A stretch of 64,000 nt of DNA from Alphaproteobacteria bacterium (GTDB lineage Bacteria > Pseudomonadota > Alphaproteobacteria > JAPOUT01 > G958296285): contig OZ242373.1 in assembly GCA_965209065.1 (NCBI GenBank), positions 467,533 through 531,532 on the forward strand, read 5' to 3'. Positions 1 to 64,000 of the stretch are shown piece by piece. The notes under the pieces are model-generated. The model ran no database searches and was not told the DNA's origin. It worked only from the letters and a program-made list of their open reading frames with translations. The translations under genes were made by a program, and so were the position numbers. Within the stretch, counting starts at the first letter, position 1. Each line of letters begins with the position of its first letter.

Positions 1-3000
1 TTGTCTGACGGTGTTGATGATTATATTATCCCCTTTGATGAGCACATTACCAGTGACCGCTTCTCCATTGACGATGTTCGGCAAGCTAATGGCAAGCGCA
101 CCCTTGATAGAGAAGGCGGAGTTATCGTTCATCGTGATATTTGTTTCACCCCTAAAGGCAATGGTTCTATCAAGAGGCATGACTTCGCCACCGATGGTTT
201 GCCCAAGTATGTTGAAATCATTGCCCTCTCCCATAGTCAAGGTGCCTGAGATAAAGAAGGGGAAGAGACCACCATCAACAGACGGCAAGCCTTCTTCAGG
301 CAACTCAAACTCTAAGATGGAAAGAGGATTGCCGCCCGGCGGGACGATTAAGCCCTTTTCTAACACTAAGCGATTGGTAGCCGCAGGGTCGCCCAAGCGG
401 GCGAGCGTTAGCAGCAGGGCTTCTCTGCCTTGCGAAGTAAGCTCGGTAATGCTGTTTTCAACCAGCGAGGTTACTAGAAATTGCTTTCTTGTTTCTATGT
501 CTAGTTTTTGCGCGCCCAGCTTGGCTAATTCCGCCGCTTGGTCGCTTGTTAGGGCGGGGTTGCTTGAGTCAGCAATGTGGGCGGTAGCTATCGCTCTGAG
601 ATCATCTATTTTGCTATTGGTTGCGTCTGGCACAATTAAATCTAGCCTAGTAAGAATTTCGGTAGCAGAAAGCGGATAAATGTTTAGATCACCCCTAAAA
701 GGGCTGGCGGGGTCTATGCTAAGTGGCGTCAAGTCAGCATCAAAAGAAACACCATCAAAGCTATAGATATCGAAGTCACTCGCGAAGCCATCCTCCACCA
801 CCCCAGCTGCTTCAATGTGAACGCCTAAGGCGACGATGGAAGCGGCACTAGTAATAATGAACGTGCTGGTTGTTATTAGAGTAAAATAGCCCTGCACGAT
901 TATTTCGGCGTTACCTAAATTTGTATTCCCGCTTGTCGTAATAACCACCGAGCGTAAAAAAGTGATTTTACCACCAAGCACAGGAGTAGCGCCCTCGGCA
1001 GTTGTTATGGATGGCGTATCTATTACTGTTTTACTTCCTCCTATGAAAAAACCTCCAATAATACCTTCAGTTGCCCTTACAAATGCATCGCCATCATTTT
1101 CAGCACCCTGATCTGCATTTGCACTCACACGCCCTCTTGCGTCAAATATCCTTGCCGTTATAGTGATATTTTTAGCACTAAATAAACTGCTTGTTAAAGT
1201 GAAAGTATCATTTACATTGATAGTTATACTTTCGCTAAAGAGATGCGCAACACCAGCTCCGCCTATAGTCCTGCCCGTTTCGGTAATGCCGAGGGCTTCT
1301 AATGTGAGCGAAAAGGCTTTGATGACCCTGACACTTGACGGGAAAATGATAAAACCATCTGTGGCAAGGTCGCTGGGATTTGCAAGCTCGGAAGCGGTGG
1401 TGCGGAATGTTATGTCGTAGGCTCCAAAATCTAAAACGCCATCGTCATCAATGCTAAATTTCATAAACATATCATTATTGGCTAATAGGTCGGCAATATC
1501 TATATTGGCTTCCGTTACATCAATCACTAGGGCGGGGACCTCAAACCAATCGTAAGCCTCTTGCGGTTGTATGCCCAAATTGGTGATGGTTGGCTTGCCA
1601 CCACTCGGAATGACGAAGGTCGCATCAACACTTGAGGCAAACGACACATTCATTTGCGATAGGGCAATGGCACTCGCCGTTAGCACCACAGGCACGCGCG
1701 CAGCATCTGGCGTTGCGCCGTCCGTGCCGAAACGAATAACACCGATAGCACCGCTATTGCCAGCATTCACCGAAAGCACACCATCGCCGATGTCGATAAA
1801 GCCTTCAAGCGATATATCGCCCAGCGCGGTTAGCGTGAGGTTTTGGTCGCTCGGCGTTGCCTGCGCCACTGCCGAGCGTAGCGAAATACGACTTGCCGTT
1901 ATAATCGTTTCGCCAACGTTTCTAAATATCAGCGCGCCTTTCTCTGCGATAAGGGTAAGCGCGAAATAACGCTCTCCATTGGGGCTATCGCGCAGAACCA
2001 TTGGAATGCCAGAATTAATGTCCGCCTCTGTGGCGATGACGGTTAGGTCGCCAACCGCGTTATTGACAAACTTCGCCCAGTTAGGAATGCCGAAAGTCTC
2101 CGTGCCGAGATAGGTCAGCGAAAGGTCGCTGCCATAAGCAACAGAATTACCTTCCGCCTCAAATTCCATCGCCGTGAGCGAAAGCGCCGTCCTGCCTTGT
2201 GTAATATCAAAACTGGTCGGAATAATAATTTTGCCCGCCCTATAAACGACCGAGATTTCGTCAAGCGCAGCAACCACCCACGCAGGAATGGTGAAGTCCC
2301 CGCTGCCGGTATAAATAACCCTAAGCGAACGAGGTCTAACGGGGTTGGCGAGGCTCACGTCAAACTTCGCCGCCGATAGCGTGAAGAAATTGTCTAGCTC
2401 CAGCCCTACCGTGAGAAAGCCCGATATAGTGATTTGGTCGCTCGCCTCTAACCGAACAGCCGCCTCACTGCCCGAAGGGGACGCGCCCGCAGAGGTCAGC
2501 ACGAGGTTTGCGCCTTTTAGCGTTGTCGCCATATTGCGCGCAAACGCAATGCCCGCATGAACGCCAGAGGGCAGGGCATTCACATTAGGGGCAGCCGTTA
2601 AGGTGAAAGTGCCAGAGCCAATATCGAACGTGCCGCCGAGCAAAATATCACGCGCCGCAAGCAGCGTTAGGTTTTGGTTGCTCGATCTGGGCGTGTCGCT
2701 GGTTGAAAAGAGAATGATGGTTGAAGCCTCAAGCGTGGTCGCGCCACTGCTGGCGAAAAGCAGCTCGCCTTCCACCGCCACTAGTGCCAGGCGGTTGTCG
2801 CCTAAGTTTAGCGAAGTCGGCACGTTAATATCGGCTTTGGTTGCGGTGATGGTTAAATCGGCATCGCTGGTGCGCATCCAGCTGGGAATATCAAACGCAT
2901 TCGCGCCGACATAAATCGCGTTGAGCCAAGCCCACGTCCGCGCTTCACTGCCGGAAACACTGAAACTTAATCCGCGCAAGGTCAAAAAGCCATTGCCGAT

Positions 3001-6000
3001 GTCAAACCCGTTAGGAACAGAAATGCCGCCGTTAAGGTTCGTTATGATTAAATCCCTGTTCTCCAAAATCGCCCACGCGGGAATGGCGTAAGCACCATTT
3101 CCAGTATAAATAAGCTCAAGAGCTTCCACGCGTTCAATCGTGGGGGCGTTGGTGAGCGTGAAGCTTCCCGCTCTAAGCGAAGTGGTGGCGGCGGTTGCCA
3201 CGTTGAAAAGACTCTCATCCTTATCGCCGATGGTGAGCGTGAGTGCGCCACTGCCAATATCAAAAGCGCCGTTAAGCGTCAGCACACCCGCCGTAATAAG
3301 CGTGAGGGCTTGGTTGCTCTGCGTTGGCGTTTCGGTGGTGGAAGTCGCGGTTAGCGTGAGGTTGTTCGCGCGAATAGAGGTCGGCAGGTCAGCCGAGAAG
3401 TTAATCACATCGGAATTGATGCTGAAGTCGCCCGCGCCAGTGTTGAAAACACCACCGATATTAACCTCAAAGGCATCGATGATTTCAAAGTCTTGGTCGC
3501 TCGCCGCCGCGCTTCTGCCGTTAGAAATGAGCGTGACAACGCCGCCGAGTATGTGCGTTGGCTCCTCCTCATCAAAAGTGATAGAGCTACCCGCACCCGC
3601 AATAACCGTGAAGGCTTGGCGACCAGTGGAGAAAAAGCCGCCCAGCTTTACCCTGCCGCCCGCTATAACCGATAGCGGCGAACCTAAAGCTGTGGTCGAG
3701 AGGTCATAGCCTACGGGTATAATTTTTTCAACCGTTGTTATCGTTCCGAGGCCGGTGCCGCCATCCTCAAGGGGGGGGTCATAACTGGGGATGTCAGAAA
3801 AGAGCGCAATCTCATTTCCATCGGAAATAAGCTCAACGTTTCTAGCGCGAATTGTGCCAACGTCAGCCGAGAAATGTAAGCCGCCCTCTGCCGCCTTCAA
3901 GGTTAGATTGCCGTTGCCCAAATCTATAGCCGATATAACGTGAAGTGCCGACTTGGTTGCCGTGATAGATAAATTTTTACCAAAGCTGCCACGCAAAAAG
4001 GGAATAGGGGCATAGCTAGTGAAAGAGCGCTCTTCGCCTTTGGTGGTAGTGTAATCAAAAGTAGTTACTGGTTGAGTGGTGTCGCTATTGGAGAAGTCTT
4101 CGAGGCGGGTATTAAAAGAAACTGCATCTTCCACAAGCAAGAGGTCTTGCTCTCCATGATAGATGAAGGTAAAGTTTTGCCCATAGCGAGGGAAGAATAT
4201 GGCATCTTCAGCAATCTCGATGGTCTCTCTAACTTCAATGGTGAGATTGCCAGTAATGTTAATGTTTCTTAAATCAAGCTCATCTGCACGAATGGTGAAA
4301 TGAGCAGCTCTTACGGATGTCATCCAATTCCTAGGGTTAGGGGTGTCGGCTCTGGGTGAGCCGATGAAATCTATTTCTATTGACCCCCAGTTATACGTGC
4401 CAGTGTCTTCTGCCTGAAATTCGGAGGCGTTGAGGTATAGACTGCCCGAGCCAATGTTTAGGGTGTTAGGAACGACAATTTCGCCATCATCACCTTCATG
4501 GATAACCGATAAATCTGCATTCTCGCGTATCGCCCACGCAGGAATGGCGAACTCGTCTTTACCGCCGGTATAAATAATCTCGATAGCACCAAAAACAAGC
4601 GGGCTTGCATCTTCACCGCTCGAGGGGCCGAGAAGATGGAACCCTCCTCCACCCTTAATCGATAAGGTGCCATCACCAATATCAAAACCATCAGGAATCC
4701 GAATAATGCGAGAAAGCGGCGGCGCTCCTTGTGGGGAGACAACCGATAAATTGATGCCATCAATCATCGCCCATGCGGGAAGGTCGAAAACTTGGCTATT
4801 AGCGGTAACTTCACGTATAGCAATGAGGGAAACCGGGCTATTAGCAGTAATTATCGCGCCCTCTTGGAAAGTAAGATAATTACCCATAGCTTGTAGGTGT
4901 AGATTAAAGGAATCTCCGCCAAAAATAACGTTAGGAGCGTTGAAAGCGATAAGACCAAGACCATTTCCGCGCAGCTCTAATTGGGCGTTCAAATAAAACT
5001 GCGTGCGCGCTATGCTATAGGTGCCGCTTATGGTTATGGTTTCGGTGGCAGTGAGAGTTACGGTGGAAATAATTACACTTATTGGCGTATCGCCAGCAGA
5101 GGTGAGCGTGATATTCTTAGCAGTTAGTGAAGCACCACTTTCTATAAACGCGATAACACCTTGTTGAGCGTTCACGGTAAGCTCACCTGTTCCAAGGCTG
5201 ATAGAGTTTAGAGTGATATTGCCTTGCGTGGCGGTGATAGATAAATCTTTATTTTCACCGCCTCTTGCCATCCAGCCCAGCAAGCCGAAGCTATCTGTTC
5301 CTTTATAGGTGAGGTTTAGCGCGCCGCGGTTGATGATAGCGTCTGCACCCGAAAAGCGCGCCGCCAATAGATTTAGAGTGCCAGTGCCAATATCAAAAGT
5401 GCCTTCAAGGGTTAGGTCGCCCGAAGCATCAAGCGCGAGGGCTCGACCGCTTGGCGCGGGCGTGCCACCTGACGCAAGCAGGTAAATATCATTGCCCTTG
5501 AGCGAGGTCGCCATTGCGGTTGAGAAGTTTATCGGTGCGCCATCGCCCGTGCGCGTTAGGTTTCCTTGCGCGTCAAGGACATGCACTAGCCCCGACTCAA
5601 TGGTGATGTTGCCGCTTCCCGTATCAAAAGAACCGCCGAGCGTTACCGCTCCTGATGCCACGATGCTAAAGACCTTATCGCTTGGCGTGGGGACACCGCC
5701 TCTAGACATTAGGCTGATGTTATTGCCTCTTAGCGATAAGCCGTTTGAAATGGCGGCAATGTTGAAAGGGCTACTTGCGCCCGAAGTGGCAGTGATGTTG
5801 CCGCCCGTTCTTGTGAAGTTGCCGCCCAGCATTAGCGTGCCTGATGCTGTTATCGTTAGGTTTTGCGCGTTTTCTGTCGGGTCTATGCGGGTAGAAATGA
5901 GCGTGATGTTTCTCGCGCTAATGCTTGTTGCGCTGGTGGAAGAGAATTTAAGCGATGCAACTTTAGCAATGAGAATTAAATCTTTATTGCCGAGGTCGAA

Positions 6001-9000
6001 AGAGGTTGGCACCATTATATTGGCGTTGTAGGCCGTGACAGAAACAAGCTCGTTTTGCATCATCCAGCTAGGAATCACAAAGTCATCGCTCTCTAAGCCG
6101 CCAGTGTAGAGAATATGAACCTTATTCGAAGTAACAGCAGGCGCAGAGGCATAAGCATCCTCATTGTTGCTGTAGAGGCTTAGCTCTCCGCTACCGATGG
6201 AAAGCGTGCCGCTGAACGCATACAGACCCGTAGCAATAAGCGCGAGGTCTTGGTTGCTCGCGCGCGCACTGCCAGTGGAGGTGAGCGTAATATCGTTCGC
6301 CGCAAGTATGGTTCTTCTTTCAGTTGAGAAGTTTATCGGCGCACCCGTGATAGACAAATCACCCGTGCCAGCATTGAAAATGCCGCCCAGCAACACACCA
6401 CCCGAAGCCGTGAGCGTGAGGTCTTGGTTGCTTGGGGCAGGAGAAACGCCGCTCAACGAAAGGAGCGTCAGCTTGCCCGTAACATCAATGGAGGTCGGCA
6501 GGCTCTTGGAGAACTTGAAGGTGCCGTATTGACCAGCAGTAATAGAGAGGTCATTAGCGTTGGCAAAAGTGCCGCGCAGGGTTACATTGCCCGAAGCCGT
6601 GATAGATGTGTTTTGATTGCCGCGCCGCGTGCCACTTCTAGAGATGAGAAGGATGTTGTTTCCTGTAATGGAAGTCCTAGAGCTGCCGCCATCAAAGAGA
6701 AGCTGACCATCTGTGCCAGATGGCTCAAGCCGAACGAGAAGCAAGTTCAACTTAGAAAGAGAGAAGGAGGTAGTGAGTCTTGTGCCAGCCGCAATGACAA
6801 TATCACTGCCAATCGGAGAAGCAGAAGAGCGGAAGGAGGTGCTGAAATTGCCGCTCATCTCTATATCATTTCTCGCAATAATGTGAAGCGCGCGGTGGCT
6901 TGGTGCGGGTGCCGGACCTCTAGAGTGAAGATAAATGTTGTTGCCGATAAGATAATGCGTGGTCGTGCCGACAAAGTTGATGGGCGAACCCGTGCCAGAC
7001 ATAACGCTGATATCACCCGTGCCAGTATTTATGAGACCGGCGAGAGCCACACCACCGCGCGCGTTAATCGTCAGCGCATGGTTGTTGCTTGTGGAATCGG
7101 CGAAGCGTAAGGTGATGTTCTGCCCGCTTACGCTCAGCGCGGCAGAGCGGATAACATTATTGCCTTCGCGAATATGAAAACTGCCTCTGCCGAAATCAAA
7201 TTTTCCGCCAAGCGTAATCGTGCCGTTACTCGCAGGAATGAGCTTGACGCTTTGGTGGTTCGGACTCGATTTAGCCGAGAAAAGCGTTATGTTTGCCGCC
7301 TCAATGGTTGTCGTTTCGGTTGTGCTGAACATCAGCGCACCACGCCGCACCTCTATCGTTAATTTGCCCGTGCCAAGATTGACAGAGGCAGGAACAACCA
7401 GCTTAGCACTCGCATTACGCGCACCAATATAGAGGTCCTTGTCTTCCATTATCATACTTTGGGGAATAGTGAAACTGCCCGCGCCCGAATAAATAAAGCC
7501 GATGCCGCCCCTATCCACACTCGGAACAATGCCATCATATTCGGCGGCATCAGGAGGCGTTGTCCCGCCTAGAATAAGCAGCCCGTTGCCAATCTTCAAA
7601 TTAGCGTTTACGCTAATTTCGCCTGCCGCAATAAACGTTAAATTTATATCTCTAGCAAATTGAGTCTCTATTCCAGTCGCGATGCCTATATCATTCGCTA
7701 TGATGGTTGTGTTAATGCCGCTTTCAGAAAAACGCAAATCTTCTTCTATGGTGGCAGTAAAATCACCGCTACCTAAATCAAACGTGCCAGCTAAAGTGAA
7801 GCCGCTGTTAGTAGAAGTCGTTGTAATGGTGAAGTCTTGATTGCTCGGTATAGATATGCCGCCGCTAGAAGTAAGTTCCCCATCATTGGTTGTAATGTTT
7901 GTTGCGCGCGCGGTAGAAAGGTTTATGGGGAAGCGAGAACCCGAGCTAGCCTTGAAGTTGCCGTCTCCCGTATTAAAGTTTCCGCCAAGCGTTATGATGC
8001 CAGTCGCTCTTATGGTGGCGTCCTTGTCTCCTGTGGTGGGTGATGCCTTCGTGCCAGAGTTTAAGGCGATGTGGTTTCCTGTTAGCTTGATGTCGCGACC
8101 GGTTGTGAATTCAATGGCGGCGGCAGCCCCCGAAGTGATAGAGATATTGCCGCTTCCTGTTGCTAGAGGTGTGCCGAGGGCTATCGCGCCGCTTGCCGTT
8201 ATTGTAAAGTCTTGGTTGCTGGCGGTAGGGGTGCCGAAGTGGCTTATAAGCGTGATGTTCGCGCCATTAAGCGAGGTTGCCGTCTTGTCTGATAAAGTCA
8301 CTGTCGCAGTTGAGTTAGTGTTAGAGGTGGTTATGCTAATATGTCTGCTTCCTGTATCAAATTTTCCGCCAAGGCGCACACTGCTTTGGAAAGTAACGGT
8401 GAGGTCTTTATTGCTGGCGGTTGGTGTGCCAACGGAAATGAGGGTTAGGCGGTTTGCGGTAATCATTGTTTCGCTAGCTGTGGAGAAGTTAAGCGCGCGG
8501 GTTTGTGCTTCTAGTGTCAAATCTGCGACTGTTCCAATGGTTATTTCAATAGGCACATTGATGTTTGCTTTTGTCGCCACAACCGATAGGCTCTTGCCCG
8601 ATTCAATCGCCCAATCGGGAATGGATAAATCTGCGTTGCCGGTATAGATAATGCCTGTGCTGCCGCGCACGAAAAGGTCAAACGTGGCTTGAGGGAGAAC
8701 ATTTGAGTTTTCTATCGTCAAGCGACCTGTGCCGATAGTAAAAGAGCCCGTTATGGTAAGTGTGCCTGATGCCTTGAGCGTGAGGTCTCGGTTGCTGGCG
8801 TCGCCGGTCTTGATAGCAGAATTAAGAGTTAAATTGGCGGCGGTTATTGTGGAGTTTGTCTTTACAGATGTTGGTTGCCCCGTGAAGCTTATAGCTCCGT
8901 CTGTTGCTGCGGTAATGCTTAGGTTTTGGAGTTCCCCAGTGGATGACCCACTAGTGGGCGACCCACTAGTGGGGGATTGCGCTTTTATATTTCCATGCAA

Positions 9001-12000
9001 AAATATATTGCCACCATTGATAGTTGTCTCTTTAGTAAAAATTACCTCGTTAGAGTGAATAATTATACTCGACTTGTCATCTCCCTCACCAGCAAGCTGA
9101 ATATGGGACGAGCTAATAGTGATGATGCCCTCAAAAGCTTGAAATATGAAATAAGAACGGCTGGCAAGATGAATACCTGCTTCATCGCCAGAGCCGGTAG
9201 ATCTTGCGGTTAGGTTCATAGTTTTAATGGGGACGGAACTAAGGCTTTCGATATCGGTGGTGCTCAGAACCAAAATGCGATAGGCATCTATCGTAAGTGT
9301 GTTAGTTATCGGCTGGGCGACTTCAAGCACAACATTGGTGTTATTGGTGGTGGTAAGGGTAAGTTCTTGCCGATTGCTATTTCCCATCCAGCTTTTGAGG
9401 GCTAGATAGTTGTCCGCGCCCGCCGCCGCCGTGTAAGTGAGGGTGAGGTTGCGCGTGTCAATACTTGTAGGCGCTGGAGCTTGCTCGCCCGTGCCAGCAA
9501 AAGAAAGGGATACATCGCCACCTGAGAAAAAATAACGACCTGTCATATTAAGCACGCCCGATGCCGTAATGGTGAGATTTTGATTGCTATCACGTCTGGT
9601 AATAGATGGGCTTGCGAGGCTTATATTTCCTGCGGTAAGGGTTATTGGGTTACTTGTTGAAAAAATAAGACTCTTATCAGCCATAATAGTTAAATTACCC
9701 GTGCCAAGGTCTATAGTATGAGGCACGAAAACGTTTCTCAGTTGAGACTGAACGAGTAAATTTTTACCCTTCACAATTCCCCATGAAGGAACACCAATAT
9801 CGTTAGCCGGCTCGAGGCCCCTAGAGATAAAGCCGAAACCGCCTTTGGTGAATTTGTCAAAAAGGGCTTCATCAAAATATCTTCCTTGATAGGACTCCAT
9901 AATCAAGCTGCCGGTGCCAAGATTAAAAGCACCCTCTATGTTGAAAGCATCACTTTCAGCTTCTGGTTTGAGCGTGAGGTTGTTGTTGCTTGGCGTGGCA
10001 GTGCCAGTTGAAGTGAGGTTTATCCTCCTAGCCGCAAGGGTTATATCTTTATCGGTCGCAAAATTAATTGCGCCGACTTCCGCCGTTAAGTGTATGTCTG
10101 CAGAATTACCAACGTTTATAGAGTTGGCAACAAGGATATTTCCTGTGGCGGCGGTCACTCTTAAAGTTTTGCCGCTCACAACCGCCCATGCGGGAATCGT
10201 GAAATTACCCGTGCCAGTATAAAGCAGCAATGTTCTAGAACTGGAAATAGAGGGGGGCGCGGTGGCAAACACATCAGCACTAGAGCCAGATAAAATGAAA
10301 GACGATTCCGACCCAAGATCTATGCCACCTGCCTCCGTTATGGCAATCGTGCCGGTGGGGGCAAGCACCAAGTCTATAAAGTTGTTGCTTCCTTTTGTTG
10401 TGGAGGTGAATGTCAAATCTTTACCTGCAATGGAAACATCTGATGAGGAGTCTACGATGAATTTGAATTCTATTGTGCCGGCTGTGAAAGAGAAGTCGCC
10501 GCTTCCGCTATTAAAGTTTCCTTTGAGGTTCAGCTTGTCGCCCGACATTATTGTGACATCTTGGTTGCTTGCGGTCGGCGTGCCGATGGAGGTGAGGGTT
10601 ACACCTCCAGCGTTAAGGGTGACCGCCGCATCAGTGGCGAAATTAATCGCGCCGACTTGCGCCTCTATGGTGAGCGCAACCGAACCGATGGATAAAGACG
10701 GAACAATAATATCGCCTTTAGTGGCAGTTACCGATAAAGCTATCTCATCTACCGCCGCCCATGCAGGAATGGTTAAACTTCCGCTTCCTGTGAAAATAAG
10801 AGAAAGTTCGCCTTGAAATGTTATGGCAGGGGCAGCAGCAGACTCAAAGAGCTTGGTAGCAGAGCTTTCTAGCGTTAGACCGCCTGTTCCTATGGCAATA
10901 GTGTTGCTCAAGGTTAAAGAGCCAGCAGTGGTAAGGTGTAGATTTTTGTTGCTTGCGGTGGCGGTGCCGCTCGTGTTGAGCGTGATGTTTCCCGCAGCGA
11001 GCGAGTTATGACTTTCGCTTGAAAATTGTATCGGCGCGCCAGTGATAGACAAATCGCCATCGCCGAAATTGTAATGACCGCCTAAGAAAACCTCTCCCGT
11101 TGCGGTAATCGTGAGGTTCTGGTCGCCTAGTCCAAAATACAGCTCGCGCGTGGAAACGAGCTTTATCGAAGCCGCCGTGATGGTTGTTAGGGGTTTTATT
11201 GCCGCCCTCTGTTCTGCCGTGAGGGGTGGGTCGGGTTTTACCAAGAAGAAATGAATTGAACCAACTTGCGCCTCTAAGGTTAAATCCCCCGTGCCAAGCT
11301 CAATAGAGTTAAACACGTTAATATCGCTCAGGGTCGCGGTGATGGATAAATCCTTGTCGGCGTTTATCATCCACAGCTGAACGTTAAAGTTACTCGAACT
11401 CGTAGTCATCACCGTAGTTGCACCAGTATGCATAAAGGTGATGGGCTTCACATAGGATATTTTGCCTGAAAGGGTTAAAGATAAATCCCCAGTGCCGATG
11501 TTGAAATTGCCGCCGAGCGCAAAGTTGCCGGTCGTAATCGTTAGGGCTTGGTTGGTTGTGGTTGGCGTTTCGCTTCCAGAGATAAGCCTTACATTAGCTG
11601 CGGTAATTGCGGTTGCTGCGTCTGTGGCGAAAAGTAGTGCGCCAGCTTTTGCCTCTAGGCTCAAGTTGCCAGTGCCAATATCTATAGTGGGCGTGGCGGT
11701 TAAATCTATATCCGCCGTTGCCGCTATGACGGATAAACTTTCACCATCGGCAAAACTGGCACTCGTAAAGGCGAGGGGGGTATCGCCAGTATAGACAAAA
11801 GCGGAATCCCTTGAGGTAACAGAAGAAAAGAGAGCCGTATAAGCAGCAGCAGTAGCAGGGAATGTTGGGCTTTCTGCTCTAAAGGTGCCTCTGCCAATAT
11901 CAATAGAACCGGTTATGGTAATTGCGCCCGTTGCTTTTAACGTGAGGTCTCGTCCGCTTGGGGTAGATGTGTTAGGGCCTTCGAAGGTGATAGCAGGAGC

Positions 12001-13809
12001 AGTAATGGTGGTTGCTTTATCGGTAGCGAAGTTGAGCCTGGCGGGGTCAAGGTAAAGTAACCCATTTGCTCTTATCACACCACCGAGAGTGATCGTGCCA
12101 CCATTAAGGTGGGTAGTGCCGGTGTCATCAAATATAATTTCATTTCCGGCGATAAAGGTTATATCCTTACCGACATTAGCTGTTGAGCCACTGAAACGGA
12201 TATCATTTGTGGCGTTGAAAGTGAAATGGGATGAGCCGCTTGAGAATCCTTGATCAACACTCTTATCGCGTATGGTTATATTGTTGGCGCTAAGCGTAAT
12301 AGTGCCATTGTCGTCAGGGTGCTGGAACAAGAAAGATGATGTCCCGCCAGCGGATAAGAATAAATCGCCGGTGCCGACATTTATATCTTTGGTGATAGTG
12401 AGTCCTATGTTGCCAGCGGTGCTAACGGTAATGGAGAGGCTTCTGTTTAGCTCCACCATCCAATCGCGCACGGTGAACTGTGCGCTACTTCTGCTATCAG
12501 TTATCTCAAGGGCAGAGAGGTTCAAGGTTAAGTTGCTTAAAGTAGAGGGGAAAGCTGCGGTGGTTTGCTCCCACTTAAAGGTAGCCGCATTGATGATGTT
12601 TGCGTTTGTGAATGTGGGGAGTGCGCCACTGCTGATACTCACCACTTCGGCGGCGAGGGTCGCGCCAGAGAAAGTGAGCGCGGTGGCAGCAGTTAAAGTG
12701 AGGTTTTGATCCGTTCCCGTCCCGCTCATTGTTATATTTTGGTTGATGTTAATTGTCGGCGCAATGAGCGTTAGATTGCCAGCGGCTTTGGTGATAGCCT
12801 CATCAAGCGTTATCGATGTGCCTGCCGCCAGCGAAACATCGCCCGCAAAAGCCGCGATAGACGCCGCCGAAATAACAAAATCACCCGTGCCATCGTCCGC
12901 TAGAACTGCGCCATCGCTGACTTCGCCATTATTATTGGTCGTCTCTGTGTCAATCGTGATGGTGTCAGGGTCAAGCAGTAGCTCCCCCGCTTTCACTTTC
13001 GATAGAGCAAACGAGGCTAAATGCTGCTTGCCCGATATTTCAACAAATCCACTTGATGCATCTATATTGCCTTGAAAATTCGTGTTGCCGTCCGACCAAA
13101 TAATCACGCGCGGTGACTCTATGAACGCGCCCGACTCCACAATCGTTCTTTGCGCGTTAGCAATAGCTCCCTTGCCTTGAAAACCACCCCCAACTAAAAC
13201 TTCTTTATTCGCCGTTAGGGTAGCCGTTGAGCCAAGCCTCACTTCGCCCGCACCCTCTACAATGATACTCTGCGCCTCAATGACACCGCCAACATTGACA
13301 ACGCTATTATTCGCTAAACTCTGTAAATGAACCTCGCCCGAAAGCGCAGTAATAACGCCATCTGCCCGAACCGCGCCAGCACTTGTGCCTGAGGCAGACG
13401 CACTCGCCAGCAAGCCGCCAACATTCACCACAGAACCCGCGCTAAACTCCACACCCGCAGGATTCTCCAACGAAACCCGACCATTCGCCGTTAATGTGCC
13501 TGCTATGGTCGTGCCGCCGCCGTTCCTCACTTTTATCGAAATTAACGCAGAAGCAGAGGGCTGCGCTATATCCACGACCTCATTTTTCGCAATGTCAAAA
13601 CTCTCCCAGCTCGTGCCGAGATAAGCACTATTTTGCTTTATCTGCAAAGGGTTAGTGAGGTCGCCCGCACCCTGCGTGACTCTGCCGCCACTCGGCGCCG
13701 CGAAAGCTCCGCCAAACGAAGTTGATGCCAAAAAAGCAAGCAAAACAAGCGGCTTTCCCGCTCTATTGCCCACTCTACTTATTAAGCGCATAGCTGGTCT
13801 TGGATACAT
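1..13809 (-). CDS. Giant filamentous-haemagglutinin-like (TpsA-type) secreted beta-helical repeat protein; 3' end cut by the window edge (>=4603 codons)
   Basis: Absent from the ORF track because there is no in-window stop. Plus-strand triplets in register 1,4,7... contain no TTA/CTA/TCA anywhere from 1 to 13809, so the minus frame is open; CTA and TTA appear in that register immediately upstream of the start. ATG at 13809 (in-frame alternative 13791) follows AGGGAGGA (13813-13820). The N-terminus reads MYPRPAMRLISRVGNRAGKPLVLLAFLASTSFGGAFAAPSGG, then TPS-domain motifs: SWESFDI, TLTANGRVSLENPAGVEFSAGSVVNVGGLLAS, VIIWSDGNTNFQGNI, GFVEISGK, LLLDPDTITI. At least 24 rungs of type T-P-T-A-S-N-Q-D-L-T follow. 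Confidence 0.9.
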   Translation of the reverse strand, partial: MYPRPAMRLISRVGNRAGKPLVLLAFLASTSFGGAFAAPSGGRVTQGAGDLTNPLQIKQNSAYLGTSWESFDIAKNEVVDIAQPSASALISIKVRNGGGTTIAGTLTANGRVSLENPAGVEFSAGSVVNVGGLLASASASGTSAGAVRADGVITALSGEVHLQSLANNSVVNVGGVIEAQSIIVEGAGEVRLGSTATLTANKEVLVGGGFQGKGAIANAQRTIVESGAFIESPRVIIWSDGNTNFQGNIDASSGFVEISGKQHLASFALSKVKAGELLLDPDTITIDTETTNNNGEVSDGAVLADDGTGDFVISAASIAAFAGDVSLAAGTSITLDEAITKAAGNLTLIAPTININQNITMSGTGTDQNLTLTAATALTFSGATLAAEVVSISSGALPTFTNANIINAATFKWEQTTAAFPSTLSNLTLNLSALEITDSRSSAQFTVRDWMVELNRSLSITVSTAGNIGLTITKDINVGTGDLFLSAGGTSSFLFQHPDDNGTITLSANNITIRDKSVDQGFSSGSSHFTFNATNDIRFSGSTANVGKDITFIAGNEIIFDDTGTTHLNGGTITLGGVIRANGLLYLDPARLNFATDKATTITAPAITFEGPNTSTPSGRDLTLKATGAITITGSIDIGRGTFRAESPTFPATAAAYTALFSSVTSRDSAFVYTGDTPLAFTSASFADGESLSVIAATADIDLTATPTIDIGTGNLSLEAKAGALLFATDAATAITAANVRLISGSETPTTTNQALTITTGNFALGGNFNIGTGDLSLTLSGKISYVKPITFMHTGATTVMTTSSSNFNVQLWMINADKDLSITATLSDINVFNSIELGTGDLTLEAQVGSIHFFLVKPDPPLTAEQRAAIKPLTTITAASIKLVSTRELYFGLGDQNLTITATGEVFLGGHYNFGDGDLSITGAPIQFSSESHNSLAAGNITLNTSGTATASNKNLHLTTAGSLTLSNTIAIGTGGLTLESSATKLFESAAAPAITFQGELSLIFTGSGSLTIPAWAAVDEIALSVTATKGDIIVPSLSIGSVALTIEAQVGAINFATDAAVTLNAGGVTLTSIGTPTASNQDVTIMSGDKLNLKGNFNSGSGDFSFTAGTIEFKFIVDSSSDVSIAGKDLTFTSTTKGSNNFIDLVLAPTGTIAITEAGGIDLGSESSFILSGSSADVFATAPPSISSSRTLLLYTGTGNFTIPAWAVVSGKTLRVTAATGNILVANSINVGNSADIHLTAEVGAINFATDKDITLAARRINLTSTGTATPSNNNLTLKPEAESDAFNIEGAFNLGTGSLIMESYQGRYFDEALFDKFTKGGFGFISRGLEPANDIGVPSWGIVKGKNLLVQSQLRNVFVPHTIDLGTGNLTIMADKSLIFSTSNPITLTAGNISLASPSITRRDSNQNLTITASGVLNMTGRYFFSGGDVSLSFAGTGEQAPAPTSIDTRNLTLTYTAAAGADNYLALKSWMGNSNRQELTLTTTNNTNVVLEVAQPITNTLTIDAYRILVLSTTDIESLSSVPIKTMNLTARSTGSGDEAGIHLASRSYFIFQAFEGIITISSSHIQLAGEGDDKSSIIIHSNEVIFTKETTINGGNIFLHGNIKAQSPTSGSPTSGSSTGELQNLSITAATDGAISFTGQPTSVKTNSTITAANLTLNSAIKTGDASNRDLTLKASGTLTITGSFTIGTGRLTIENSNVLPQATFDLFVRGSTGIIYTGNADLSIPDWAIESGKSLSVVATKANINVPIEITIGTVADLTLEAQTRALNFSTASETMITANRLTLISVGTPTASNKDLTVTFQSSVRLGGKFDTGSRHISITTSNTNSTATVTLSDKTATSLNGANITLISHFGTPTASNQDFTITASGAIALGTPLATGSGNISITSGAAAAIEFTTGRDIKLTGNHIALNSGTKASPTTGDKDATIRATGIITLGGNFNTGDGNFKASSGSRFPINLSTARATNITTNDGELTSSGGISIPSNQDFTITTTSTNSGFTLAGTFDLGSGDFTATIEEDLRFSESGINTTIIANDIGIATGIETQFARDINLTFIAAGEISVNANLKIGNGLLILGGTTPPDAAEYDGIVPSVDRGGIGFIYSGAGSFTIPQSMIMEDKDLYIGARNASAKLVVPASVNLGTGKLTIEVRRGALMFSTTETTTIEAANITLFSAKSSPNHQSVKLIPASNGTITLGGKFDFGRGSFHIREGNNVIRSAALSVSGQNITLRFADSTSNNHALTINARGGVALAGLINTGTGDISVMSGTGSPINFVGTTTHYLIGNNIYLHSRGPAPAPSHRALHIIARNDIEMSGNFSTSFRSSASPIGSDIVIAAGTRLTTSFSLSKLNLLLVRLEPSGTDGQLLFDGGSSRTSITGNNILLISRSGTRRGNQNTSITASGNVTLRGTFANANDLSITAGQYGTFKFSKSLPTSIDVTGKLTLLSLSGVSPAPSNQDLTLTASGGVLLGGIFNAGTGDLSITGAPINFSTERRTILAANDITLTSTGSARASNQDLALIATGLYAFSGTLSIGSGELSLYSNNEDAYASAPAVTSNKVHILYTGGLESDDFVIPSWMMQNELVSVTAYNANIMVPTSFDLGNKDLILIAKVASLKFSSTSATSISARNITLISTRIDPTENAQNLTITASGTLMLGGNFTRTGGNITATSGASSPFNIAAISNGLSLRGNNISLMSRGGVPTPSDKVFSIVASGAVTLGGSFDTGSGNITIESGLVHVLDAQGNLTRTGDGAPINFSTAMATSLKGNDIYLLASGGTPAPSGRALALDASGDLTLEGTFDIGTGTLNLLAARFSGADAIINRGALNLTYKGTDSFGLLGWMARGGENKDLSITATQGNITLNSISLGTGELTVNAQQGVIAFIESGASLTAKNITLTSAGDTPISVIISTVTLTATETITISGTYSIARTQFYLNAQLELRGNGLGLIAFNAPNVIFGGDSFNLHLQAMGNYLTFQEGAIITANSPVSLIAIREVTANSQVFDLPAWAMIDGINLSVVSPQGAPPLSRIIRIPDGFDIGDGTLSIKGGGGFHLLGPSSGEDASPLVFGAIEIIYTGGKDEFAIPAWAIRENADLSVIHEGDDGEIVVPNTLNIGSGSLYLNASEFQAEDTGTYNWGSIEIDFIGSPRADTPNPRNWMTSVRAAHFTIRADELDLRNINITGNLTIEVRETIEIAEDAIFFPRYGQNFTFIYHGEQDLLLVEDAVSFNTRLEDFSNSDTTQPVTTFDYTTTKGEERSFTSYAPIPFLRGSFGKNLSITATKSALHVISAIDLGNGNLTLKAAEGGLHFSADVGTIRARNVELISDGNEIALFSDIPSYDPPLEDGGTGLGTITTVEKIIPVGYDLSTTALGSPLSVIAGGRVKLGGFFSTGRQAFTVIAGAGSSITFDEEEPTHILGGVVTLISNGRSAAASDQDFEIIDAFEVNIGGVFNTGAGDFSINSDVINFSADLPTSIRANNLTLTATSTTETPTQSNQALTLITAGVLTLNGAFDIGSGALTLTIGDKDESLFNVATAATTSLRAGSFTLTNAPTIERVEALELIYTGNGAYAIPAWAILENRDLIITNLNGGISVPNGFDIGNGFLTLRGLSFSVSGSEARTWAWLNAIYVGANAFDIPSWMRTSDADLTITATKADINVPTSLNLGDNRLALVAVEGELLFASSGATTLEASTIILFSTSDTPRSSNQNLTLLAARDILLGGTFDIGSGTFTLTAAPNVNALPSGVHAGIAFARNMATTLKGANLVLTSAGASPSGSEAAVRLEASDQITISGFLTVGLELDNFFTLSAAKFDVSLANPVRPRSLRVIYTGSGDFTIPAWVVAALDEISVVYRAGKIIIPTSFDITQGRTALSLTAMEFEAEGNSVAYGSDLSLTYLGTETFGIPNWAKFVNNAVGDLTVIATEADINSGIPMVLRDSPNGERYFALTLIAEKGALIFRNVGETIITASRISLRSAVAQATPSDQNLTLTALGDISLEGFIDIGDGVLSVNAGNSGAIGVIRFGTDGATPDAARVPVVLTASAIALSQMNVSFASSVDATFVIPSGGKPTITNLGIQPQEAYDWFEVPALVIDVTEANIDIADLLANNDMFMKFSIDDDGVLDFGAYDITFRTTASELANPSDLATDGFIIFPSSVRVIKAFSLTLEALGITETGRTIGGAGVAHLFSESITINVNDTFTLTSSLFSAKNITITARIFDARGRVSANADQGAENDGDAFVRATEGIIGGFFIGGSKTVIDTPSITTAEGATPVLGGKITFLRSVVITTSGNTNLGNAEIIVQGYFTLITTSTFIITSAASIVALGVHIEAAGVVEDGFASDFDIYSFDGVSFDADLTPLSIDPASPFRGDLNIYPLSATEILTRLDLIVPDATNSKIDDLRAIATAHIADSSNPALTSDQAAELAKLGAQKLDIETRKQFLVTSLVENSITELTSQGREALLLTLARLGDPAATNRLVLEKGLIVPPGGNPLSILEFELPEEGLPSVDGGLFPFFISGTLTMGEGNDFNILGQTIGGEVMPLDRTIAFRGETNITMNDNSAFSIKGALAISLPNIVNGEAVTGNVLIKGDNIIINTVRQ
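8945..8974. repeat. 15-bp in-frame tandem duplication inside the giant gene (SPTSG x2), each unit carrying the palindrome CCACTAGTGG
   Basis: GACCCACTAGTGGGC (8945-59) and GACCCACTAGTGGGG (8960-74), 14/15 identical. The minus-strand reading is QSPTSGSPTSGSS. Confidence 0.85.
12940..13720 (-). other. TPS (haemagglutination-activity / two-partner-secretion) domain of the giant protein, about residues 30-290
   Basis: My own translation of the reverse complement gives VTQGAGDL..IKQNSAYLGTSWESFDIAKNEVVDIAQPSASALISIKVRNGGGTTIAGTLTANGRVSLENPAGVEF...GGGFQGKGAIANAQRTIVESGAFIESPRVIIWSDGNTNFQGNIDASSGFVEISGKQHL...AGELLLDPDTITID. This follows the known FHA/ShlA-type TPS pattern, with NPAGV in place of the NPNGI motif. 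Boundaries are approximate. Confidence 0.8.
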
Positions 13810-13844
13810 AAATCCTCCCTAATTTTAGTGCCTACTCACCATAG

Positions 13845-13873
13845 AAAGTAAACGAATATCAATTCTTTTTCAA
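13845..13873 (-). promoter_or_regulatory. Candidate sigma70-type promoter for the giant gene (TTGAAA-N17-TACTTT on the minus strand)
   Basis: The reverse complement reads TTGAAA (13873-13868), a 17-nt spacer, then TACTTT (13850-13845), about 35 nt upstream of the ATG. The -10 is weak, and the upstream gene could also read through. Confidence 0.25.
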
Positions 13874-13882
13874 GAAAAATTT

Positions 13883-13922
13883 TTATCACTTTATTGCTTT
13901 ATTGCCTTATTGCTTTATTTTC
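13883..13922. repeat. 8-bp tandem array x5 (TTATCACT TTATTGCT TTATTGCC TTATTGCT TTATTTTC) spanning the stop codon of the propeller gene
   Basis: Read directly from the sequence. The period is exactly 8 bp. Each unit carries TTA, which is TAA on the coding (minus) strand, at 13883/13891/13899/13907/13915, so all three frames are covered. The real stop is 13907-13909. Confidence 0.85.
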
Positions 13923-15499
13923 CACACGTTAGCGAACTCATCGGAAGTGAAATAGACCGCGCCGTCCTTGCCTACCGCTATTCCTGTCGGCACAACCGTG
14001 GAGACGGGTCCCCCCGAAAACTTGTTAATCGGCAAGCGAGAGGCTAAAACCTTCCTGTTGCCAGCCTTGTCTATCGCCAAAATGCGCTTGAGCTTCGTCT
14101 CCGCTACCACAAAACGCCCGTCAGGCAGGAATGCCAAGCCCTCCGCTCCCTGCAGACCCTGAACAATCACCGACAACTTGCGAGACCTCAAGTTGAACCC
14201 AAAAAGGCGACCCGCCTTGTTCTCCAAGATGTAAAGCGTCTTCTTGTCGCGACTTAACAATAGGTTCGCAGGAGAACCCACTAAACCAGTCGCAAAGGTC
14301 TTCTTCTTTTTCCAACCCTTGCCGCTCAAGCGCAACAGCTTGCCAGTCGCAAACTCCGCCACAAGCAAATCGCCGTTCGGCATCTCTACCGCATCATGCG
14401 GAGTCGTGAAGCCGTGTAGCAATGCCAACGAACGCTTCGTCTTGCGGTCCAAAACCTGAACCGAACCCGCCGACCAACCCGTAAGCAAAATATACTTCGC
14501 GGTCAGCTTGATGTTAATCGGGTAGTCAATCTCATCGCCAAATACCCGCGCTATCGTCTTCACCTCGCGCGTCTGCACGTTAATCGAGCGAAGCGCAAAT
14601 ACATCAGCAACGTAAAGCGTCTCAACCCCATTCTCATCGCCAATCGCCAAACCTCCCGCCGCCGCAAGCTTGCCCGATATAATCGTCCTCGACTCCCCAG
14701 TCTTTTTATCTATCTCTATAATCGCGTTATCCGACATATTAGAAATAAACAGCCGACCATCTTTATCAAACGCGAGGTTGTCAATCGCCGGATTCACTTT
14801 GGCTATCACCTTCTTCTTCCCGCTCTTGCGATTCACGCGAATGACCTGACCCAAAGACGTATCCACAACATAAAGCGCACCAGTCTTAGGGTCGATGTTC
14901 ACCGCCGCCGGCGTTTTGAAGCCGCTCGCAATCGTCCTCATCTTCGCCTTCGCCAAATCTACCTCAACCACCTTGCCCTTAAACCAAAGCGGTCCGTAAA
15001 GCTTGCCGTTCTTGTCTATCTCAAAGCCGTTCAATCCGCCCATGCCCTCCATTATTTTACGCGGCGGCTTCTTGCCCGATGGGTCCAGCTCGTAAAGCGC
15101 ATCACCCAGAAAAACCTGCGTGGCGTAAAGCCTGCCGTCCGCCGCAAACGCAAGCGAATTCATGCCCGGTAACTTCTCGGCAATCGTCCGAATCTCCCCC
15201 GAACCATCTCTGATGTAAACCTTGCCGTCCAAAAATGCCGTCCAAGCAAGCGTGTCCTTGCCGTAAAATGCAACATCATCGGCTTGACCCAAAGGCGGCG
15301 GAACAAGAACCGAACGCGTCCCGCTCTCTATATCAACCGCGTAAAGAGTCGAACCCAAAACCGAACCCGCAAGCAATCGCCCCTGCTGGTCAAATCCAAT
15401 CCCGTGTATGCCGTGAAACGGAGACTTCGGCGTTATCTCCTCTATGTTCGAACAACCCACCGCAAGCAATAAAGCTCCAAGCAAAATATAATGTTTCAT
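13907..15499 (-). CDS. Lipoprotein with about 11-12 beta-propeller blades (NHL / SMP-30-gluconolactonase-like repeats; probably two six-bladed propellers)
   Basis: 530-aa ORF with SD AAGGGAGGA 5 nt before the ATG at 15499. Signal peptide with lipobox MKHYILLGALLLAVGC. A recurrent ~44-aa unit is visible: GIGFDQQGRLLAGS, NSLAFAADGRLYAT, NGFEIDKNGKLYGP, AVNIDPKTGALYVVD, NLAFDKDGRLFISN, GLAFLPDGRFVVAE, GIAVGKDGAVYFTSD. Confidence 0.85.
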   Translation of the reverse strand: MKHYILLGALLLAVGCSNIEEITPKSPFHGIHGIGFDQQGRLLAGSVLGSTLYAVDIESGTRSVLVPPPLGQADDVAFYGKDTLAWTAFLDGKVYIRDGSGEIRTIAEKLPGMNSLAFAADGRLYATQVFLGDALYELDPSGKKPPRKIMEGMGGLNGFEIDKNGKLYGPLWFKGKVVEVDLAKAKMRTIASGFKTPAAVNIDPKTGALYVVDTSLGQVIRVNRKSGKKKVIAKVNPAIDNLAFDKDGRLFISNMSDNAIIEIDKKTGESRTIISGKLAAAGGLAIGDENGVETLYVADVFALRSINVQTREVKTIARVFGDEIDYPINIKLTAKYILLTGWSAGSVQVLDRKTKRSLALLHGFTTPHDAVEMPNGDLLVAEFATGKLLRLSGKGWKKKKTFATGLVGSPANLLLSRDKKTLYILENKAGRLFGFNLRSRKLSVIVQGLQGAEGLAFLPDGRFVVAETKLKRILAIDKAGNRKVLASRLPINKFSGGPVSTVVPTGIAVGKDGAVYFTSDEFANVWKIKQ

Positions 15500-15533
15500 T
15501 TTTTCCTCCCTTATAAAAGTTTAAGTGTAAAAG

Positions 15534-15965
15534 TTATGAATTAAGTGCCTTAGCAATTTTATCCGCAATCGGCTGGAGCGTGCTCGCCTCGACCATCGTG
15601 CGCCCGTGTAGCGTCGGCGGCGCATCGTTCGCCTTGCGCGGAATAATATGAAAATGTAAATGAAAAACCGTTTGTCCCGCCGCCTCGCCGTTGAGCTGCA
15701 GTATAACAATGCCATCGCTGCCCAGCACCCGCTTCACCGCACGCGAGATTTCTTGCGTCGCCTTTATCACGCTCGCCGCGAACTCCGGCGGTAAGGAGAA
15801 AATATCCTCCGCAGGATACTTAGGCACAACCAGACAATGACCCTCCGCCGCAGGCATGATGTCCATAAAGCAAAGCCAGTCAGCGCCCTCCGACACCTTC
15901 ACGCACGGCGCATCGCCACGTAAAATTTTAGCGAAAATGTTAGCATCATCGTAAGCCATCTGCAC
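15534..15965 (-). CDS. HIT-family (histidine triad) nucleotide hydrolase/transferase
   Basis: 143 aa with the histidine-triad motif VFHLHFHIIPR. AGGAGG lies 5 nt upstream of the ATG at 15965. Confidence 0.9.
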   Translation of the reverse strand: MQMAYDDANIFAKILRGDAPCVKVSEGADWLCFMDIMPAAEGHCLVVPKYPAEDIFSLPPEFAASVIKATQEISRAVKRVLGSDGIVILQLNGEAAGQTVFHLHFHIIPRKANDAPPTLHGRTMVEASTLQPIADKIAKALNS

Positions 15966-15983
15966 CTCCTGCCACTGCTTTTA

Positions 15984-17141
15984 TTATAAGGGCTTTTTTC
16001 GAAAAGGGGTAGCATTATTAAGGTAAGCAATCTCCGCGCTCGTGGCTTGCTTTTCGTGCTGGAGATAGTCGCCAACCGCGCGCGCAAGCCCCTCGTGCGC
16101 TATCGCATGCGCCGAGTAAGTCTTCACCGGAATGTAGCCGCGCTCGATTTTATGCTCACCCTGAGCACCCGCCTCTACCACCTGCAGCTGATGCGCTATC
16201 GCGTAATCTATCGCCTGATAATAACTTAACTCAAAGTGGAGGCAGTCTTGGTATTCGGTGCAGCCCCAGTATCTGCCGTAAAGTTTCGTCTTGTCTATGA
16301 AGTTTAACGCCGCGGCAATCGGTTTATCTGCACGAAAAGCCATAATCAGCAAAATCCTATCGGCAAGCCTCTCGCTTAAAAGAGAAAAGGCATCGCGCGT
16401 CAAATAGGGTCTGCCCCATTTGCGCGAACCCGTATCCATATAAAACTCAAAGAAATAATCCCACAGCGTTTCTGTTAGCGCGCTACCAGTGAAATGCTTA
16501 ATCTCTAAGTTTTCTTGTGCGCGTTTGCGCTCTTTGCGAATGTTTTTGCGGCGGCGCGAGGTCATCTCGCCTAGAAAATCATCAAACGAGCTATACCCCT
16601 TGTTGTGCCAGTGAAATTGATAATGCGTGCGCGACATCATCATGTAGTCTTGAGTGCGAGTGGGGGGGCAGTCTTGCGTGCAGGCACGCCATTGGTCTTC
16701 GGCTAAAAAATTTATGTGAAGCGAGCTTGCCTCAGTGGTTGCCATCGCTTGACGCGCGGCGTTCAATAAGGGCGCGTAATACTTTTTGTCTCCAAGCAAG
16801 CGACTGCCGCCAACCGGCGTGAAGGGAACGCACGAGCAAAGTTTAGGATAATAGCTTTGTCCCGCGCGCTCTAACGCGTCTGCCCAGCCGTGGTCAAAAA
16901 TATATTCGCCTTGCGAGTGCGCTTTGAGATAAAGCGGCATCGCCGCGCGGAGCTTGTCCTCTTCCTCTAAAATTAAGTGGCACGGCTGCCAGCCGGTGCG
17001 CGGCGCAACGCAATGCGACTCCTCTAAAGCCGACAAAAATTCGTGAGAGAGACAAACCTGTTCCTGCGTGAGGGCGTTCCACCGCTCGGCGCTTATTTTA
17101 TTTATCGCAGGTAAAAGACGCGCTGTTATTTTTTTATTCAT
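15984..17141 (-). CDS. FemAB-like / GNAT-fold acyltransferase family protein (DUF482-type)
   Basis: 385-aa ORF. The N-terminal pattern (..ISAERWNAL...SHEFLSALEES....GWQPCHL) and the length fit the FemAB-like family common in Alphaproteobacteria, as I recall it. Its start abuts the ridA stop (TAAATG). Confidence 0.6.
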   Translation of the reverse strand: MNKKITARLLPAINKISAERWNALTQEQVCLSHEFLSALEESHCVAPRTGWQPCHLILEEEDKLRAAMPLYLKAHSQGEYIFDHGWADALERAGQSYYPKLCSCVPFTPVGGSRLLGDKKYYAPLLNAARQAMATTEASSLHINFLAEDQWRACTQDCPPTRTQDYMMMSRTHYQFHWHNKGYSSFDDFLGEMTSRRRKNIRKERKRAQENLEIKHFTGSALTETLWDYFFEFYMDTGSRKWGRPYLTRDAFSLLSERLADRILLIMAFRADKPIAAALNFIDKTKLYGRYWGCTEYQDCLHFELSYYQAIDYAIAHQLQVVEAGAQGEHKIERGYIPVKTYSAHAIAHEGLARAVGDYLQHEKQATSAEIAYLNNATPFRKKPL

Positions 17142-17636
17142 TTATAATTCAATTTGGAATTGCGCTTCAATTTCTACAGCCACATTTCGAGGCAAAGAAC
17201 TAACCCCAACAGCAAAGCGCGCATGCTTTCCTTTCTCGCCAAAAATAGAGACGAGAAGTTTTGACGCGCCATTGATAACTTCGGGGTGGTTGGTGAAATC
17301 GTCTACCGCATTGACAAAGCCACCAAGCCGAACGCAACGCTGAACTTTATCGAGGTCGCCATCACACGCCAGCTTCAACTGCGCCAAAAGAGCCAGCGCG
17401 CATAACTCGGCGGCACCCACCGCGTCGGCTTCTGTTATATCTTTGCCAACCTTGCCGCGCACCAGCTTTCCATCTTTTAGCGGAACTTGCCCCGATATAG
17501 TAATCAGCGCCGAGCCATCACTTAAAGTTGTTTTCACAAAGCCAACATAATCGCCCGCGCTCGGCAAAGGGGCAGGGAGGTTAAACCCCAACTCTTTTAG
17601 CCTGCTCTCAATATGGTTCGTATCGGTATGGTTCAT
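17142..17636 (-). CDS. RidA/YjgF/UK114-family protein
   Basis: 164 aa. The family signature is recognised by eye (..ITISGQVPL.DG.LV.GKVG.D......A...A.LCALALLAQL... RLGGFVN..DDF..HP.V.NGAS.L....FGE.G.HAR.AVGV.SLP..V.VEIE). Confidence 0.8.
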   Translation of the reverse strand: MNHTDTNHIESRLKELGFNLPAPLPSAGDYVGFVKTTLSDGSALITISGQVPLKDGKLVRGKVGKDITEADAVGAAELCALALLAQLKLACDGDLDKVQRCVRLGGFVNAVDDFTNHPEVINGASKLLVSIFGEKGKHARFAVGVSSLPRNVAVEIEAQFQIEL

Positions 17637-17762
17637 AATGGATTAACGCTTAACTTATAATTCTTGACTCTCGCCCTATTTTAATAAAAAATGTGGCTTG
17701 GGTATAGAGAAAAACTCAAGAGGAAGCTATACAATTATATAACCGCACTACAAGAGGGCATT

Positions 17763-18275
17763 ATGGCAAGGATAAAGAAGAAAATCGCGAAAAAAGCGAG
17801 CAAAAAGGCTGTGAAAAAAAAGGTTGTGAAGAAAAAGATTGGGAAGAAAAAGGCTACAAAAAAAACAGCGAAAAAGAGAGTCGCTAAAAAGAAAGCGAGA
17901 GGTGCCGCTTCAACGGAAATTGAAAGCAAGATGAGCCTCGCCGAACGCCGCCGCGCATTGCGTAAGCGCAGACGCACAATGAGACTCCAGCAAGTAAGCT
18001 CGAGCATCACGAGCGTTCAAGTCGTGGCGGGAACCGGGAGCAGAGCCAATGTGCTAACGCGCACACGCATTATGCGGAAGCGTCAGGAAATTGGCGTCCT
18101 GCCGATAGATAAAAATGTGATGATAAAATCTTTGATAAGCGCAGGCTCGGTGGAAGGCTTGGCGCAGAGGTTCGGCACCACCAAGCAAGCGATTGGCGGC
18201 TGGTTCGGCAGACGGGGACTCGCAGTCCAAGATGTCACCGACGAGGGCGGCGACCGCAAAAAAGAAATCCTCTGA
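17763..18275 (+). CDS. Lys-rich histone-H1-like / AlgP-like N-terminal tail fused to a C-terminal Cro/YdaS-like helix-turn-helix
   Basis: The ATG at 17763 is preceded by AGAGGG, whereas the track's 17691 start has no SD. N-terminus: MARIKKKIAKKASKKAVKKKVVKKKIGKKKATKKTAKKRVAKKKARG. C-terminal HTH-like segment: GSVEGLAQRFGTTKQAIGGWFGRRG. The stop overlaps the next start (TGATG at 18273-18277). Confidence 0.75.
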   Translation: MARIKKKIAKKASKKAVKKKVVKKKIGKKKATKKTAKKRVAKKKARGAASTEIESKMSLAERRRALRKRRRTMRLQQVSSSITSVQVVAGTGSRANVLTRTRIMRKRQEIGVLPIDKNVMIKSLISAGSVEGLAQRFGTTKQAIGGWFGRRGLAVQDVTDEGGDRKKEIL

Positions 18276-19471
18276 TGATAAAGAGGGTTTTTCTAACCAC
18301 AAAATTCTTTCAGCAATACGGCTGGCTAGGGGAGGGAGTTGCGCAAGCCTTGTTTAATGTGTGGCATAGCGGCAACATATTTGATGTGCAGCCCGATATT
18401 GTCCTGCTTGCCGAAGGCGAGAGCGCGCAGTTTATCGAAACGCTCCGTGTGCCTAAAATTTTTGTTTCAAACAAATGGGAAGACAAAGCCGACGATTGCG
18501 TCCCGCCCGACCTCGACTGGCTGCTTGCCTCGATGCGCGCGCAGATTAACTTTTATCAAAAACACGCAGGGCTTGACTATTATATTAGTCGCGCACTGCA
18601 TAACGGCTTGCTAGATGAGGAAAGTATATCTTCAGCACCTGCCAATGTGCTCGCGTTTGCCGACGATGACGATAGGGCGCTTTTAGAAATTCAACTCCAC
18701 GACCACCATCACGTGTGCGACCCTTTGACAATGTCTATCCCCGAAGCCATTGTCGTTAAAGATGATTTACAAAAACTTAGCGATATTGCATCCCATGCCG
18801 AAGCGGATTCTATTCCAGTGTTTTTCTGGTCGGAGGATAGGGAGAAGATTCTAACCGCGCTTAACGCCGGCATCGATAGTTATATTACAGACTTGCCTCA
18901 AGCCGAGCCGCGCCTGACGCATAAAATTCACCAATATCGCAAATACTTTCTGCGCGAAAAGCAACTCGGTAGCACACTTGATATGGCAGCTAAAGATAGC
19001 CTCACTGGACTTTATAATCATCGCTGCTTGACCAAACATCTGCCCGCTTTGCTAAACGATTTGTCTAATAGAACATCGGGCAAGCTTGCGGCGATTTCTT
19101 TTGACCTCGACCGCTTCAAGCAAGTCAATGACAACTGGGGGCATAGCACCGGCGATGCTATTTTACAAAATGTCGCCGCTCTCCTACAGCAAGAAATGCG
19201 CGAAGGCGATAACCTCTATCGCTTAGGCGGTGATGAGTTTCTAGCCCTCGTCCAGCACATCAGCACGATGGAGGAAACTTACACCCTCGCTGAACGCCTG
19301 TGCGCGCTGATTGCCGAAACTTTCTTTGTGGTCGGAGAAGAGGTCGTGCCGCTAACAATTTCCGCAGGTGTCGCGCTTTACCAAAAAGGCGAACGCCCGC
19401 AAAGCCTGTTGCAACGCGCCGACGAAGCACTCTACCGCGCCAAAAATTTAGGACGCAACCGCGCCGCTTAA
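18275..19471 (+). CDS. Diguanylate cyclase (GGDEF) with degenerate receiver-like N-terminal domains (PleD-like layout)
   Basis: 398 aa. The active site GGDEF sits in [11 protein letters not shown], and an RxxD I-site lies five residues upstream ([14 protein letters not shown]), the same spacing as in PleD. N-terminal segments (DIVLLAEGE..; [36 protein letters not shown]) resemble receiver domains without a clear phospho-acceptor context. Confidence 0.85.
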
Positions 19472-19476
19472 CCCCC

Positions 19477-20808
19477 ATGCGCCTCAGCCGATACTTCTTA
19501 CCCATAGAAAAAGAAGCACCCGCCGAAGCGGAAGTCGCCTCTCACCAGCTTATGCTCCGCGCCGGACTCATCAGGCAAACCAGCGCCGGCATTTATACCT
19601 TTCTCCCTCTCGGCTTGCGCGTTCTCAAAAAAATAGAAAATATCGTCCGCCAAGAACAAAATCGCGCCGGCGCAATAGAACTGCTGATGCCAACTATTCA
19701 ACCCGCAAGCCTTTGGCAAACGTCAGGCCGCTATGACGACTACGGCGAGGAAATGCTCCGCATCCAAGATAGAAGCGGACGGCAAATGCTCTATGGTCCC
19801 ACCAACGAGGAGATGATTACCGAGCTCTTCGCTAAAGAAAGCTCGTCGTGGCGCGATTGCGGTAAAATTCTTTACCATATTCAATGGAAGTTTCGCGATG
19901 AAATTCGCCCGCGTTTTGGCGTGCTGCGCGGACGCGAGTTCCTAATGAAAGACGGCTATAGCTTCGACATCAATCAAGAGGAGGCGCGCAAAAGTTATTA
20001 TAAAATGTTCGTCTGCTACCTCAAAACTTTCGAGCGGCTAGGCGTGCGCGCTATTCCTATGCGCGCCGATACGGGACCCATCGGTGGCGACTTGAGCCAC
20101 GAGTTTATTGTCCTCGCTGAAACCGGCGAATCCCAAGTCTATTGCCACAAGAGCCTCGTGGAAAAAAGCCTGCCCGAAAATATAGATTATGAAAGCGACC
20201 TCGCGCCTCTTGTTGAGGAATGGACGAGCCTCTATGCCGCCGAAGGCGAGAAACACGAAGCGGAGGTTTTCAATAAGCTGCCCGAAGCGCAACGGCTCGC
20301 CACGCGCGGGATAGAAGTCGGGCATATATTTTATTTCGGCGAAAAATATAGCAAACCTTTCAATGCCACTTACACCGATAAGCAAGGCAAAAATGCTTTT
20401 ATGCATTGTGGCTCTTATGGTATCGGCGTTTCGCGATTGGTCGGCGCGGTGGTCGAGGCGAACTATGACGACAAAGGAATTATTTTTCCACCGCAGGTTT
20501 CGCCTTTTGATATGGGACTGATAAACCTAACGCCAAAAGACTCTGCTTGCGCCGAGGCGAGCGAGACGATTTATCAAGCACTCAAGGCGGAAGGGTTTGA
20601 CGTGCTCTATGACGACAGAGATGAACGCAGCGGCGTTAAGTTCGCCACGATGGATTTAATCGGCTTGCCCTATCAAATTATGATAGGTTCAAGGGGAATC
20701 AAAGAAGGAAAAGTTGAAGTGAAGACTCGCGCTAGTGGAAAAATAGATGAAGTGTCAAAAGATGACTGCGTGCGTTTCATCGGCGCGCTTCGTCAGGAAA
20801 TTTTATGA
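19477..20808 (+). CDS. proS: Proline--tRNA ligase (short, alphaproteobacterial type)
   Basis: The conserved start is [34 protein letters not shown] at ATG 19477. The track's 19300 start overlaps the GGDEF gene and is rejected. Confidence 0.93.
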
Positions 20809-22037
20809 AACTAAATAAATTTGAGTGGCTAGTTGCTTTTGGTTATCTGCGCGCGCGGCGTAAAGAAAGTATGATTTCTTTGGTGGCGACCATCGCTTTT
20901 TTAGGCATTATGCTAGGCGTTGCCGCCTTGATTATCGTGATGGCGGTGATGAACGGCTTTCGCATCGAGCTGTTAGATAAAATTCTCGGCGTGAATGGAC
21001 ACATTACGATATCGCAATCAATAGGCGACCCGGTTAAGGTCGCGAATAAAATTCGTAAATTGCCGAATGTAAAATATGTAACGCCGGTGTTAGAGCGTCA
21101 AGCGCTTTTGTCGGGACCCTATCAGGCGTCGGGTGTTTATATTCGCGGACTCACTGCCGCAAATTTAGCAAGCATTACTAAAATTAGCGAGCATATTGTT
21201 AAAGGCTCGTTGAAAAATTTTAATGAAGGTATTGTCATTGGAAAAAGGCTTGCGCGAAAAATTGGCGCGGATGTCGGTAAAGAGGTGACGCTTTTATCGC
21301 CGCAGGGCGTGGCGACACCTTTTGGTATGTTGCCGCGTTCGCGGCGCATTAAGGTTGTTGCGTTTTTTGAAGTCGGTATGTCAGAGCTAGACGGCGGGCT
21401 GGCTTTCTTGCCGCTTAAAGTATCGCAAGAATTTATGAACGCGCGCGGCGTGATTACCAACATAGAGGTCGGTTTGAAAGATGTCGATAGCACAAGAGCA
21501 ACCGTTTTAGAAATATACAAAATTGTTGGCGATAGGGCGCGGGTTCAAGACTGGCGACAAACAAACGCAACGCTCGCCAGCGCGCTGGAAGTTGAGCGCA
21601 ATGTGATGTTCTTAATCCTAACAATGATTATTATGATTGCCGTGCTAAACATTGTTTCGGGACTCGTGTTTCTGGTCAAAGATAAAGCCGGCGAAATTGC
21701 GATGCTTCGTGCGATGGGTGTTTCGCGCGGCGGTATCGTAAGAATATTTTTTATTACCGGCTCTAGCATTGGCTTCATCGGCACGCTTGCTGGGTTTCTG
21801 CTCGGCTGGCTTGTGTGCGAAAACGTAGAGCAGATAAGAGAAGTCTTCTCATACTTGGCGGGAACAGAAATTTTTTCGCCTGAAGTTTATTTCTTGTCGC
21901 GCTTGCCGGCTAAAATGGATCTCGGCGAAACGCTGTCGGCTATTATAATGGCGCTCACGTTAAGTTTTGGTGCGACCATTTATCCCGCCCTACGCGCCGC
22001 CAACATTTATCCCGCCGAAGCTCTACGTTATGAATAG
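20805..22037 (+). CDS. lolC: Lipoprotein-releasing ABC transporter permease (LolC/E family)
   Basis: 410 aa. N-terminus is typical of LolC/E: [51 protein letters not shown] overlap with proS. Confidence 0.9.
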
Positions 22038-22752
22038 CTTGGGGAATGAACCTATTTTGGAATGTCAAAACATCTCCTGCACCTACGGCAAGGGAGAATC
22101 ACGCCTAGAGGTTCTTTCTAATATCAACCTCAAAATAGAGCGCGGGACGTCCTATGCGCTTGTGGGTCCCTCGGGCTGTGGCAAGTCCTCGCTGCTTCAT
22201 ATTATGGGGCTGCTCGATAGCCCGACCAGCGGCAAAATGCTCATAGAGGGAAAGCCCGCCGCCAACCTCTCCGACACCGAAATTAGCAGGATAAGAATGG
22301 AAACGCTCGGGTTCGTTTTTCAATTTCACCACCTCCTGCCCGAGTTTGATGCTTTGGATAATGTAGCCTTGCCCGCGCTCATCGCGGGAGAGAGCAAAAC
22401 GACCGCTCGCCTCCGTGCCGCCGAGCTCCTCGCGCAAATGGGGCTAGGCAAGCACCTCTACGACCACCGCCCCGCCACGCTTTCCGGCGGCGAACGCCAA
22501 AGAGTCGCTATCGCGCGCGCCCTTATGAACAAACCCAAAGCTATCCTCGCCGATGAGCCAACAGGTAACCTTGACCCCGATACCGCAAAACAAGTCTTTA
22601 TATCTCTCATCAATCTGGTAAACTTACCCAAGGCTGATTCTTGTGCTATAATAATCGCAACACATAACATGGAGCTCGCCCAAATGCTGGATAGAAAATT
22701 AGATTTGTCGGCGGGCTTTTTAGAAGGAGATAAATCGTGGCAGGAAGTTTGA
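22030..22752 (+). CDS. lolD: Lipoprotein-releasing ABC transporter ATP-binding protein
   Basis: Walker [13 protein letters not shown] signature LSGGERQR, Walker B ILADEPT. The ATG at 22030 ([20 protein letters not shown]) overlaps the lolC end by 8 nt. Confidence 0.92.
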
Positions 22753-23225
22753 ATAAAGTTACTCTCATCGGAAATTTAGGCGCAGACCCCGAAGTGAGAA
22801 CAATGAATAATGGTCGGCAGATGTGCACTATGAATATCGCTACATCGGATAGATGGCGCGACAAAGCAAGCGGAGAACAACGCGAACGAACCGAATGGCA
22901 TCGCATCGTTATTTTTAGCGAAGGACTGGTGCGCATTGCTGAACAGCATCTGCATAAAGGCTCTAAAATTTACATCGAGGGACAGCTACAAACACGTAAA
23001 TGGCAAGACCAAACTACGCAACAAGATAGATATGTTACCGAAGTGGTGCTGCAGGGCTTTAATAGCTCTTTGATAATGCTAGATGGCAGACGTTCAGGCG
23101 GCGGGGGCGGCTCAGGTGGCGGCGGCGGCGGCTCAGGCGGCGGTGGCGGCGGTGCGAAAAATGACGGCTATGAGGGAGCGGAAGTTGAAACCAATCGCAA
23201 CTTTGATGACGATATCCCTTTTTAA
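22737..23225 (+). CDS. ssb: Single-stranded DNA-binding protein
   Basis: GTG start giving [21 protein letters not shown], a Gly-rich linker, and the canonical acidic tail DDDIPF. Confidence 0.93.
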
Positions 23226-23248
23226 CCCATTTTAATTAAGAGCTAAAT

Positions 23249-26035
23249 ATGGCACGACGTAATGGTAACGATAAAGAAAACTTGCCTCCCAATGGTTCGC
23301 CTAAAGGCGAGCCACCCAGTGGCGAGCCACCAAATGATGATGGTTTTCTTTTACCTCCTTTAGGTTCAGGGGAATCTCCTATTTCTATAGAAGAGGAGAT
23401 GAAGCGCTCCTATTTAGATTACGCGATGAGCGTTATCGTGTCGCGCGCGCTACCCGATGTGCGCGATGGCTTGAAACCGGTTCAACGCCGTATCCTCTAT
23501 GCAATGAGCGAGAGCGGCTATCTGTGGAATAGACCGCACCGAAAATCCGCGCGTGTCGTTGGTGATGTGATGGGTAAATATCATCCGCACGGCGACCAAT
23601 CCATTTACGATGCGCTCGTGCGTATGACGCAAAGTTTTTCCTTGCGCGTCGAGCTGCTTGACGGACACGGCAACTTCGGCTCGCTCGATGGCGATATGCC
23701 CGCCGCGATGCGCTATACCGAAGTGCGCCTAGCACCCATCGCGCAAAACCTGTTAGACGATATAGACAAAAACACCGTCAATTTCCGCGCCAACTACGAC
23801 GAAAGCGAAAGCGAACCCGAAGTCTTGCCTTCGGTCTTGCCGAATCTTTTTATCAATGGCGCAGGCGGCATCGCTGTCGGTATGGCAACCAATATACCGC
23901 CGCACAACCCGCTGGAAATTGTCGATGCATGCTTGGCTTTTATCGATAACGACCAAATAACCGATGGCGAGCTGACTAAAATTGTTAAGGGTCCAGACTT
24001 TCCCACCGGTGGAATTATTCTCGGCACGCAAGGCATTCAAGACGCTTACAAAACCGGGCGCGGCTCTATTAAGCTACGCGCGAAAGTGGCAATAGAAAAA
24101 CTCGCGCGCGATAGAGAAGCGCTCATCGTTAGCGAGGTGCCTTATCAAGTCAATAAATCGCAGATGATACAGCGCATCGCCGATTTGGTGCGCACCAATA
24201 AAATTGAAGGCATCTCCGGCCTGCGTGACGAATCCGATAGGCAAGGCGTGCGGGTCGTTATTGAAATTCGCAAAGATAGTCAAGCCGACATCGTGCTCAA
24301 TCAGCTGTGGAGCAATACCTCTTTACAAATTAGCTTTAGCTCAAACATGCTCGCGCTGGTTGGCGGACGACCGCAGATGCTTACCCTCAAACGCTATATC
24401 AGTGAGTTCGTGCGCTTTCGCGAGGAAGTCGTTGTTAAGCGAACACGCTATGAGCTTTCACGCGCACGCGACCGAGCGCACATTTTGGCAGGGCTTTCTA
24501 TCGCTGTCGCCAATATAGACAAAATTATCGCGCTGATTAAAAAAGCCAAAGACTCCCCCACCGCACGCGCGCAACTGATGAAAGAAAAGTGGAAGGCTAA
24601 AGATGTTAAAGATATTCTCACTATTATTAACGACCAGCGCTATAAAATCGCGCGTGATGGCAGCTATAAACTTTCGCCGGTTCAAGCCCGCGCCATTTTA
24701 GATTTACGCCTCCACCGCCTCACTGCTTTGGGACGCGAGGATATCGCTAAGGAAATGAAAGAGCTTGCCGAAAAAATTAAAACTTTTTTGGGCATTCTCG
24801 GCGAGCAGAAAAAACTCTATGCGGTTTTGCGCGGCGAGCTAGAAGAAATTCGCTCAAAGGTAAAAAGCCCGCGCAGAACTGAGATACTTAAACAAGAAGC
24901 AGAAAATATCGATGAAGACGACCTCGTTCAAAGCGAAGAAGCCGTGGTTACCGTTAGCCATAAAGGCTTTATCAAACGCGCTCCGCTCGCCGACTGGCGC
25001 GCGCAAAAACGCGGCGGCAAGGGTAAAGCTGCGATGCTCGTTAAAGATACTGATTTCGCCGCGCGGATTTTCATTACCAATACCAAAGATAGAATTTTGT
25101 TCTTTTCTTCTTTAGGCAAGGTCTATCAAATGAAAGCGTGGCGCTTACCGCAAGGGGCGGTGCGCACAAGAGGCAAGGCGATGACCAGCTTGCTACAGAT
25201 GAGCAAAAGCGAATTCATCACTTCGGTTATGCCGGTGAGCGCCGAGCAAGAGCAAAGAGAAGATTTGTTTGTGATGTTCGCCACGCGTAAGGGCTATGTG
25301 CGCCGTAATAAGTTAAGTGATTTTATTAACATCAACCGCAACGGCAAAATTGCGATGAAGCTAGAGCAGGACGATGATATTGTTTCGGTTGCCTTGTGCT
25401 CTGTTGCCGATGACGTGCTTTTGACTACCCAAGCAGGTATGTGTGTGCGGTTTTCTCTAGAGGAGGTGCGGGTTTTTTCTAGTCGCACTTCGGCAGGTGT
25501 GCGCGGCATTAGTTTAGAGCCGCGCGATAGTGTGATTTCTATGTCTATTATGCACCACGTCGATGCCAGCCCCGAAGAGCGCAATGCTTACATTCGCCGC
25601 AGCCGAACCGATGACGATGGCGGCGATGAAGCAAGCGAAGTCAAAAGAGTTAAGCTTAGCGATAAACGTTTTGAGGAACTTCAAGCAAAAGAGGAATTTG
25701 TTCTCACGATTAGTATCAAAGGATATGGCAAGCGTTCTTCTTCTTATGCTTTCCGCACCACGAAGCGTGGCGGCAAGGGCATTGTTGCGATGAAAACCGG
25801 CAGCCGTAATGGCGTTCTGGTCGGTGCGTTCCCGGTCGATAACGAAGACGAAATTATGGTGATAACCGATGATGGACAAGCTATTCGTTGCGCGGTCGAT
25901 GGCGTGCGCCTCGCCGGCAGAACAACGCAAGGCGTTAAAGTGCTAAACACCAAAGGCAATGTCGTCTCCACAACCCGCATCGAGGAAGACGACTCCCACA
26001 GCAGCCAAAACATAGGAAGCATAGGAAGCGAATGA
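23249..26035 (+). CDS. gyrA: DNA gyrase subunit A, with a ~40-aa Pro/Gly-rich N-terminal extension
   Basis: 928 aa with [33 protein letters not shown] and HPHGD. No alternative in-frame start lies downstream of 23249 and before the conserved core. Confidence 0.95.
23303..23332. repeat. Imperfect 15-bp in-frame tandem duplication in the gyrA N-terminal extension ([10 protein letters not shown])
   Basis: AAAGGCGAGCCACCC and AGTGGCGAGCCACCA, 12/15 identical. Confidence 0.7.
26012..26029. repeat. 9-bp in-frame tandem duplication at the gyrA C-terminus (IGS IGS)
   Basis: ATAGGAAGC at 26012-20 and again at 26021-29, identical. It lies 2 codons before the stop. Confidence 0.8.
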
Positions 26036-26511
26036 AACGCGTAGGCTTATACACCGGAAGTTTCGACCCGATTACGCTAGGGCATTTGGATATTATGCGC
26101 CGCGCGCTCTTGCTGGTCGATAAGCTGATTGTCGCCGTTGGACGCAACGCCTCAAAGGCGACAATGCTCTCTCCCGACGCGCGCCAAAAAATGCTAGAGA
26201 CCCTCGCCAAGGACGAACTCAAAACAGACAAAATACAAGCGGATTCCTTTAGCGGCTTAACGGTTGACTATGCCAAGCAGAATGGCGTAAATATCATCGT
26301 GCGCGGCTTGCGCGATACATCAGATATGGACTTCGAAGCAGGCATGGCAGGTATGAACCACGCGATGAACCAAGATATTGAAACGGTTTTTCTGCTCGCG
26401 CGCCCGCAACATAGCTTTATCTCTTCCACCTTAGTGCGACAAGTTTATCAAATGGGAGGGGACATTTCTCCCTTCGTGCCAGCAAGCGTTCAGGAGGCGC
26501 TAAAAAAATGA
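26032..26511 (+). CDS. coaD: Pantetheine-phosphate adenylyltransferase
   Basis: [29 protein letters not shown] overlap with gyrA. Confidence 0.93.
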   Translation: MKRVGLYTGSFDPITLGHLDIMRRALLLVDKLIVAVGRNASKATMLSPDARQKMLETLAKDELKTDKIQADSFSGLTVDYAKQNGVNIIVRGLRDTSDMDFEAGMAGMNHAMNQDIETVFLLARPQHSFISSTLVRQVYQMGGDISPFVPASVQEALKK

Positions 26512-27179
26512 AAATCGTTCTTATTACTTTTTTACTTCTATTCGCATGTAGCGAAGAAACACCTTCCGCGCAAATACAAGAGCTTATCGATAAAGCCGAA
26601 ACGAGCGACAAGCTCGCGCAATACGCGCTCGGCACTTTATACCTCAAGGGCGAGGGAGGGGTCGCGCAAGATTATCAAAAAGCAGCCCGATGGCTCAAGC
26701 TCGCCGCCGGGCAAAAGCAGGCGGACGCTCAATATATGATGGGGCTTCTCTATCAACAAGGTAAAGGTGTGCGCCAAGATAACAAAAAGGCAATGGAGTG
26801 GTATCTCAAGGCGGCGCAGCAAAATCATAAGGACGCGCAGTTTGAACTCGCCTCTATGTATGAGGCGGGGTATGAGGCGGGAGAACTCGGACAGCCCAAT
26901 TATAACGAGGCGAAGCAATGGTATAACCGCTCTCTTTCTTTAGGCAATGGGCGCGCCGCTTATCAGTTAGGCGCAATGCACCTAAACGGCAGGGGCGTGC
27001 AGCAAAACAATATCGTCGCTCATATTTGGTTTGATTTAAGCACGCGGCTCGGCTTCGACAAAGCCGCCGAAGCAAGAGATGCGATTACAACCAAAATGAC
27101 CCTCAACGAGCTAGAGGAATCTAAAAGACAATCCGATAAACTTTACAACCAACTTAAAGCAAATGGAGTTGTGGAATGA
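26508..27179 (+). CDS. Sel1-like repeat (SLR) lipoprotein
   Basis: Lipobox MKIVLITFLLLFAC. At least 4 SLR units are visible (AQYALGTLYLKGEGGVAQDYQKAARWLKLAA, AQYMMGLLYQQGKGVRQDNKKAMEWYLKAA, ...). 4-nt overlaps with both coaD and the following ppi gene. Confidence 0.88.
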   Translation: MKIVLITFLLLFACSEETPSAQIQELIDKAETSDKLAQYALGTLYLKGEGGVAQDYQKAARWLKLAAGQKQADAQYMMGLLYQQGKGVRQDNKKAMEWYLKAAQQNHKDAQFELASMYEAGYEAGELGQPNYNEAKQWYNRSLSLGNGRAAYQLGAMHLNGRGVQQNNIVAHIWFDLSTRLGFDKAAEARDAITTKMTLNELEESKRQSDKLYNQLKANGVVE

Positions 27180-27709
27180 GTCTATCGCACATAACAAAAT
27201 TTTTAATTCTCATTTTGCTCTTGTCCTTGCCTTTGGGCGCGGACGCTAAAAAAAAGGAAAAGAATATGCTCTACTTAAAATTGAAATATGGCACGGTCGT
27301 TATACAAATGTTTCCTAAAATTGCGCCCAAACATGTGGAGCGTGTCAAGCAGCTCGTCAAGGAAGAGTTTTATGACGGCATCATCTTTCATCGCGTGATT
27401 GATAACTTTATGGCGCAAACCGGGGATCCCACCGGCACCGGCACCGGCGGCTCTTCTTATGGCGGCGTGCCTGCCGAATTCACGTGGAACGAAAGCTTCA
27501 CGCGTGGCACGGTCGGTGCGGCGCGTTCGCAAAATCCCAATAGTGCCGATAGCCAGTTCTTCATCTGCTTGGGTGACGCCACTTTTCTAGACGGAGATTA
27601 CACCATCTGGGGCAGAGTGGTTAAGGGAATGGAATACGTCGATAAAATCCAAAAGGGCGAGCCGCCGAGCAGCCCCGATAAAATTATCTCTATGCGTTTA
27701 GCTGAGTAG
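27176..27709 (+). CDS. Cyclophilin-type peptidyl-prolyl cis-trans isomerase, exported
   Basis: Signal peptide ..LLLSLPLGADA, then the cyclophilin core FHRVIDNFMAQTGDPTGTGTGG ... SQFFI. Confidence 0.9.
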   Translation: MSLSHITKFLILILLLSLPLGADAKKKEKNMLYLKLKYGTVVIQMFPKIAPKHVERVKQLVKEEFYDGIIFHRVIDNFMAQTGDPTGTGTGGSSYGGVPAEFTWNESFTRGTVGAARSQNPNSADSQFFICLGDATFLDGDYTIWGRVVKGMEYVDKIQKGEPPSSPDKIISMRLAE

Positions 27710-27712
27710 TCC

Positions 27713-46524: not shown

Positions 46525-48819
46525 ATGTTTATCGCCCGCGCTTGTTGCAAAGCACTTTATGCGCTGTTTATTTTTGGCTTCATTTTAGCTTTGTCGGGTG
46601 AGGCATTCGCGCAGACGATTAACGCCATCGAGGTGCGTGGCAATCGCCGTATTGACGGCGCGACCATTCAAGCTTACTTGCCTCTGCGCATTGGCGATGA
46701 ATATAACGAAGCCACCGCTGACAAGGCACTCAAAACTTTGTTTAGCACGGGTCTATTTTCCGACATCAAAATAAGACGCAACGGCAGAAAGCTCATTGTG
46801 GAGGTGGTGGAGAATCCTATTATCAGCCAAGTGGCTTTCGAGGGAAACGATGTGCTTGATGAAGATGTGCTCAAGCCTTTGATTAACGTTGTGCCGCGCG
46901 CGGTTTATAGTCGTGCGCAAGTGCTTGCGGCGGCGCAGGTTATTATTCAGCAATATCGCCGTCAGGGTTATTATCGCGTGCGGGTGGAGCCAAAAGTCAT
47001 AGAGCTTCCTTCGCACCGCGTGAATGTCGTGTTTGAGGTTACCGAAGGGGAAAAGAGTTATATTGAAGCAGTTTATTTTATCGGCAATAAAGTGTTTAGC
47101 GATTATGAGTTGAAGTCCTCTATCGCGAGTGGCGAATATGCTTTTTGGAAATTTCTATCTGTAACCGACACTTACGACCCCGATAGACTTGAATTTGATA
47201 AGCAGCTCTTACGCAGTTTTTATACAAAACGTGGGTTCGCTGACTTCGCAGTTCAAGCCGTTTTAGCTGAGCGCAATATCACCGATAATGGTTTTTACAT
47301 CACTTTTATTATTGATGAAGGCAAGCGCTATCGTTTTGGTAAAAATCGCTTTAGGATAAAAATCCCAGAGCTAGACAAGGATATTTTTGAAACCTTAATG
47401 CAATATGATACAGGTGATATTTTCAATGGGTATAGGATAGGTCTTAGCCGTGATGCGATTACTGAAGAAATGCAAAATTTAGGCTATGTTTTTCTTAACG
47501 TTACCCCTGATTTAGAAAAAAATAGCGACACACAAATCGCGAATGTGATATGGCATATTACCGAAACGCCTCGCAGTTATCTTGAACGCATAGAGATTAA
47601 AGGCAATAGCCACACGCAAGATGAAGTGGTGCGCCGTGAATTTAGATTGAAGGAGGGCGACCCGTTCAACCTCGCTTTGATGGCGCAAAGCGAGCGCGCC
47701 ATTAGAAACTTAGGCTTCTTTAATAATGTCGCGATAGATACCAGACAAGGCTCAACACCCGATAAGGTTATTTTAGACGCGCGAGTAGCGGAGCGACCGA
47801 CAGGTGAAATTTCTTTAGGCGCCGGGTTTTCTACGATTGATGGTTTTATCGCTGACTTTTCAATTCGCGAAACGAATTTTCAAGGCAAGGGACAAACGCT
47901 AGGGGTTGCCTTTTCTTATGCCGAGCGGCGGCAAAATGTGAATTTAAGTTTTGTTGAGCCTTATTTTTTCGGTTATCGTTTAAGGTTTGGCATCGGCGGC
48001 TTTTACCAAATAAACGATTTGCGCGACACGCAAGGATATAACCTAGACCGCACCGGCGCTTCTTTGTCCTTACGTTTTCCCTTGCGTGAAGATGCCTATT
48101 TCACTTTGTCTTACGAATTGCAAAATGATCGTATCTATAACTCCGATGGCAATTTTGAGGAAGGTGATACGCTAGAATCTATTTTTGGCTATAGGCTCTC
48201 TTACGACCGCCGCGATGATATTCGCACGCCTTCGTCGGGTTGGTATGCGAGCTTCGGGCAAGATTTCGCCGGCGCGGGCGGGCAAGCAAGCTATGTGCGC
48301 ACCATAGGAGATATTCGTTTTTACAGAACGCTCGCTGATGTTATTTCGGGCAAGTATATTTTTGCCTCGCGCTTGCTTGGGGGGCATTTGTATCCGCTTG
48401 GGGACTATGAGCCACGCACGCTCAACAATTTCTTCTTAGGCGCAGGCAATGTCAGGGGGTTTGACCGCTCGGGCGTGGGACCAAGAAGGGCAAGCGGCAC
48501 AAGCGTCGGGGGCAGGCTCTACGGTATCCTTTCCAATGAGTTAAGAATTTCTAGCCAATATCTAAAGCAGGTGGGCTTGACGCCAGTGCTTTTTTTAGAT
48601 ACAGCTATAGTAGGTGATAGTGGCTCCGATACGAGACGTTATTATGCGGTGAGAAATGACCCGATAAGAGACAATTTTGCCCTGCGGATAAGCGCAGGAT
48701 TTAGTCTTTTATGGGAATCGCCCTTGGGGCCCTTGCGTTTCGACTTCGCTGACGTGTTGCTAAAAGAATCCTATGACGATGAACAAAACTTCCATTTCCA
48801 AATTGGAGTATCATTTTAA
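46525..48819 (+). CDS. bamA: Outer-membrane protein assembly factor BamA
   Basis: 764 aa. Signal peptide, POTRA-type repeats (I..I.V.GN.R....I), an Omp85 barrel, and a terminal F (..FHFQIGVSF). Confidence 0.94.
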   Translation: MFIARACCKALYALFIFGFILALSGEAFAQTINAIEVRGNRRIDGATIQAYLPLRIGDEYNEATADKALKTLFSTGLFSDIKIRRNGRKLIVEVVENPIISQVAFEGNDVLDEDVLKPLINVVPRAVYSRAQVLAAAQVIIQQYRRQGYYRVRVEPKVIELPSHRVNVVFEVTEGEKSYIEAVYFIGNKVFSDYELKSSIASGEYAFWKFLSVTDTYDPDRLEFDKQLLRSFYTKRGFADFAVQAVLAERNITDNGFYITFIIDEGKRYRFGKNRFRIKIPELDKDIFETLMQYDTGDIFNGYRIGLSRDAITEEMQNLGYVFLNVTPDLEKNSDTQIANVIWHITETPRSYLERIEIKGNSHTQDEVVRREFRLKEGDPFNLALMAQSERAIRNLGFFNNVAIDTRQGSTPDKVILDARVAERPTGEISLGAGFSTIDGFIADFSIRETNFQGKGQTLGVAFSYAERRQNVNLSFVEPYFFGYRLRFGIGGFYQINDLRDTQGYNLDRTGASLSLRFPLREDAYFTLSYELQNDRIYNSDGNFEEGDTLESIFGYRLSYDRRDDIRTPSSGWYASFGQDFAGAGGQASYVRTIGDIRFYRTLADVISGKYIFASRLLGGHLYPLGDYEPRTLNNFFLGAGNVRGFDRSGVGPRRASGTSVGGRLYGILSNELRISSQYLKQVGLTPVLFLDTAIVGDSGSDTRRYYAVRNDPIRDNFALRISAGFSLLWESPLGPLRFDFADVLLKESYDDEQNFHFQIGVSF

Positions 48820-48843
48820 CCATATAAAGAAAGGACAAAGATT

Positions 48844-49392
48844 ATGAAAATGATAAAAATAGTTTCAACACTAGTGGTGGCTGTGCTGCTGACAGCTTGC
48901 GACCCTATAGGCGTAGGCGGCGGCGCGAAAATTTCTTATGTTGATGAGCAGAAGGTCATTCGCGATTCTAGAGTCGGAAAAGATTTTAATCGGCAAGTCA
49001 AAAGCTATAGAGAGAAAGCCGAAAAAAGTCTCACGCGCGAAAGAAAACGCTTAGAGCGCGAACAAAGAAACCTAGAAAAACAAAGAGCAACCCTATCTGC
49101 CTCTGCCTTTCAGGAGAAGCAAGTTAGCTTTGGTCAAAAGGTAGAGCGCTTTCAGCAGAAGGCTCAAGAGGAGCAAAGAAAACTGCAAGCCGGCGCGCAA
49201 GATTCACTTTCTGAAATCACCGGCGTGCTTGAGGGTATCTACACCGAAGTCAAAGATGACGGGAATATCGATATTTTATTTAGAGGCACAGCTGTTTTAG
49301 ACGGAGATTCTAGTCTTGATGTAACCGATAAGGTTGTCAAAATACTAGATGATAGGCTCTCAAGTATAAAGTTAGAGGTGCCGAAAGAATAG
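48844..49392 (+). CDS. OmpH/Skp-family periplasmic chaperone (lipobox-bearing)
   Basis: 182 aa with MKMIKIVSTLVVAVLLTAC and a coiled-coil KSYREKAEKSLTRERKRLEREQRNLEKQRATL. It sits in the conserved position between bamA and lpxD. Confidence 0.85.
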   Translation: MKMIKIVSTLVVAVLLTACDPIGVGGGAKISYVDEQKVIRDSRVGKDFNRQVKSYREKAEKSLTRERKRLEREQRNLEKQRATLSASAFQEKQVSFGQKVERFQQKAQEEQRKLQAGAQDSLSEITGVLEGIYTEVKDDGNIDILFRGTAVLDGDSSLDVTDKVVKILDDRLSSIKLEVPKE

Positions 49393-49443
49393 GGGGACGC
49401 TATTTCTGGGTATGGTTTTTTTGAAAAAGAGGCACCCATCAGT

Positions 49444-50463
49444 TTGGGGGCGCTCGCGCAGAAAACGGATAGCGCGTTGGTTAAACCCGAAGATGCCGAT
49501 ATAGAAATTATGGGGGTCGCGCCTCTTGACGAGGCGGGTGAAGACGATATTAGTTATCTTACAAGTCGGCGGTTTGTCGGTGCGCTACGCAAAAGCCACG
49601 CGCGCGCTTGTTTCATGTCCGAAGAGCTCGCCGCCGAAGCGCCATCTCATATTGTGGTGTTGAAAACCTTTCAGCCGCACTTGGCTTACGCCAAAGCCTT
49701 GAGTTTATTTTATCCGCAAGCCTCCATTCACAAAAGCGGGCTAGGGCAAACGGGTATCGATGAAAGCGCACGGATAGATTCTAAAGCGAAGCTCGAAGCC
49801 GGCGTTGTGGTAGAGGCTGGCGCGATTGTCGCATCGGGCGCGCAGATTGGCGCGGGCACGATTATCAGTGCCTATAGCATCATCGGAGAAAATTGCGCGA
49901 TTGGTAGAAATTGTTTTGTTGGCGCGCATTCTTCTATCACGCATTCCTTGATTGGCGATAGGGTTGTTATTCATACCGGCGTGCGTTTGGGGCAGGCGGG
50001 GTTCGGCTATGTGCCGCAAATGAACGGCGCGGTGCATGTGCCACAAATCGGTAGAGTGATTATCCAAAATGATGTTGAGATTGGTGCCAACACGACAATT
50101 GACAGAGGCAGCACACGCGACACCACTATCGGCGAAGGCACAAAAATAGATAACCTTGTTCAAATAGGACATAACGTTCGTATTGGCAGGCATTGTTTTA
50201 TCATCGCGCAAGTTGGGATAGCGGGTTCGGCGCGCATAGATGATTATGCTATTTTGCTCGGTCAGGTTGGCATCGCGGACAACGCTCACATTGGCGCGGG
50301 CGCGCGTTTGGGCGCGAAATCGGGCGTTATGGCAAAAGTGCCGGCGGGCAAAGATTATATGGGCTATCCTGCTAAAGACTTCAAGCTTTTTCTACAAGAG
50401 CAGGCTTTGTTAAAAAAACTTCTAAAACAGCACAAGCAAAAAGGGGGCAAAAATGACAAATGA
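49444..50463 (+). CDS. lpxD: UDP-3-O-acylglucosamine N-acyltransferase
   Basis: TTG start (no in-frame ATG/GTG lies upstream after the stop at 49390). [13 protein letters not shown] resembles the LpxD N-terminus, and hexapeptide repeats run throughout. Confidence 0.88.
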
Positions 50464-50929
50464 TACATTCAAGGGTGTCTTGGGGGTTGATGATATTATC
50501 AAGCTGATGCCTTATCGTTATCCAATGTTGATGTTAGACAGGGTGGTAGAGCTCAAGAAGGATAGTTTCGCGCGGGCGTATAAGAACGTTTCTATTGGCG
50601 AGATATTTTTTCAAGGCCACTTTCCCAACCACGCGATTATGCCGGGCGTTTTGATTATAGAGGCGGTCGCGCAAACTTCGGTGGTGCTTTGGTCTTATTT
50701 TCATCAAGACGAGAAGGAGGGCAAGGTCGTTTATTTTTCCTCTCTGGAGAAGGCGAAGTTTAGAAAACCTGTCGTGCCGGGCGATGTATTAGAGATAACG
50801 GTTGATTTTCAGCGCCGTGTTAAAAACATTTGGAAATTTAAGGGGCAGGCTTTTGTTGAGGGTCAGCTGGTGGCTGAGTTGGTTTTCTCTGCGGCTTTGA
50901 TGGATATTAGCGGAGAAGACAAGAAGTGA
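50453..50929 (+). CDS. fabZ: 3-hydroxyacyl-ACP dehydratase
   Basis: [13 protein letters not shown] ... [23 protein letters not shown]. Confidence 0.95.
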
Positions 50930-51723
50930 AGATTCACCAAACAGCGGTTGTTTCGTCAAAGGCTGAGCTTGGCGCTGATGTTGAGGTGGGTCCCTATTGT
51001 GTGATAGACGCGGGCGTTCATATTGGTGCTGGCACGAGGCTTCACGCCCATGCGGTGATAACCGGCGATACCCATTTAGGCGAGCGCTGTGAGATTTTTC
51101 CCTTTACTTCTATCGGTGCCGTGCCGCAAGACCTGAAATATGCAGGCGAAGAAAGCAGCACGCACATTGGCGATAGGACGGTTATTCGTGAAAATGTTAC
51201 GATTCATAAAGGCACATCGGGTGGCTGTATGGAAACGAGAATTGGCAAAGATTGTTTTATTATGGCGTGCGCGCATGTTGCGCACGATTGTATTTTGGGT
51301 GACAATGTTATTCTCGCCAATGCGGTTTTGCTTGCCGGACATTGCGAGCTAGGCGATTATGTTTTTATGGGAGGCAATTCGGTTTGCCAGCAATATCTTA
51401 AAATAGGGACGCATGCTTTTATCACGGGGAGTTCGGGGCTTGCTAGTCATATTCCGCCCTATGTTAGCGTGTTCGGCATTCCTGCGGTTTGGACGGGGAT
51501 AAACATCATTGGGTTAAGGCGGCGCGGCTTTGACAATAAGCAAATTAACGCTTTGCGTAAATTTTACAACACTTTTTTCAAAATGCAGGGCACGGCTCAA
51601 GAGCGGGTAGAAAAGTTAGAGAAAGAATTTTCAAATGAGACCAGCAGCATAACCGATGAAGCGCTTGGTTTTATCAAAAGTTCTTTTGATGGTCGTCACG
51701 CTATTTTACAATCGAGGCGTTGA
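50926..51723 (+). CDS. lpxA: Acyl-ACP--UDP-N-acetylglucosamine O-acyltransferase
   Basis: GTG start overlapping the fabZ stop. [26 protein letters not shown] and hexapeptide repeats. Confidence 0.92.
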   Translation: MKIHQTAVVSSKAELGADVEVGPYCVIDAGVHIGAGTRLHAHAVITGDTHLGERCEIFPFTSIGAVPQDLKYAGEESSTHIGDRTVIRENVTIHKGTSGGCMETRIGKDCFIMACAHVAHDCILGDNVILANAVLLAGHCELGDYVFMGGNSVCQQYLKIGTHAFITGSSGLASHIPPYVSVFGIPAVWTGINIIGLRRRGFDNKQINALRKFYNTFFKMQGTAQERVEKLEKEFSNETSSITDEALGFIKSSFDGRHAILQSRR

Positions 51724-51740
51724 GAGAGGGTTCGTTCGTT

Positions 51741-52604
51741 ATGGCAAAGCTTGCAATCATAGCAGGAAGTGGTTCTTTACCCCACCGCGTAGCGCAGGAG
51801 GCATTAAAGAAGCACGATATTTTCGTCATTGCCTATGAGGGCTTGGCAGACAAAGCCATGCGCGAATTCAATCATGCGGAATTTTCTTTATTGCAGATTA
51901 ATACGATTATTAAGAAGCTCAAGGAGGAGGGGTGCAAGCAGCTTGTTTTGATTGGCGGCGTGGCTCGCCCCAGCACGAACCCCGGCGGGTCTTTAATCGC
52001 CGACATTCCGTCAAAACTTTTAGAGATGATACAGAAAGATATGGAATGGCAGAAGCAAAACAGTGACGATATGATTCTATCGAATTTTGTTCGCTATCTA
52101 GAAGAGGTGGAAGGCTTTACGATTAAAGGGGCGGAGGAAATATGCCCCAGCCTAACAATGAAGGCGGGTTTTTTGTCGGGTCGCGCCGACAAGAACCGTC
52201 AAGACGGGCAACATCAAATAGATATGGATTTGGGAATTAAAGTCGTTAATGCGATGGGCGAGTTGAATGTGGGGCAGTCGGCGGTCGTGACGAATGGCGT
52301 GGTGGTCGCGGTTGAGGCGGTGGAAGGCACGGATAATATGTTAGATAGGGTTTTGTCTTTGCCTCAGGCTTTTAGAGGGGCGGAAGATGAGCGCAGGGGG
52401 GTTTTGGTTAAGATACCCCGTCCCCATCAAGATTTAAGGATAGACATGCCGACCATAGGCTTAAAAACTTTAAGCAAAGTGGCGCAAGCCAATTTAGCGG
52501 GCATCGTGGTAAAGGAGAACAACATTTTAATCGACGATAAGGACGCGCTAAAAGCGCAAGCGAAAAAAGATGGCGTTTTCATTCAAGCTGTGTCGATAAA
52601 ATGA
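51741..52604 (+). CDS. lpxI: UDP-2,3-diacylglucosamine diphosphatase LpxI (DUF1009 family)
   Basis: MAKLAIIAGSGSLP... ; ..GQSAVV..G.VVAVEA.EGTD.ML.R. It lies between lpxA and lpxB, as in Caulobacter-type clusters. Confidence 0.85.
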   Translation: MAKLAIIAGSGSLPHRVAQEALKKHDIFVIAYEGLADKAMREFNHAEFSLLQINTIIKKLKEEGCKQLVLIGGVARPSTNPGGSLIADIPSKLLEMIQKDMEWQKQNSDDMILSNFVRYLEEVEGFTIKGAEEICPSLTMKAGFLSGRADKNRQDGQHQIDMDLGIKVVNAMGELNVGQSAVVTNGVVVAVEAVEGTDNMLDRVLSLPQAFRGAEDERRGVLVKIPRPHQDLRIDMPTIGLKTLSKVAQANLAGIVVKENNILIDDKDALKAQAKKDGVFIQAVSIK

Positions 52605-53746
52605 GGCGCGGGCACATCGCGCCTAAGCGCCTTGCGCTGGTGGCGGCTGAGGCATCGGGGGATTTGCTTGGCGGCAGGCTAATGGCGGCGCTCAAGAAGC
52701 AGGGGTTTGAAGGGAAATTCTTTGGTGTCGGCGGCAAAGAGATGATTGATGAGGGGCTTGAAAGTGTTATGCCGCTTTCGCTGATATCGCAAGTGGCGGT
52801 GATTGGCGTTATATTGCATGGGTTTGCTTTATTGTGGCGTATTCGCAAGATAGCCAATAGCATTATCGCCGGCAAGCCTGACGCTTTAATTATTATTGAT
52901 AGTTATGATTTGACTCATCGCATTGCGCGCTCGGTGTTTCGGCGCGCGCCTGATATTAAAATCATCAACTACGTGCCGCCTAAGGCTTGGGTGTGGCGCA
53001 AGGGTCGTGCGAAGAAAATGAAAAAATATATCACGCACTGCTTGGTGCTTTTTCCTTTTGAGGAGGATTTTTTTCGTTCTTATGGGATTCCGACAAGTTA
53101 TGTTGGTCATCCTGCTTTAGAACATCAGGCGGACGAGGCGGAGTCAAAAGCATTTCGCACGCGTTTTGATGAGAATAAAAAGTTTGTTTTAATAGGGCTT
53201 GGCTCTAGGCGAAAGGAATTGAAGTATTTGGCGGCACCTGTTGCGGAGGCGATGGAGGTGATAAAAGCAAAAGAGCCGAACGTAGAATTTTTTTTACCAC
53301 TTGCTGAAACGATTGCTGAAGAAACAATAGAAAAGGTTAAGACGTGGCGCGTGCAGCCTATTTTGGTTCGCGAGCAAATGGAGAAGCAGGCTTTATTTCG
53401 CGCGGCTGATGTTGCGCTTGTGGCATCAGGCACAATTACGCTAGAGCTGGGGTTATCGGGCACCGCTTCGGTTTGTATTTACCGCTTAAATTATTTAGAA
53501 GAAAAAATTGGTTTTCTGATTGTTAGCTTCAAGTTTGCGAGTTTGGTTAATTTAATTTTAGATAAAATGGTTTTTCCCGAATTTCTAAGAAGAGAAACGG
53601 TCAAGCCGCAACCGATTGCCGAAGCAACAATAAAGTTATTGAGAGAAGATAACACGCGCACGCTTGCCGAATTTCACCAAAAGCTACAGACGCAAGAACC
53701 ACCGAGTGTGATGGCGGCGCGTAAAGTTTTAGAGATTAGCGCTTAA
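52601..53746 (+). CDS. lpxB: Lipid-A-disaccharide synthase
   Basis: ..LALVAAEASGDLLGGRLMAALK ... ATGA overlap with lpxI. Confidence 0.92.
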   Translation: MRRGHIAPKRLALVAAEASGDLLGGRLMAALKKQGFEGKFFGVGGKEMIDEGLESVMPLSLISQVAVIGVILHGFALLWRIRKIANSIIAGKPDALIIIDSYDLTHRIARSVFRRAPDIKIINYVPPKAWVWRKGRAKKMKKYITHCLVLFPFEEDFFRSYGIPTSYVGHPALEHQADEAESKAFRTRFDENKKFVLIGLGSRRKELKYLAAPVAEAMEVIKAKEPNVEFFLPLAETIAEETIEKVKTWRVQPILVREQMEKQALFRAADVALVASGTITLELGLSGTASVCIYRLNYLEEKIGFLIVSFKFASLVNLILDKMVFPEFLRRETVKPQPIAEATIKLLREDNTRTLAEFHQKLQTQEPPSVMAARKVLEISA

Positions 53747-53749
53747 CGA

Positions 53750-55078
53750 TTAGCGCTGGTTCATAAGCTTATAAGGTCTAGCGGCTTCGCCGATGTATAG
53801 CTGTCTTGGTCTGCCGATTCTTTGTTTCGGGTCTTCAATCATTTCGTTCCACTGCGCGACCCAACCGACCGTGCGCGCAACCGCAAACAGCACGGTAAAC
53901 ATAGAGGTCGGAAAACCCAAAGCCTTCAAGATAAGCCCCGAATAGAAATCAACATTAGGATAAAGTTTTTTCGCGATGAAGTATTCGTCATTCAAAGCGA
54001 TTTCTTCGAGCGCCATAGCAACTTCTAGCAAGGGGTCCTTGTTGTCAATTTGCGACAAGACCTCATGGCATGTGTTGCGCATAATTTTTGCGCGCGGGTC
54101 GTAGTTTTTATAAACCCGATGACCAAAACCCATCAAGCGGAAGGGGTCGCTTTTATCTTTCGCTTTAGCAATATAAGCAGGGATATTCTCGACGCTGCCA
54201 ATCTCAGAGAGCATATTGAGCGCGGCTTCATTCGCGCCGCCATGCGAGGGACCCCACAGCGCGCTAATGCCGGCGGCGATACAAGCGAAAGGGTTCGCCC
54301 CGGTCGAGCCCGCCAAACGCACGGTGGCGGCAGAGGCATTTTGCTCGTGGTCGGCGTGGAGGATAAAGACTTTATCCATCGCCTTGGCGAAAACAGGATT
54401 AACAACAAACTCCTCGCACGGCACGGAAAAGCACATATAGAGGAAGTTGCTGGCAATATCTAGGTCGTTGCGCGGGTAGTTGAAAGGCTGCCCGACCGAA
54501 TATTTGTAAGCCATCGCGGCGATGGTCGGCATTTTGGCTATCATGCGCCGACTGGCTATCATTCTTTGCTTGGGGTCGGAAATATCGAGCGAATCGTGAT
54601 AAAAGGCAGACAGCGCACCCGCCACGCCTAGCATAATCGCCATAGGGTGAGCGTCTCGGCGGAAGCCATTGAAAAATTTATGGATTTGCTCATGCACCAT
54701 CGTGTGATAGCGGATTGCGTTGTCGAAGTTGTCGAGCTCTTTTTGCGGGGGCAGCTCGCCGTAAAGCAGGAGGTAGGCGAGCTCGATGAAGCTCACATTT
54801 TCGGCGAGTTCTTCAATCGAGTAACCGCGGTGGAGCAGAATGCCCTTATCGCCATCAATGTAGGTAATTTTAGACTCGCAGCTCGCGGTAGAGGTGAAGC
54901 CGGGATCATAGGTGAAATGGTTGGTGCTACCGTATAGCTTCGACACATCGACCACGCTAGGTCCTGTTGTGCCGTCGTAGATGGGCATCGCCTCTTGTTT
55001 CTCGCCCAGCTCAAGCGTGGCGGTTTTCTTGCCGGCTTCGATGTCGGCGTTAATGTTTTTCATCATTGTTTCACTCAT
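53750..55078 (-). CDS. gltA: Citrate synthase (type II)
   Basis: 442 aa. ..[48 protein letters not shown]. Confidence 0.95.
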
Positions 55079-56424
55079 ATTATCCTCTTTAGTCTTTTTA
55101 GTGTTTCGTTTTTACCAAGCGCATTGATAACATCAAATATACTAGGAGCGTTTTTTTGCCCGATGATAGCTATTCTCATAGCCTGAGCGGTTTCTTTAAG
55201 TCCGCCATTTTGCTTGGCAAAATCCTCGATGGTTCCTTTTATAGTATCCCACTGGGATTCTTCGAGCAGTTGAATGAGCTTTAAGATAAGAGCTTTATTA
55301 GGTTGAAGCCCCGAACTATTCTCATACGCTATTAGGAATCTAGCATTTTCAGTGAATTCGGTCAATGTTTTGGAGCGCTCTGCGATGCGTTCTAAAATAG
55401 GCGTAAACCTTTGGTATTCATCGCTTTTTTCTAAACTCGTTCCTTTACTTGCGCCTTGGGCAAAAAACTGAAAACGCTGTTCGGGGGTTAATTTCTTCAT
55501 ATAGTGCTTGTTGAGGTAGTCTAGCTTGTTTTGGTCAAAGCGGGCGGGAGATTTACCAATGCCCTCAAGTGAGAACCACCCGATAGCTTCTTCGGTGGAA
55601 AAAGTTTCGTCATCGCCGTGCGCCCAGCCCAATCGCGCGAGGTAGTTTCTCATCGCTGCGGGCAAATAGCCTTCTTGCTGATATTCGTTAATATCCTGCG
55701 CCCCCTGCACTACATGGCGGCGTTTGGATAACTTCGCGCCATCGGTGCCGTGGATTAAAGGAATATGGGCAAAAATAGGCATCTCCCACTCCATCGCCTT
55801 ATAAATTGCCGCTTGACGCGCGGCGTTCGTGGCGTGGTCATTGCCGCGAATGATATGGGTTATCTCCATATCGTGGTCATCAACCACCACGCACAGCATA
55901 TAAGTCGGCGAGCCATCGGTGCGCTGGATAATGAAATCGTCAAGCTGAGCATTTTTTATCGTCATTTTGCCGGTAATTTTATCGTCAATGCTTATCGTGC
56001 CATCTAAAGGCATCTTGATACGAACAGCTCCTGAACTCAAATTGCGGTCGCGACAGGTGCGGAAGTATTGGATGGGGAGCTTTTCTTTCTTTGCTTTTTC
56101 GCGCGCGGCGGCTAATTTCTCAGCCGAGCAGTCGCAATAATAAGCGGCACCTTTAGCGAGAAGCTCTTCCACGACTTGGCGATGACGCTCGGCGCGATGA
56201 GATTGATGGACTATCTCTCCGTCCCAATCAAGCCCCAGCCACTTCAGCCCGCCCAAAATCGAGCGCTCGGCTTCGGGCGTAGAGCGTTTTTTATCGGTAT
56301 CCTCAATTCTTAAAAGGAATTTACCTTTTTCGTGTTTGGCAAAAAGGTAATTGAATAAAGCGGTGCGCGCGCTGCCCAAATGGAGCGCGCCGGTCGGCGA
56401 TGGAGCAAATCTAGTAATAGTCAT
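55075..56424 (-). CDS. gltX: Glutamate--tRNA ligase
   Basis: [21 protein letters not shown] (HIGH-type) and KLSKR. 4-nt overlap with the gltA start. Confidence 0.95.
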
Positions 56425-56427
56425 AAT

Positions 56428-56457
56428 TTATCATTCTAGCATAATTTCTTGTATAAT
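56428..56457 (+). promoter_or_regulatory. Candidate promoter with a perfect TATAAT only 7 nt from the flavin-reductase ATG (possible leaderless mRNA)
   Basis: TTATCA at 56428-33, an 18-nt spacer, then TATAAT at 56452-57. The spacer CGCAAAG has no SD and runs straight into ATG 56465. Confidence 0.35.
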
Positions 56458-56464
56458 CGCAAAG

Positions 56465-56998
56465 ATGAATAGTGAAAATTCTACAGACAAGCAGCCCGCA
56501 GATAAGCAATTAAGAGAAGCCTTCGGTCATTTTGCCACCGGCGTTAGCATCATCACCGCCGAGCATCAGGGCATTGTTTATGGAATGACGGTTAATTCTT
56601 TTACCTCTTTATCTTTGTCGCCGCCTTTGGTTTTGTGGTGCTTGGCGTCTGACGAAGCGCATCAGGTTTCTTACGATTTGTTTAAGGATGTTGAAACTTT
56701 TTCGGTTAGCGTTTTGAACGAAGAGCAAGAGGCTCTGTCGCGTTATAGTGCGCGCCATGGGCATCATCAGTTGGACGATGATCAGTTAGACGGGGATCAG
56801 TTAGACGGGGAGGCGGTCAATCAGCAGGGGGGATTATTTATCAAAGATGCTTTGGTTGGGTTTCGGTGCTCGGTGCAGCAGCGGCTTCAAGCGGGCGACC
56901 ATATCATCATCATCGGCACGATAGAGCATTGTGAAGTTTTTGATAAAGAAAAAAAGCCACTTATTTTTTATCAAAAAAAATATCACAGCCTAAAGTAA
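56465..56998 (+). CDS. Flavin reductase family protein (HpaC/NADH:FMN oxidoreductase-like) with an acidic repeat insertion
   Basis: The ATG at 56465 gives LREAFGHFATGVSIITAE..GMTVNSFTSLSLSPPLVLWCL. The track's 56351 start overlaps gltX and is rejected. Confidence 0.85.
   Translation: MNSENSTDKQPADKQLREAFGHFATGVSIITAEHQGIVYGMTVNSFTSLSLSPPLVLWCLASDEAHQVSYDLFKDVETFSVSVLNEEQEALSRYSARHGHHQLDDDQLDGDQLDGEAVNQQGGLFIKDALVGFRCSVQQRLQAGDHIIIIGTIEHCEVFDKEKKPLIFYQKKYHSLK
56765..56809. repeat. 15-bp in-frame tandem repeat x3 in the flavin reductase gene (HQLDD DQLDG DQLDG)
   Basis: CATCAGTTGGACGAT (56765-79), GATCAGTTAGACGGG (56780-94), GATCAGTTAGACGGG (56795-809). The last two units are identical. Confidence 0.9.
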
Positions 56999-57003
56999 AG
57001 CTG

Positions 57004-57996
57004 CTACAGCAAAGGTGCTATATGGGGCGCGAAGTAAGTTAAAATAGAGTCAGCTCCCGCGCGGCGTAAAGCCACAAGACTTTCAATCGCTATTTTTTCT
57101 AACTCTTTAGGGTCGCTGCTAGCGCTATTGGCTATCATCGCGTATTCGCCCGACACCTGATAGGCAAACACTGGCATAGCAAACTGCTTTTTTACACGAT
57201 AAATAATATCAGCATAAAAGTGCGCGGGCTTGACCATTATAATATCAGCCCCTTGTTCTATATCTAAAGCGGTTTCGCGTAAGGCTTCATCGCTGTTGGC
57301 GTAATCCATCTGGTAGGTTTTCTTATCCCCCTTGAGAACATTCTGCGAGCCGACCGCATCGCGAAAAGGCGCATAGAGCGCGGAAGCATATTTCACCGCG
57401 TAAGATAAAATAATTCTATCGGCAAAGCCGTTGGTGTCGAGCGCGTGGCGAATAGCGCCGATGCGTCCGTCCATCATATCGGAGGGCGCGATAACATCGC
57501 ACCCCGCCGCCACCTGAACCAGCGCTTGCTGCGTCAAGCATTCAACCGTCTCGTCATTTAAGATAACATTATCCTTGAGAAGCCCATCGTGTCCGTGCGA
57601 GGTGTAAGGGTCAAGGGCGACATCGCATATCACACCAAGCGCAGGGTTGGCTTCCTTCAAGGCGGCAATGCCACGACAAACAAGATTATCCCGATTGAAC
57701 GCCTCGCTGCCGGTCTCGTCACGCTTTTCGGGCGGCGTTAGCGGAAAGAGCGCAACCGCAGGCAGCTTCAGCCGAGCGGCGGTCTCAGCGATATACGCCA
57801 TATCCTTAATCGGGTAGCGCACGATAGAGGGCATGCTCGCAACAGGAACGCGCTCATCGCCCTCCACGAGAAATATAGGCCAAATCAGATTTTGCGCGCT
57901 AAGCGAAGTCTCGGCGACAAGCGCGCGGATAAAAGGCGAGGCGCGCAATCGGCGCGGTCGCGTGGTCGGGTGCTTGGCGTGAAAACTAAATGACAT
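57004..57996 (-). CDS. hemB: Porphobilinogen synthase (delta-aminolevulinate dehydratase)
   Basis: 330 aa. RPRRLR..PFIRALVAETSLSAQNLIWPIF; ..MVKPA..Y.D. Confidence 0.94.
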   Translation of the reverse strand: MSFSFHAKHPTTRPRRLRASPFIRALVAETSLSAQNLIWPIFLVEGDERVPVASMPSIVRYPIKDMAYIAETAARLKLPAVALFPLTPPEKRDETGSEAFNRDNLVCRGIAALKEANPALGVICDVALDPYTSHGHDGLLKDNVILNDETVECLTQQALVQVAAGCDVIAPSDMMDGRIGAIRHALDTNGFADRIILSYAVKYASALYAPFRDAVGSQNVLKGDKKTYQMDYANSDEALRETALDIEQGADIIMVKPAHFYADIIYRVKKQFAMPVFAYQVSGEYAMIANSASSDPKELEKIAIESLVALRRAGADSILTYFAPHIAPLL

Positions 57997-58002
57997 AAGC
58001 GC

Positions 58003-58015
58003 ATAATAGCATTAT
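58003..58015. promoter_or_regulatory. 13-bp palindrome ATAAT-AGC-ATTAT in the 28-bp hemB/hemA divergent spacer
   Basis: Read directly from the sequence. It is centred between the hemB ATG (57996, minus) and the hemA ATG (58025, plus). Confidence 0.4.
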
Positions 58016-58024
58016 ATTAAAACG

Positions 58025-59233
58025 ATGAGCCAATTTTATGATGAGCAGTTCGCTCAATATATTGCTTCACTGCATAAAGAGGGGCGTTATCGTGTTTTTG
58101 CCGACATCACACGCAAGCGCGGCGCGTTTCCGTTTGGCGTGTGGCATGACGGCGCGCGGCAACACGAGATTATCATCTGGTGTTCCAATGATTACTTATG
58201 TATGGGGCAGCACCCGAAAGTCATTGCGGCGATGCACGATGCGCTAGACGAAGCCGGCGCCGGCGCGGGTGGCACGCGCAATATATCTGGCACGAACCAC
58301 TATCATATTGAATTAGAGCAAGAGCTTGCCTCTCTACACGATAAGCCTTCGGCCTTGTTGTTTAATTCGGGCTACGCGGCGAACGAAGCGGTGTTGAGTT
58401 CGCTTGCGCGTTTGCTGCCGCACTGCGAAATTTTTTCCGACAGCATGAACCACGCCTCGATGATAGAGGGCATCAAGCACGGCGAGGGCAAGAAACATAT
58501 TTTCAATCATAACGATTTAGACGATTTAGAGCGCAAGTTAAAAACGGCTGAGATTGATGTTCCTAAAATTGTTGCTTTTGAGTCGGTTTATTCTATGGAC
58601 GGAGACATCGCGCCGATTAATGAGATGTGTGATTTAGCCCATCGCTACAAGGCGCTGACTTATTTAGATGAGGTGCATGCGGTTGGTCTTTATGGCGCGC
58701 GCGGCGGCGGCATCGCCGAGCGCGAGCGTGTGGCGGATAAGGTTGATATTTTACAAGGCACATTAGCCAAAGGGTTCGGCGGGCAAGGCGGCTACATTGC
58801 CGCGAGTGCGCCTCTGGTTGATGCGATGCGCTCTTACGCGCCGATGTTTATTTTCACGACCGCTATGTCGCCGGTGTTAGCGGCGGGTGCGCTTGCGGCG
58901 GTGCGCCATCTCAAAGAGAGTCAAAGCGAGCGCGAGGCACTTCACGCCAACGCTGAGTTTCTCGCGCGCACGCTAAAGCAGGCGGGGCTGCCGGTGCTGG
59001 ATAATCCGAGTCATATTGTTCCAGTGATGGTCGGCGACCCGATAGAGTGTAAAAGGATAACCGATACCTTGCTACACGAATATGGTTTTTATGTTCAGCC
59101 GATAAACTATCCGACCGTGCCGCGCGGCACAGAGCGGTTACGCTTTACACCTTCGCCCGCGCACAGCGAGAAGATGATGCTTGATTTGGTAGAGAGCTTG
59201 AAGGCGGTTTGGCAACGCTCTGCCGCGGAGTAA
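58025..59233 (+). CDS. hemA: 5-aminolevulinate synthase
   Basis: 402 aa. ..[17 protein letters not shown].......[15 protein letters not shown]; the PLP-lysine context is SLAKGFG-like (GTLAKGFG). Confidence 0.93.
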
Positions 59234-59234
59234 G

Positions 59235-60146
59235 ATGTTTAAGAAAAAAAATGAGTTTGAGCTCATTCAATCTTATTTTGCCCCCTTGAGTAAAGGCTAT
59301 GAGGGTGCTTTAGCACTAAAAGATGACGCGGCTTTGCTCGATGGTTATGTGATAAGCACCGATGGCTTTTTAGAGGGCGTTCATTTTCGTTCAAGCGACC
59401 CGCCTGAAGCCATAGGCGAGAAAATATTACGCGCGAGTCTATCGGATATTGCGGCGATGGGAGCCGCACCCGAATGCTGGTTTTTAACGGCGGCTTTTGG
59501 TAAAAAACTTGCGGCGCGGATAAAAGATTTCGCTAGGGGGTGCGGTGCGGCGCAAGAGCTCTTTGCTATTCATCTAGCGGGCGGGGATATGGTTGCTTCG
59601 CCTTCGGCTTCATTTTTTTCGGTAACGGTGGTTGGTAAAGCGCGAAAGCCTGTCAAGCGTAGCGGTGGTCTTGTGGGCGATAGGTTATATGTCAGCGGCA
59701 CGCTTGGCGATAGTGCTTTGGGGTTGAGGTGCGACAATCGGTTTTTGCGTTCGCGTTATTTATACCCGCAGCCGCGTTTAGCTTTGGGGCTTTGTTTGCC
59801 GAAGCTCGCGCACGCGGCGATAGATTTGTCTGATGGTTTGGTGGCAGATTTAACGCACTTATGCGGTGCGAGTGGTTGCGGCGCGCACATTTATGAGGAT
59901 AGCCTACCTTTATCGCGCGAGGCTCTAGAGTTTGGTGCGCGGCATTTAGCCTTGAACGCGGGCGATGACTACGAGCTTTTGATAGCAGCACCCGCCAAGA
60001 ATGAGGCAAAACTTTTTGCTGCGGCGCACGAGGCTGGCACACCGCTCACGTGTATTGGCGAGCTAACTCGCGGCAAGAAAATCACTATTACCGATAGCAC
60101 CGGCGCGGTTATTAAACCGGCGGGTGGCTACCAGCATTTTAAGTAA
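59235..60146 (+). CDS. thiL: Thiamine-monophosphate kinase
   Basis: FELIQSYFAPL...DDAALL...; SLSDIAAMGA; GDDYELL. Confidence 0.9.
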   Translation: MFKKKNEFELIQSYFAPLSKGYEGALALKDDAALLDGYVISTDGFLEGVHFRSSDPPEAIGEKILRASLSDIAAMGAAPECWFLTAAFGKKLAARIKDFARGCGAAQELFAIHLAGGDMVASPSASFFSVTVVGKARKPVKRSGGLVGDRLYVSGTLGDSALGLRCDNRFLRSRYLYPQPRLALGLCLPKLAHAAIDLSDGLVADLTHLCGASGCGAHIYEDSLPLSREALEFGARHLALNAGDDYELLIAAPAKNEAKLFAAAHEAGTPLTCIGELTRGKKITITDSTGAVIKPAGGYQHFK

Positions 60147-61119
60147 ATCGTTTATTCAGCCAGTCGATGATGAGCTTGTTAAGCTCATCGGGTTTTTCTT
60201 GCTGCGTCCAATGACCGCAATCCGCGATGATATGCTTTTCTAAATCGGGAACAAATTCCTCCATGCCCTCAGTCATTTCGGGGCGGAGCACAACATCATC
60301 GGCAGCGGAAATCATCAGCGCAGGGTGAGGCACAAGCTGTTTAACATCTTTACTCGCTTCCCAGTTGCGCGTCATATTACGATACCAATTTATACCCGGC
60401 GTATAACCGGTTGCCGTGAAAGCCTCCTCATAAACTTTGAGCTCGTCATCGCTAAAGAGCGGCTGCCCACCCAAATCACCACCTTGCTGGAAGGCTTTGA
60501 CAAAGCTATGGCTTCGCCGCTCGGCAGGTTGCGCATCGTATTCGGCGCGCTTCATTCCCTTGCGATACCAAAAGCGCATAGAGCGCGGAATATCTTCCTC
60601 AAATATTTTATCCACCACGCCATACTCTTGGAAACGCACGACATAGTTTTCATCGCCGAACAAGTGGCGCATCGTTTCAATCGGCTCTTGCTTCGAGCGC
60701 GCGGTAAAGGGCGTGTTCACACCAATCACACCTGCCACGCGCTCGGGGTAGTAAAGCGGAATGCTCCAGACAATAAAGCCGCCCCAGTCATGCCCGCAGA
60801 AAATTGCTTTTTCAATGCCGAGCTTATCGAGCAGGGCAATCATATCATCAACCAAGTGCTTGACATCATAAAGCGGGACGTCAGCTTCCGTGCCTTTATC
60901 GCTCAGGGGCTTTGCGGTTTTGCCGTAGCCGCGCATATCGGGAGCGATGGCTCGAAAACCTGCTTGGCTGAGCGCGTCAAGCTGGTGCCGCCACGAGAAG
61001 GCTATCTCAGGAAAGCCATGGCACAGAATAACGGGCGGACAGCTATTCTTCTCGGTGCCTTTTTCATAGATAGCCATTTTCAAATCGGGGATTTCGACAA
61101 ATTGGGGTTTGGGAAACAT
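60139..61119 (-). CDS. Alpha/beta-fold hydrolase (epoxide-hydrolase / haloalkane-dehalogenase-like)
   Basis: 326 aa. HGFPEIAFSWRHQ; nucleophile elbow GHDWGG; C-terminal ..GHWTQQEKPDE. Its 3' end overlaps the thiL 3' end by 8 nt (convergent). Confidence 0.88.
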   Translation of the reverse strand: MFPKPQFVEIPDLKMAIYEKGTEKNSCPPVILCHGFPEIAFSWRHQLDALSQAGFRAIAPDMRGYGKTAKPLSDKGTEADVPLYDVKHLVDDMIALLDKLGIEKAIFCGHDWGGFIVWSIPLYYPERVAGVIGVNTPFTARSKQEPIETMRHLFGDENYVVRFQEYGVVDKIFEEDIPRSMRFWYRKGMKRAEYDAQPAERRSHSFVKAFQQGGDLGGQPLFSDDELKVYEEAFTATGYTPGINWYRNMTRNWEASKDVKQLVPHPALMISAADDVVLRPEMTEGMEEFVPDLEKHIIADCGHWTQQEKPDELNKLIIDWLNKRFT

Positions 61120-61172
61120 AATAACCTCCTTTTATGCTAGCCTTTTTTTAGATATAATGTTATAGCACGATT

Positions 61173-61493
61173 ATGGGAAAAGTTACATATATACAGCCTG
61201 ACGGCTCTAAGCAAGAGGTGGAGCTGGATAACGGCGCGACGGTGATGGAGGGCGCGGTGCAAAACGATGTCTCCGGCATTGACGCAGATTGCGGCGGAGC
61301 ATGTGCCTGTGCCACGTGCCACGTTTATATCGAGCCTGCTTGGCGTGAGAAGGTCGGCAAGCCCGAAGATATGGAAGAGGGGATGTTAGATTTTGCGACA
61401 GAGGTCAAAGAGGAGAGCAGGCTTTCGTGCCAGATAACGATGAGCGATGAGCTAGATGGTTTGGTCGTCCGCTTGCCCGAAAAGCAGTTTTAG
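61173..61493 (+). CDS. 2Fe-2S ferredoxin (adrenodoxin/putidaredoxin type)
   Basis: 106 aa. [12 protein letters not shown] (C-x5-C-x2-C) plus the downstream Cys in [13 protein letters not shown] at 61153-58, with no obvious SD. Confidence 0.9.
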
Positions 61494-61496
61494 TAG

Positions 61497-62524
<1,028 letters not shown>

Positions 62525-62525
<1 letters not shown>

Positions 62526-63145
62526 TGGGTTTTTACGCGAACCATATTGTGCCAAAGCTGATTGATTTGAGTTGTAGCACATCGCCTATTATGAAGCAGC
62601 GCGCGAAAATAGTGCCAGCGGCAGAAGGCGAGGTGTTAGAAATAGGGATTGGCTCGGGGCATAACTTTGATTTTTACAATAGAGATAAAGTGAAGCGCTT
62701 GATTGGTCTAGAGCCGTCGGCGGCGATGAGGCGTCTTGCGTCCGAGCGCGCGCAGCAGCGCGGCATAGACGTTGAGTTCATCGATTTATCGGCAGAGACA
62801 ATACCGCTTGACGATAAAAGCGTTGATACGATTTTGGTTACTTATACGCTTTGCTCTATTCCTGATGTGCGCGCGGCTTTGAGCGAGATGAGGCGCGTGT
62901 TGCGTCCGAGTGGCTCGTTGTTATTTTGCGAGCATGGTCTTGCGCAGTTGGAGTCGATTCAGAAGTGGCAGCGGCGCTGGGAGCCGCTTTGGAAAAGAAT
63001 AGCCGGCGGTTGTCATTTAACGCGCGACATTCCCAAGCTCATCGAGGGTTCGGGCTTTCGTTTAGAGCAATTAGAGGAGATGGCTCTTCCCAATACGCCG
63101 GCGATTGCCGGGTATAATTATTGGGGACGAGCTTTGACGCGGTAG
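62525..63145 (+). CDS. Class I SAM-dependent methyltransferase (Methyltransf_11-like, small-molecule type)
   Basis: 206 aa. SAM motif I VLEIGIGSG and post-I/II motifs LRPSGSLLFCEH. TAATG overlap with the preceding gene. Confidence 0.8.
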
Positions 63146-64000
63146 TTGTCGTCTGCTTTTGCGATAAGCGCGGCGAACCGCTTGACGGCAGAGGCAGGCG
63201 CGGAGGTGCTACGCGCGGGCGGCAACGCGGTTGATGGCGTGTTGGCAGCGGCTTTCACTTCTTTTATCGCCGAGCCGATTATGTCGCAGCCTTATGGCGG
63301 CGGCTTTTTGATGGTGCAGCAGAGGGGCGAGCGTCACGCGCACTTGCTAGATTTTTACGGACATACGCCCAAGATGAAAACATCACAAGAGGCATTAGAT
63401 AATTGTGTTGTTGAGGCGGATTTTGGTCAAACGAAGCAGAAGTTTCACATTGGCGCGGGGACGATAGCCGCGTCGGGGTTGGCTTTGGGTTTTGCCGAAG
63501 CCTTGGCGCATTTTGGCACGATGACTCTTCCCCAGCTTGCGGCGCAAGCCATTTGCTTGGCGCGTGAGGGGATTGTGCTTGACCAGAAGCAGGCGGATAT
63601 TTTTCAAGTTGTTGCGGCTGTTTTACAGAGCGACAAAGATGCGATGGCACTTTACGGCAATGATAAAGGTGCGCTGCTACAAAAAGGCGAGCTGTGGCGC
63701 AACGAAGCGCTCGGCGATGTGCTTGAGGTTTGGGCGCAAGAGGGCGCGCGTTTTATGAGCGAAGGCGAAGCGGCGCGTGCGCTGTTAGAGATAACGGAGC
63801 AAGGCGGCGCGGTGCGCGCGGAGGATTTGCGTGATTATCAAGTGAAGGCGCGCGAACCTCTTGCGATAAAGTATAAGGGGGTGGATATTTTTGCTAACCC
63901 GCCGCCGTCTGCTGGGGGGGTGTTGATTAAACTTGCTTTGTCTTTGCTAGAAGAAACGCAGCCGATAGATGTAGCCTCTGCTTTAACAAAACTTTATCAT
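63146..64000 (+). CDS. Gamma-glutamyltransferase-family protein, 3' end beyond the window (no signal peptide seen)
   Basis: Not in the ORF track because there is no in-window stop. In the frame starting at TTG 63146, immediately after the methyltransferase TAG, my translation reads MSSAFAISAANRLTAEAGAEVLRAGGNAVDGVLAAAFTSFIAEPIMSQPYGGGFLMV...ANPPPSAGGVL, which is a typical GGT N-terminal half. Confidence 0.75.
   Translation, partial: MSSAFAISAANRLTAEAGAEVLRAGGNAVDGVLAAAFTSFIAEPIMSQPYGGGFLMVQQRGERHAHLLDFYGHTPKMKTSQEALDNCVVEADFGQTKQKFHIGAGTIAASGLALGFAEALAHFGTMTLPQLAAQAICLAREGIVLDQKQADIFQVVAAVLQSDKDAMALYGNDKGALLQKGELWRNEALGDVLEVWAQEGARFMSEGEAARALLEITEQGGAVRAEDLRDYQVKAREPLAIKYKGVDIFANPPPSAGGVLIKLALSLLEETQPIDVASALTKLYH

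Follow-up and report, generated by a model that had tools for sequence, protein, structure and literature searches.

The window analyzed here, a 64,000-nucleotide stretch of an alphaproteobacterial contig (OZ242373.1), contains at its left edge a coding frame still open at base 1, which raises the question of what protein this frame encodes, how such a product might leave the cell and whether it would remain attached to it. Among pathogens, TpsA proteins are known as classic adhesins and toxins, and almost all of those studied are encoded next to the gene of their transporter. We consider it likely that the window gene specifies the N-terminal 4,603 residues of a TpsA protein (type Vb secretion) of about 5,700 amino acids, which would be exported via a TpsB transporter and act as a cell-anchored adhesin fiber.

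Open Reading Frame and Start Site

Translation of the reverse complement of positions 1–13809 (minus strand) produced 4,603 sense codons with 0 stops and no frameshift, and this 5′ part of a giant tpsA-like gene, truncated by the left window edge, accounts for 21.6% of the window; the preliminary description had claimed an ORF of at least 4,603 codons and an occupancy above 20%, and both proved accurate. With stops expected at 4.6% of codons from the base composition of the region, the probability of such a run is about 10^-93.6 (~1e-94), and the longest open run in the remaining five frames was 268 codons. The product amounts so far to 476 kDa, with a pI of 4.6 and zero cysteine residues. For the same interval, the ORF list contained only six antisense plus-strand ORFs of 179–268 aa, which were rejected as real genes (0 matches to Pfam families), while the giant ORF was missing from it because frames running off an end are left out by design, the very cause that had been suspected from the lack of a stop inside the window. 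ORF tracks that drop edge-truncated frames can conceal the largest gene of a window.

The ATG at 13809–13807 is preceded in frame by a TAG and a TAA, located 4 and 6 codons upstream, respectively. A Shine-Dalgarno site claimed for this start was found by inspection 3 nt before the ATG (AGGGAGGA, 13813–13820, minus strand) and is overlapped by the in-frame TAG at 13821–13819. The true start could be the ATG at 13791, because the alignments with paralogs begin at Met7, but the spacing of the Shine-Dalgarno sequence favors ATG 13809. A promoter scan upstream of the gene found nothing.

Signal Peptide and TPS Domain

The N-terminal architecture proposed earlier, a signal peptide followed by a TPS domain, was borne out by inspection and hydropathy, by profile searches and by a structural model. 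Residues 1–38 (13696–13809, minus strand) have the appearance of a Sec-type signal peptide with a basic n-region, a hydrophobic core PLVLLAFLASTSFGGAFA (hydropathy peak of 1.84 at residues 22–33) and, by inspection, a likely cleavage site between AFA and AP, and the predicted mature N-terminus falls, in the alignment, where the TPS domain of EtpA begins.

As judged from sequence and model, residues 38 to ~290 (12940–13698, minus strand) constitute a genuine TPS domain, which belongs to the HMW1/EtpA/HxuA branch and not to the FHA type. Pfam PF05860 matched residues 38–250 with 36.9 bits (curated cut-off 33.5) and NCBIfam TIGR01901 gave 49.2 bits (curated cut-off 29.1). Against the PDB, phmmer with the window TPS domain found EtpA (1.5e-19), HxuA (6e-13) and HMW1 (2e-8), and a profile search reached 1e-123 for EtpA and 2e-68 for HMW1; the PDB sequence matches of the domain were to EtpA, HxuA or HMW1 without exception. 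The AlphaFold (AF2) model of residues 1–420 was a confident all-beta beta-helix (pLDDT 86.9, pTM 0.84), for which the best eight Foldseek matches were solved HxuA, EtpA and HMW1 TPS domains (probability 1.0, E 1e-6 to 1e-10, albeit with modest TM-scores of 0.30–0.46), while FHA (1rwr) and HpmA were matched with E values of 0.2–1 only. Residues 116–119 (13453–13464, minus strand) form an NPAG motif corresponding to the NPxG beta-turn of TPS domains; the aligned residues in EtpA are NPNG, and N116 and G119 are invariant in both TPS alignments. The role of the NPNG motif in TPS domains has been described (PMC5422565). From the initial designation of the product as a giant TpsA/FHA-like exoprotein, the TpsA part can be retained, while the likeness to FHA does not extend to the details, namely the branch of the TPS domain and the families of the shaft.

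Shaft and Repeat Modules

The following shaft (residues 331–4064; 1618–12819, minus strand) consists of about 50 degenerate copies of a ~70-aa unit, module A, for which an iterated HMM gave 52 matches covering 3,146 residues. Its consensus reads ..SNQ.LT(I/L)TA.G.(I/L).L.G.F..G.G.L.(I/L)....I.F......(I/L).A..I.L.S.G..P, and about 12–17 of the copies carry a head of the type YTG..F.IP.W(A/M). The composition is rich in T, A, G and S, acidic and Cys-free. At the DNA level the copies are 60–80% identical and spaced by multiples of 3; recent DNA duplication or recombination cassettes within the gene were rejected, since only old repeats of this identity were present. Module A is confined to this lineage. 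A single copy of a second unit of ~115 aa, module B, follows at residues 4055–4175 (1285–1647, minus strand; pattern ATF.IP..GKP...DWF...INI..LLA...LDFG...IIFP), and an HMM built from this seed detected 1 strong copy in the window gene, 13 full copies in paralog P0095, 3 in P0096 and 1 in the extension of the ortholog L004 described below. Residues 4176–4603 (1–1284, minus strand) form a lineage-specific non-repetitive stretch, in which residues ~4399–4458 make up a short helix-rich insert.

In Pfam, TPS was the sole match over all 4,603 aa, with no PF05594, PF13332 or PF12951 repeats. When the shaft was searched in four pieces nothing relevant appeared at E ≤ 1, and two FHA shaft families suggested for this protein earlier, PF13332 and PF12951, were not matched even at this threshold; neither was any family by residues 4176–4603 at E ≤ 1. 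The shaft module and the C-terminal domain gave chance-level matches only in the PDB. An exhaustive search of 1.84 billion representative proteins with residues 4065–4603 returned two matches, and a word-indexed search with the same residues returned none despite a 95%-identical ortholog; since no protein matched by the latter method exceeded 1,047 aa, it seems to miss very long or fragmentary proteins. The last 300 residues of the window product had no relative among GTDB genomes or JGI metagenomes. The AF2 model of residues 4065–4603 was uninformative (pLDDT 46), and we infer a beta-helical fold of the shaft from its repeat pattern and from the model of residues 290–420 only. Literature searches for a described equivalent of these giant fibers found none, and residues 331–4603, about 80% of the window product, belong to no described family.

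C-Terminus in Relatives and Proposed Anchoring

Since the C-terminus of the window gene lies outside the window, its anchor was deduced from relatives. A metagenomic ortholog (L004), 89.5–95% identical to residues 1246–4603, continues for another 3.35 kb with further shaft, a conserved C-terminal domain of ~250 aa and a terminal Cys pair (…CTTESLCQ-stop). Judged from this 90%-identical relative, the off-window remainder would comprise about 1,100 aa and the full protein about 5,700 aa (~590 kDa). All 11 complete paralog C-termini carry a terminal Cys-x(3–18)-Cys pair, the proteins being otherwise nearly Cys-free. By analogy, this pair is a putative disulfide anchor of the kind found in HMW1 and HxuA, in which a C-terminal anchor with a disulfide loop locks the C-terminus into the TpsB pore (PMC5422565).

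Together with the N-terminal domain, these features argue for a real giant TpsA that is probably a cell-anchored adhesin fiber. In the proposed mechanism, the protein would be exported by Sec, the POTRA domains of a TpsB transporter (Omp85 family) would recognize its TPS domain, and the chain would thread through the TpsB barrel with the N-terminus leading and fold extracellularly into a right-handed beta-helical fiber with a length on the order of 100 nm. The C-terminal disulfide loop would remain periplasmic and plug the transporter, as proposed for HMW1 and HxuA, so that the fiber would stay anchored to the cell and might act as an adhesin toward a host, a partner cell or a surface.

It appears rather unlikely that the protein is secreted by TpsB and then shed, either as a cytolysin (ShlA/HpmA-like), as a bridging adhesin (EtpA-like) or as a fiber of a matrix or biofilm. 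The best PDB match, EtpA, is indeed a secreted adhesin (PMC5422565), and anchoring through the Cys pair is argued by analogy only; however, the strict presence of this pair at all 11 termini makes little sense unless it has a structural role, for instance as a plug of the HMW1/HxuA kind, and the cytolysin-type TPS domain of HpmA was a poor match.

Paralog Family

In the nearest relative, MAG CBDBUR01, about 10 giant paralogs occupy at least 112 kb, i.e., at least 6.2% of two contigs (1.81 Mb), and nine of the ORFs are intact, with lengths from 2,115 to >3,874 codons. Tandem paralogs are present at related loci, and a second tpsA is also located downstream in the locus of the ortholog L004. The relatives, contained in ENA ERZ25069786 and ERZ25070185, have small genomes (1.6–1.8 Mb; 1.61 Mb for the chromosome OZ243043.1). 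In this uncultured small-genome alphaproteobacterial lineage, several per cent of the DNA is taken up by about ten giant TpsA paralogs. Sequence identity among the paralogs reached 64–73% in the TPS domain vs 25–37% in the shaft, making the former by far their best-conserved part in these alignments.

Absence of a Linked Transporter Gene

No tpsB turned up in the 50 kb that the window covers upstream of the gene, where the housekeeping bamA is the sole Omp85 gene; the upstream genes code for an SGL beta-propeller and for FemAB-like and RidA-like proteins. An HMM of 34 TpsB sequences detected none in the loci of the lineage, which comprise 386 kb with at least 15 tpsA genes. A tpsB adjoined tpsA at 0 of 14 lineage loci, whereas in other taxa it did so at 29 of 37 related loci (Fisher p = 2.5e-7), and this lack of a tpsB counts against the proposed reading. 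The lineage tpsA genes are systematically uncoupled from tpsB. A shallow TpsB-seeded database search (32 matches) likewise contained no protein from the lineage contigs, and the inspection for TpsB covered about 20% of the genome of a relative.

No HMW1C/EtpC-type glycosyltransferase was present near the window gene or listed in gene tables for the related loci. N-x-S/T sequons were not enriched in the product (70 observed vs 61.5 ± 6.5 expected), on which ground HMW1C-type glycosylation was rejected.

Certain TpsBs are able to secrete two or more TpsAs, and TpsBs serving several unlinked TpsAs are documented (PMC5422565). A tpsB is neither adjacent to the window gene nor present at any of the 14 related loci, so that the entire paralog family is probably served by one unlinked TpsB; the strong conservation of the TPS domain among the paralogs argues for a specific receptor and fits a single shared TpsB. 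A non-canonical export, with no dedicated TpsB in the lineage and with a generalist Omp85 (BamA or TamA) or another route in its place, seems quite improbable. Such export would agree with the contrast between 0/14 and 29/37 loci, with the lack of lineage proteins among the 32 matches of the seeded search and with the small genomes of the relatives. On the other hand, that search was shallow and the inspected part of the relative's genome limited to a fifth, the conserved TPS domain points to a specific receptor, and transporters shared by unlinked substrates have precedents. We know of no TpsB-independent secretion of a TpsA, which also counts against it.

Unlikely Alternatives: Toxin Delivery and Gene Decay

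Placing the C-terminus off the left edge, the preliminary description expected a cargo there, and a CdiA-like contact-dependent inhibition system would have its shaft present a polymorphic C-terminal toxin, encoded outside the window together with an immunity gene, for delivery to neighboring bacteria. CdiA proteins are of similar size (PMC5422565), and the tandem paralogs superficially resemble polymorphic toxin loci. The 90%-identical ortholog L004 does not support such a cargo, as its ~1,100 aa beyond the window consist of beta-repeat shaft and the Cys-pair domain: in its terminal 1,142 aa no PT-VENN or toxin domain was found in Pfam at E ≤ 1, and the only match above cut-off was a weak G8 beta-helix. 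Moreover, what follows downstream of the ortholog is not a small immunity gene but a Sel1-repeat gene, which lies on the opposite strand in divergent orientation, and the 11 complete paralog C-termini share the Cys-pair ending instead of having variable tips. FHA/FhaB of Bordetella pertussis and CdiA have the TpsA architecture, the giant size and a fiber-like beta-helix in common with the window protein, but they belong to another TPS branch (Foldseek E of 0.2 for 1rwr), carry Fil_haemagg, Fil_haemagg_2 or PATR repeats, while the window protein has no FHA-1/FHA-2-type repeats, and have fhaC or cdiB adjoining tpsA, a neighbor missing here; the pretoxin/toxin/immunity module of the CdiA type is missing in the ortholog. 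We therefore regard toxin delivery as very improbable.

Between the window gene and its ortholog, dN/dS was 0.69, with nearly equal change over the three codon positions, suggesting weak or diversifying constraint, although errors in the 5x long-read contig may have raised this value. The ortholog has two in-frame stops and three frameshifts, which could be assembly errors or decay, and several paralogs on metagenome contigs are also broken by stops or frameshifts. That the expanded repeat genes are drifting to pseudogenes, as these values and disruptions might indicate, is hardly credible, given that the window copy is open over 13.8 kb (P ~1e-94), that all broken copies come from 3.7–7x long-read contigs, in which indel errors are expected, that nine ORFs are intact in MAG CBDBUR01 and that the TPS domain, the module consensus and the C-terminal motif are all conserved.

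Comparison with Known Systems

Among characterized proteins, HMW1/HMW2 of non-typeable Haemophilus influenzae (PDB 2odl) shares with the window protein the Sec signal, a TPS domain of the same structural branch and a Cys-poor beta-helical passenger, and the terminal Cys pair of the ortholog and paralogs resembles the disulfide anchor tethering HMW1 to its TpsB. However, HMW1 has ~1,500 aa compared to ~5,700 aa, the shaft sequences are unrelated, and hmw1A forms an operon with hmw1B (TpsB) and hmw1C (glycosyltransferase), both partners being missing near the window gene, in which sequons are not enriched. EtpA of enterotoxigenic E. coli (PDB 8cpk, 8vba), which the TPS domain matched best by sequence, similarly has a long repetitive beta-helix after this domain, but it is much smaller (longest deposited chain 1,564 aa), is encoded in an etpBAC operon, glycosylated and released, and its repeats are unlike module A. 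The heme/hemopexin-binding protein HxuA (PDB 4i84, 4rm6) was the best structural match of the N-terminal model and has a C-terminal disulfide anchor domain, whose counterpart may be the Cys pair seen in the ortholog and paralogs; in contrast to the window protein, it has only ~900 aa and functions in heme uptake with HxuB and HxuC, and no hxuBC-like genes were found in the window.

Implications for the Lineage

A more far-reaching interpretation, which we consider unlikely, is that giant fibers of 5,700 to >8,000 aa with unique modules, whose roughly ten gene copies fill no less than 6% of a ~1.8-Mb genome, define this lineage and are exported without a linked dedicated TpsB, through either a promiscuous unlinked transporter or a generalist Omp85 (BamA/TamA). 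If true, type V secretion would gain a new mode of operation, and the fibers would be the main apparatus of host or partner attachment in an uncultured, probably host-associated alphaproteobacterial clade. The family would provide a natural test of how one transporter can handle many very long substrates and of how widely the C-terminal disulfide plug of the HMW1 type applies. If expressed, the giant TpsAs would probably be the dominant surface structure of these bacteria and a strong clue to a host- or partner-attached lifestyle.

Identification of the giant gene

The giant gene at window 1–13809 on the minus strand is a real, intact and very large tpsA, cut by the left edge of the window. 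Translation of the reverse complement gave 4,603 residues with 0 stops, which fully confirmed the stop-free ORF of the preliminary description: at the regional base composition 4.6% of random codons are stops, so a run of 4,603 stop-free codons would arise by chance with a probability of about 10^-93.6, and the longest open run in the remaining five frames was 268 codons. The ORF list showed only six antisense plus-strand ORFs of 179–268 aa in this interval, with 0 Pfam family matches; the giant ORF is absent from it because the listing leaves out ORFs running off source ends, as had been supposed from the missing stop. The ATG at 13809, read directly, is preceded by the previously noted Shine-Dalgarno sequence AGGGAGGA at 13820–13813 and by in-frame TAG and TAA stops 4 and 6 codons 5' of it. 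The start could instead lie 18 nt downstream at Met7, since the paralogue alignments begin there, while the Shine-Dalgarno spacing favours 13809. The GC content by codon position was flat (0.494, 0.496 and 0.509, against GC2 of 0.38–0.42 and GC3 of 0.47–0.63 in the neighbouring genes) because of the T/A/G/S-rich repeats.

Signal peptide and secretion domain

Residues 1–38 are a predicted Sec signal peptide, in which a basic n-region precedes a hydrophobic core and a site between AFA and AP. It is followed, as already proposed, by a two-partner-secretion (TPS) domain at residues 38–250 (Pfam PF05860, 36.9 bits versus a cut-off of 33.5). This domain includes a match to NCBIfam TIGR01901 'adhes_NPXG' at residues 67–139 (49.2 bits versus 29.1) and an NPAG motif at residues 116–119 aligned with NPNG of EtpA. 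The AlphaFold2 model of residues 1–420 was all-beta and confident (pLDDT 86.9, pTM 0.84), and its best eight Foldseek matches in the PDB were secretion domains of HxuA, EtpA or HMW1 (probability 1.0, E 1e-6 to 1e-10), while FHA (1rwr) and HpmA reached just E 0.2–1. The TPS sequence alone matched the PDB entries of EtpA at 1.5e-19, HxuA at 6e-13 and HMW1 at 2e-8, and the family profile matched EtpA at 1e-123. Since two TPS-domain families, FHA/HpmA and HMW1/HxuA, are distinguished in a review (PMC5422565), these matches to solved structures identify the product as a TpsA of the HMW1/EtpA/HxuA branch. The earlier designation as a giant TpsA/FHA-like exoprotein thus holds for TpsA, with both domain models above their cut-offs, and fails for FHA in the narrow sense, whose TPS domain belongs to the other branch.

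Repeat modules of the shaft

The TPS domain was the sole Pfam/NCBIfam match across the 4,603 residues, which contain 0 cysteine and abundant T, A, G and S (pI 4.6 and 476 kDa for the product so far). Scanning the shaft in four pieces against Pfam at E<=1 produced nothing relevant: no Fil_haemagg was found, and neither Fil_haemagg_2 (PF13332) nor PATR (PF12951), both named in the preliminary description, was matched. BLAST detected no internal repeats in the window protein, and an HMM iterated from one seed recovered 52 copies of a degenerate module of ~70 aa (module A) at residues 331–4064, covering 3,146 residues. About 12–17 copies carry a 'YTG..F.IP.W(A/M)' head, and the module A profile had 0 matches in the PDB. 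The copies are at most 60–80% identical at the DNA level with spacings in multiples of three, so the repeats must be old and kept at the protein level. A single perfect tandem repeat occurs in the gene, at window 8945–8973, where the 15-nt unit GACCCACTAGTGGGC (including the 12-nt palindrome CCCACTAGTGGG) is present in 1.9 copies; it encodes SPTSG-SPTSG within a linker at about residues 1613–1622 and looks like recent slippage in an otherwise ancient repeat gene.

A second module type (module B) is present as a single copy at residues 4055–4175, with 13 full copies in the paralogue P0095. Residues 4065–4603 had two relatives only among 1.84 billion representative proteins, both of the same family, and their predicted structure had a pLDDT of 46. 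Module A was found in 49–72 copies in the window gene and at the related locus L109, and in 7–37 copies in other giant genes of the lineage (the window organism and its relatives, among them CBDBUR01 and OZ243043.1); the 94 related tpsA loci from other taxa have essentially none.

Orthologue and C-terminus

An orthologue was located on the ENA long-read metagenome contig L004 (ERZ25069786 ctg49934, 5.2x coverage), with 89.5% identity over residues 1246–4368 and 85–95% onward to residue 4603; it is broken by two in-frame stops and three frameshifts. Its coding potential extends 3.35 kb beyond the window edge, with a stop at L004 13395–13397, so the full protein would have about 5,700 aa and a mass of about 590 kDa. 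The additional ~1,100 residues are further module A and module B shaft, including a 48%-identical copy of residues 300–561, and end in …SWAESITCTTESLCQ before the stop, where the only two cysteines are located. Against Pfam this extension had no toxin and no PT-VENN, just a weak G8 beta-helix match. Judged from this orthologue, the C-terminal cargo formerly expected off the left edge would be replaced by more shaft and a cysteine pair. The next gene on L004 is a Sel1-repeat gene at 13407–13946 (minus strand, opposite to the orthologue), and beyond it lies a second giant tpsA, encoding 3,994 aa.

C-termini were read in the orthologue, P0096 (a paralogue), L109, six CBDBUR01 genes, two 800-aa relatives and one planctomycete relative, and a cysteine pair, 3–18 residues apart and within the last ~30 residues, was present in 11/11 complete C-termini readable, the proteins having almost no cysteine elsewhere. 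The orthologue, P0096 and L109 also have in common a ~250-aa C-terminal domain (50–55% identity). In HMW1 and HxuA the C-terminal anchor domain contains a disulfide bond, and this loop locks the C-terminus in the TpsB pore (PMC5422565, citing Buscher et al. 2006). The cysteine pair of the relatives is consistent with the HMW1-type TPS domain here, and from this pair we infer by analogy that the fibre would be anchored to the cell. A released exoprotein is a less likely alternative that would leave the cysteine pair unexplained. An identity as a CdiA-type toxin is unlikely, given that the orthologue is without a VENN, toxin or immunity module, that the TPS domain falls into the HMW1/EtpA/HxuA branch and that the C-termini are uniform, not variable.

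In the two relatives, a DsbD thiol:disulfide interchange gene directly precedes a giant tpsA and shares its strand (L092 6754–8988 and L093 6899–8983, both plus), which is curious given the cysteine pair, but may simply be shared synteny.

Paralogue expansion in the lineage

Outside the giant gene, the window is a chromosome segment of housekeeping genes (proS, lolCDE-like genes, gyrA, tgt, queA, cysNC, glmU-like, glmS, gltA, gltX), with bamA in its usual context. The GyrA encoded there was 74–75% identical to those of CBDBUR01 (contigs of 0.71 and 1.10 Mb) and OZ243043.1 (1.61-Mb chromosome), both of them alphaproteobacterial MAGs, and <=57% identical to all others, Parvibaculales and Hyphomicrobiales included. 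No lineage members were found in JGI metagenomes. In CBDBUR01, TPS genes occur at nine loci, mostly giant (2,115 to >3,874 codons) and several in tandem; those with at least three module A copies occupy at least 112 kb, or at least 6.2% of 1.81 Mb, a lower bound because the genes extend past the loci examined. The paralogue P0095/L109 reaches about 8,340 aa (7,242 aa, continued by a further 1,097 aa). Coordinates on CBDBUR010000001.1 suggest that some giant ORFs from separate loci belong to one gene: 2.2 kb separates the second L094 gene from the first L086 ORF, which together would encode about 7,800 aa, and 10.5 kb separates the gene at L087 from the first L089 ORF, a pair that could amount to >10,000 aa. 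Giant proteins may be systematically under-reported by the word-indexed search used here, in which the longest protein returned was 1,047 aa and orthologue fragments 95% identical to residues 4367–4568 were missed; exhaustive search with contig look-ups recovered proteins of 3,994–7,242 aa.

Restriction-modification genes near giant tpsA in three related loci (an EcoRI-like pair at L001 4900–6214, minus strand; a 1,578-aa Type ISP enzyme at L109 25780–30516, plus; a Type I M/S fusion at L093 3161–5977, plus) suggest a location in variable genomic regions. Four plus-strand Sel1-repeat genes among the window housekeeping genes (26508–27179, 28741–29634, 37216–38208 and 38208–39665), the one on L004 and the 1.6–1.8 Mb genomes of the relatives hint at a host association.

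Uncoupling from tpsB

The same-strand genes upstream of the giant gene encode an SGL/ScyE-like beta-propeller, a FemAB-like and a RidA-like protein. The SGL/NHL beta-propeller gene (13907–15499, minus strand, 530 aa; ScyD/ScyE family, 90.8 bits) ends 97 nt 5' of the giant gene, and since no promoter-like site was found in this gap, co-transcription of the two is possible; we know of no functional link between them. The sole Omp85 in the window is BamA. A TpsB HMM built from 34 sequences (positive controls 758 and 388 bits, window BamA 20 bits) found nothing besides this BamA in the 386 kb that surround 15 or more tpsA genes of the lineage. TpsB was present at 29 of 37 control loci (each >=12 kb long and holding a related tpsA gene from another taxon), mostly immediately upstream on the same strand, versus 0/14 lineage loci (Fisher p=2.5e-7); the uncoupling of tpsA from tpsB at the lineage loci is therefore real and lineage-specific. 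The TPS domains of the paralogues are 64–73% identical and the shafts 25–37%, which would fit one transporter shared by the paralogues, and TpsBs handling several TpsAs are documented (PMC5422565). Export without TpsB is unlikely, the case for it being based on partial genome coverage.

Selection

Over 2,931 codons the window gene and the orthologue had 94.3% nucleotide identity, an unusually high dN/dS of 0.69 and changes nearly equal across the three codon positions: the shaft evolves fast under selection that is either relaxed or diversifying, although dN/dS may be too high because of errors in the 5x contig. Pseudogenisation is contradicted by the frame, intact over 13.8 kb in the window and in nine CBDBUR01 ORFs of 2,115 to >3,874 codons.

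Proposed function

The giant TpsA would be exported by Sec, its TPS domain being recognised by an unlinked TpsB, and vectorial folding would then produce a beta-helical fibre. Its length would be of the order of 100 nm, as scaled from FHA, in which about 2,000 aa span about 50 nm. A C-terminal disulfide plug would keep the fibre on the cell, where it may act as an adhesin. This system departs from the known TpsA cases in three respects: a shaft of undescribed, lineage-restricted modules, a massive paralogue expansion within small genomes and a systematic uncoupling from tpsB.

What the first reader, a model, noticed from the sequence alone, without database searches (positions are those of the whole stretch)
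1600..12900. Two nested periodicities in the giant protein: ~19-aa rungs grouped in ~57-60-aa triplets, interrupted 15-16 times by an [IL]-Y-T-G-x-G-x-F-x-I-P-[AS]-W-[AM] boundary motif
My translation shows a three-rung unit of about 57-60 aa, repeated many times:
- ..I-N-F-[SA]-T-x3-T-x-L-x-A-x-N
- I-T-L-x-S-x-G-T-P-T-A-S-N-Q-D
- L-T-I-T-A-S-G-x-[ILV]-x-L-x-G-x-F-[ND]-x-G-[ST]-G-[DN]-[LF]-S-I-T

I counted at least 24 S-[ND]-Q-type rungs, for example near nt 1850, 2675, 3315, 6250, 6425, 8212, 8405, 10560 and 11550.

A second motif containing the otherwise rare Trp recurs at irregular spacing of 65-460 aa. The Trp codons are at 2278, 2878, 3073, 4324, 4534, 4771, 5272, 6064, 8611, 9388, 9781, 10186, 10759, 11371 and 12460. 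A W-less copy, FIYSGAGSFTIPQSM, lies near 7450. Full versions include VIYTGSGDFTIPAWV, LIYTGNGAYAIPAWA, LLYTGTGNFTIPAWA, LIFTGSGSLTIPAWA and IIYTGNADLSIPDWA. Each is followed by x3-6-[DK]-L-[ST]-[IV]-T-A-T-x2-[DN]-I-x-V-P.

The YTG part recalls autotransporter PATR repeats. I do not recognise the IP[AS]W[AM] continuation as a described FHA repeat. The copies are diverged at the DNA level, so the modules are old and under selection rather than recent amplifications.
Basis: seen in the sequence. Interest (0 to 1): 0.65.

Follow-up and report, generated by a model that had tools for sequence, protein, structure and literature searches.

The report
Trp-marked coils in giant secreted fibre
The region encodes the repetitive shaft of a giant secreted fibre protein (two-partner-secretion type) from an uncultured small-genome alphaproteobacterium, built from about 62-residue units in which some copies carry a tryptophan-containing variant segment; this repeat type matches no curated family, but the protein class is well known.

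Summary
It is open from 13809 to window base 1, is at least 4603 aa long, and its C-terminus is cut off.

- **Protein class.** The N-terminus is a signal peptide plus a TPS secretion domain, so this is a TpsA, an FHA-like exoprotein.
- **Repeats.** Residues ~310-4036 are ~51 HMM-detectable copies of one diverged unit, spaced mostly 60-65 aa. Each unit reads as three coils of ~21, ~23 and ~16 aa.
- **Trp motif.** All 15 listed Trp codons and the W-less copy check out. One copy was missed (nt 2077), and at least two more W-less copies exist.
- **Reinterpretation.** The Trp motif is not an interruption. It is a longer (~24 aa) alternative to the short SNQ third coil, in phase with the units. W-to-W distances are integer multiples of ~62-66 aa.
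- **Structure.** AlphaFold models run through two junctions confidently and place the Trp in a short helical turn.
- **Databases.** No Pfam, NCBIfam or PDB model matches the repeats, and PATR is not matched.
- **Distribution.** Only 62 of 1.84 billion representative proteins carry the module, nearly all giant TpsA proteins.

The role of the Trp coil is inferred, not shown.

The parts
1..13809 (-). Giant TpsA-type exoprotein gene, at least 4603 codons. The 3' end lies beyond the window's left edge.
   Evidence: Single stop-free frame 1-13818 on the minus strand. No cysteine in 4603 aa. Covered by independent contigs of three runs. P0006 is 92% identical over aa 4-1729 and starts at the same Met.
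13699..13809 (-). Predicted Sec signal peptide MYPRPAMRLISRVGNRAGKPLVLLAFLASTSFGGAFA|AP
   Evidence: Read from the sequence: basic stretch, hydrophobic core, AFA-A site. By eye only; no predictor was run.
13060..13698 (-). TPS (two-partner secretion) domain with an NPxG-type motif (ENPAGV)
   Evidence: Pfam PF05860, 36.9 bits against a cut-off of 33.5. NCBIfam TIGR01901, 49.2 bits against 29.1. PDB hits to the TPS domains of EtpA (4e-15), HxuA and HMW1.
1711..12891 (-). Repetitive shaft, aa 310-4036. It holds ~51 HMM-detected copies of the unit LTITASGxLxLGGxFNxGTGD / LSLTAxxAINFxTxxxTxIxAxN / ITLxSxGTPTASNQD.
   Evidence: Iterated HMM and unit spacing. AlphaFold models are all-beta with short strands.
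6247..6420 (-). Reference unit, aa 2467-2524 (58 aa): three coils of 21, 22 and 15 aa, each opening with [LI]-[ST]-[LI]-T-x
   Evidence: Seed of the HMM. DSSP strands of model 2 are mapped on the sequence.
12349..12489 (-). W-coil module 1 (W453, QFTVRDWMVELNRSLSIT)
11647..11796 (-). W-less module (F692 in place of W; VYTGDTPLAFTSASFADGESLSVIAA).
   Evidence: HMM hit, 17.8 bits
11266..11424 (-). W-coil module (W816)
10657..10812 (-). W-coil module (W1020, LIFTGSGSLTIPAWA)
   Evidence: AlphaFold pLDDT 90-95, helical turn at AWA.
10081..10236 (-). W-coil module (W1211, LLYTGTGNFTIPAWA)
9679..9834 (-). W-coil module (W1346, degenerate: DIGVPSWG)
9346..9447 (-). W-coil module (W1477, weak: LTYTAAAGADNYLALKSWM)
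   Evidence: by eye. The unit HMM ends on LTLTYTAAA. Not found by the W-module HMM.
8503..8664 (-). W-coil module (W1736, IIYTGNADLSIPDWA)
7348..7509 (-). W-less module (S2121; FIYSGAGSFTIPQSM)
5965..6120 (-). W-coil module (W2585, ILYTGGLESDDFVIPSWM)
   Evidence: Model 2 has a helical turn at SWMMQ, pLDDT 87-94.
5164..5325 (-). W-coil module (W2849, LTYKGTDSFGLLGWM)
4654..4794 (-). W-coil module (W3016, QVFDLPAWA)
4426..4590 (-). W-coil module (W3095, IIYTGGKDEFAIPAWA)
4279..4380 (-). W-coil module (W3165, weak: DTPNPRNWM)
   Evidence: by eye. Not found by the HMM, and not conserved in P0002.
2971..3123 (-). W-coil module (W3582, LIYTGNGAYAIPAWA)
2776..2928 (-). W-coil module (W3647, AIYVGANAFDIPSWM)
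2170..2328 (-). W-coil module (W3847, VIYTGSGDFTIPAWV)
1945..2127 (-). W-coil module (W3914, LTYLGTETFGIPNWA).
1444..1605 (-). Different, terminal-type W module (W4091, SGGKPTITNLGIQPQEAYDWF...ANIDIADLLANN). It lies just after the repeat shaft, within the non-repetitive C-terminal part.
   Evidence: The same module is repeated at least 10 times in P0003 and occurs near the C-termini of P0001, P0002 and P0004.
1..1710 (-). Non-repetitive C-terminal part present in the window (aa 4037-4606). No family match.
   Evidence: Pfam finds 0 families even at E = 10 (protein 5).

Best explanation
Window 1-13809 (minus strand) encodes most of a giant type Vb (two-partner secretion) exoprotein from an uncultured alphaproteobacterium whose closest genomes are small.

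**Architecture.** After the signal peptide and TPS domain comes a Cys-free shaft of about 3700 aa. It is predicted to fold into one continuous beta-solenoid of roughly 180 coils, about 85 nm long at 0.48 nm per coil. The evolutionary repeat is a unit of about 62 aa made of three differentiated coils:
- a 21-aa coil, LTITASGxLxLGGxFNxGTGD;
- a 22-24-aa coil, LSLTAxxAINFxTxxxTxIxAxN;
- a short 15-17-aa coil, ITLxSxGTPTASNQD.

**The Trp motif.** In about 18 of the units the short third coil is replaced by a full-size coil of about 24 aa, LxLIYTGxGxFxIPAWAxxxxKD. The Pro-x-Trp part forms a short helical turn where the third strand would be. The coil before it is loosened and carries a small helix. 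The coil after it takes a special form, LSVTATxxDIxVPxSxDLGTG. So the Trp motif is an in-phase variant coil, not a break, and the distances between copies are whole numbers of units.

**Proposed role (inferred, not shown).** The invariant Trp and its hydrophobic neighbours (Y/F, F, I, P) fill the wider cross-section of this coil. They would act as structural keystones that lock register and re-nucleate folding as the very long, self-similar chain emerges from its TpsB pore. The fibre as a whole would act as a surface adhesin or spacer in a probably host-associated bacterium.
For: **TpsA identity.**
- TPS domain found by Pfam, NCBIfam and PDB search.
- Zero cysteines in 4603 aa.
- Established knowledge for the family: TpsA proteins form right-handed three-sheet beta-helices whose progressive folding is thought to drive secretion, and FHA is built on a 19-residue repeat (review PMC5422565).

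**Unit.**
- 51 HMM copies, with a spacing mode of 60-65 aa.
- Each unit has three [LI]-[ST]-[LI]-T-x strands spaced 21, 22 and 15 aa apart, matching the DSSP strands of the AlphaFold model.
- Autocorrelation peaks at lags 21-24.

**The W coil occupies the third-coil slot.**
- The unit HMM's last strand aligns to LTYKG, LTYLG and VMTTS of the W copies.
- hhalign of the W-module profile against the SNQ profile gives probability 92.8, with W+2..W+6 aligned on SNQ and D-L-S-V-T-A on D-L-T-L-T-A.
- W-to-W spacing is quantised: window u = 66, p = 0.036; P0001 u = 62 and P0004 u = 62.5, p < 0.0005; pooled p < 0.0005.

**Continuity.**
- The model of aa 2404-2915 spans two W coils with pLDDT 87.8 and pTM 0.86. 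Helical turns fall exactly at SWMMQ and GWMA.

**Constraint.**
- Trp is identical at 8 of 9 aligned junctions in P0002, where overall identity over window positions in that alignment is 41% (blastp: 37%), and at all 6 W junctions (plus F692 of the W-less copy) in P0006.
- Trp followed by [MA] and then R/K-x-L-S-[IL]-T persists in family members only about 22-25% identical that lack YTG and IP.
Against: - I could not measure the number of residues per turn, the handedness, the burial of Trp or any kink. The three-coils-per-unit reading rests on strand patterns, and six DSSP strands per unit could in principle be two 31-aa coils.
- Foldseek found no significant PDB match. The best E-values were 0.3 and 0.44, with TM-scores of 0.1-0.36. 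The hit lists are mostly beta-helices but prove nothing.
- The MSAs for AlphaFold were built from paralogous repeats of the same protein, which may bias the models towards a regular solenoid.
- The W coil as a whole is no more conserved than the rest of the shaft: 40.7% against 40.8% identity to P0002.
- No TpsB gene lies in the 50 kb of the window upstream of the gene, nor next to a tandem array of relatives.
- The folding/register role is pure inference.
Confidence: 0.6

Rival explanations
1. The W coils are repeated ligand-binding sites. The Tyr/Phe/Trp/Pro cluster would form an exposed aromatic platform, for example for host glycans, making the fibre a multivalent lectin-like adhesin. EtpA's C-terminal repeat modules work this way.
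For: - Aromatic residues are otherwise scarce in the shaft (W 0.5%, Y 1.3%) and are concentrated in this motif.
- The EtpA repeat modules mediate blood-group-A glycan binding (PMC11463764), and EtpA's TPS domain is the best PDB match.
- The window also encodes Sel1-repeat proteins, which are often seen in host-associated bacteria (my own knowledge; the domains are).
Against: - The only residue kept across the whole family is the Trp with the following hydrophobic residue. Y, F and IP are clade-specific. This fits a packing role better than a conserved binding pocket.
- The copies sit at unit-quantised positions, as expected of a structural variant.
- There are no binding data, and no surface geometry could be computed.
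Confidence: 0.2
2. The W motif has no role of its own. It is the inherited edge of a larger ancestral super-module (a W coil plus several units) that was duplicated, and its persistence only reflects the general constraint on any beta-solenoid coil.
For: - Modules are bounded by W coils, and in P0001 and P0004 whole W-containing blocks are recently amplified, with near-identical copies at 62- and 120-aa steps.
- Identity of the W-coil region to the homologue P0002 equals that of the rest of the shaft.
Against: - The Trp itself is kept in 8 of 9 aligned positions at 41% background identity.
- It is also kept in lineages with about 22-25% identity where the surrounding motif has changed.
- Within the window the copies are only 26-48% identical to the reference copy, yet they keep W.
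Confidence: 0.15
3. The motif is an autotransporter-type PATR repeat or a known FHA repeat (Fil_haemagg / 20-residue HecA repeat) too diverged to recognise by eye.
For: Only the shared YTG tripeptide and the general Gly/Thr/Ser-rich beta-helix composition.
Against: - Pfam scans of the whole protein and of seven sub-segments at E up to 10 return no PF12951, PF05594 or PF13332.
- NCBIfam returns only TIGR01901, not the TIGR01731 repeat.
- Profiles of the W module and of the SNQ coil find no PDB chain.
Confidence: 0.04

Closest known systems
Bordetella FhaB/FHA and HecA-type TpsA adhesins (19-20-residue R1/R2 repeats; Pfam PF05594, TIGR01731)
   Same: N-terminal signal peptide plus TPS domain. 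Very long, Cys-free, Gly/Thr/Ser/Ala-rich shaft of short beta-strand coils of about 20 aa. Expected rod shape.
   Different: No HMM match to those repeat families. The repeating entity here is a differentiated three-coil unit of about 62 aa, not a single coil. Trp-containing variant coils recur at unit-quantised intervals. No linked TpsB was seen.
ETEC EtpA (PDB 8cpk, 8vba)
   Same: Best sequence match in the PDB for the TPS domain (E = 4e-15). A beta-helical TpsA whose C-terminal part consists of larger repeat modules with a binding function.
   Different: EtpA has four C-terminal repeat modules. Here there are about 51 units. There is no sequence similarity beyond the TPS domain, and Foldseek to 8vbb is not significant (E = 1.6-3.8).
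CdiA (FHA-1 / FHA-2 repeats, PF13332, VENN-delimited toxin)
   Same: Giant TpsA with two kinds of beta-helical repeat.
   Different: No FHA-2 match. No VENN-type motif in the window protein or in the close homologues. The full-length homologues P0001 and P0002 have no recognisable C-terminal domain. The window's own C-terminus is missing.
Autotransporter PATR repeat (PF12951)
   Same: Contains a YTG tripeptide inside a beta-helix coil.
   Different: Not matched by the Pfam model. It belongs to a different secretion class (type Va). YTG is absent from the distant members of this family.

Membership tests
TpsA exoproteins (type Vb / two-partner secretion substrates) | N-terminal TPS secretion domain (PF05860 / TIGR01901, NPxG-type motif) | tested here: met
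   PF05860, 36.9 bits against a cut-off of 33.5. TIGR01901, 49.2 bits against 29.1. phmmer hits to the EtpA, HxuA and HMW1 TPS domains.
TpsA exoproteins (type Vb / two-partner secretion substrates) | Sec signal peptide preceding the TPS domain | tested here: inconclusive
   The sequence looks like one, ending ...LLAFLASTSFGGAFA|AP. No signal-peptide predictor was available.
TpsA exoproteins (type Vb / two-partner secretion substrates) | Cognate TpsB (Omp85-family, POTRA-containing) transporter, usually adjacent | tested here: inconclusive
   Among the window ORFs that were scanned, the only Omp85 protein is a BamA-like 764-aa gene at 46525-48819. The upstream neighbour is an SGL/NHL beta-propeller. 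The downstream side is outside the window. A five-gene TpsA array in a relative has no TpsB within reach.
TpsA exoproteins (type Vb / two-partner secretion substrates) | Passenger folds as a long parallel beta-helix | tested here: inconclusive
   AlphaFold models are all-beta with short regular strands (pLDDT 80 and 87.8, pTM 0.71 and 0.86).
FHA repeat families (Pfam PF05594 Fil_haemagg, PF13332 Fil_haemagg_2; NCBIfam TIGR01731) | Match to the family profile | tested here: not met
   No hit for the whole protein at E <= 0.01, nor for seven segments at E <= 10.
PATR, passenger-associated transport repeat (PF12951) | Match to the family profile; occurrence in type Va autotransporter passengers | tested here: not met
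   No hit. The protein has a TPS domain, not an autotransporter architecture.
The uncurated 'W-junction' giant TpsA family defined here (62 representatives) | Several copies of the module ...x-W-[AM]-x(4-6)-[KRD]-x-L-S-[IVL]-T-A...I-x-V...L-G-x-G-x-L-x-L in a TPS-domain protein | tested here: met
   16 modules with the W part in the window protein. The profile finds 62 representatives of 1.84e9 at E <= 1e-3 and 35 at E <= 1e-10, mostly 2000-7800 aa with TPS N-termini.

The most novel reading that the evidence does not exclude
The shaft may represent a previously uncurated beta-solenoid architecture. It would be a three-coil 62-aa unit with a conserved Trp 'keystone' coil inserted at whole-unit intervals. 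The keystones would act as register locks or folding checkpoints, letting fibres of 100 nm and more made of self-similar coils fold correctly outside the cell. The family appears confined to a rare set of bacteria, several with contigs/genomes of about 1.6-1.9 Mb, that carry several such genes. In one relative these form tandem arrays of up to five with no linked TpsB.
Probability: 0.25. Interest if true: 0.6.

Novelty: new variant of a known kind. Interest (0 to 1): 0.4.

Why it matters
TpsA and FHA-like fibres are a textbook class, so the protein type is not new. Several things are less ordinary:

- About 95% of this protein, and of its roughly 60 known relatives, is invisible to Pfam, NCBIfam and the PDB.
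- The family seems restricted to a few poorly known lineages, including one whose closest genomes are about 1.6-1.7 Mb, where 14-kb-plus genes are costly.
- Its repeats have an unusually clear two-level grammar: a three-coil unit and a Trp-marked variant coil at quantised spacing.

That grammar gives a clean, testable handle on how extremely long beta-solenoids keep register during extracellular folding. It would also justify a new curated repeat family. It does not open a long-standing question by itself.

Tried and rejected
**Frame and strand.**
- Translating the + strand frame gives only stops. The gene is on the minus strand.

**Homologue searches that failed or led nowhere.**
- The search for homologous proteins with the W-module alignment gave nothing, and so did a 361-aa shaft segment. 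The word index is swamped by low-complexity words.
- The whole-protein query timed out.
- Only the TPS-domain query worked.
- A scan of GTDB genomes with a TPS alignment found no relative.
- Exact look-ups of the window's neighbouring genes and of P0007 in the contig index found nothing. I therefore could not recover the 3' end of the gene or the source record.

**Structure.**
- Foldseek against the PDB was not significant for either model.
- Model coordinates are not exposed to the scripting tool, so burial and kink could not be measured.

**Other analyses.**
- Profile self-alignment of the unit does not show significant three-fold internal similarity (E = 0.59). The rungs are therefore differentiated, not simple 19-aa repeats.
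- No RNA runs hold the sequence.
- Literature searches found no description of this repeat.
- PATR and FHA-repeat membership were rejected.
- The assembly-artefact idea was rejected by the contigs of three runs and by homologues.
Full report
**1. What is at the coordinates**

The opposite strand has a single stop-free frame from window 13818 down to base 1, 4606 codons long. The first ATG is at 13809. The ORF listing does not report the ORF because it runs off the window's left end, so the C-terminus is missing.

I number residues from the codon at 13818-13816, so Met = aa 4.

Short-read contigs from three public runs of one sample cover the whole gene at even depth with only scattered SNPs. 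A 1708-aa database protein, P0006, is 92% identical to aa 4-1729. The ORF is therefore not an assembly artefact.

**2. Protein class**

- Pfam finds only the TPS secretion domain, at residues 38-250 of the protein (36.9 bits, cut-off 33.5).
- NCBIfam finds TIGR01901, the 'filamentous hemagglutinin N-terminal domain' (49.2 bits against 29.1).
- A search of PDB sequences hits the TPS domains of EtpA (4e-15), HxuA and HMW1, and nothing beyond residue ~290.
- The N-terminus looks like a Sec signal peptide (by eye).
- The protein has no cysteine in 4603 residues and is rich in T, A, G, S, L, I and N.

It is therefore a TpsA, an FHA-like exoprotein.

The gene just upstream (13907-15499, same strand) is an SGL/NHL beta-propeller, not a TpsB. 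The rest of the window is housekeeping: GyrA, CysNC, GlmS, Dxr, RseP, BamA, LpxB, GltA and others, plus two Sel1-repeat proteins. No TpsB was found among the large window ORFs that were scanned.

**3. The organism**

The window's GyrA is 74-75% identical to two alphaproteobacterial MAGs. One of them is a closed 1.61-Mb chromosome. GyrA is at most 59% identical to everything else, the next best being Parvibaculum, Rhodobiaceae and Hyphomicrobiales.

The source is thus an uncultured alphaproteobacterial lineage with probably a small genome. That it is host-associated is only a guess, based on the genome size of its closest relatives and the Sel1 proteins.

**4. The unit repeat**

An HMM seeded on one 58-aa stretch (aa 2466-2523) and iterated on the protein finds 51 copies between aa 310 and 4036. 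Its consensus is LTITATGDITLGGSFDIGTGDLTLTAGGAINFSTSAATSITAGNITLTSTGAT, followed by PTASNQD.

- Start-to-start spacing of good copies is mostly 56-67 aa with a mode of 60-65. Larger values lie near twice that (126-139).
- Raw autocorrelation shows lag 2 (strand alternation) and lags 21-24 (z up to 5.5). It shows only a weak 62-70 signal, because indels blur the long period.
- Each unit contains three strands of the form [LI]-[ST]-[LI]-T-x, spaced about 21, 22-24 and 15-17 aa.
- At profile level the three rungs are not significantly similar to one another (E = 0.59). The true sequence repeat is the roughly 62-aa unit, and the mean rung is about 20.7 aa, not 19.
- Strict S[ND]Q occurs 12 times against 1.0 expected from shuffles. 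About 22-25 units end in a relaxed SNQ-type loop.
- DNA copies are 60-80% identical, and there is no DNA-level tandem array of the repeat units.

**5. The Trp motif**

Sixteen of the 23 Trp residues sit in ...[LI]-x-[LI]-[IL]-[YF]-T-G-x-G-x-F-x-I-P-x-W-[AM]-x4-6-[KD]-[DN]-L-S-V-T-A-T-x2-[DN]-I-x-V-P-x-S-x-[DN]-L-G-T-G-x-L-T-L-x-A.

- The W-less copy near nt 7450 is confirmed.
- Another copy has Phe for Trp (aa 675-724), and a further degenerate one precedes aa 3280.

**6. What the Trp motif is**

Three independent results show it is an in-phase variant of the third coil, not an interruption.

- *Unit HMM.* The generic unit HMM places its last strand (ITLTSTG) on VMTTSSS, LTYTAAA, LTYKGTD and LTYLGTE of the W copies.
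- *Profile comparison.* Comparing the W-module alignment (A1) with an alignment centred on SNQ coils (A4) gives probability 92.8 and E = 4e-7. The residues after the Trp align on SNQ, and D-L-S-V-T-A aligns on D-L-T-L-T-A.
- *Quantised spacing.* W-to-W distances are whole multiples of the unit. In the window they are 65, 67, 78, 129, 135, 191, 200, 204, 267, 385, 390 and so on (best unit 66 aa, p = 0.036 against uniform spacings scanned the same way). In P0001 and P0004 they are almost exactly 62, 124, 186, 247 and 314 (p < 0.0005). Pooled p < 0.0005.

The W coil is about 24 aa long against 15-17 for the SNQ coil. The minimal W-to-W module is therefore 65-79 aa.

**7. Predicted structure**

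Two AlphaFold2 runs used MSAs made of the protein's own paralogous segments.

- *Model 1, aa 955-1290:* pLDDT 80, pTM 0.71. The W1020 junction has pLDDT 90-95, and an aberrant unit (aa 1115-1190) has low confidence.
- *Model 2, aa 2404-2915:* pLDDT 87.8, pTM 0.86, no residue below 50.

Both are all-beta with strands of 3-8 residues. The only helices are 3-5-residue turns exactly at A-W-A or S-W-M-M-Q, and a small helix in the coil preceding each W coil. The high pTM over two junctions argues for one continuous rigid body rather than hinges at the motif.

*Caveats.*
- The paralogue MSA may favour regularity.
- Foldseek against the PDB gave no significant hit (best E = 0.44 and 0.3, TM-scores of 0.36 or less). 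The lists consist mainly of beta-helices, such as IgA1 protease, EspP, HxuA, EtpA, tailspikes and FHA.

**8. Is it a known repeat?**

- Pfam on the whole protein, and on seven segments at E up to 10, gives no Fil_haemagg, Fil_haemagg_2 or PATR. It gives only sub-threshold noise to other beta-helix families such as DUF2345 and G8.
- NCBIfam gives no TIGR01731.
- Profiles of the W module and of the SNQ coil find no PDB chain.
- Literature searches found no description.

**9. Relatives**

A profile of 13 W modules, searched against 1.84 billion representative proteins, finds 62 at E <= 1e-3 and 35 at E <= 1e-10. Almost all of the top 35 are 1100-7800 aa long, most of them with TPS-type N-termini.

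- *Close clade (P0001-4, 6, 7, 11, 12, 30).* It keeps YTG/WTG and IP-x-W.
- *Distant clade (P0005, P0009, P0010 and others).* These proteins are only about 22-25% identical to the window's. They have L-x-L-x-T-x-x-A-Q-T-[IV]-H-x-W-M-[IV]-x3-R-x-L-S-[IL]-T. The Trp and the following coil are the conserved core, while YTG and IP are clade-specific.
- *P0002.* It is colinear with window aa 2225-4606 at 37% identity. It reproduces the spacing pattern (266, 167, 82, 69..., 64, 197, 74), with Trp identical at 8 of 9 junctions. Yet the 27-residue W region as a whole is no more conserved than the rest (40.7% against 40.8%).
- *P0001 and P0002, full length.* They have no recognisable domain other than TPS. 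No VENN-type toxin delimiter is seen in the close clade.
- *Gene number.* Relatives occur in multiples. Three giant genes lie on one 1.69-Mb contig. Five consecutive TPS-domain giant genes fill much of a 68-kb contig, with no TpsB among them or within the 7 kb downstream.

**10. Mechanism**

*Shown.* The protein has a TPS-domain N-terminus, a repeat grammar, the in-phase nature and quantised spacing of the W coil, and family-wide conservation of the Trp.

*Inferred from family knowledge (PMC5422565).* The protein is exported through a TpsB pore and folds progressively outside the cell into a three-sheet beta-helix.

*My hypothesis.* The W coil is a full-size coil whose Trp, Pro and other hydrophobic residues stabilise a corner or core. 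It would serve as a keystone or register lock in a shaft of about 180 coils and about 85 nm.

*Rivals.* The motif could be a repeated aromatic binding platform, as in EtpA's lectin-like repeats. It could also be a neutral duplication boundary.

**11. Verdict**

This is an uncurated repeat architecture within a well-known protein class, so I rate it a new variant of a known kind, of moderate interest.

Noticed in passing
L083-L085 (ENA ERZ25069786, contig ctg49461, 68 kb): Five consecutive TPS-domain giant genes sit in tandem: 2390 aa, a frameshift-fragmented gene of about 3300 aa, 4091 aa, 2868 aa and 2297 aa. No TpsB/Omp85 gene lies between them or in the 7 kb downstream. Three further family members (P0001, P0105, P0007) share one 1.69-Mb contig.
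   Followed up: partly
window 13069-13552, and joints 11511->12733 and 12756->13070: Contig depth over the TPS-domain DNA is 28-50, against about 16 elsewhere. Contigs in two or three runs join across 1221-nt and 313-nt skips. This suggests additional near-identical TPS-domain paralogues or a shorter variant in the same sample.
   Followed up: no
window 1444-1605 (aa 4072-4125): A second, different Trp module (SGGKPTITNLGIQPQEAYDWF...ANIDIADLLANN) lies just after the repeat shaft, within the non-repetitive C-terminal part. It is single-copy here. It is repeated at least 10 times at steps of about 355-420 aa in P0003, and it is also present near the C-termini of P0001, P0002 and P0004.
   Followed up: partly
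window 8945-8973: A perfect 15-nt tandem duplication (GACCCACTAGTGGGC x1.9) encodes SPTSG-SPTSG inside an atypical stretch of the shaft. It is the only exact DNA tandem repeat in the gene.
   Followed up: no
window 37216-38208 and 38208-39665: Two adjacent Sel1-repeat proteins (330 and 485 aa). Such proteins are often enriched in host-associated bacteria.
   Followed up: no
window 13907-15499 (minus strand): An SGL/NHL, ScyE-like beta-propeller gene ends 98 bp upstream of the giant gene on the same strand, in the place where a TpsB might have been expected. It is possibly co-transcribed.
   Followed up: no
window 23249-26035 (GyrA); loci L001, L002: The closest genomes are two unnamed alphaproteobacterial MAGs at 74-75% GyrA identity, one of them a 1.61-Mb chromosome. 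Everything else is at most 59% identical. This points to an undescribed, probably small-genome lineage.
   Followed up: partly
P0002 compared with window aa 156-1081: The N-terminal shaft segment of the window protein, including the W416/W453 region, matches P0002 residues 3059-3930. Meanwhile window aa 2225-4606 matches P0002 residues 382-2779. The module order is permuted between the two homologues.
   Followed up: no
window 11-679 (+), 3140-3709 (+), 6424-7110 (+), 7841-8647 (+): Several ORFs of 180-270 aa on the + strand lie entirely inside the giant minus-strand gene. They are most likely spurious shadows of its biased composition.
   Followed up: no
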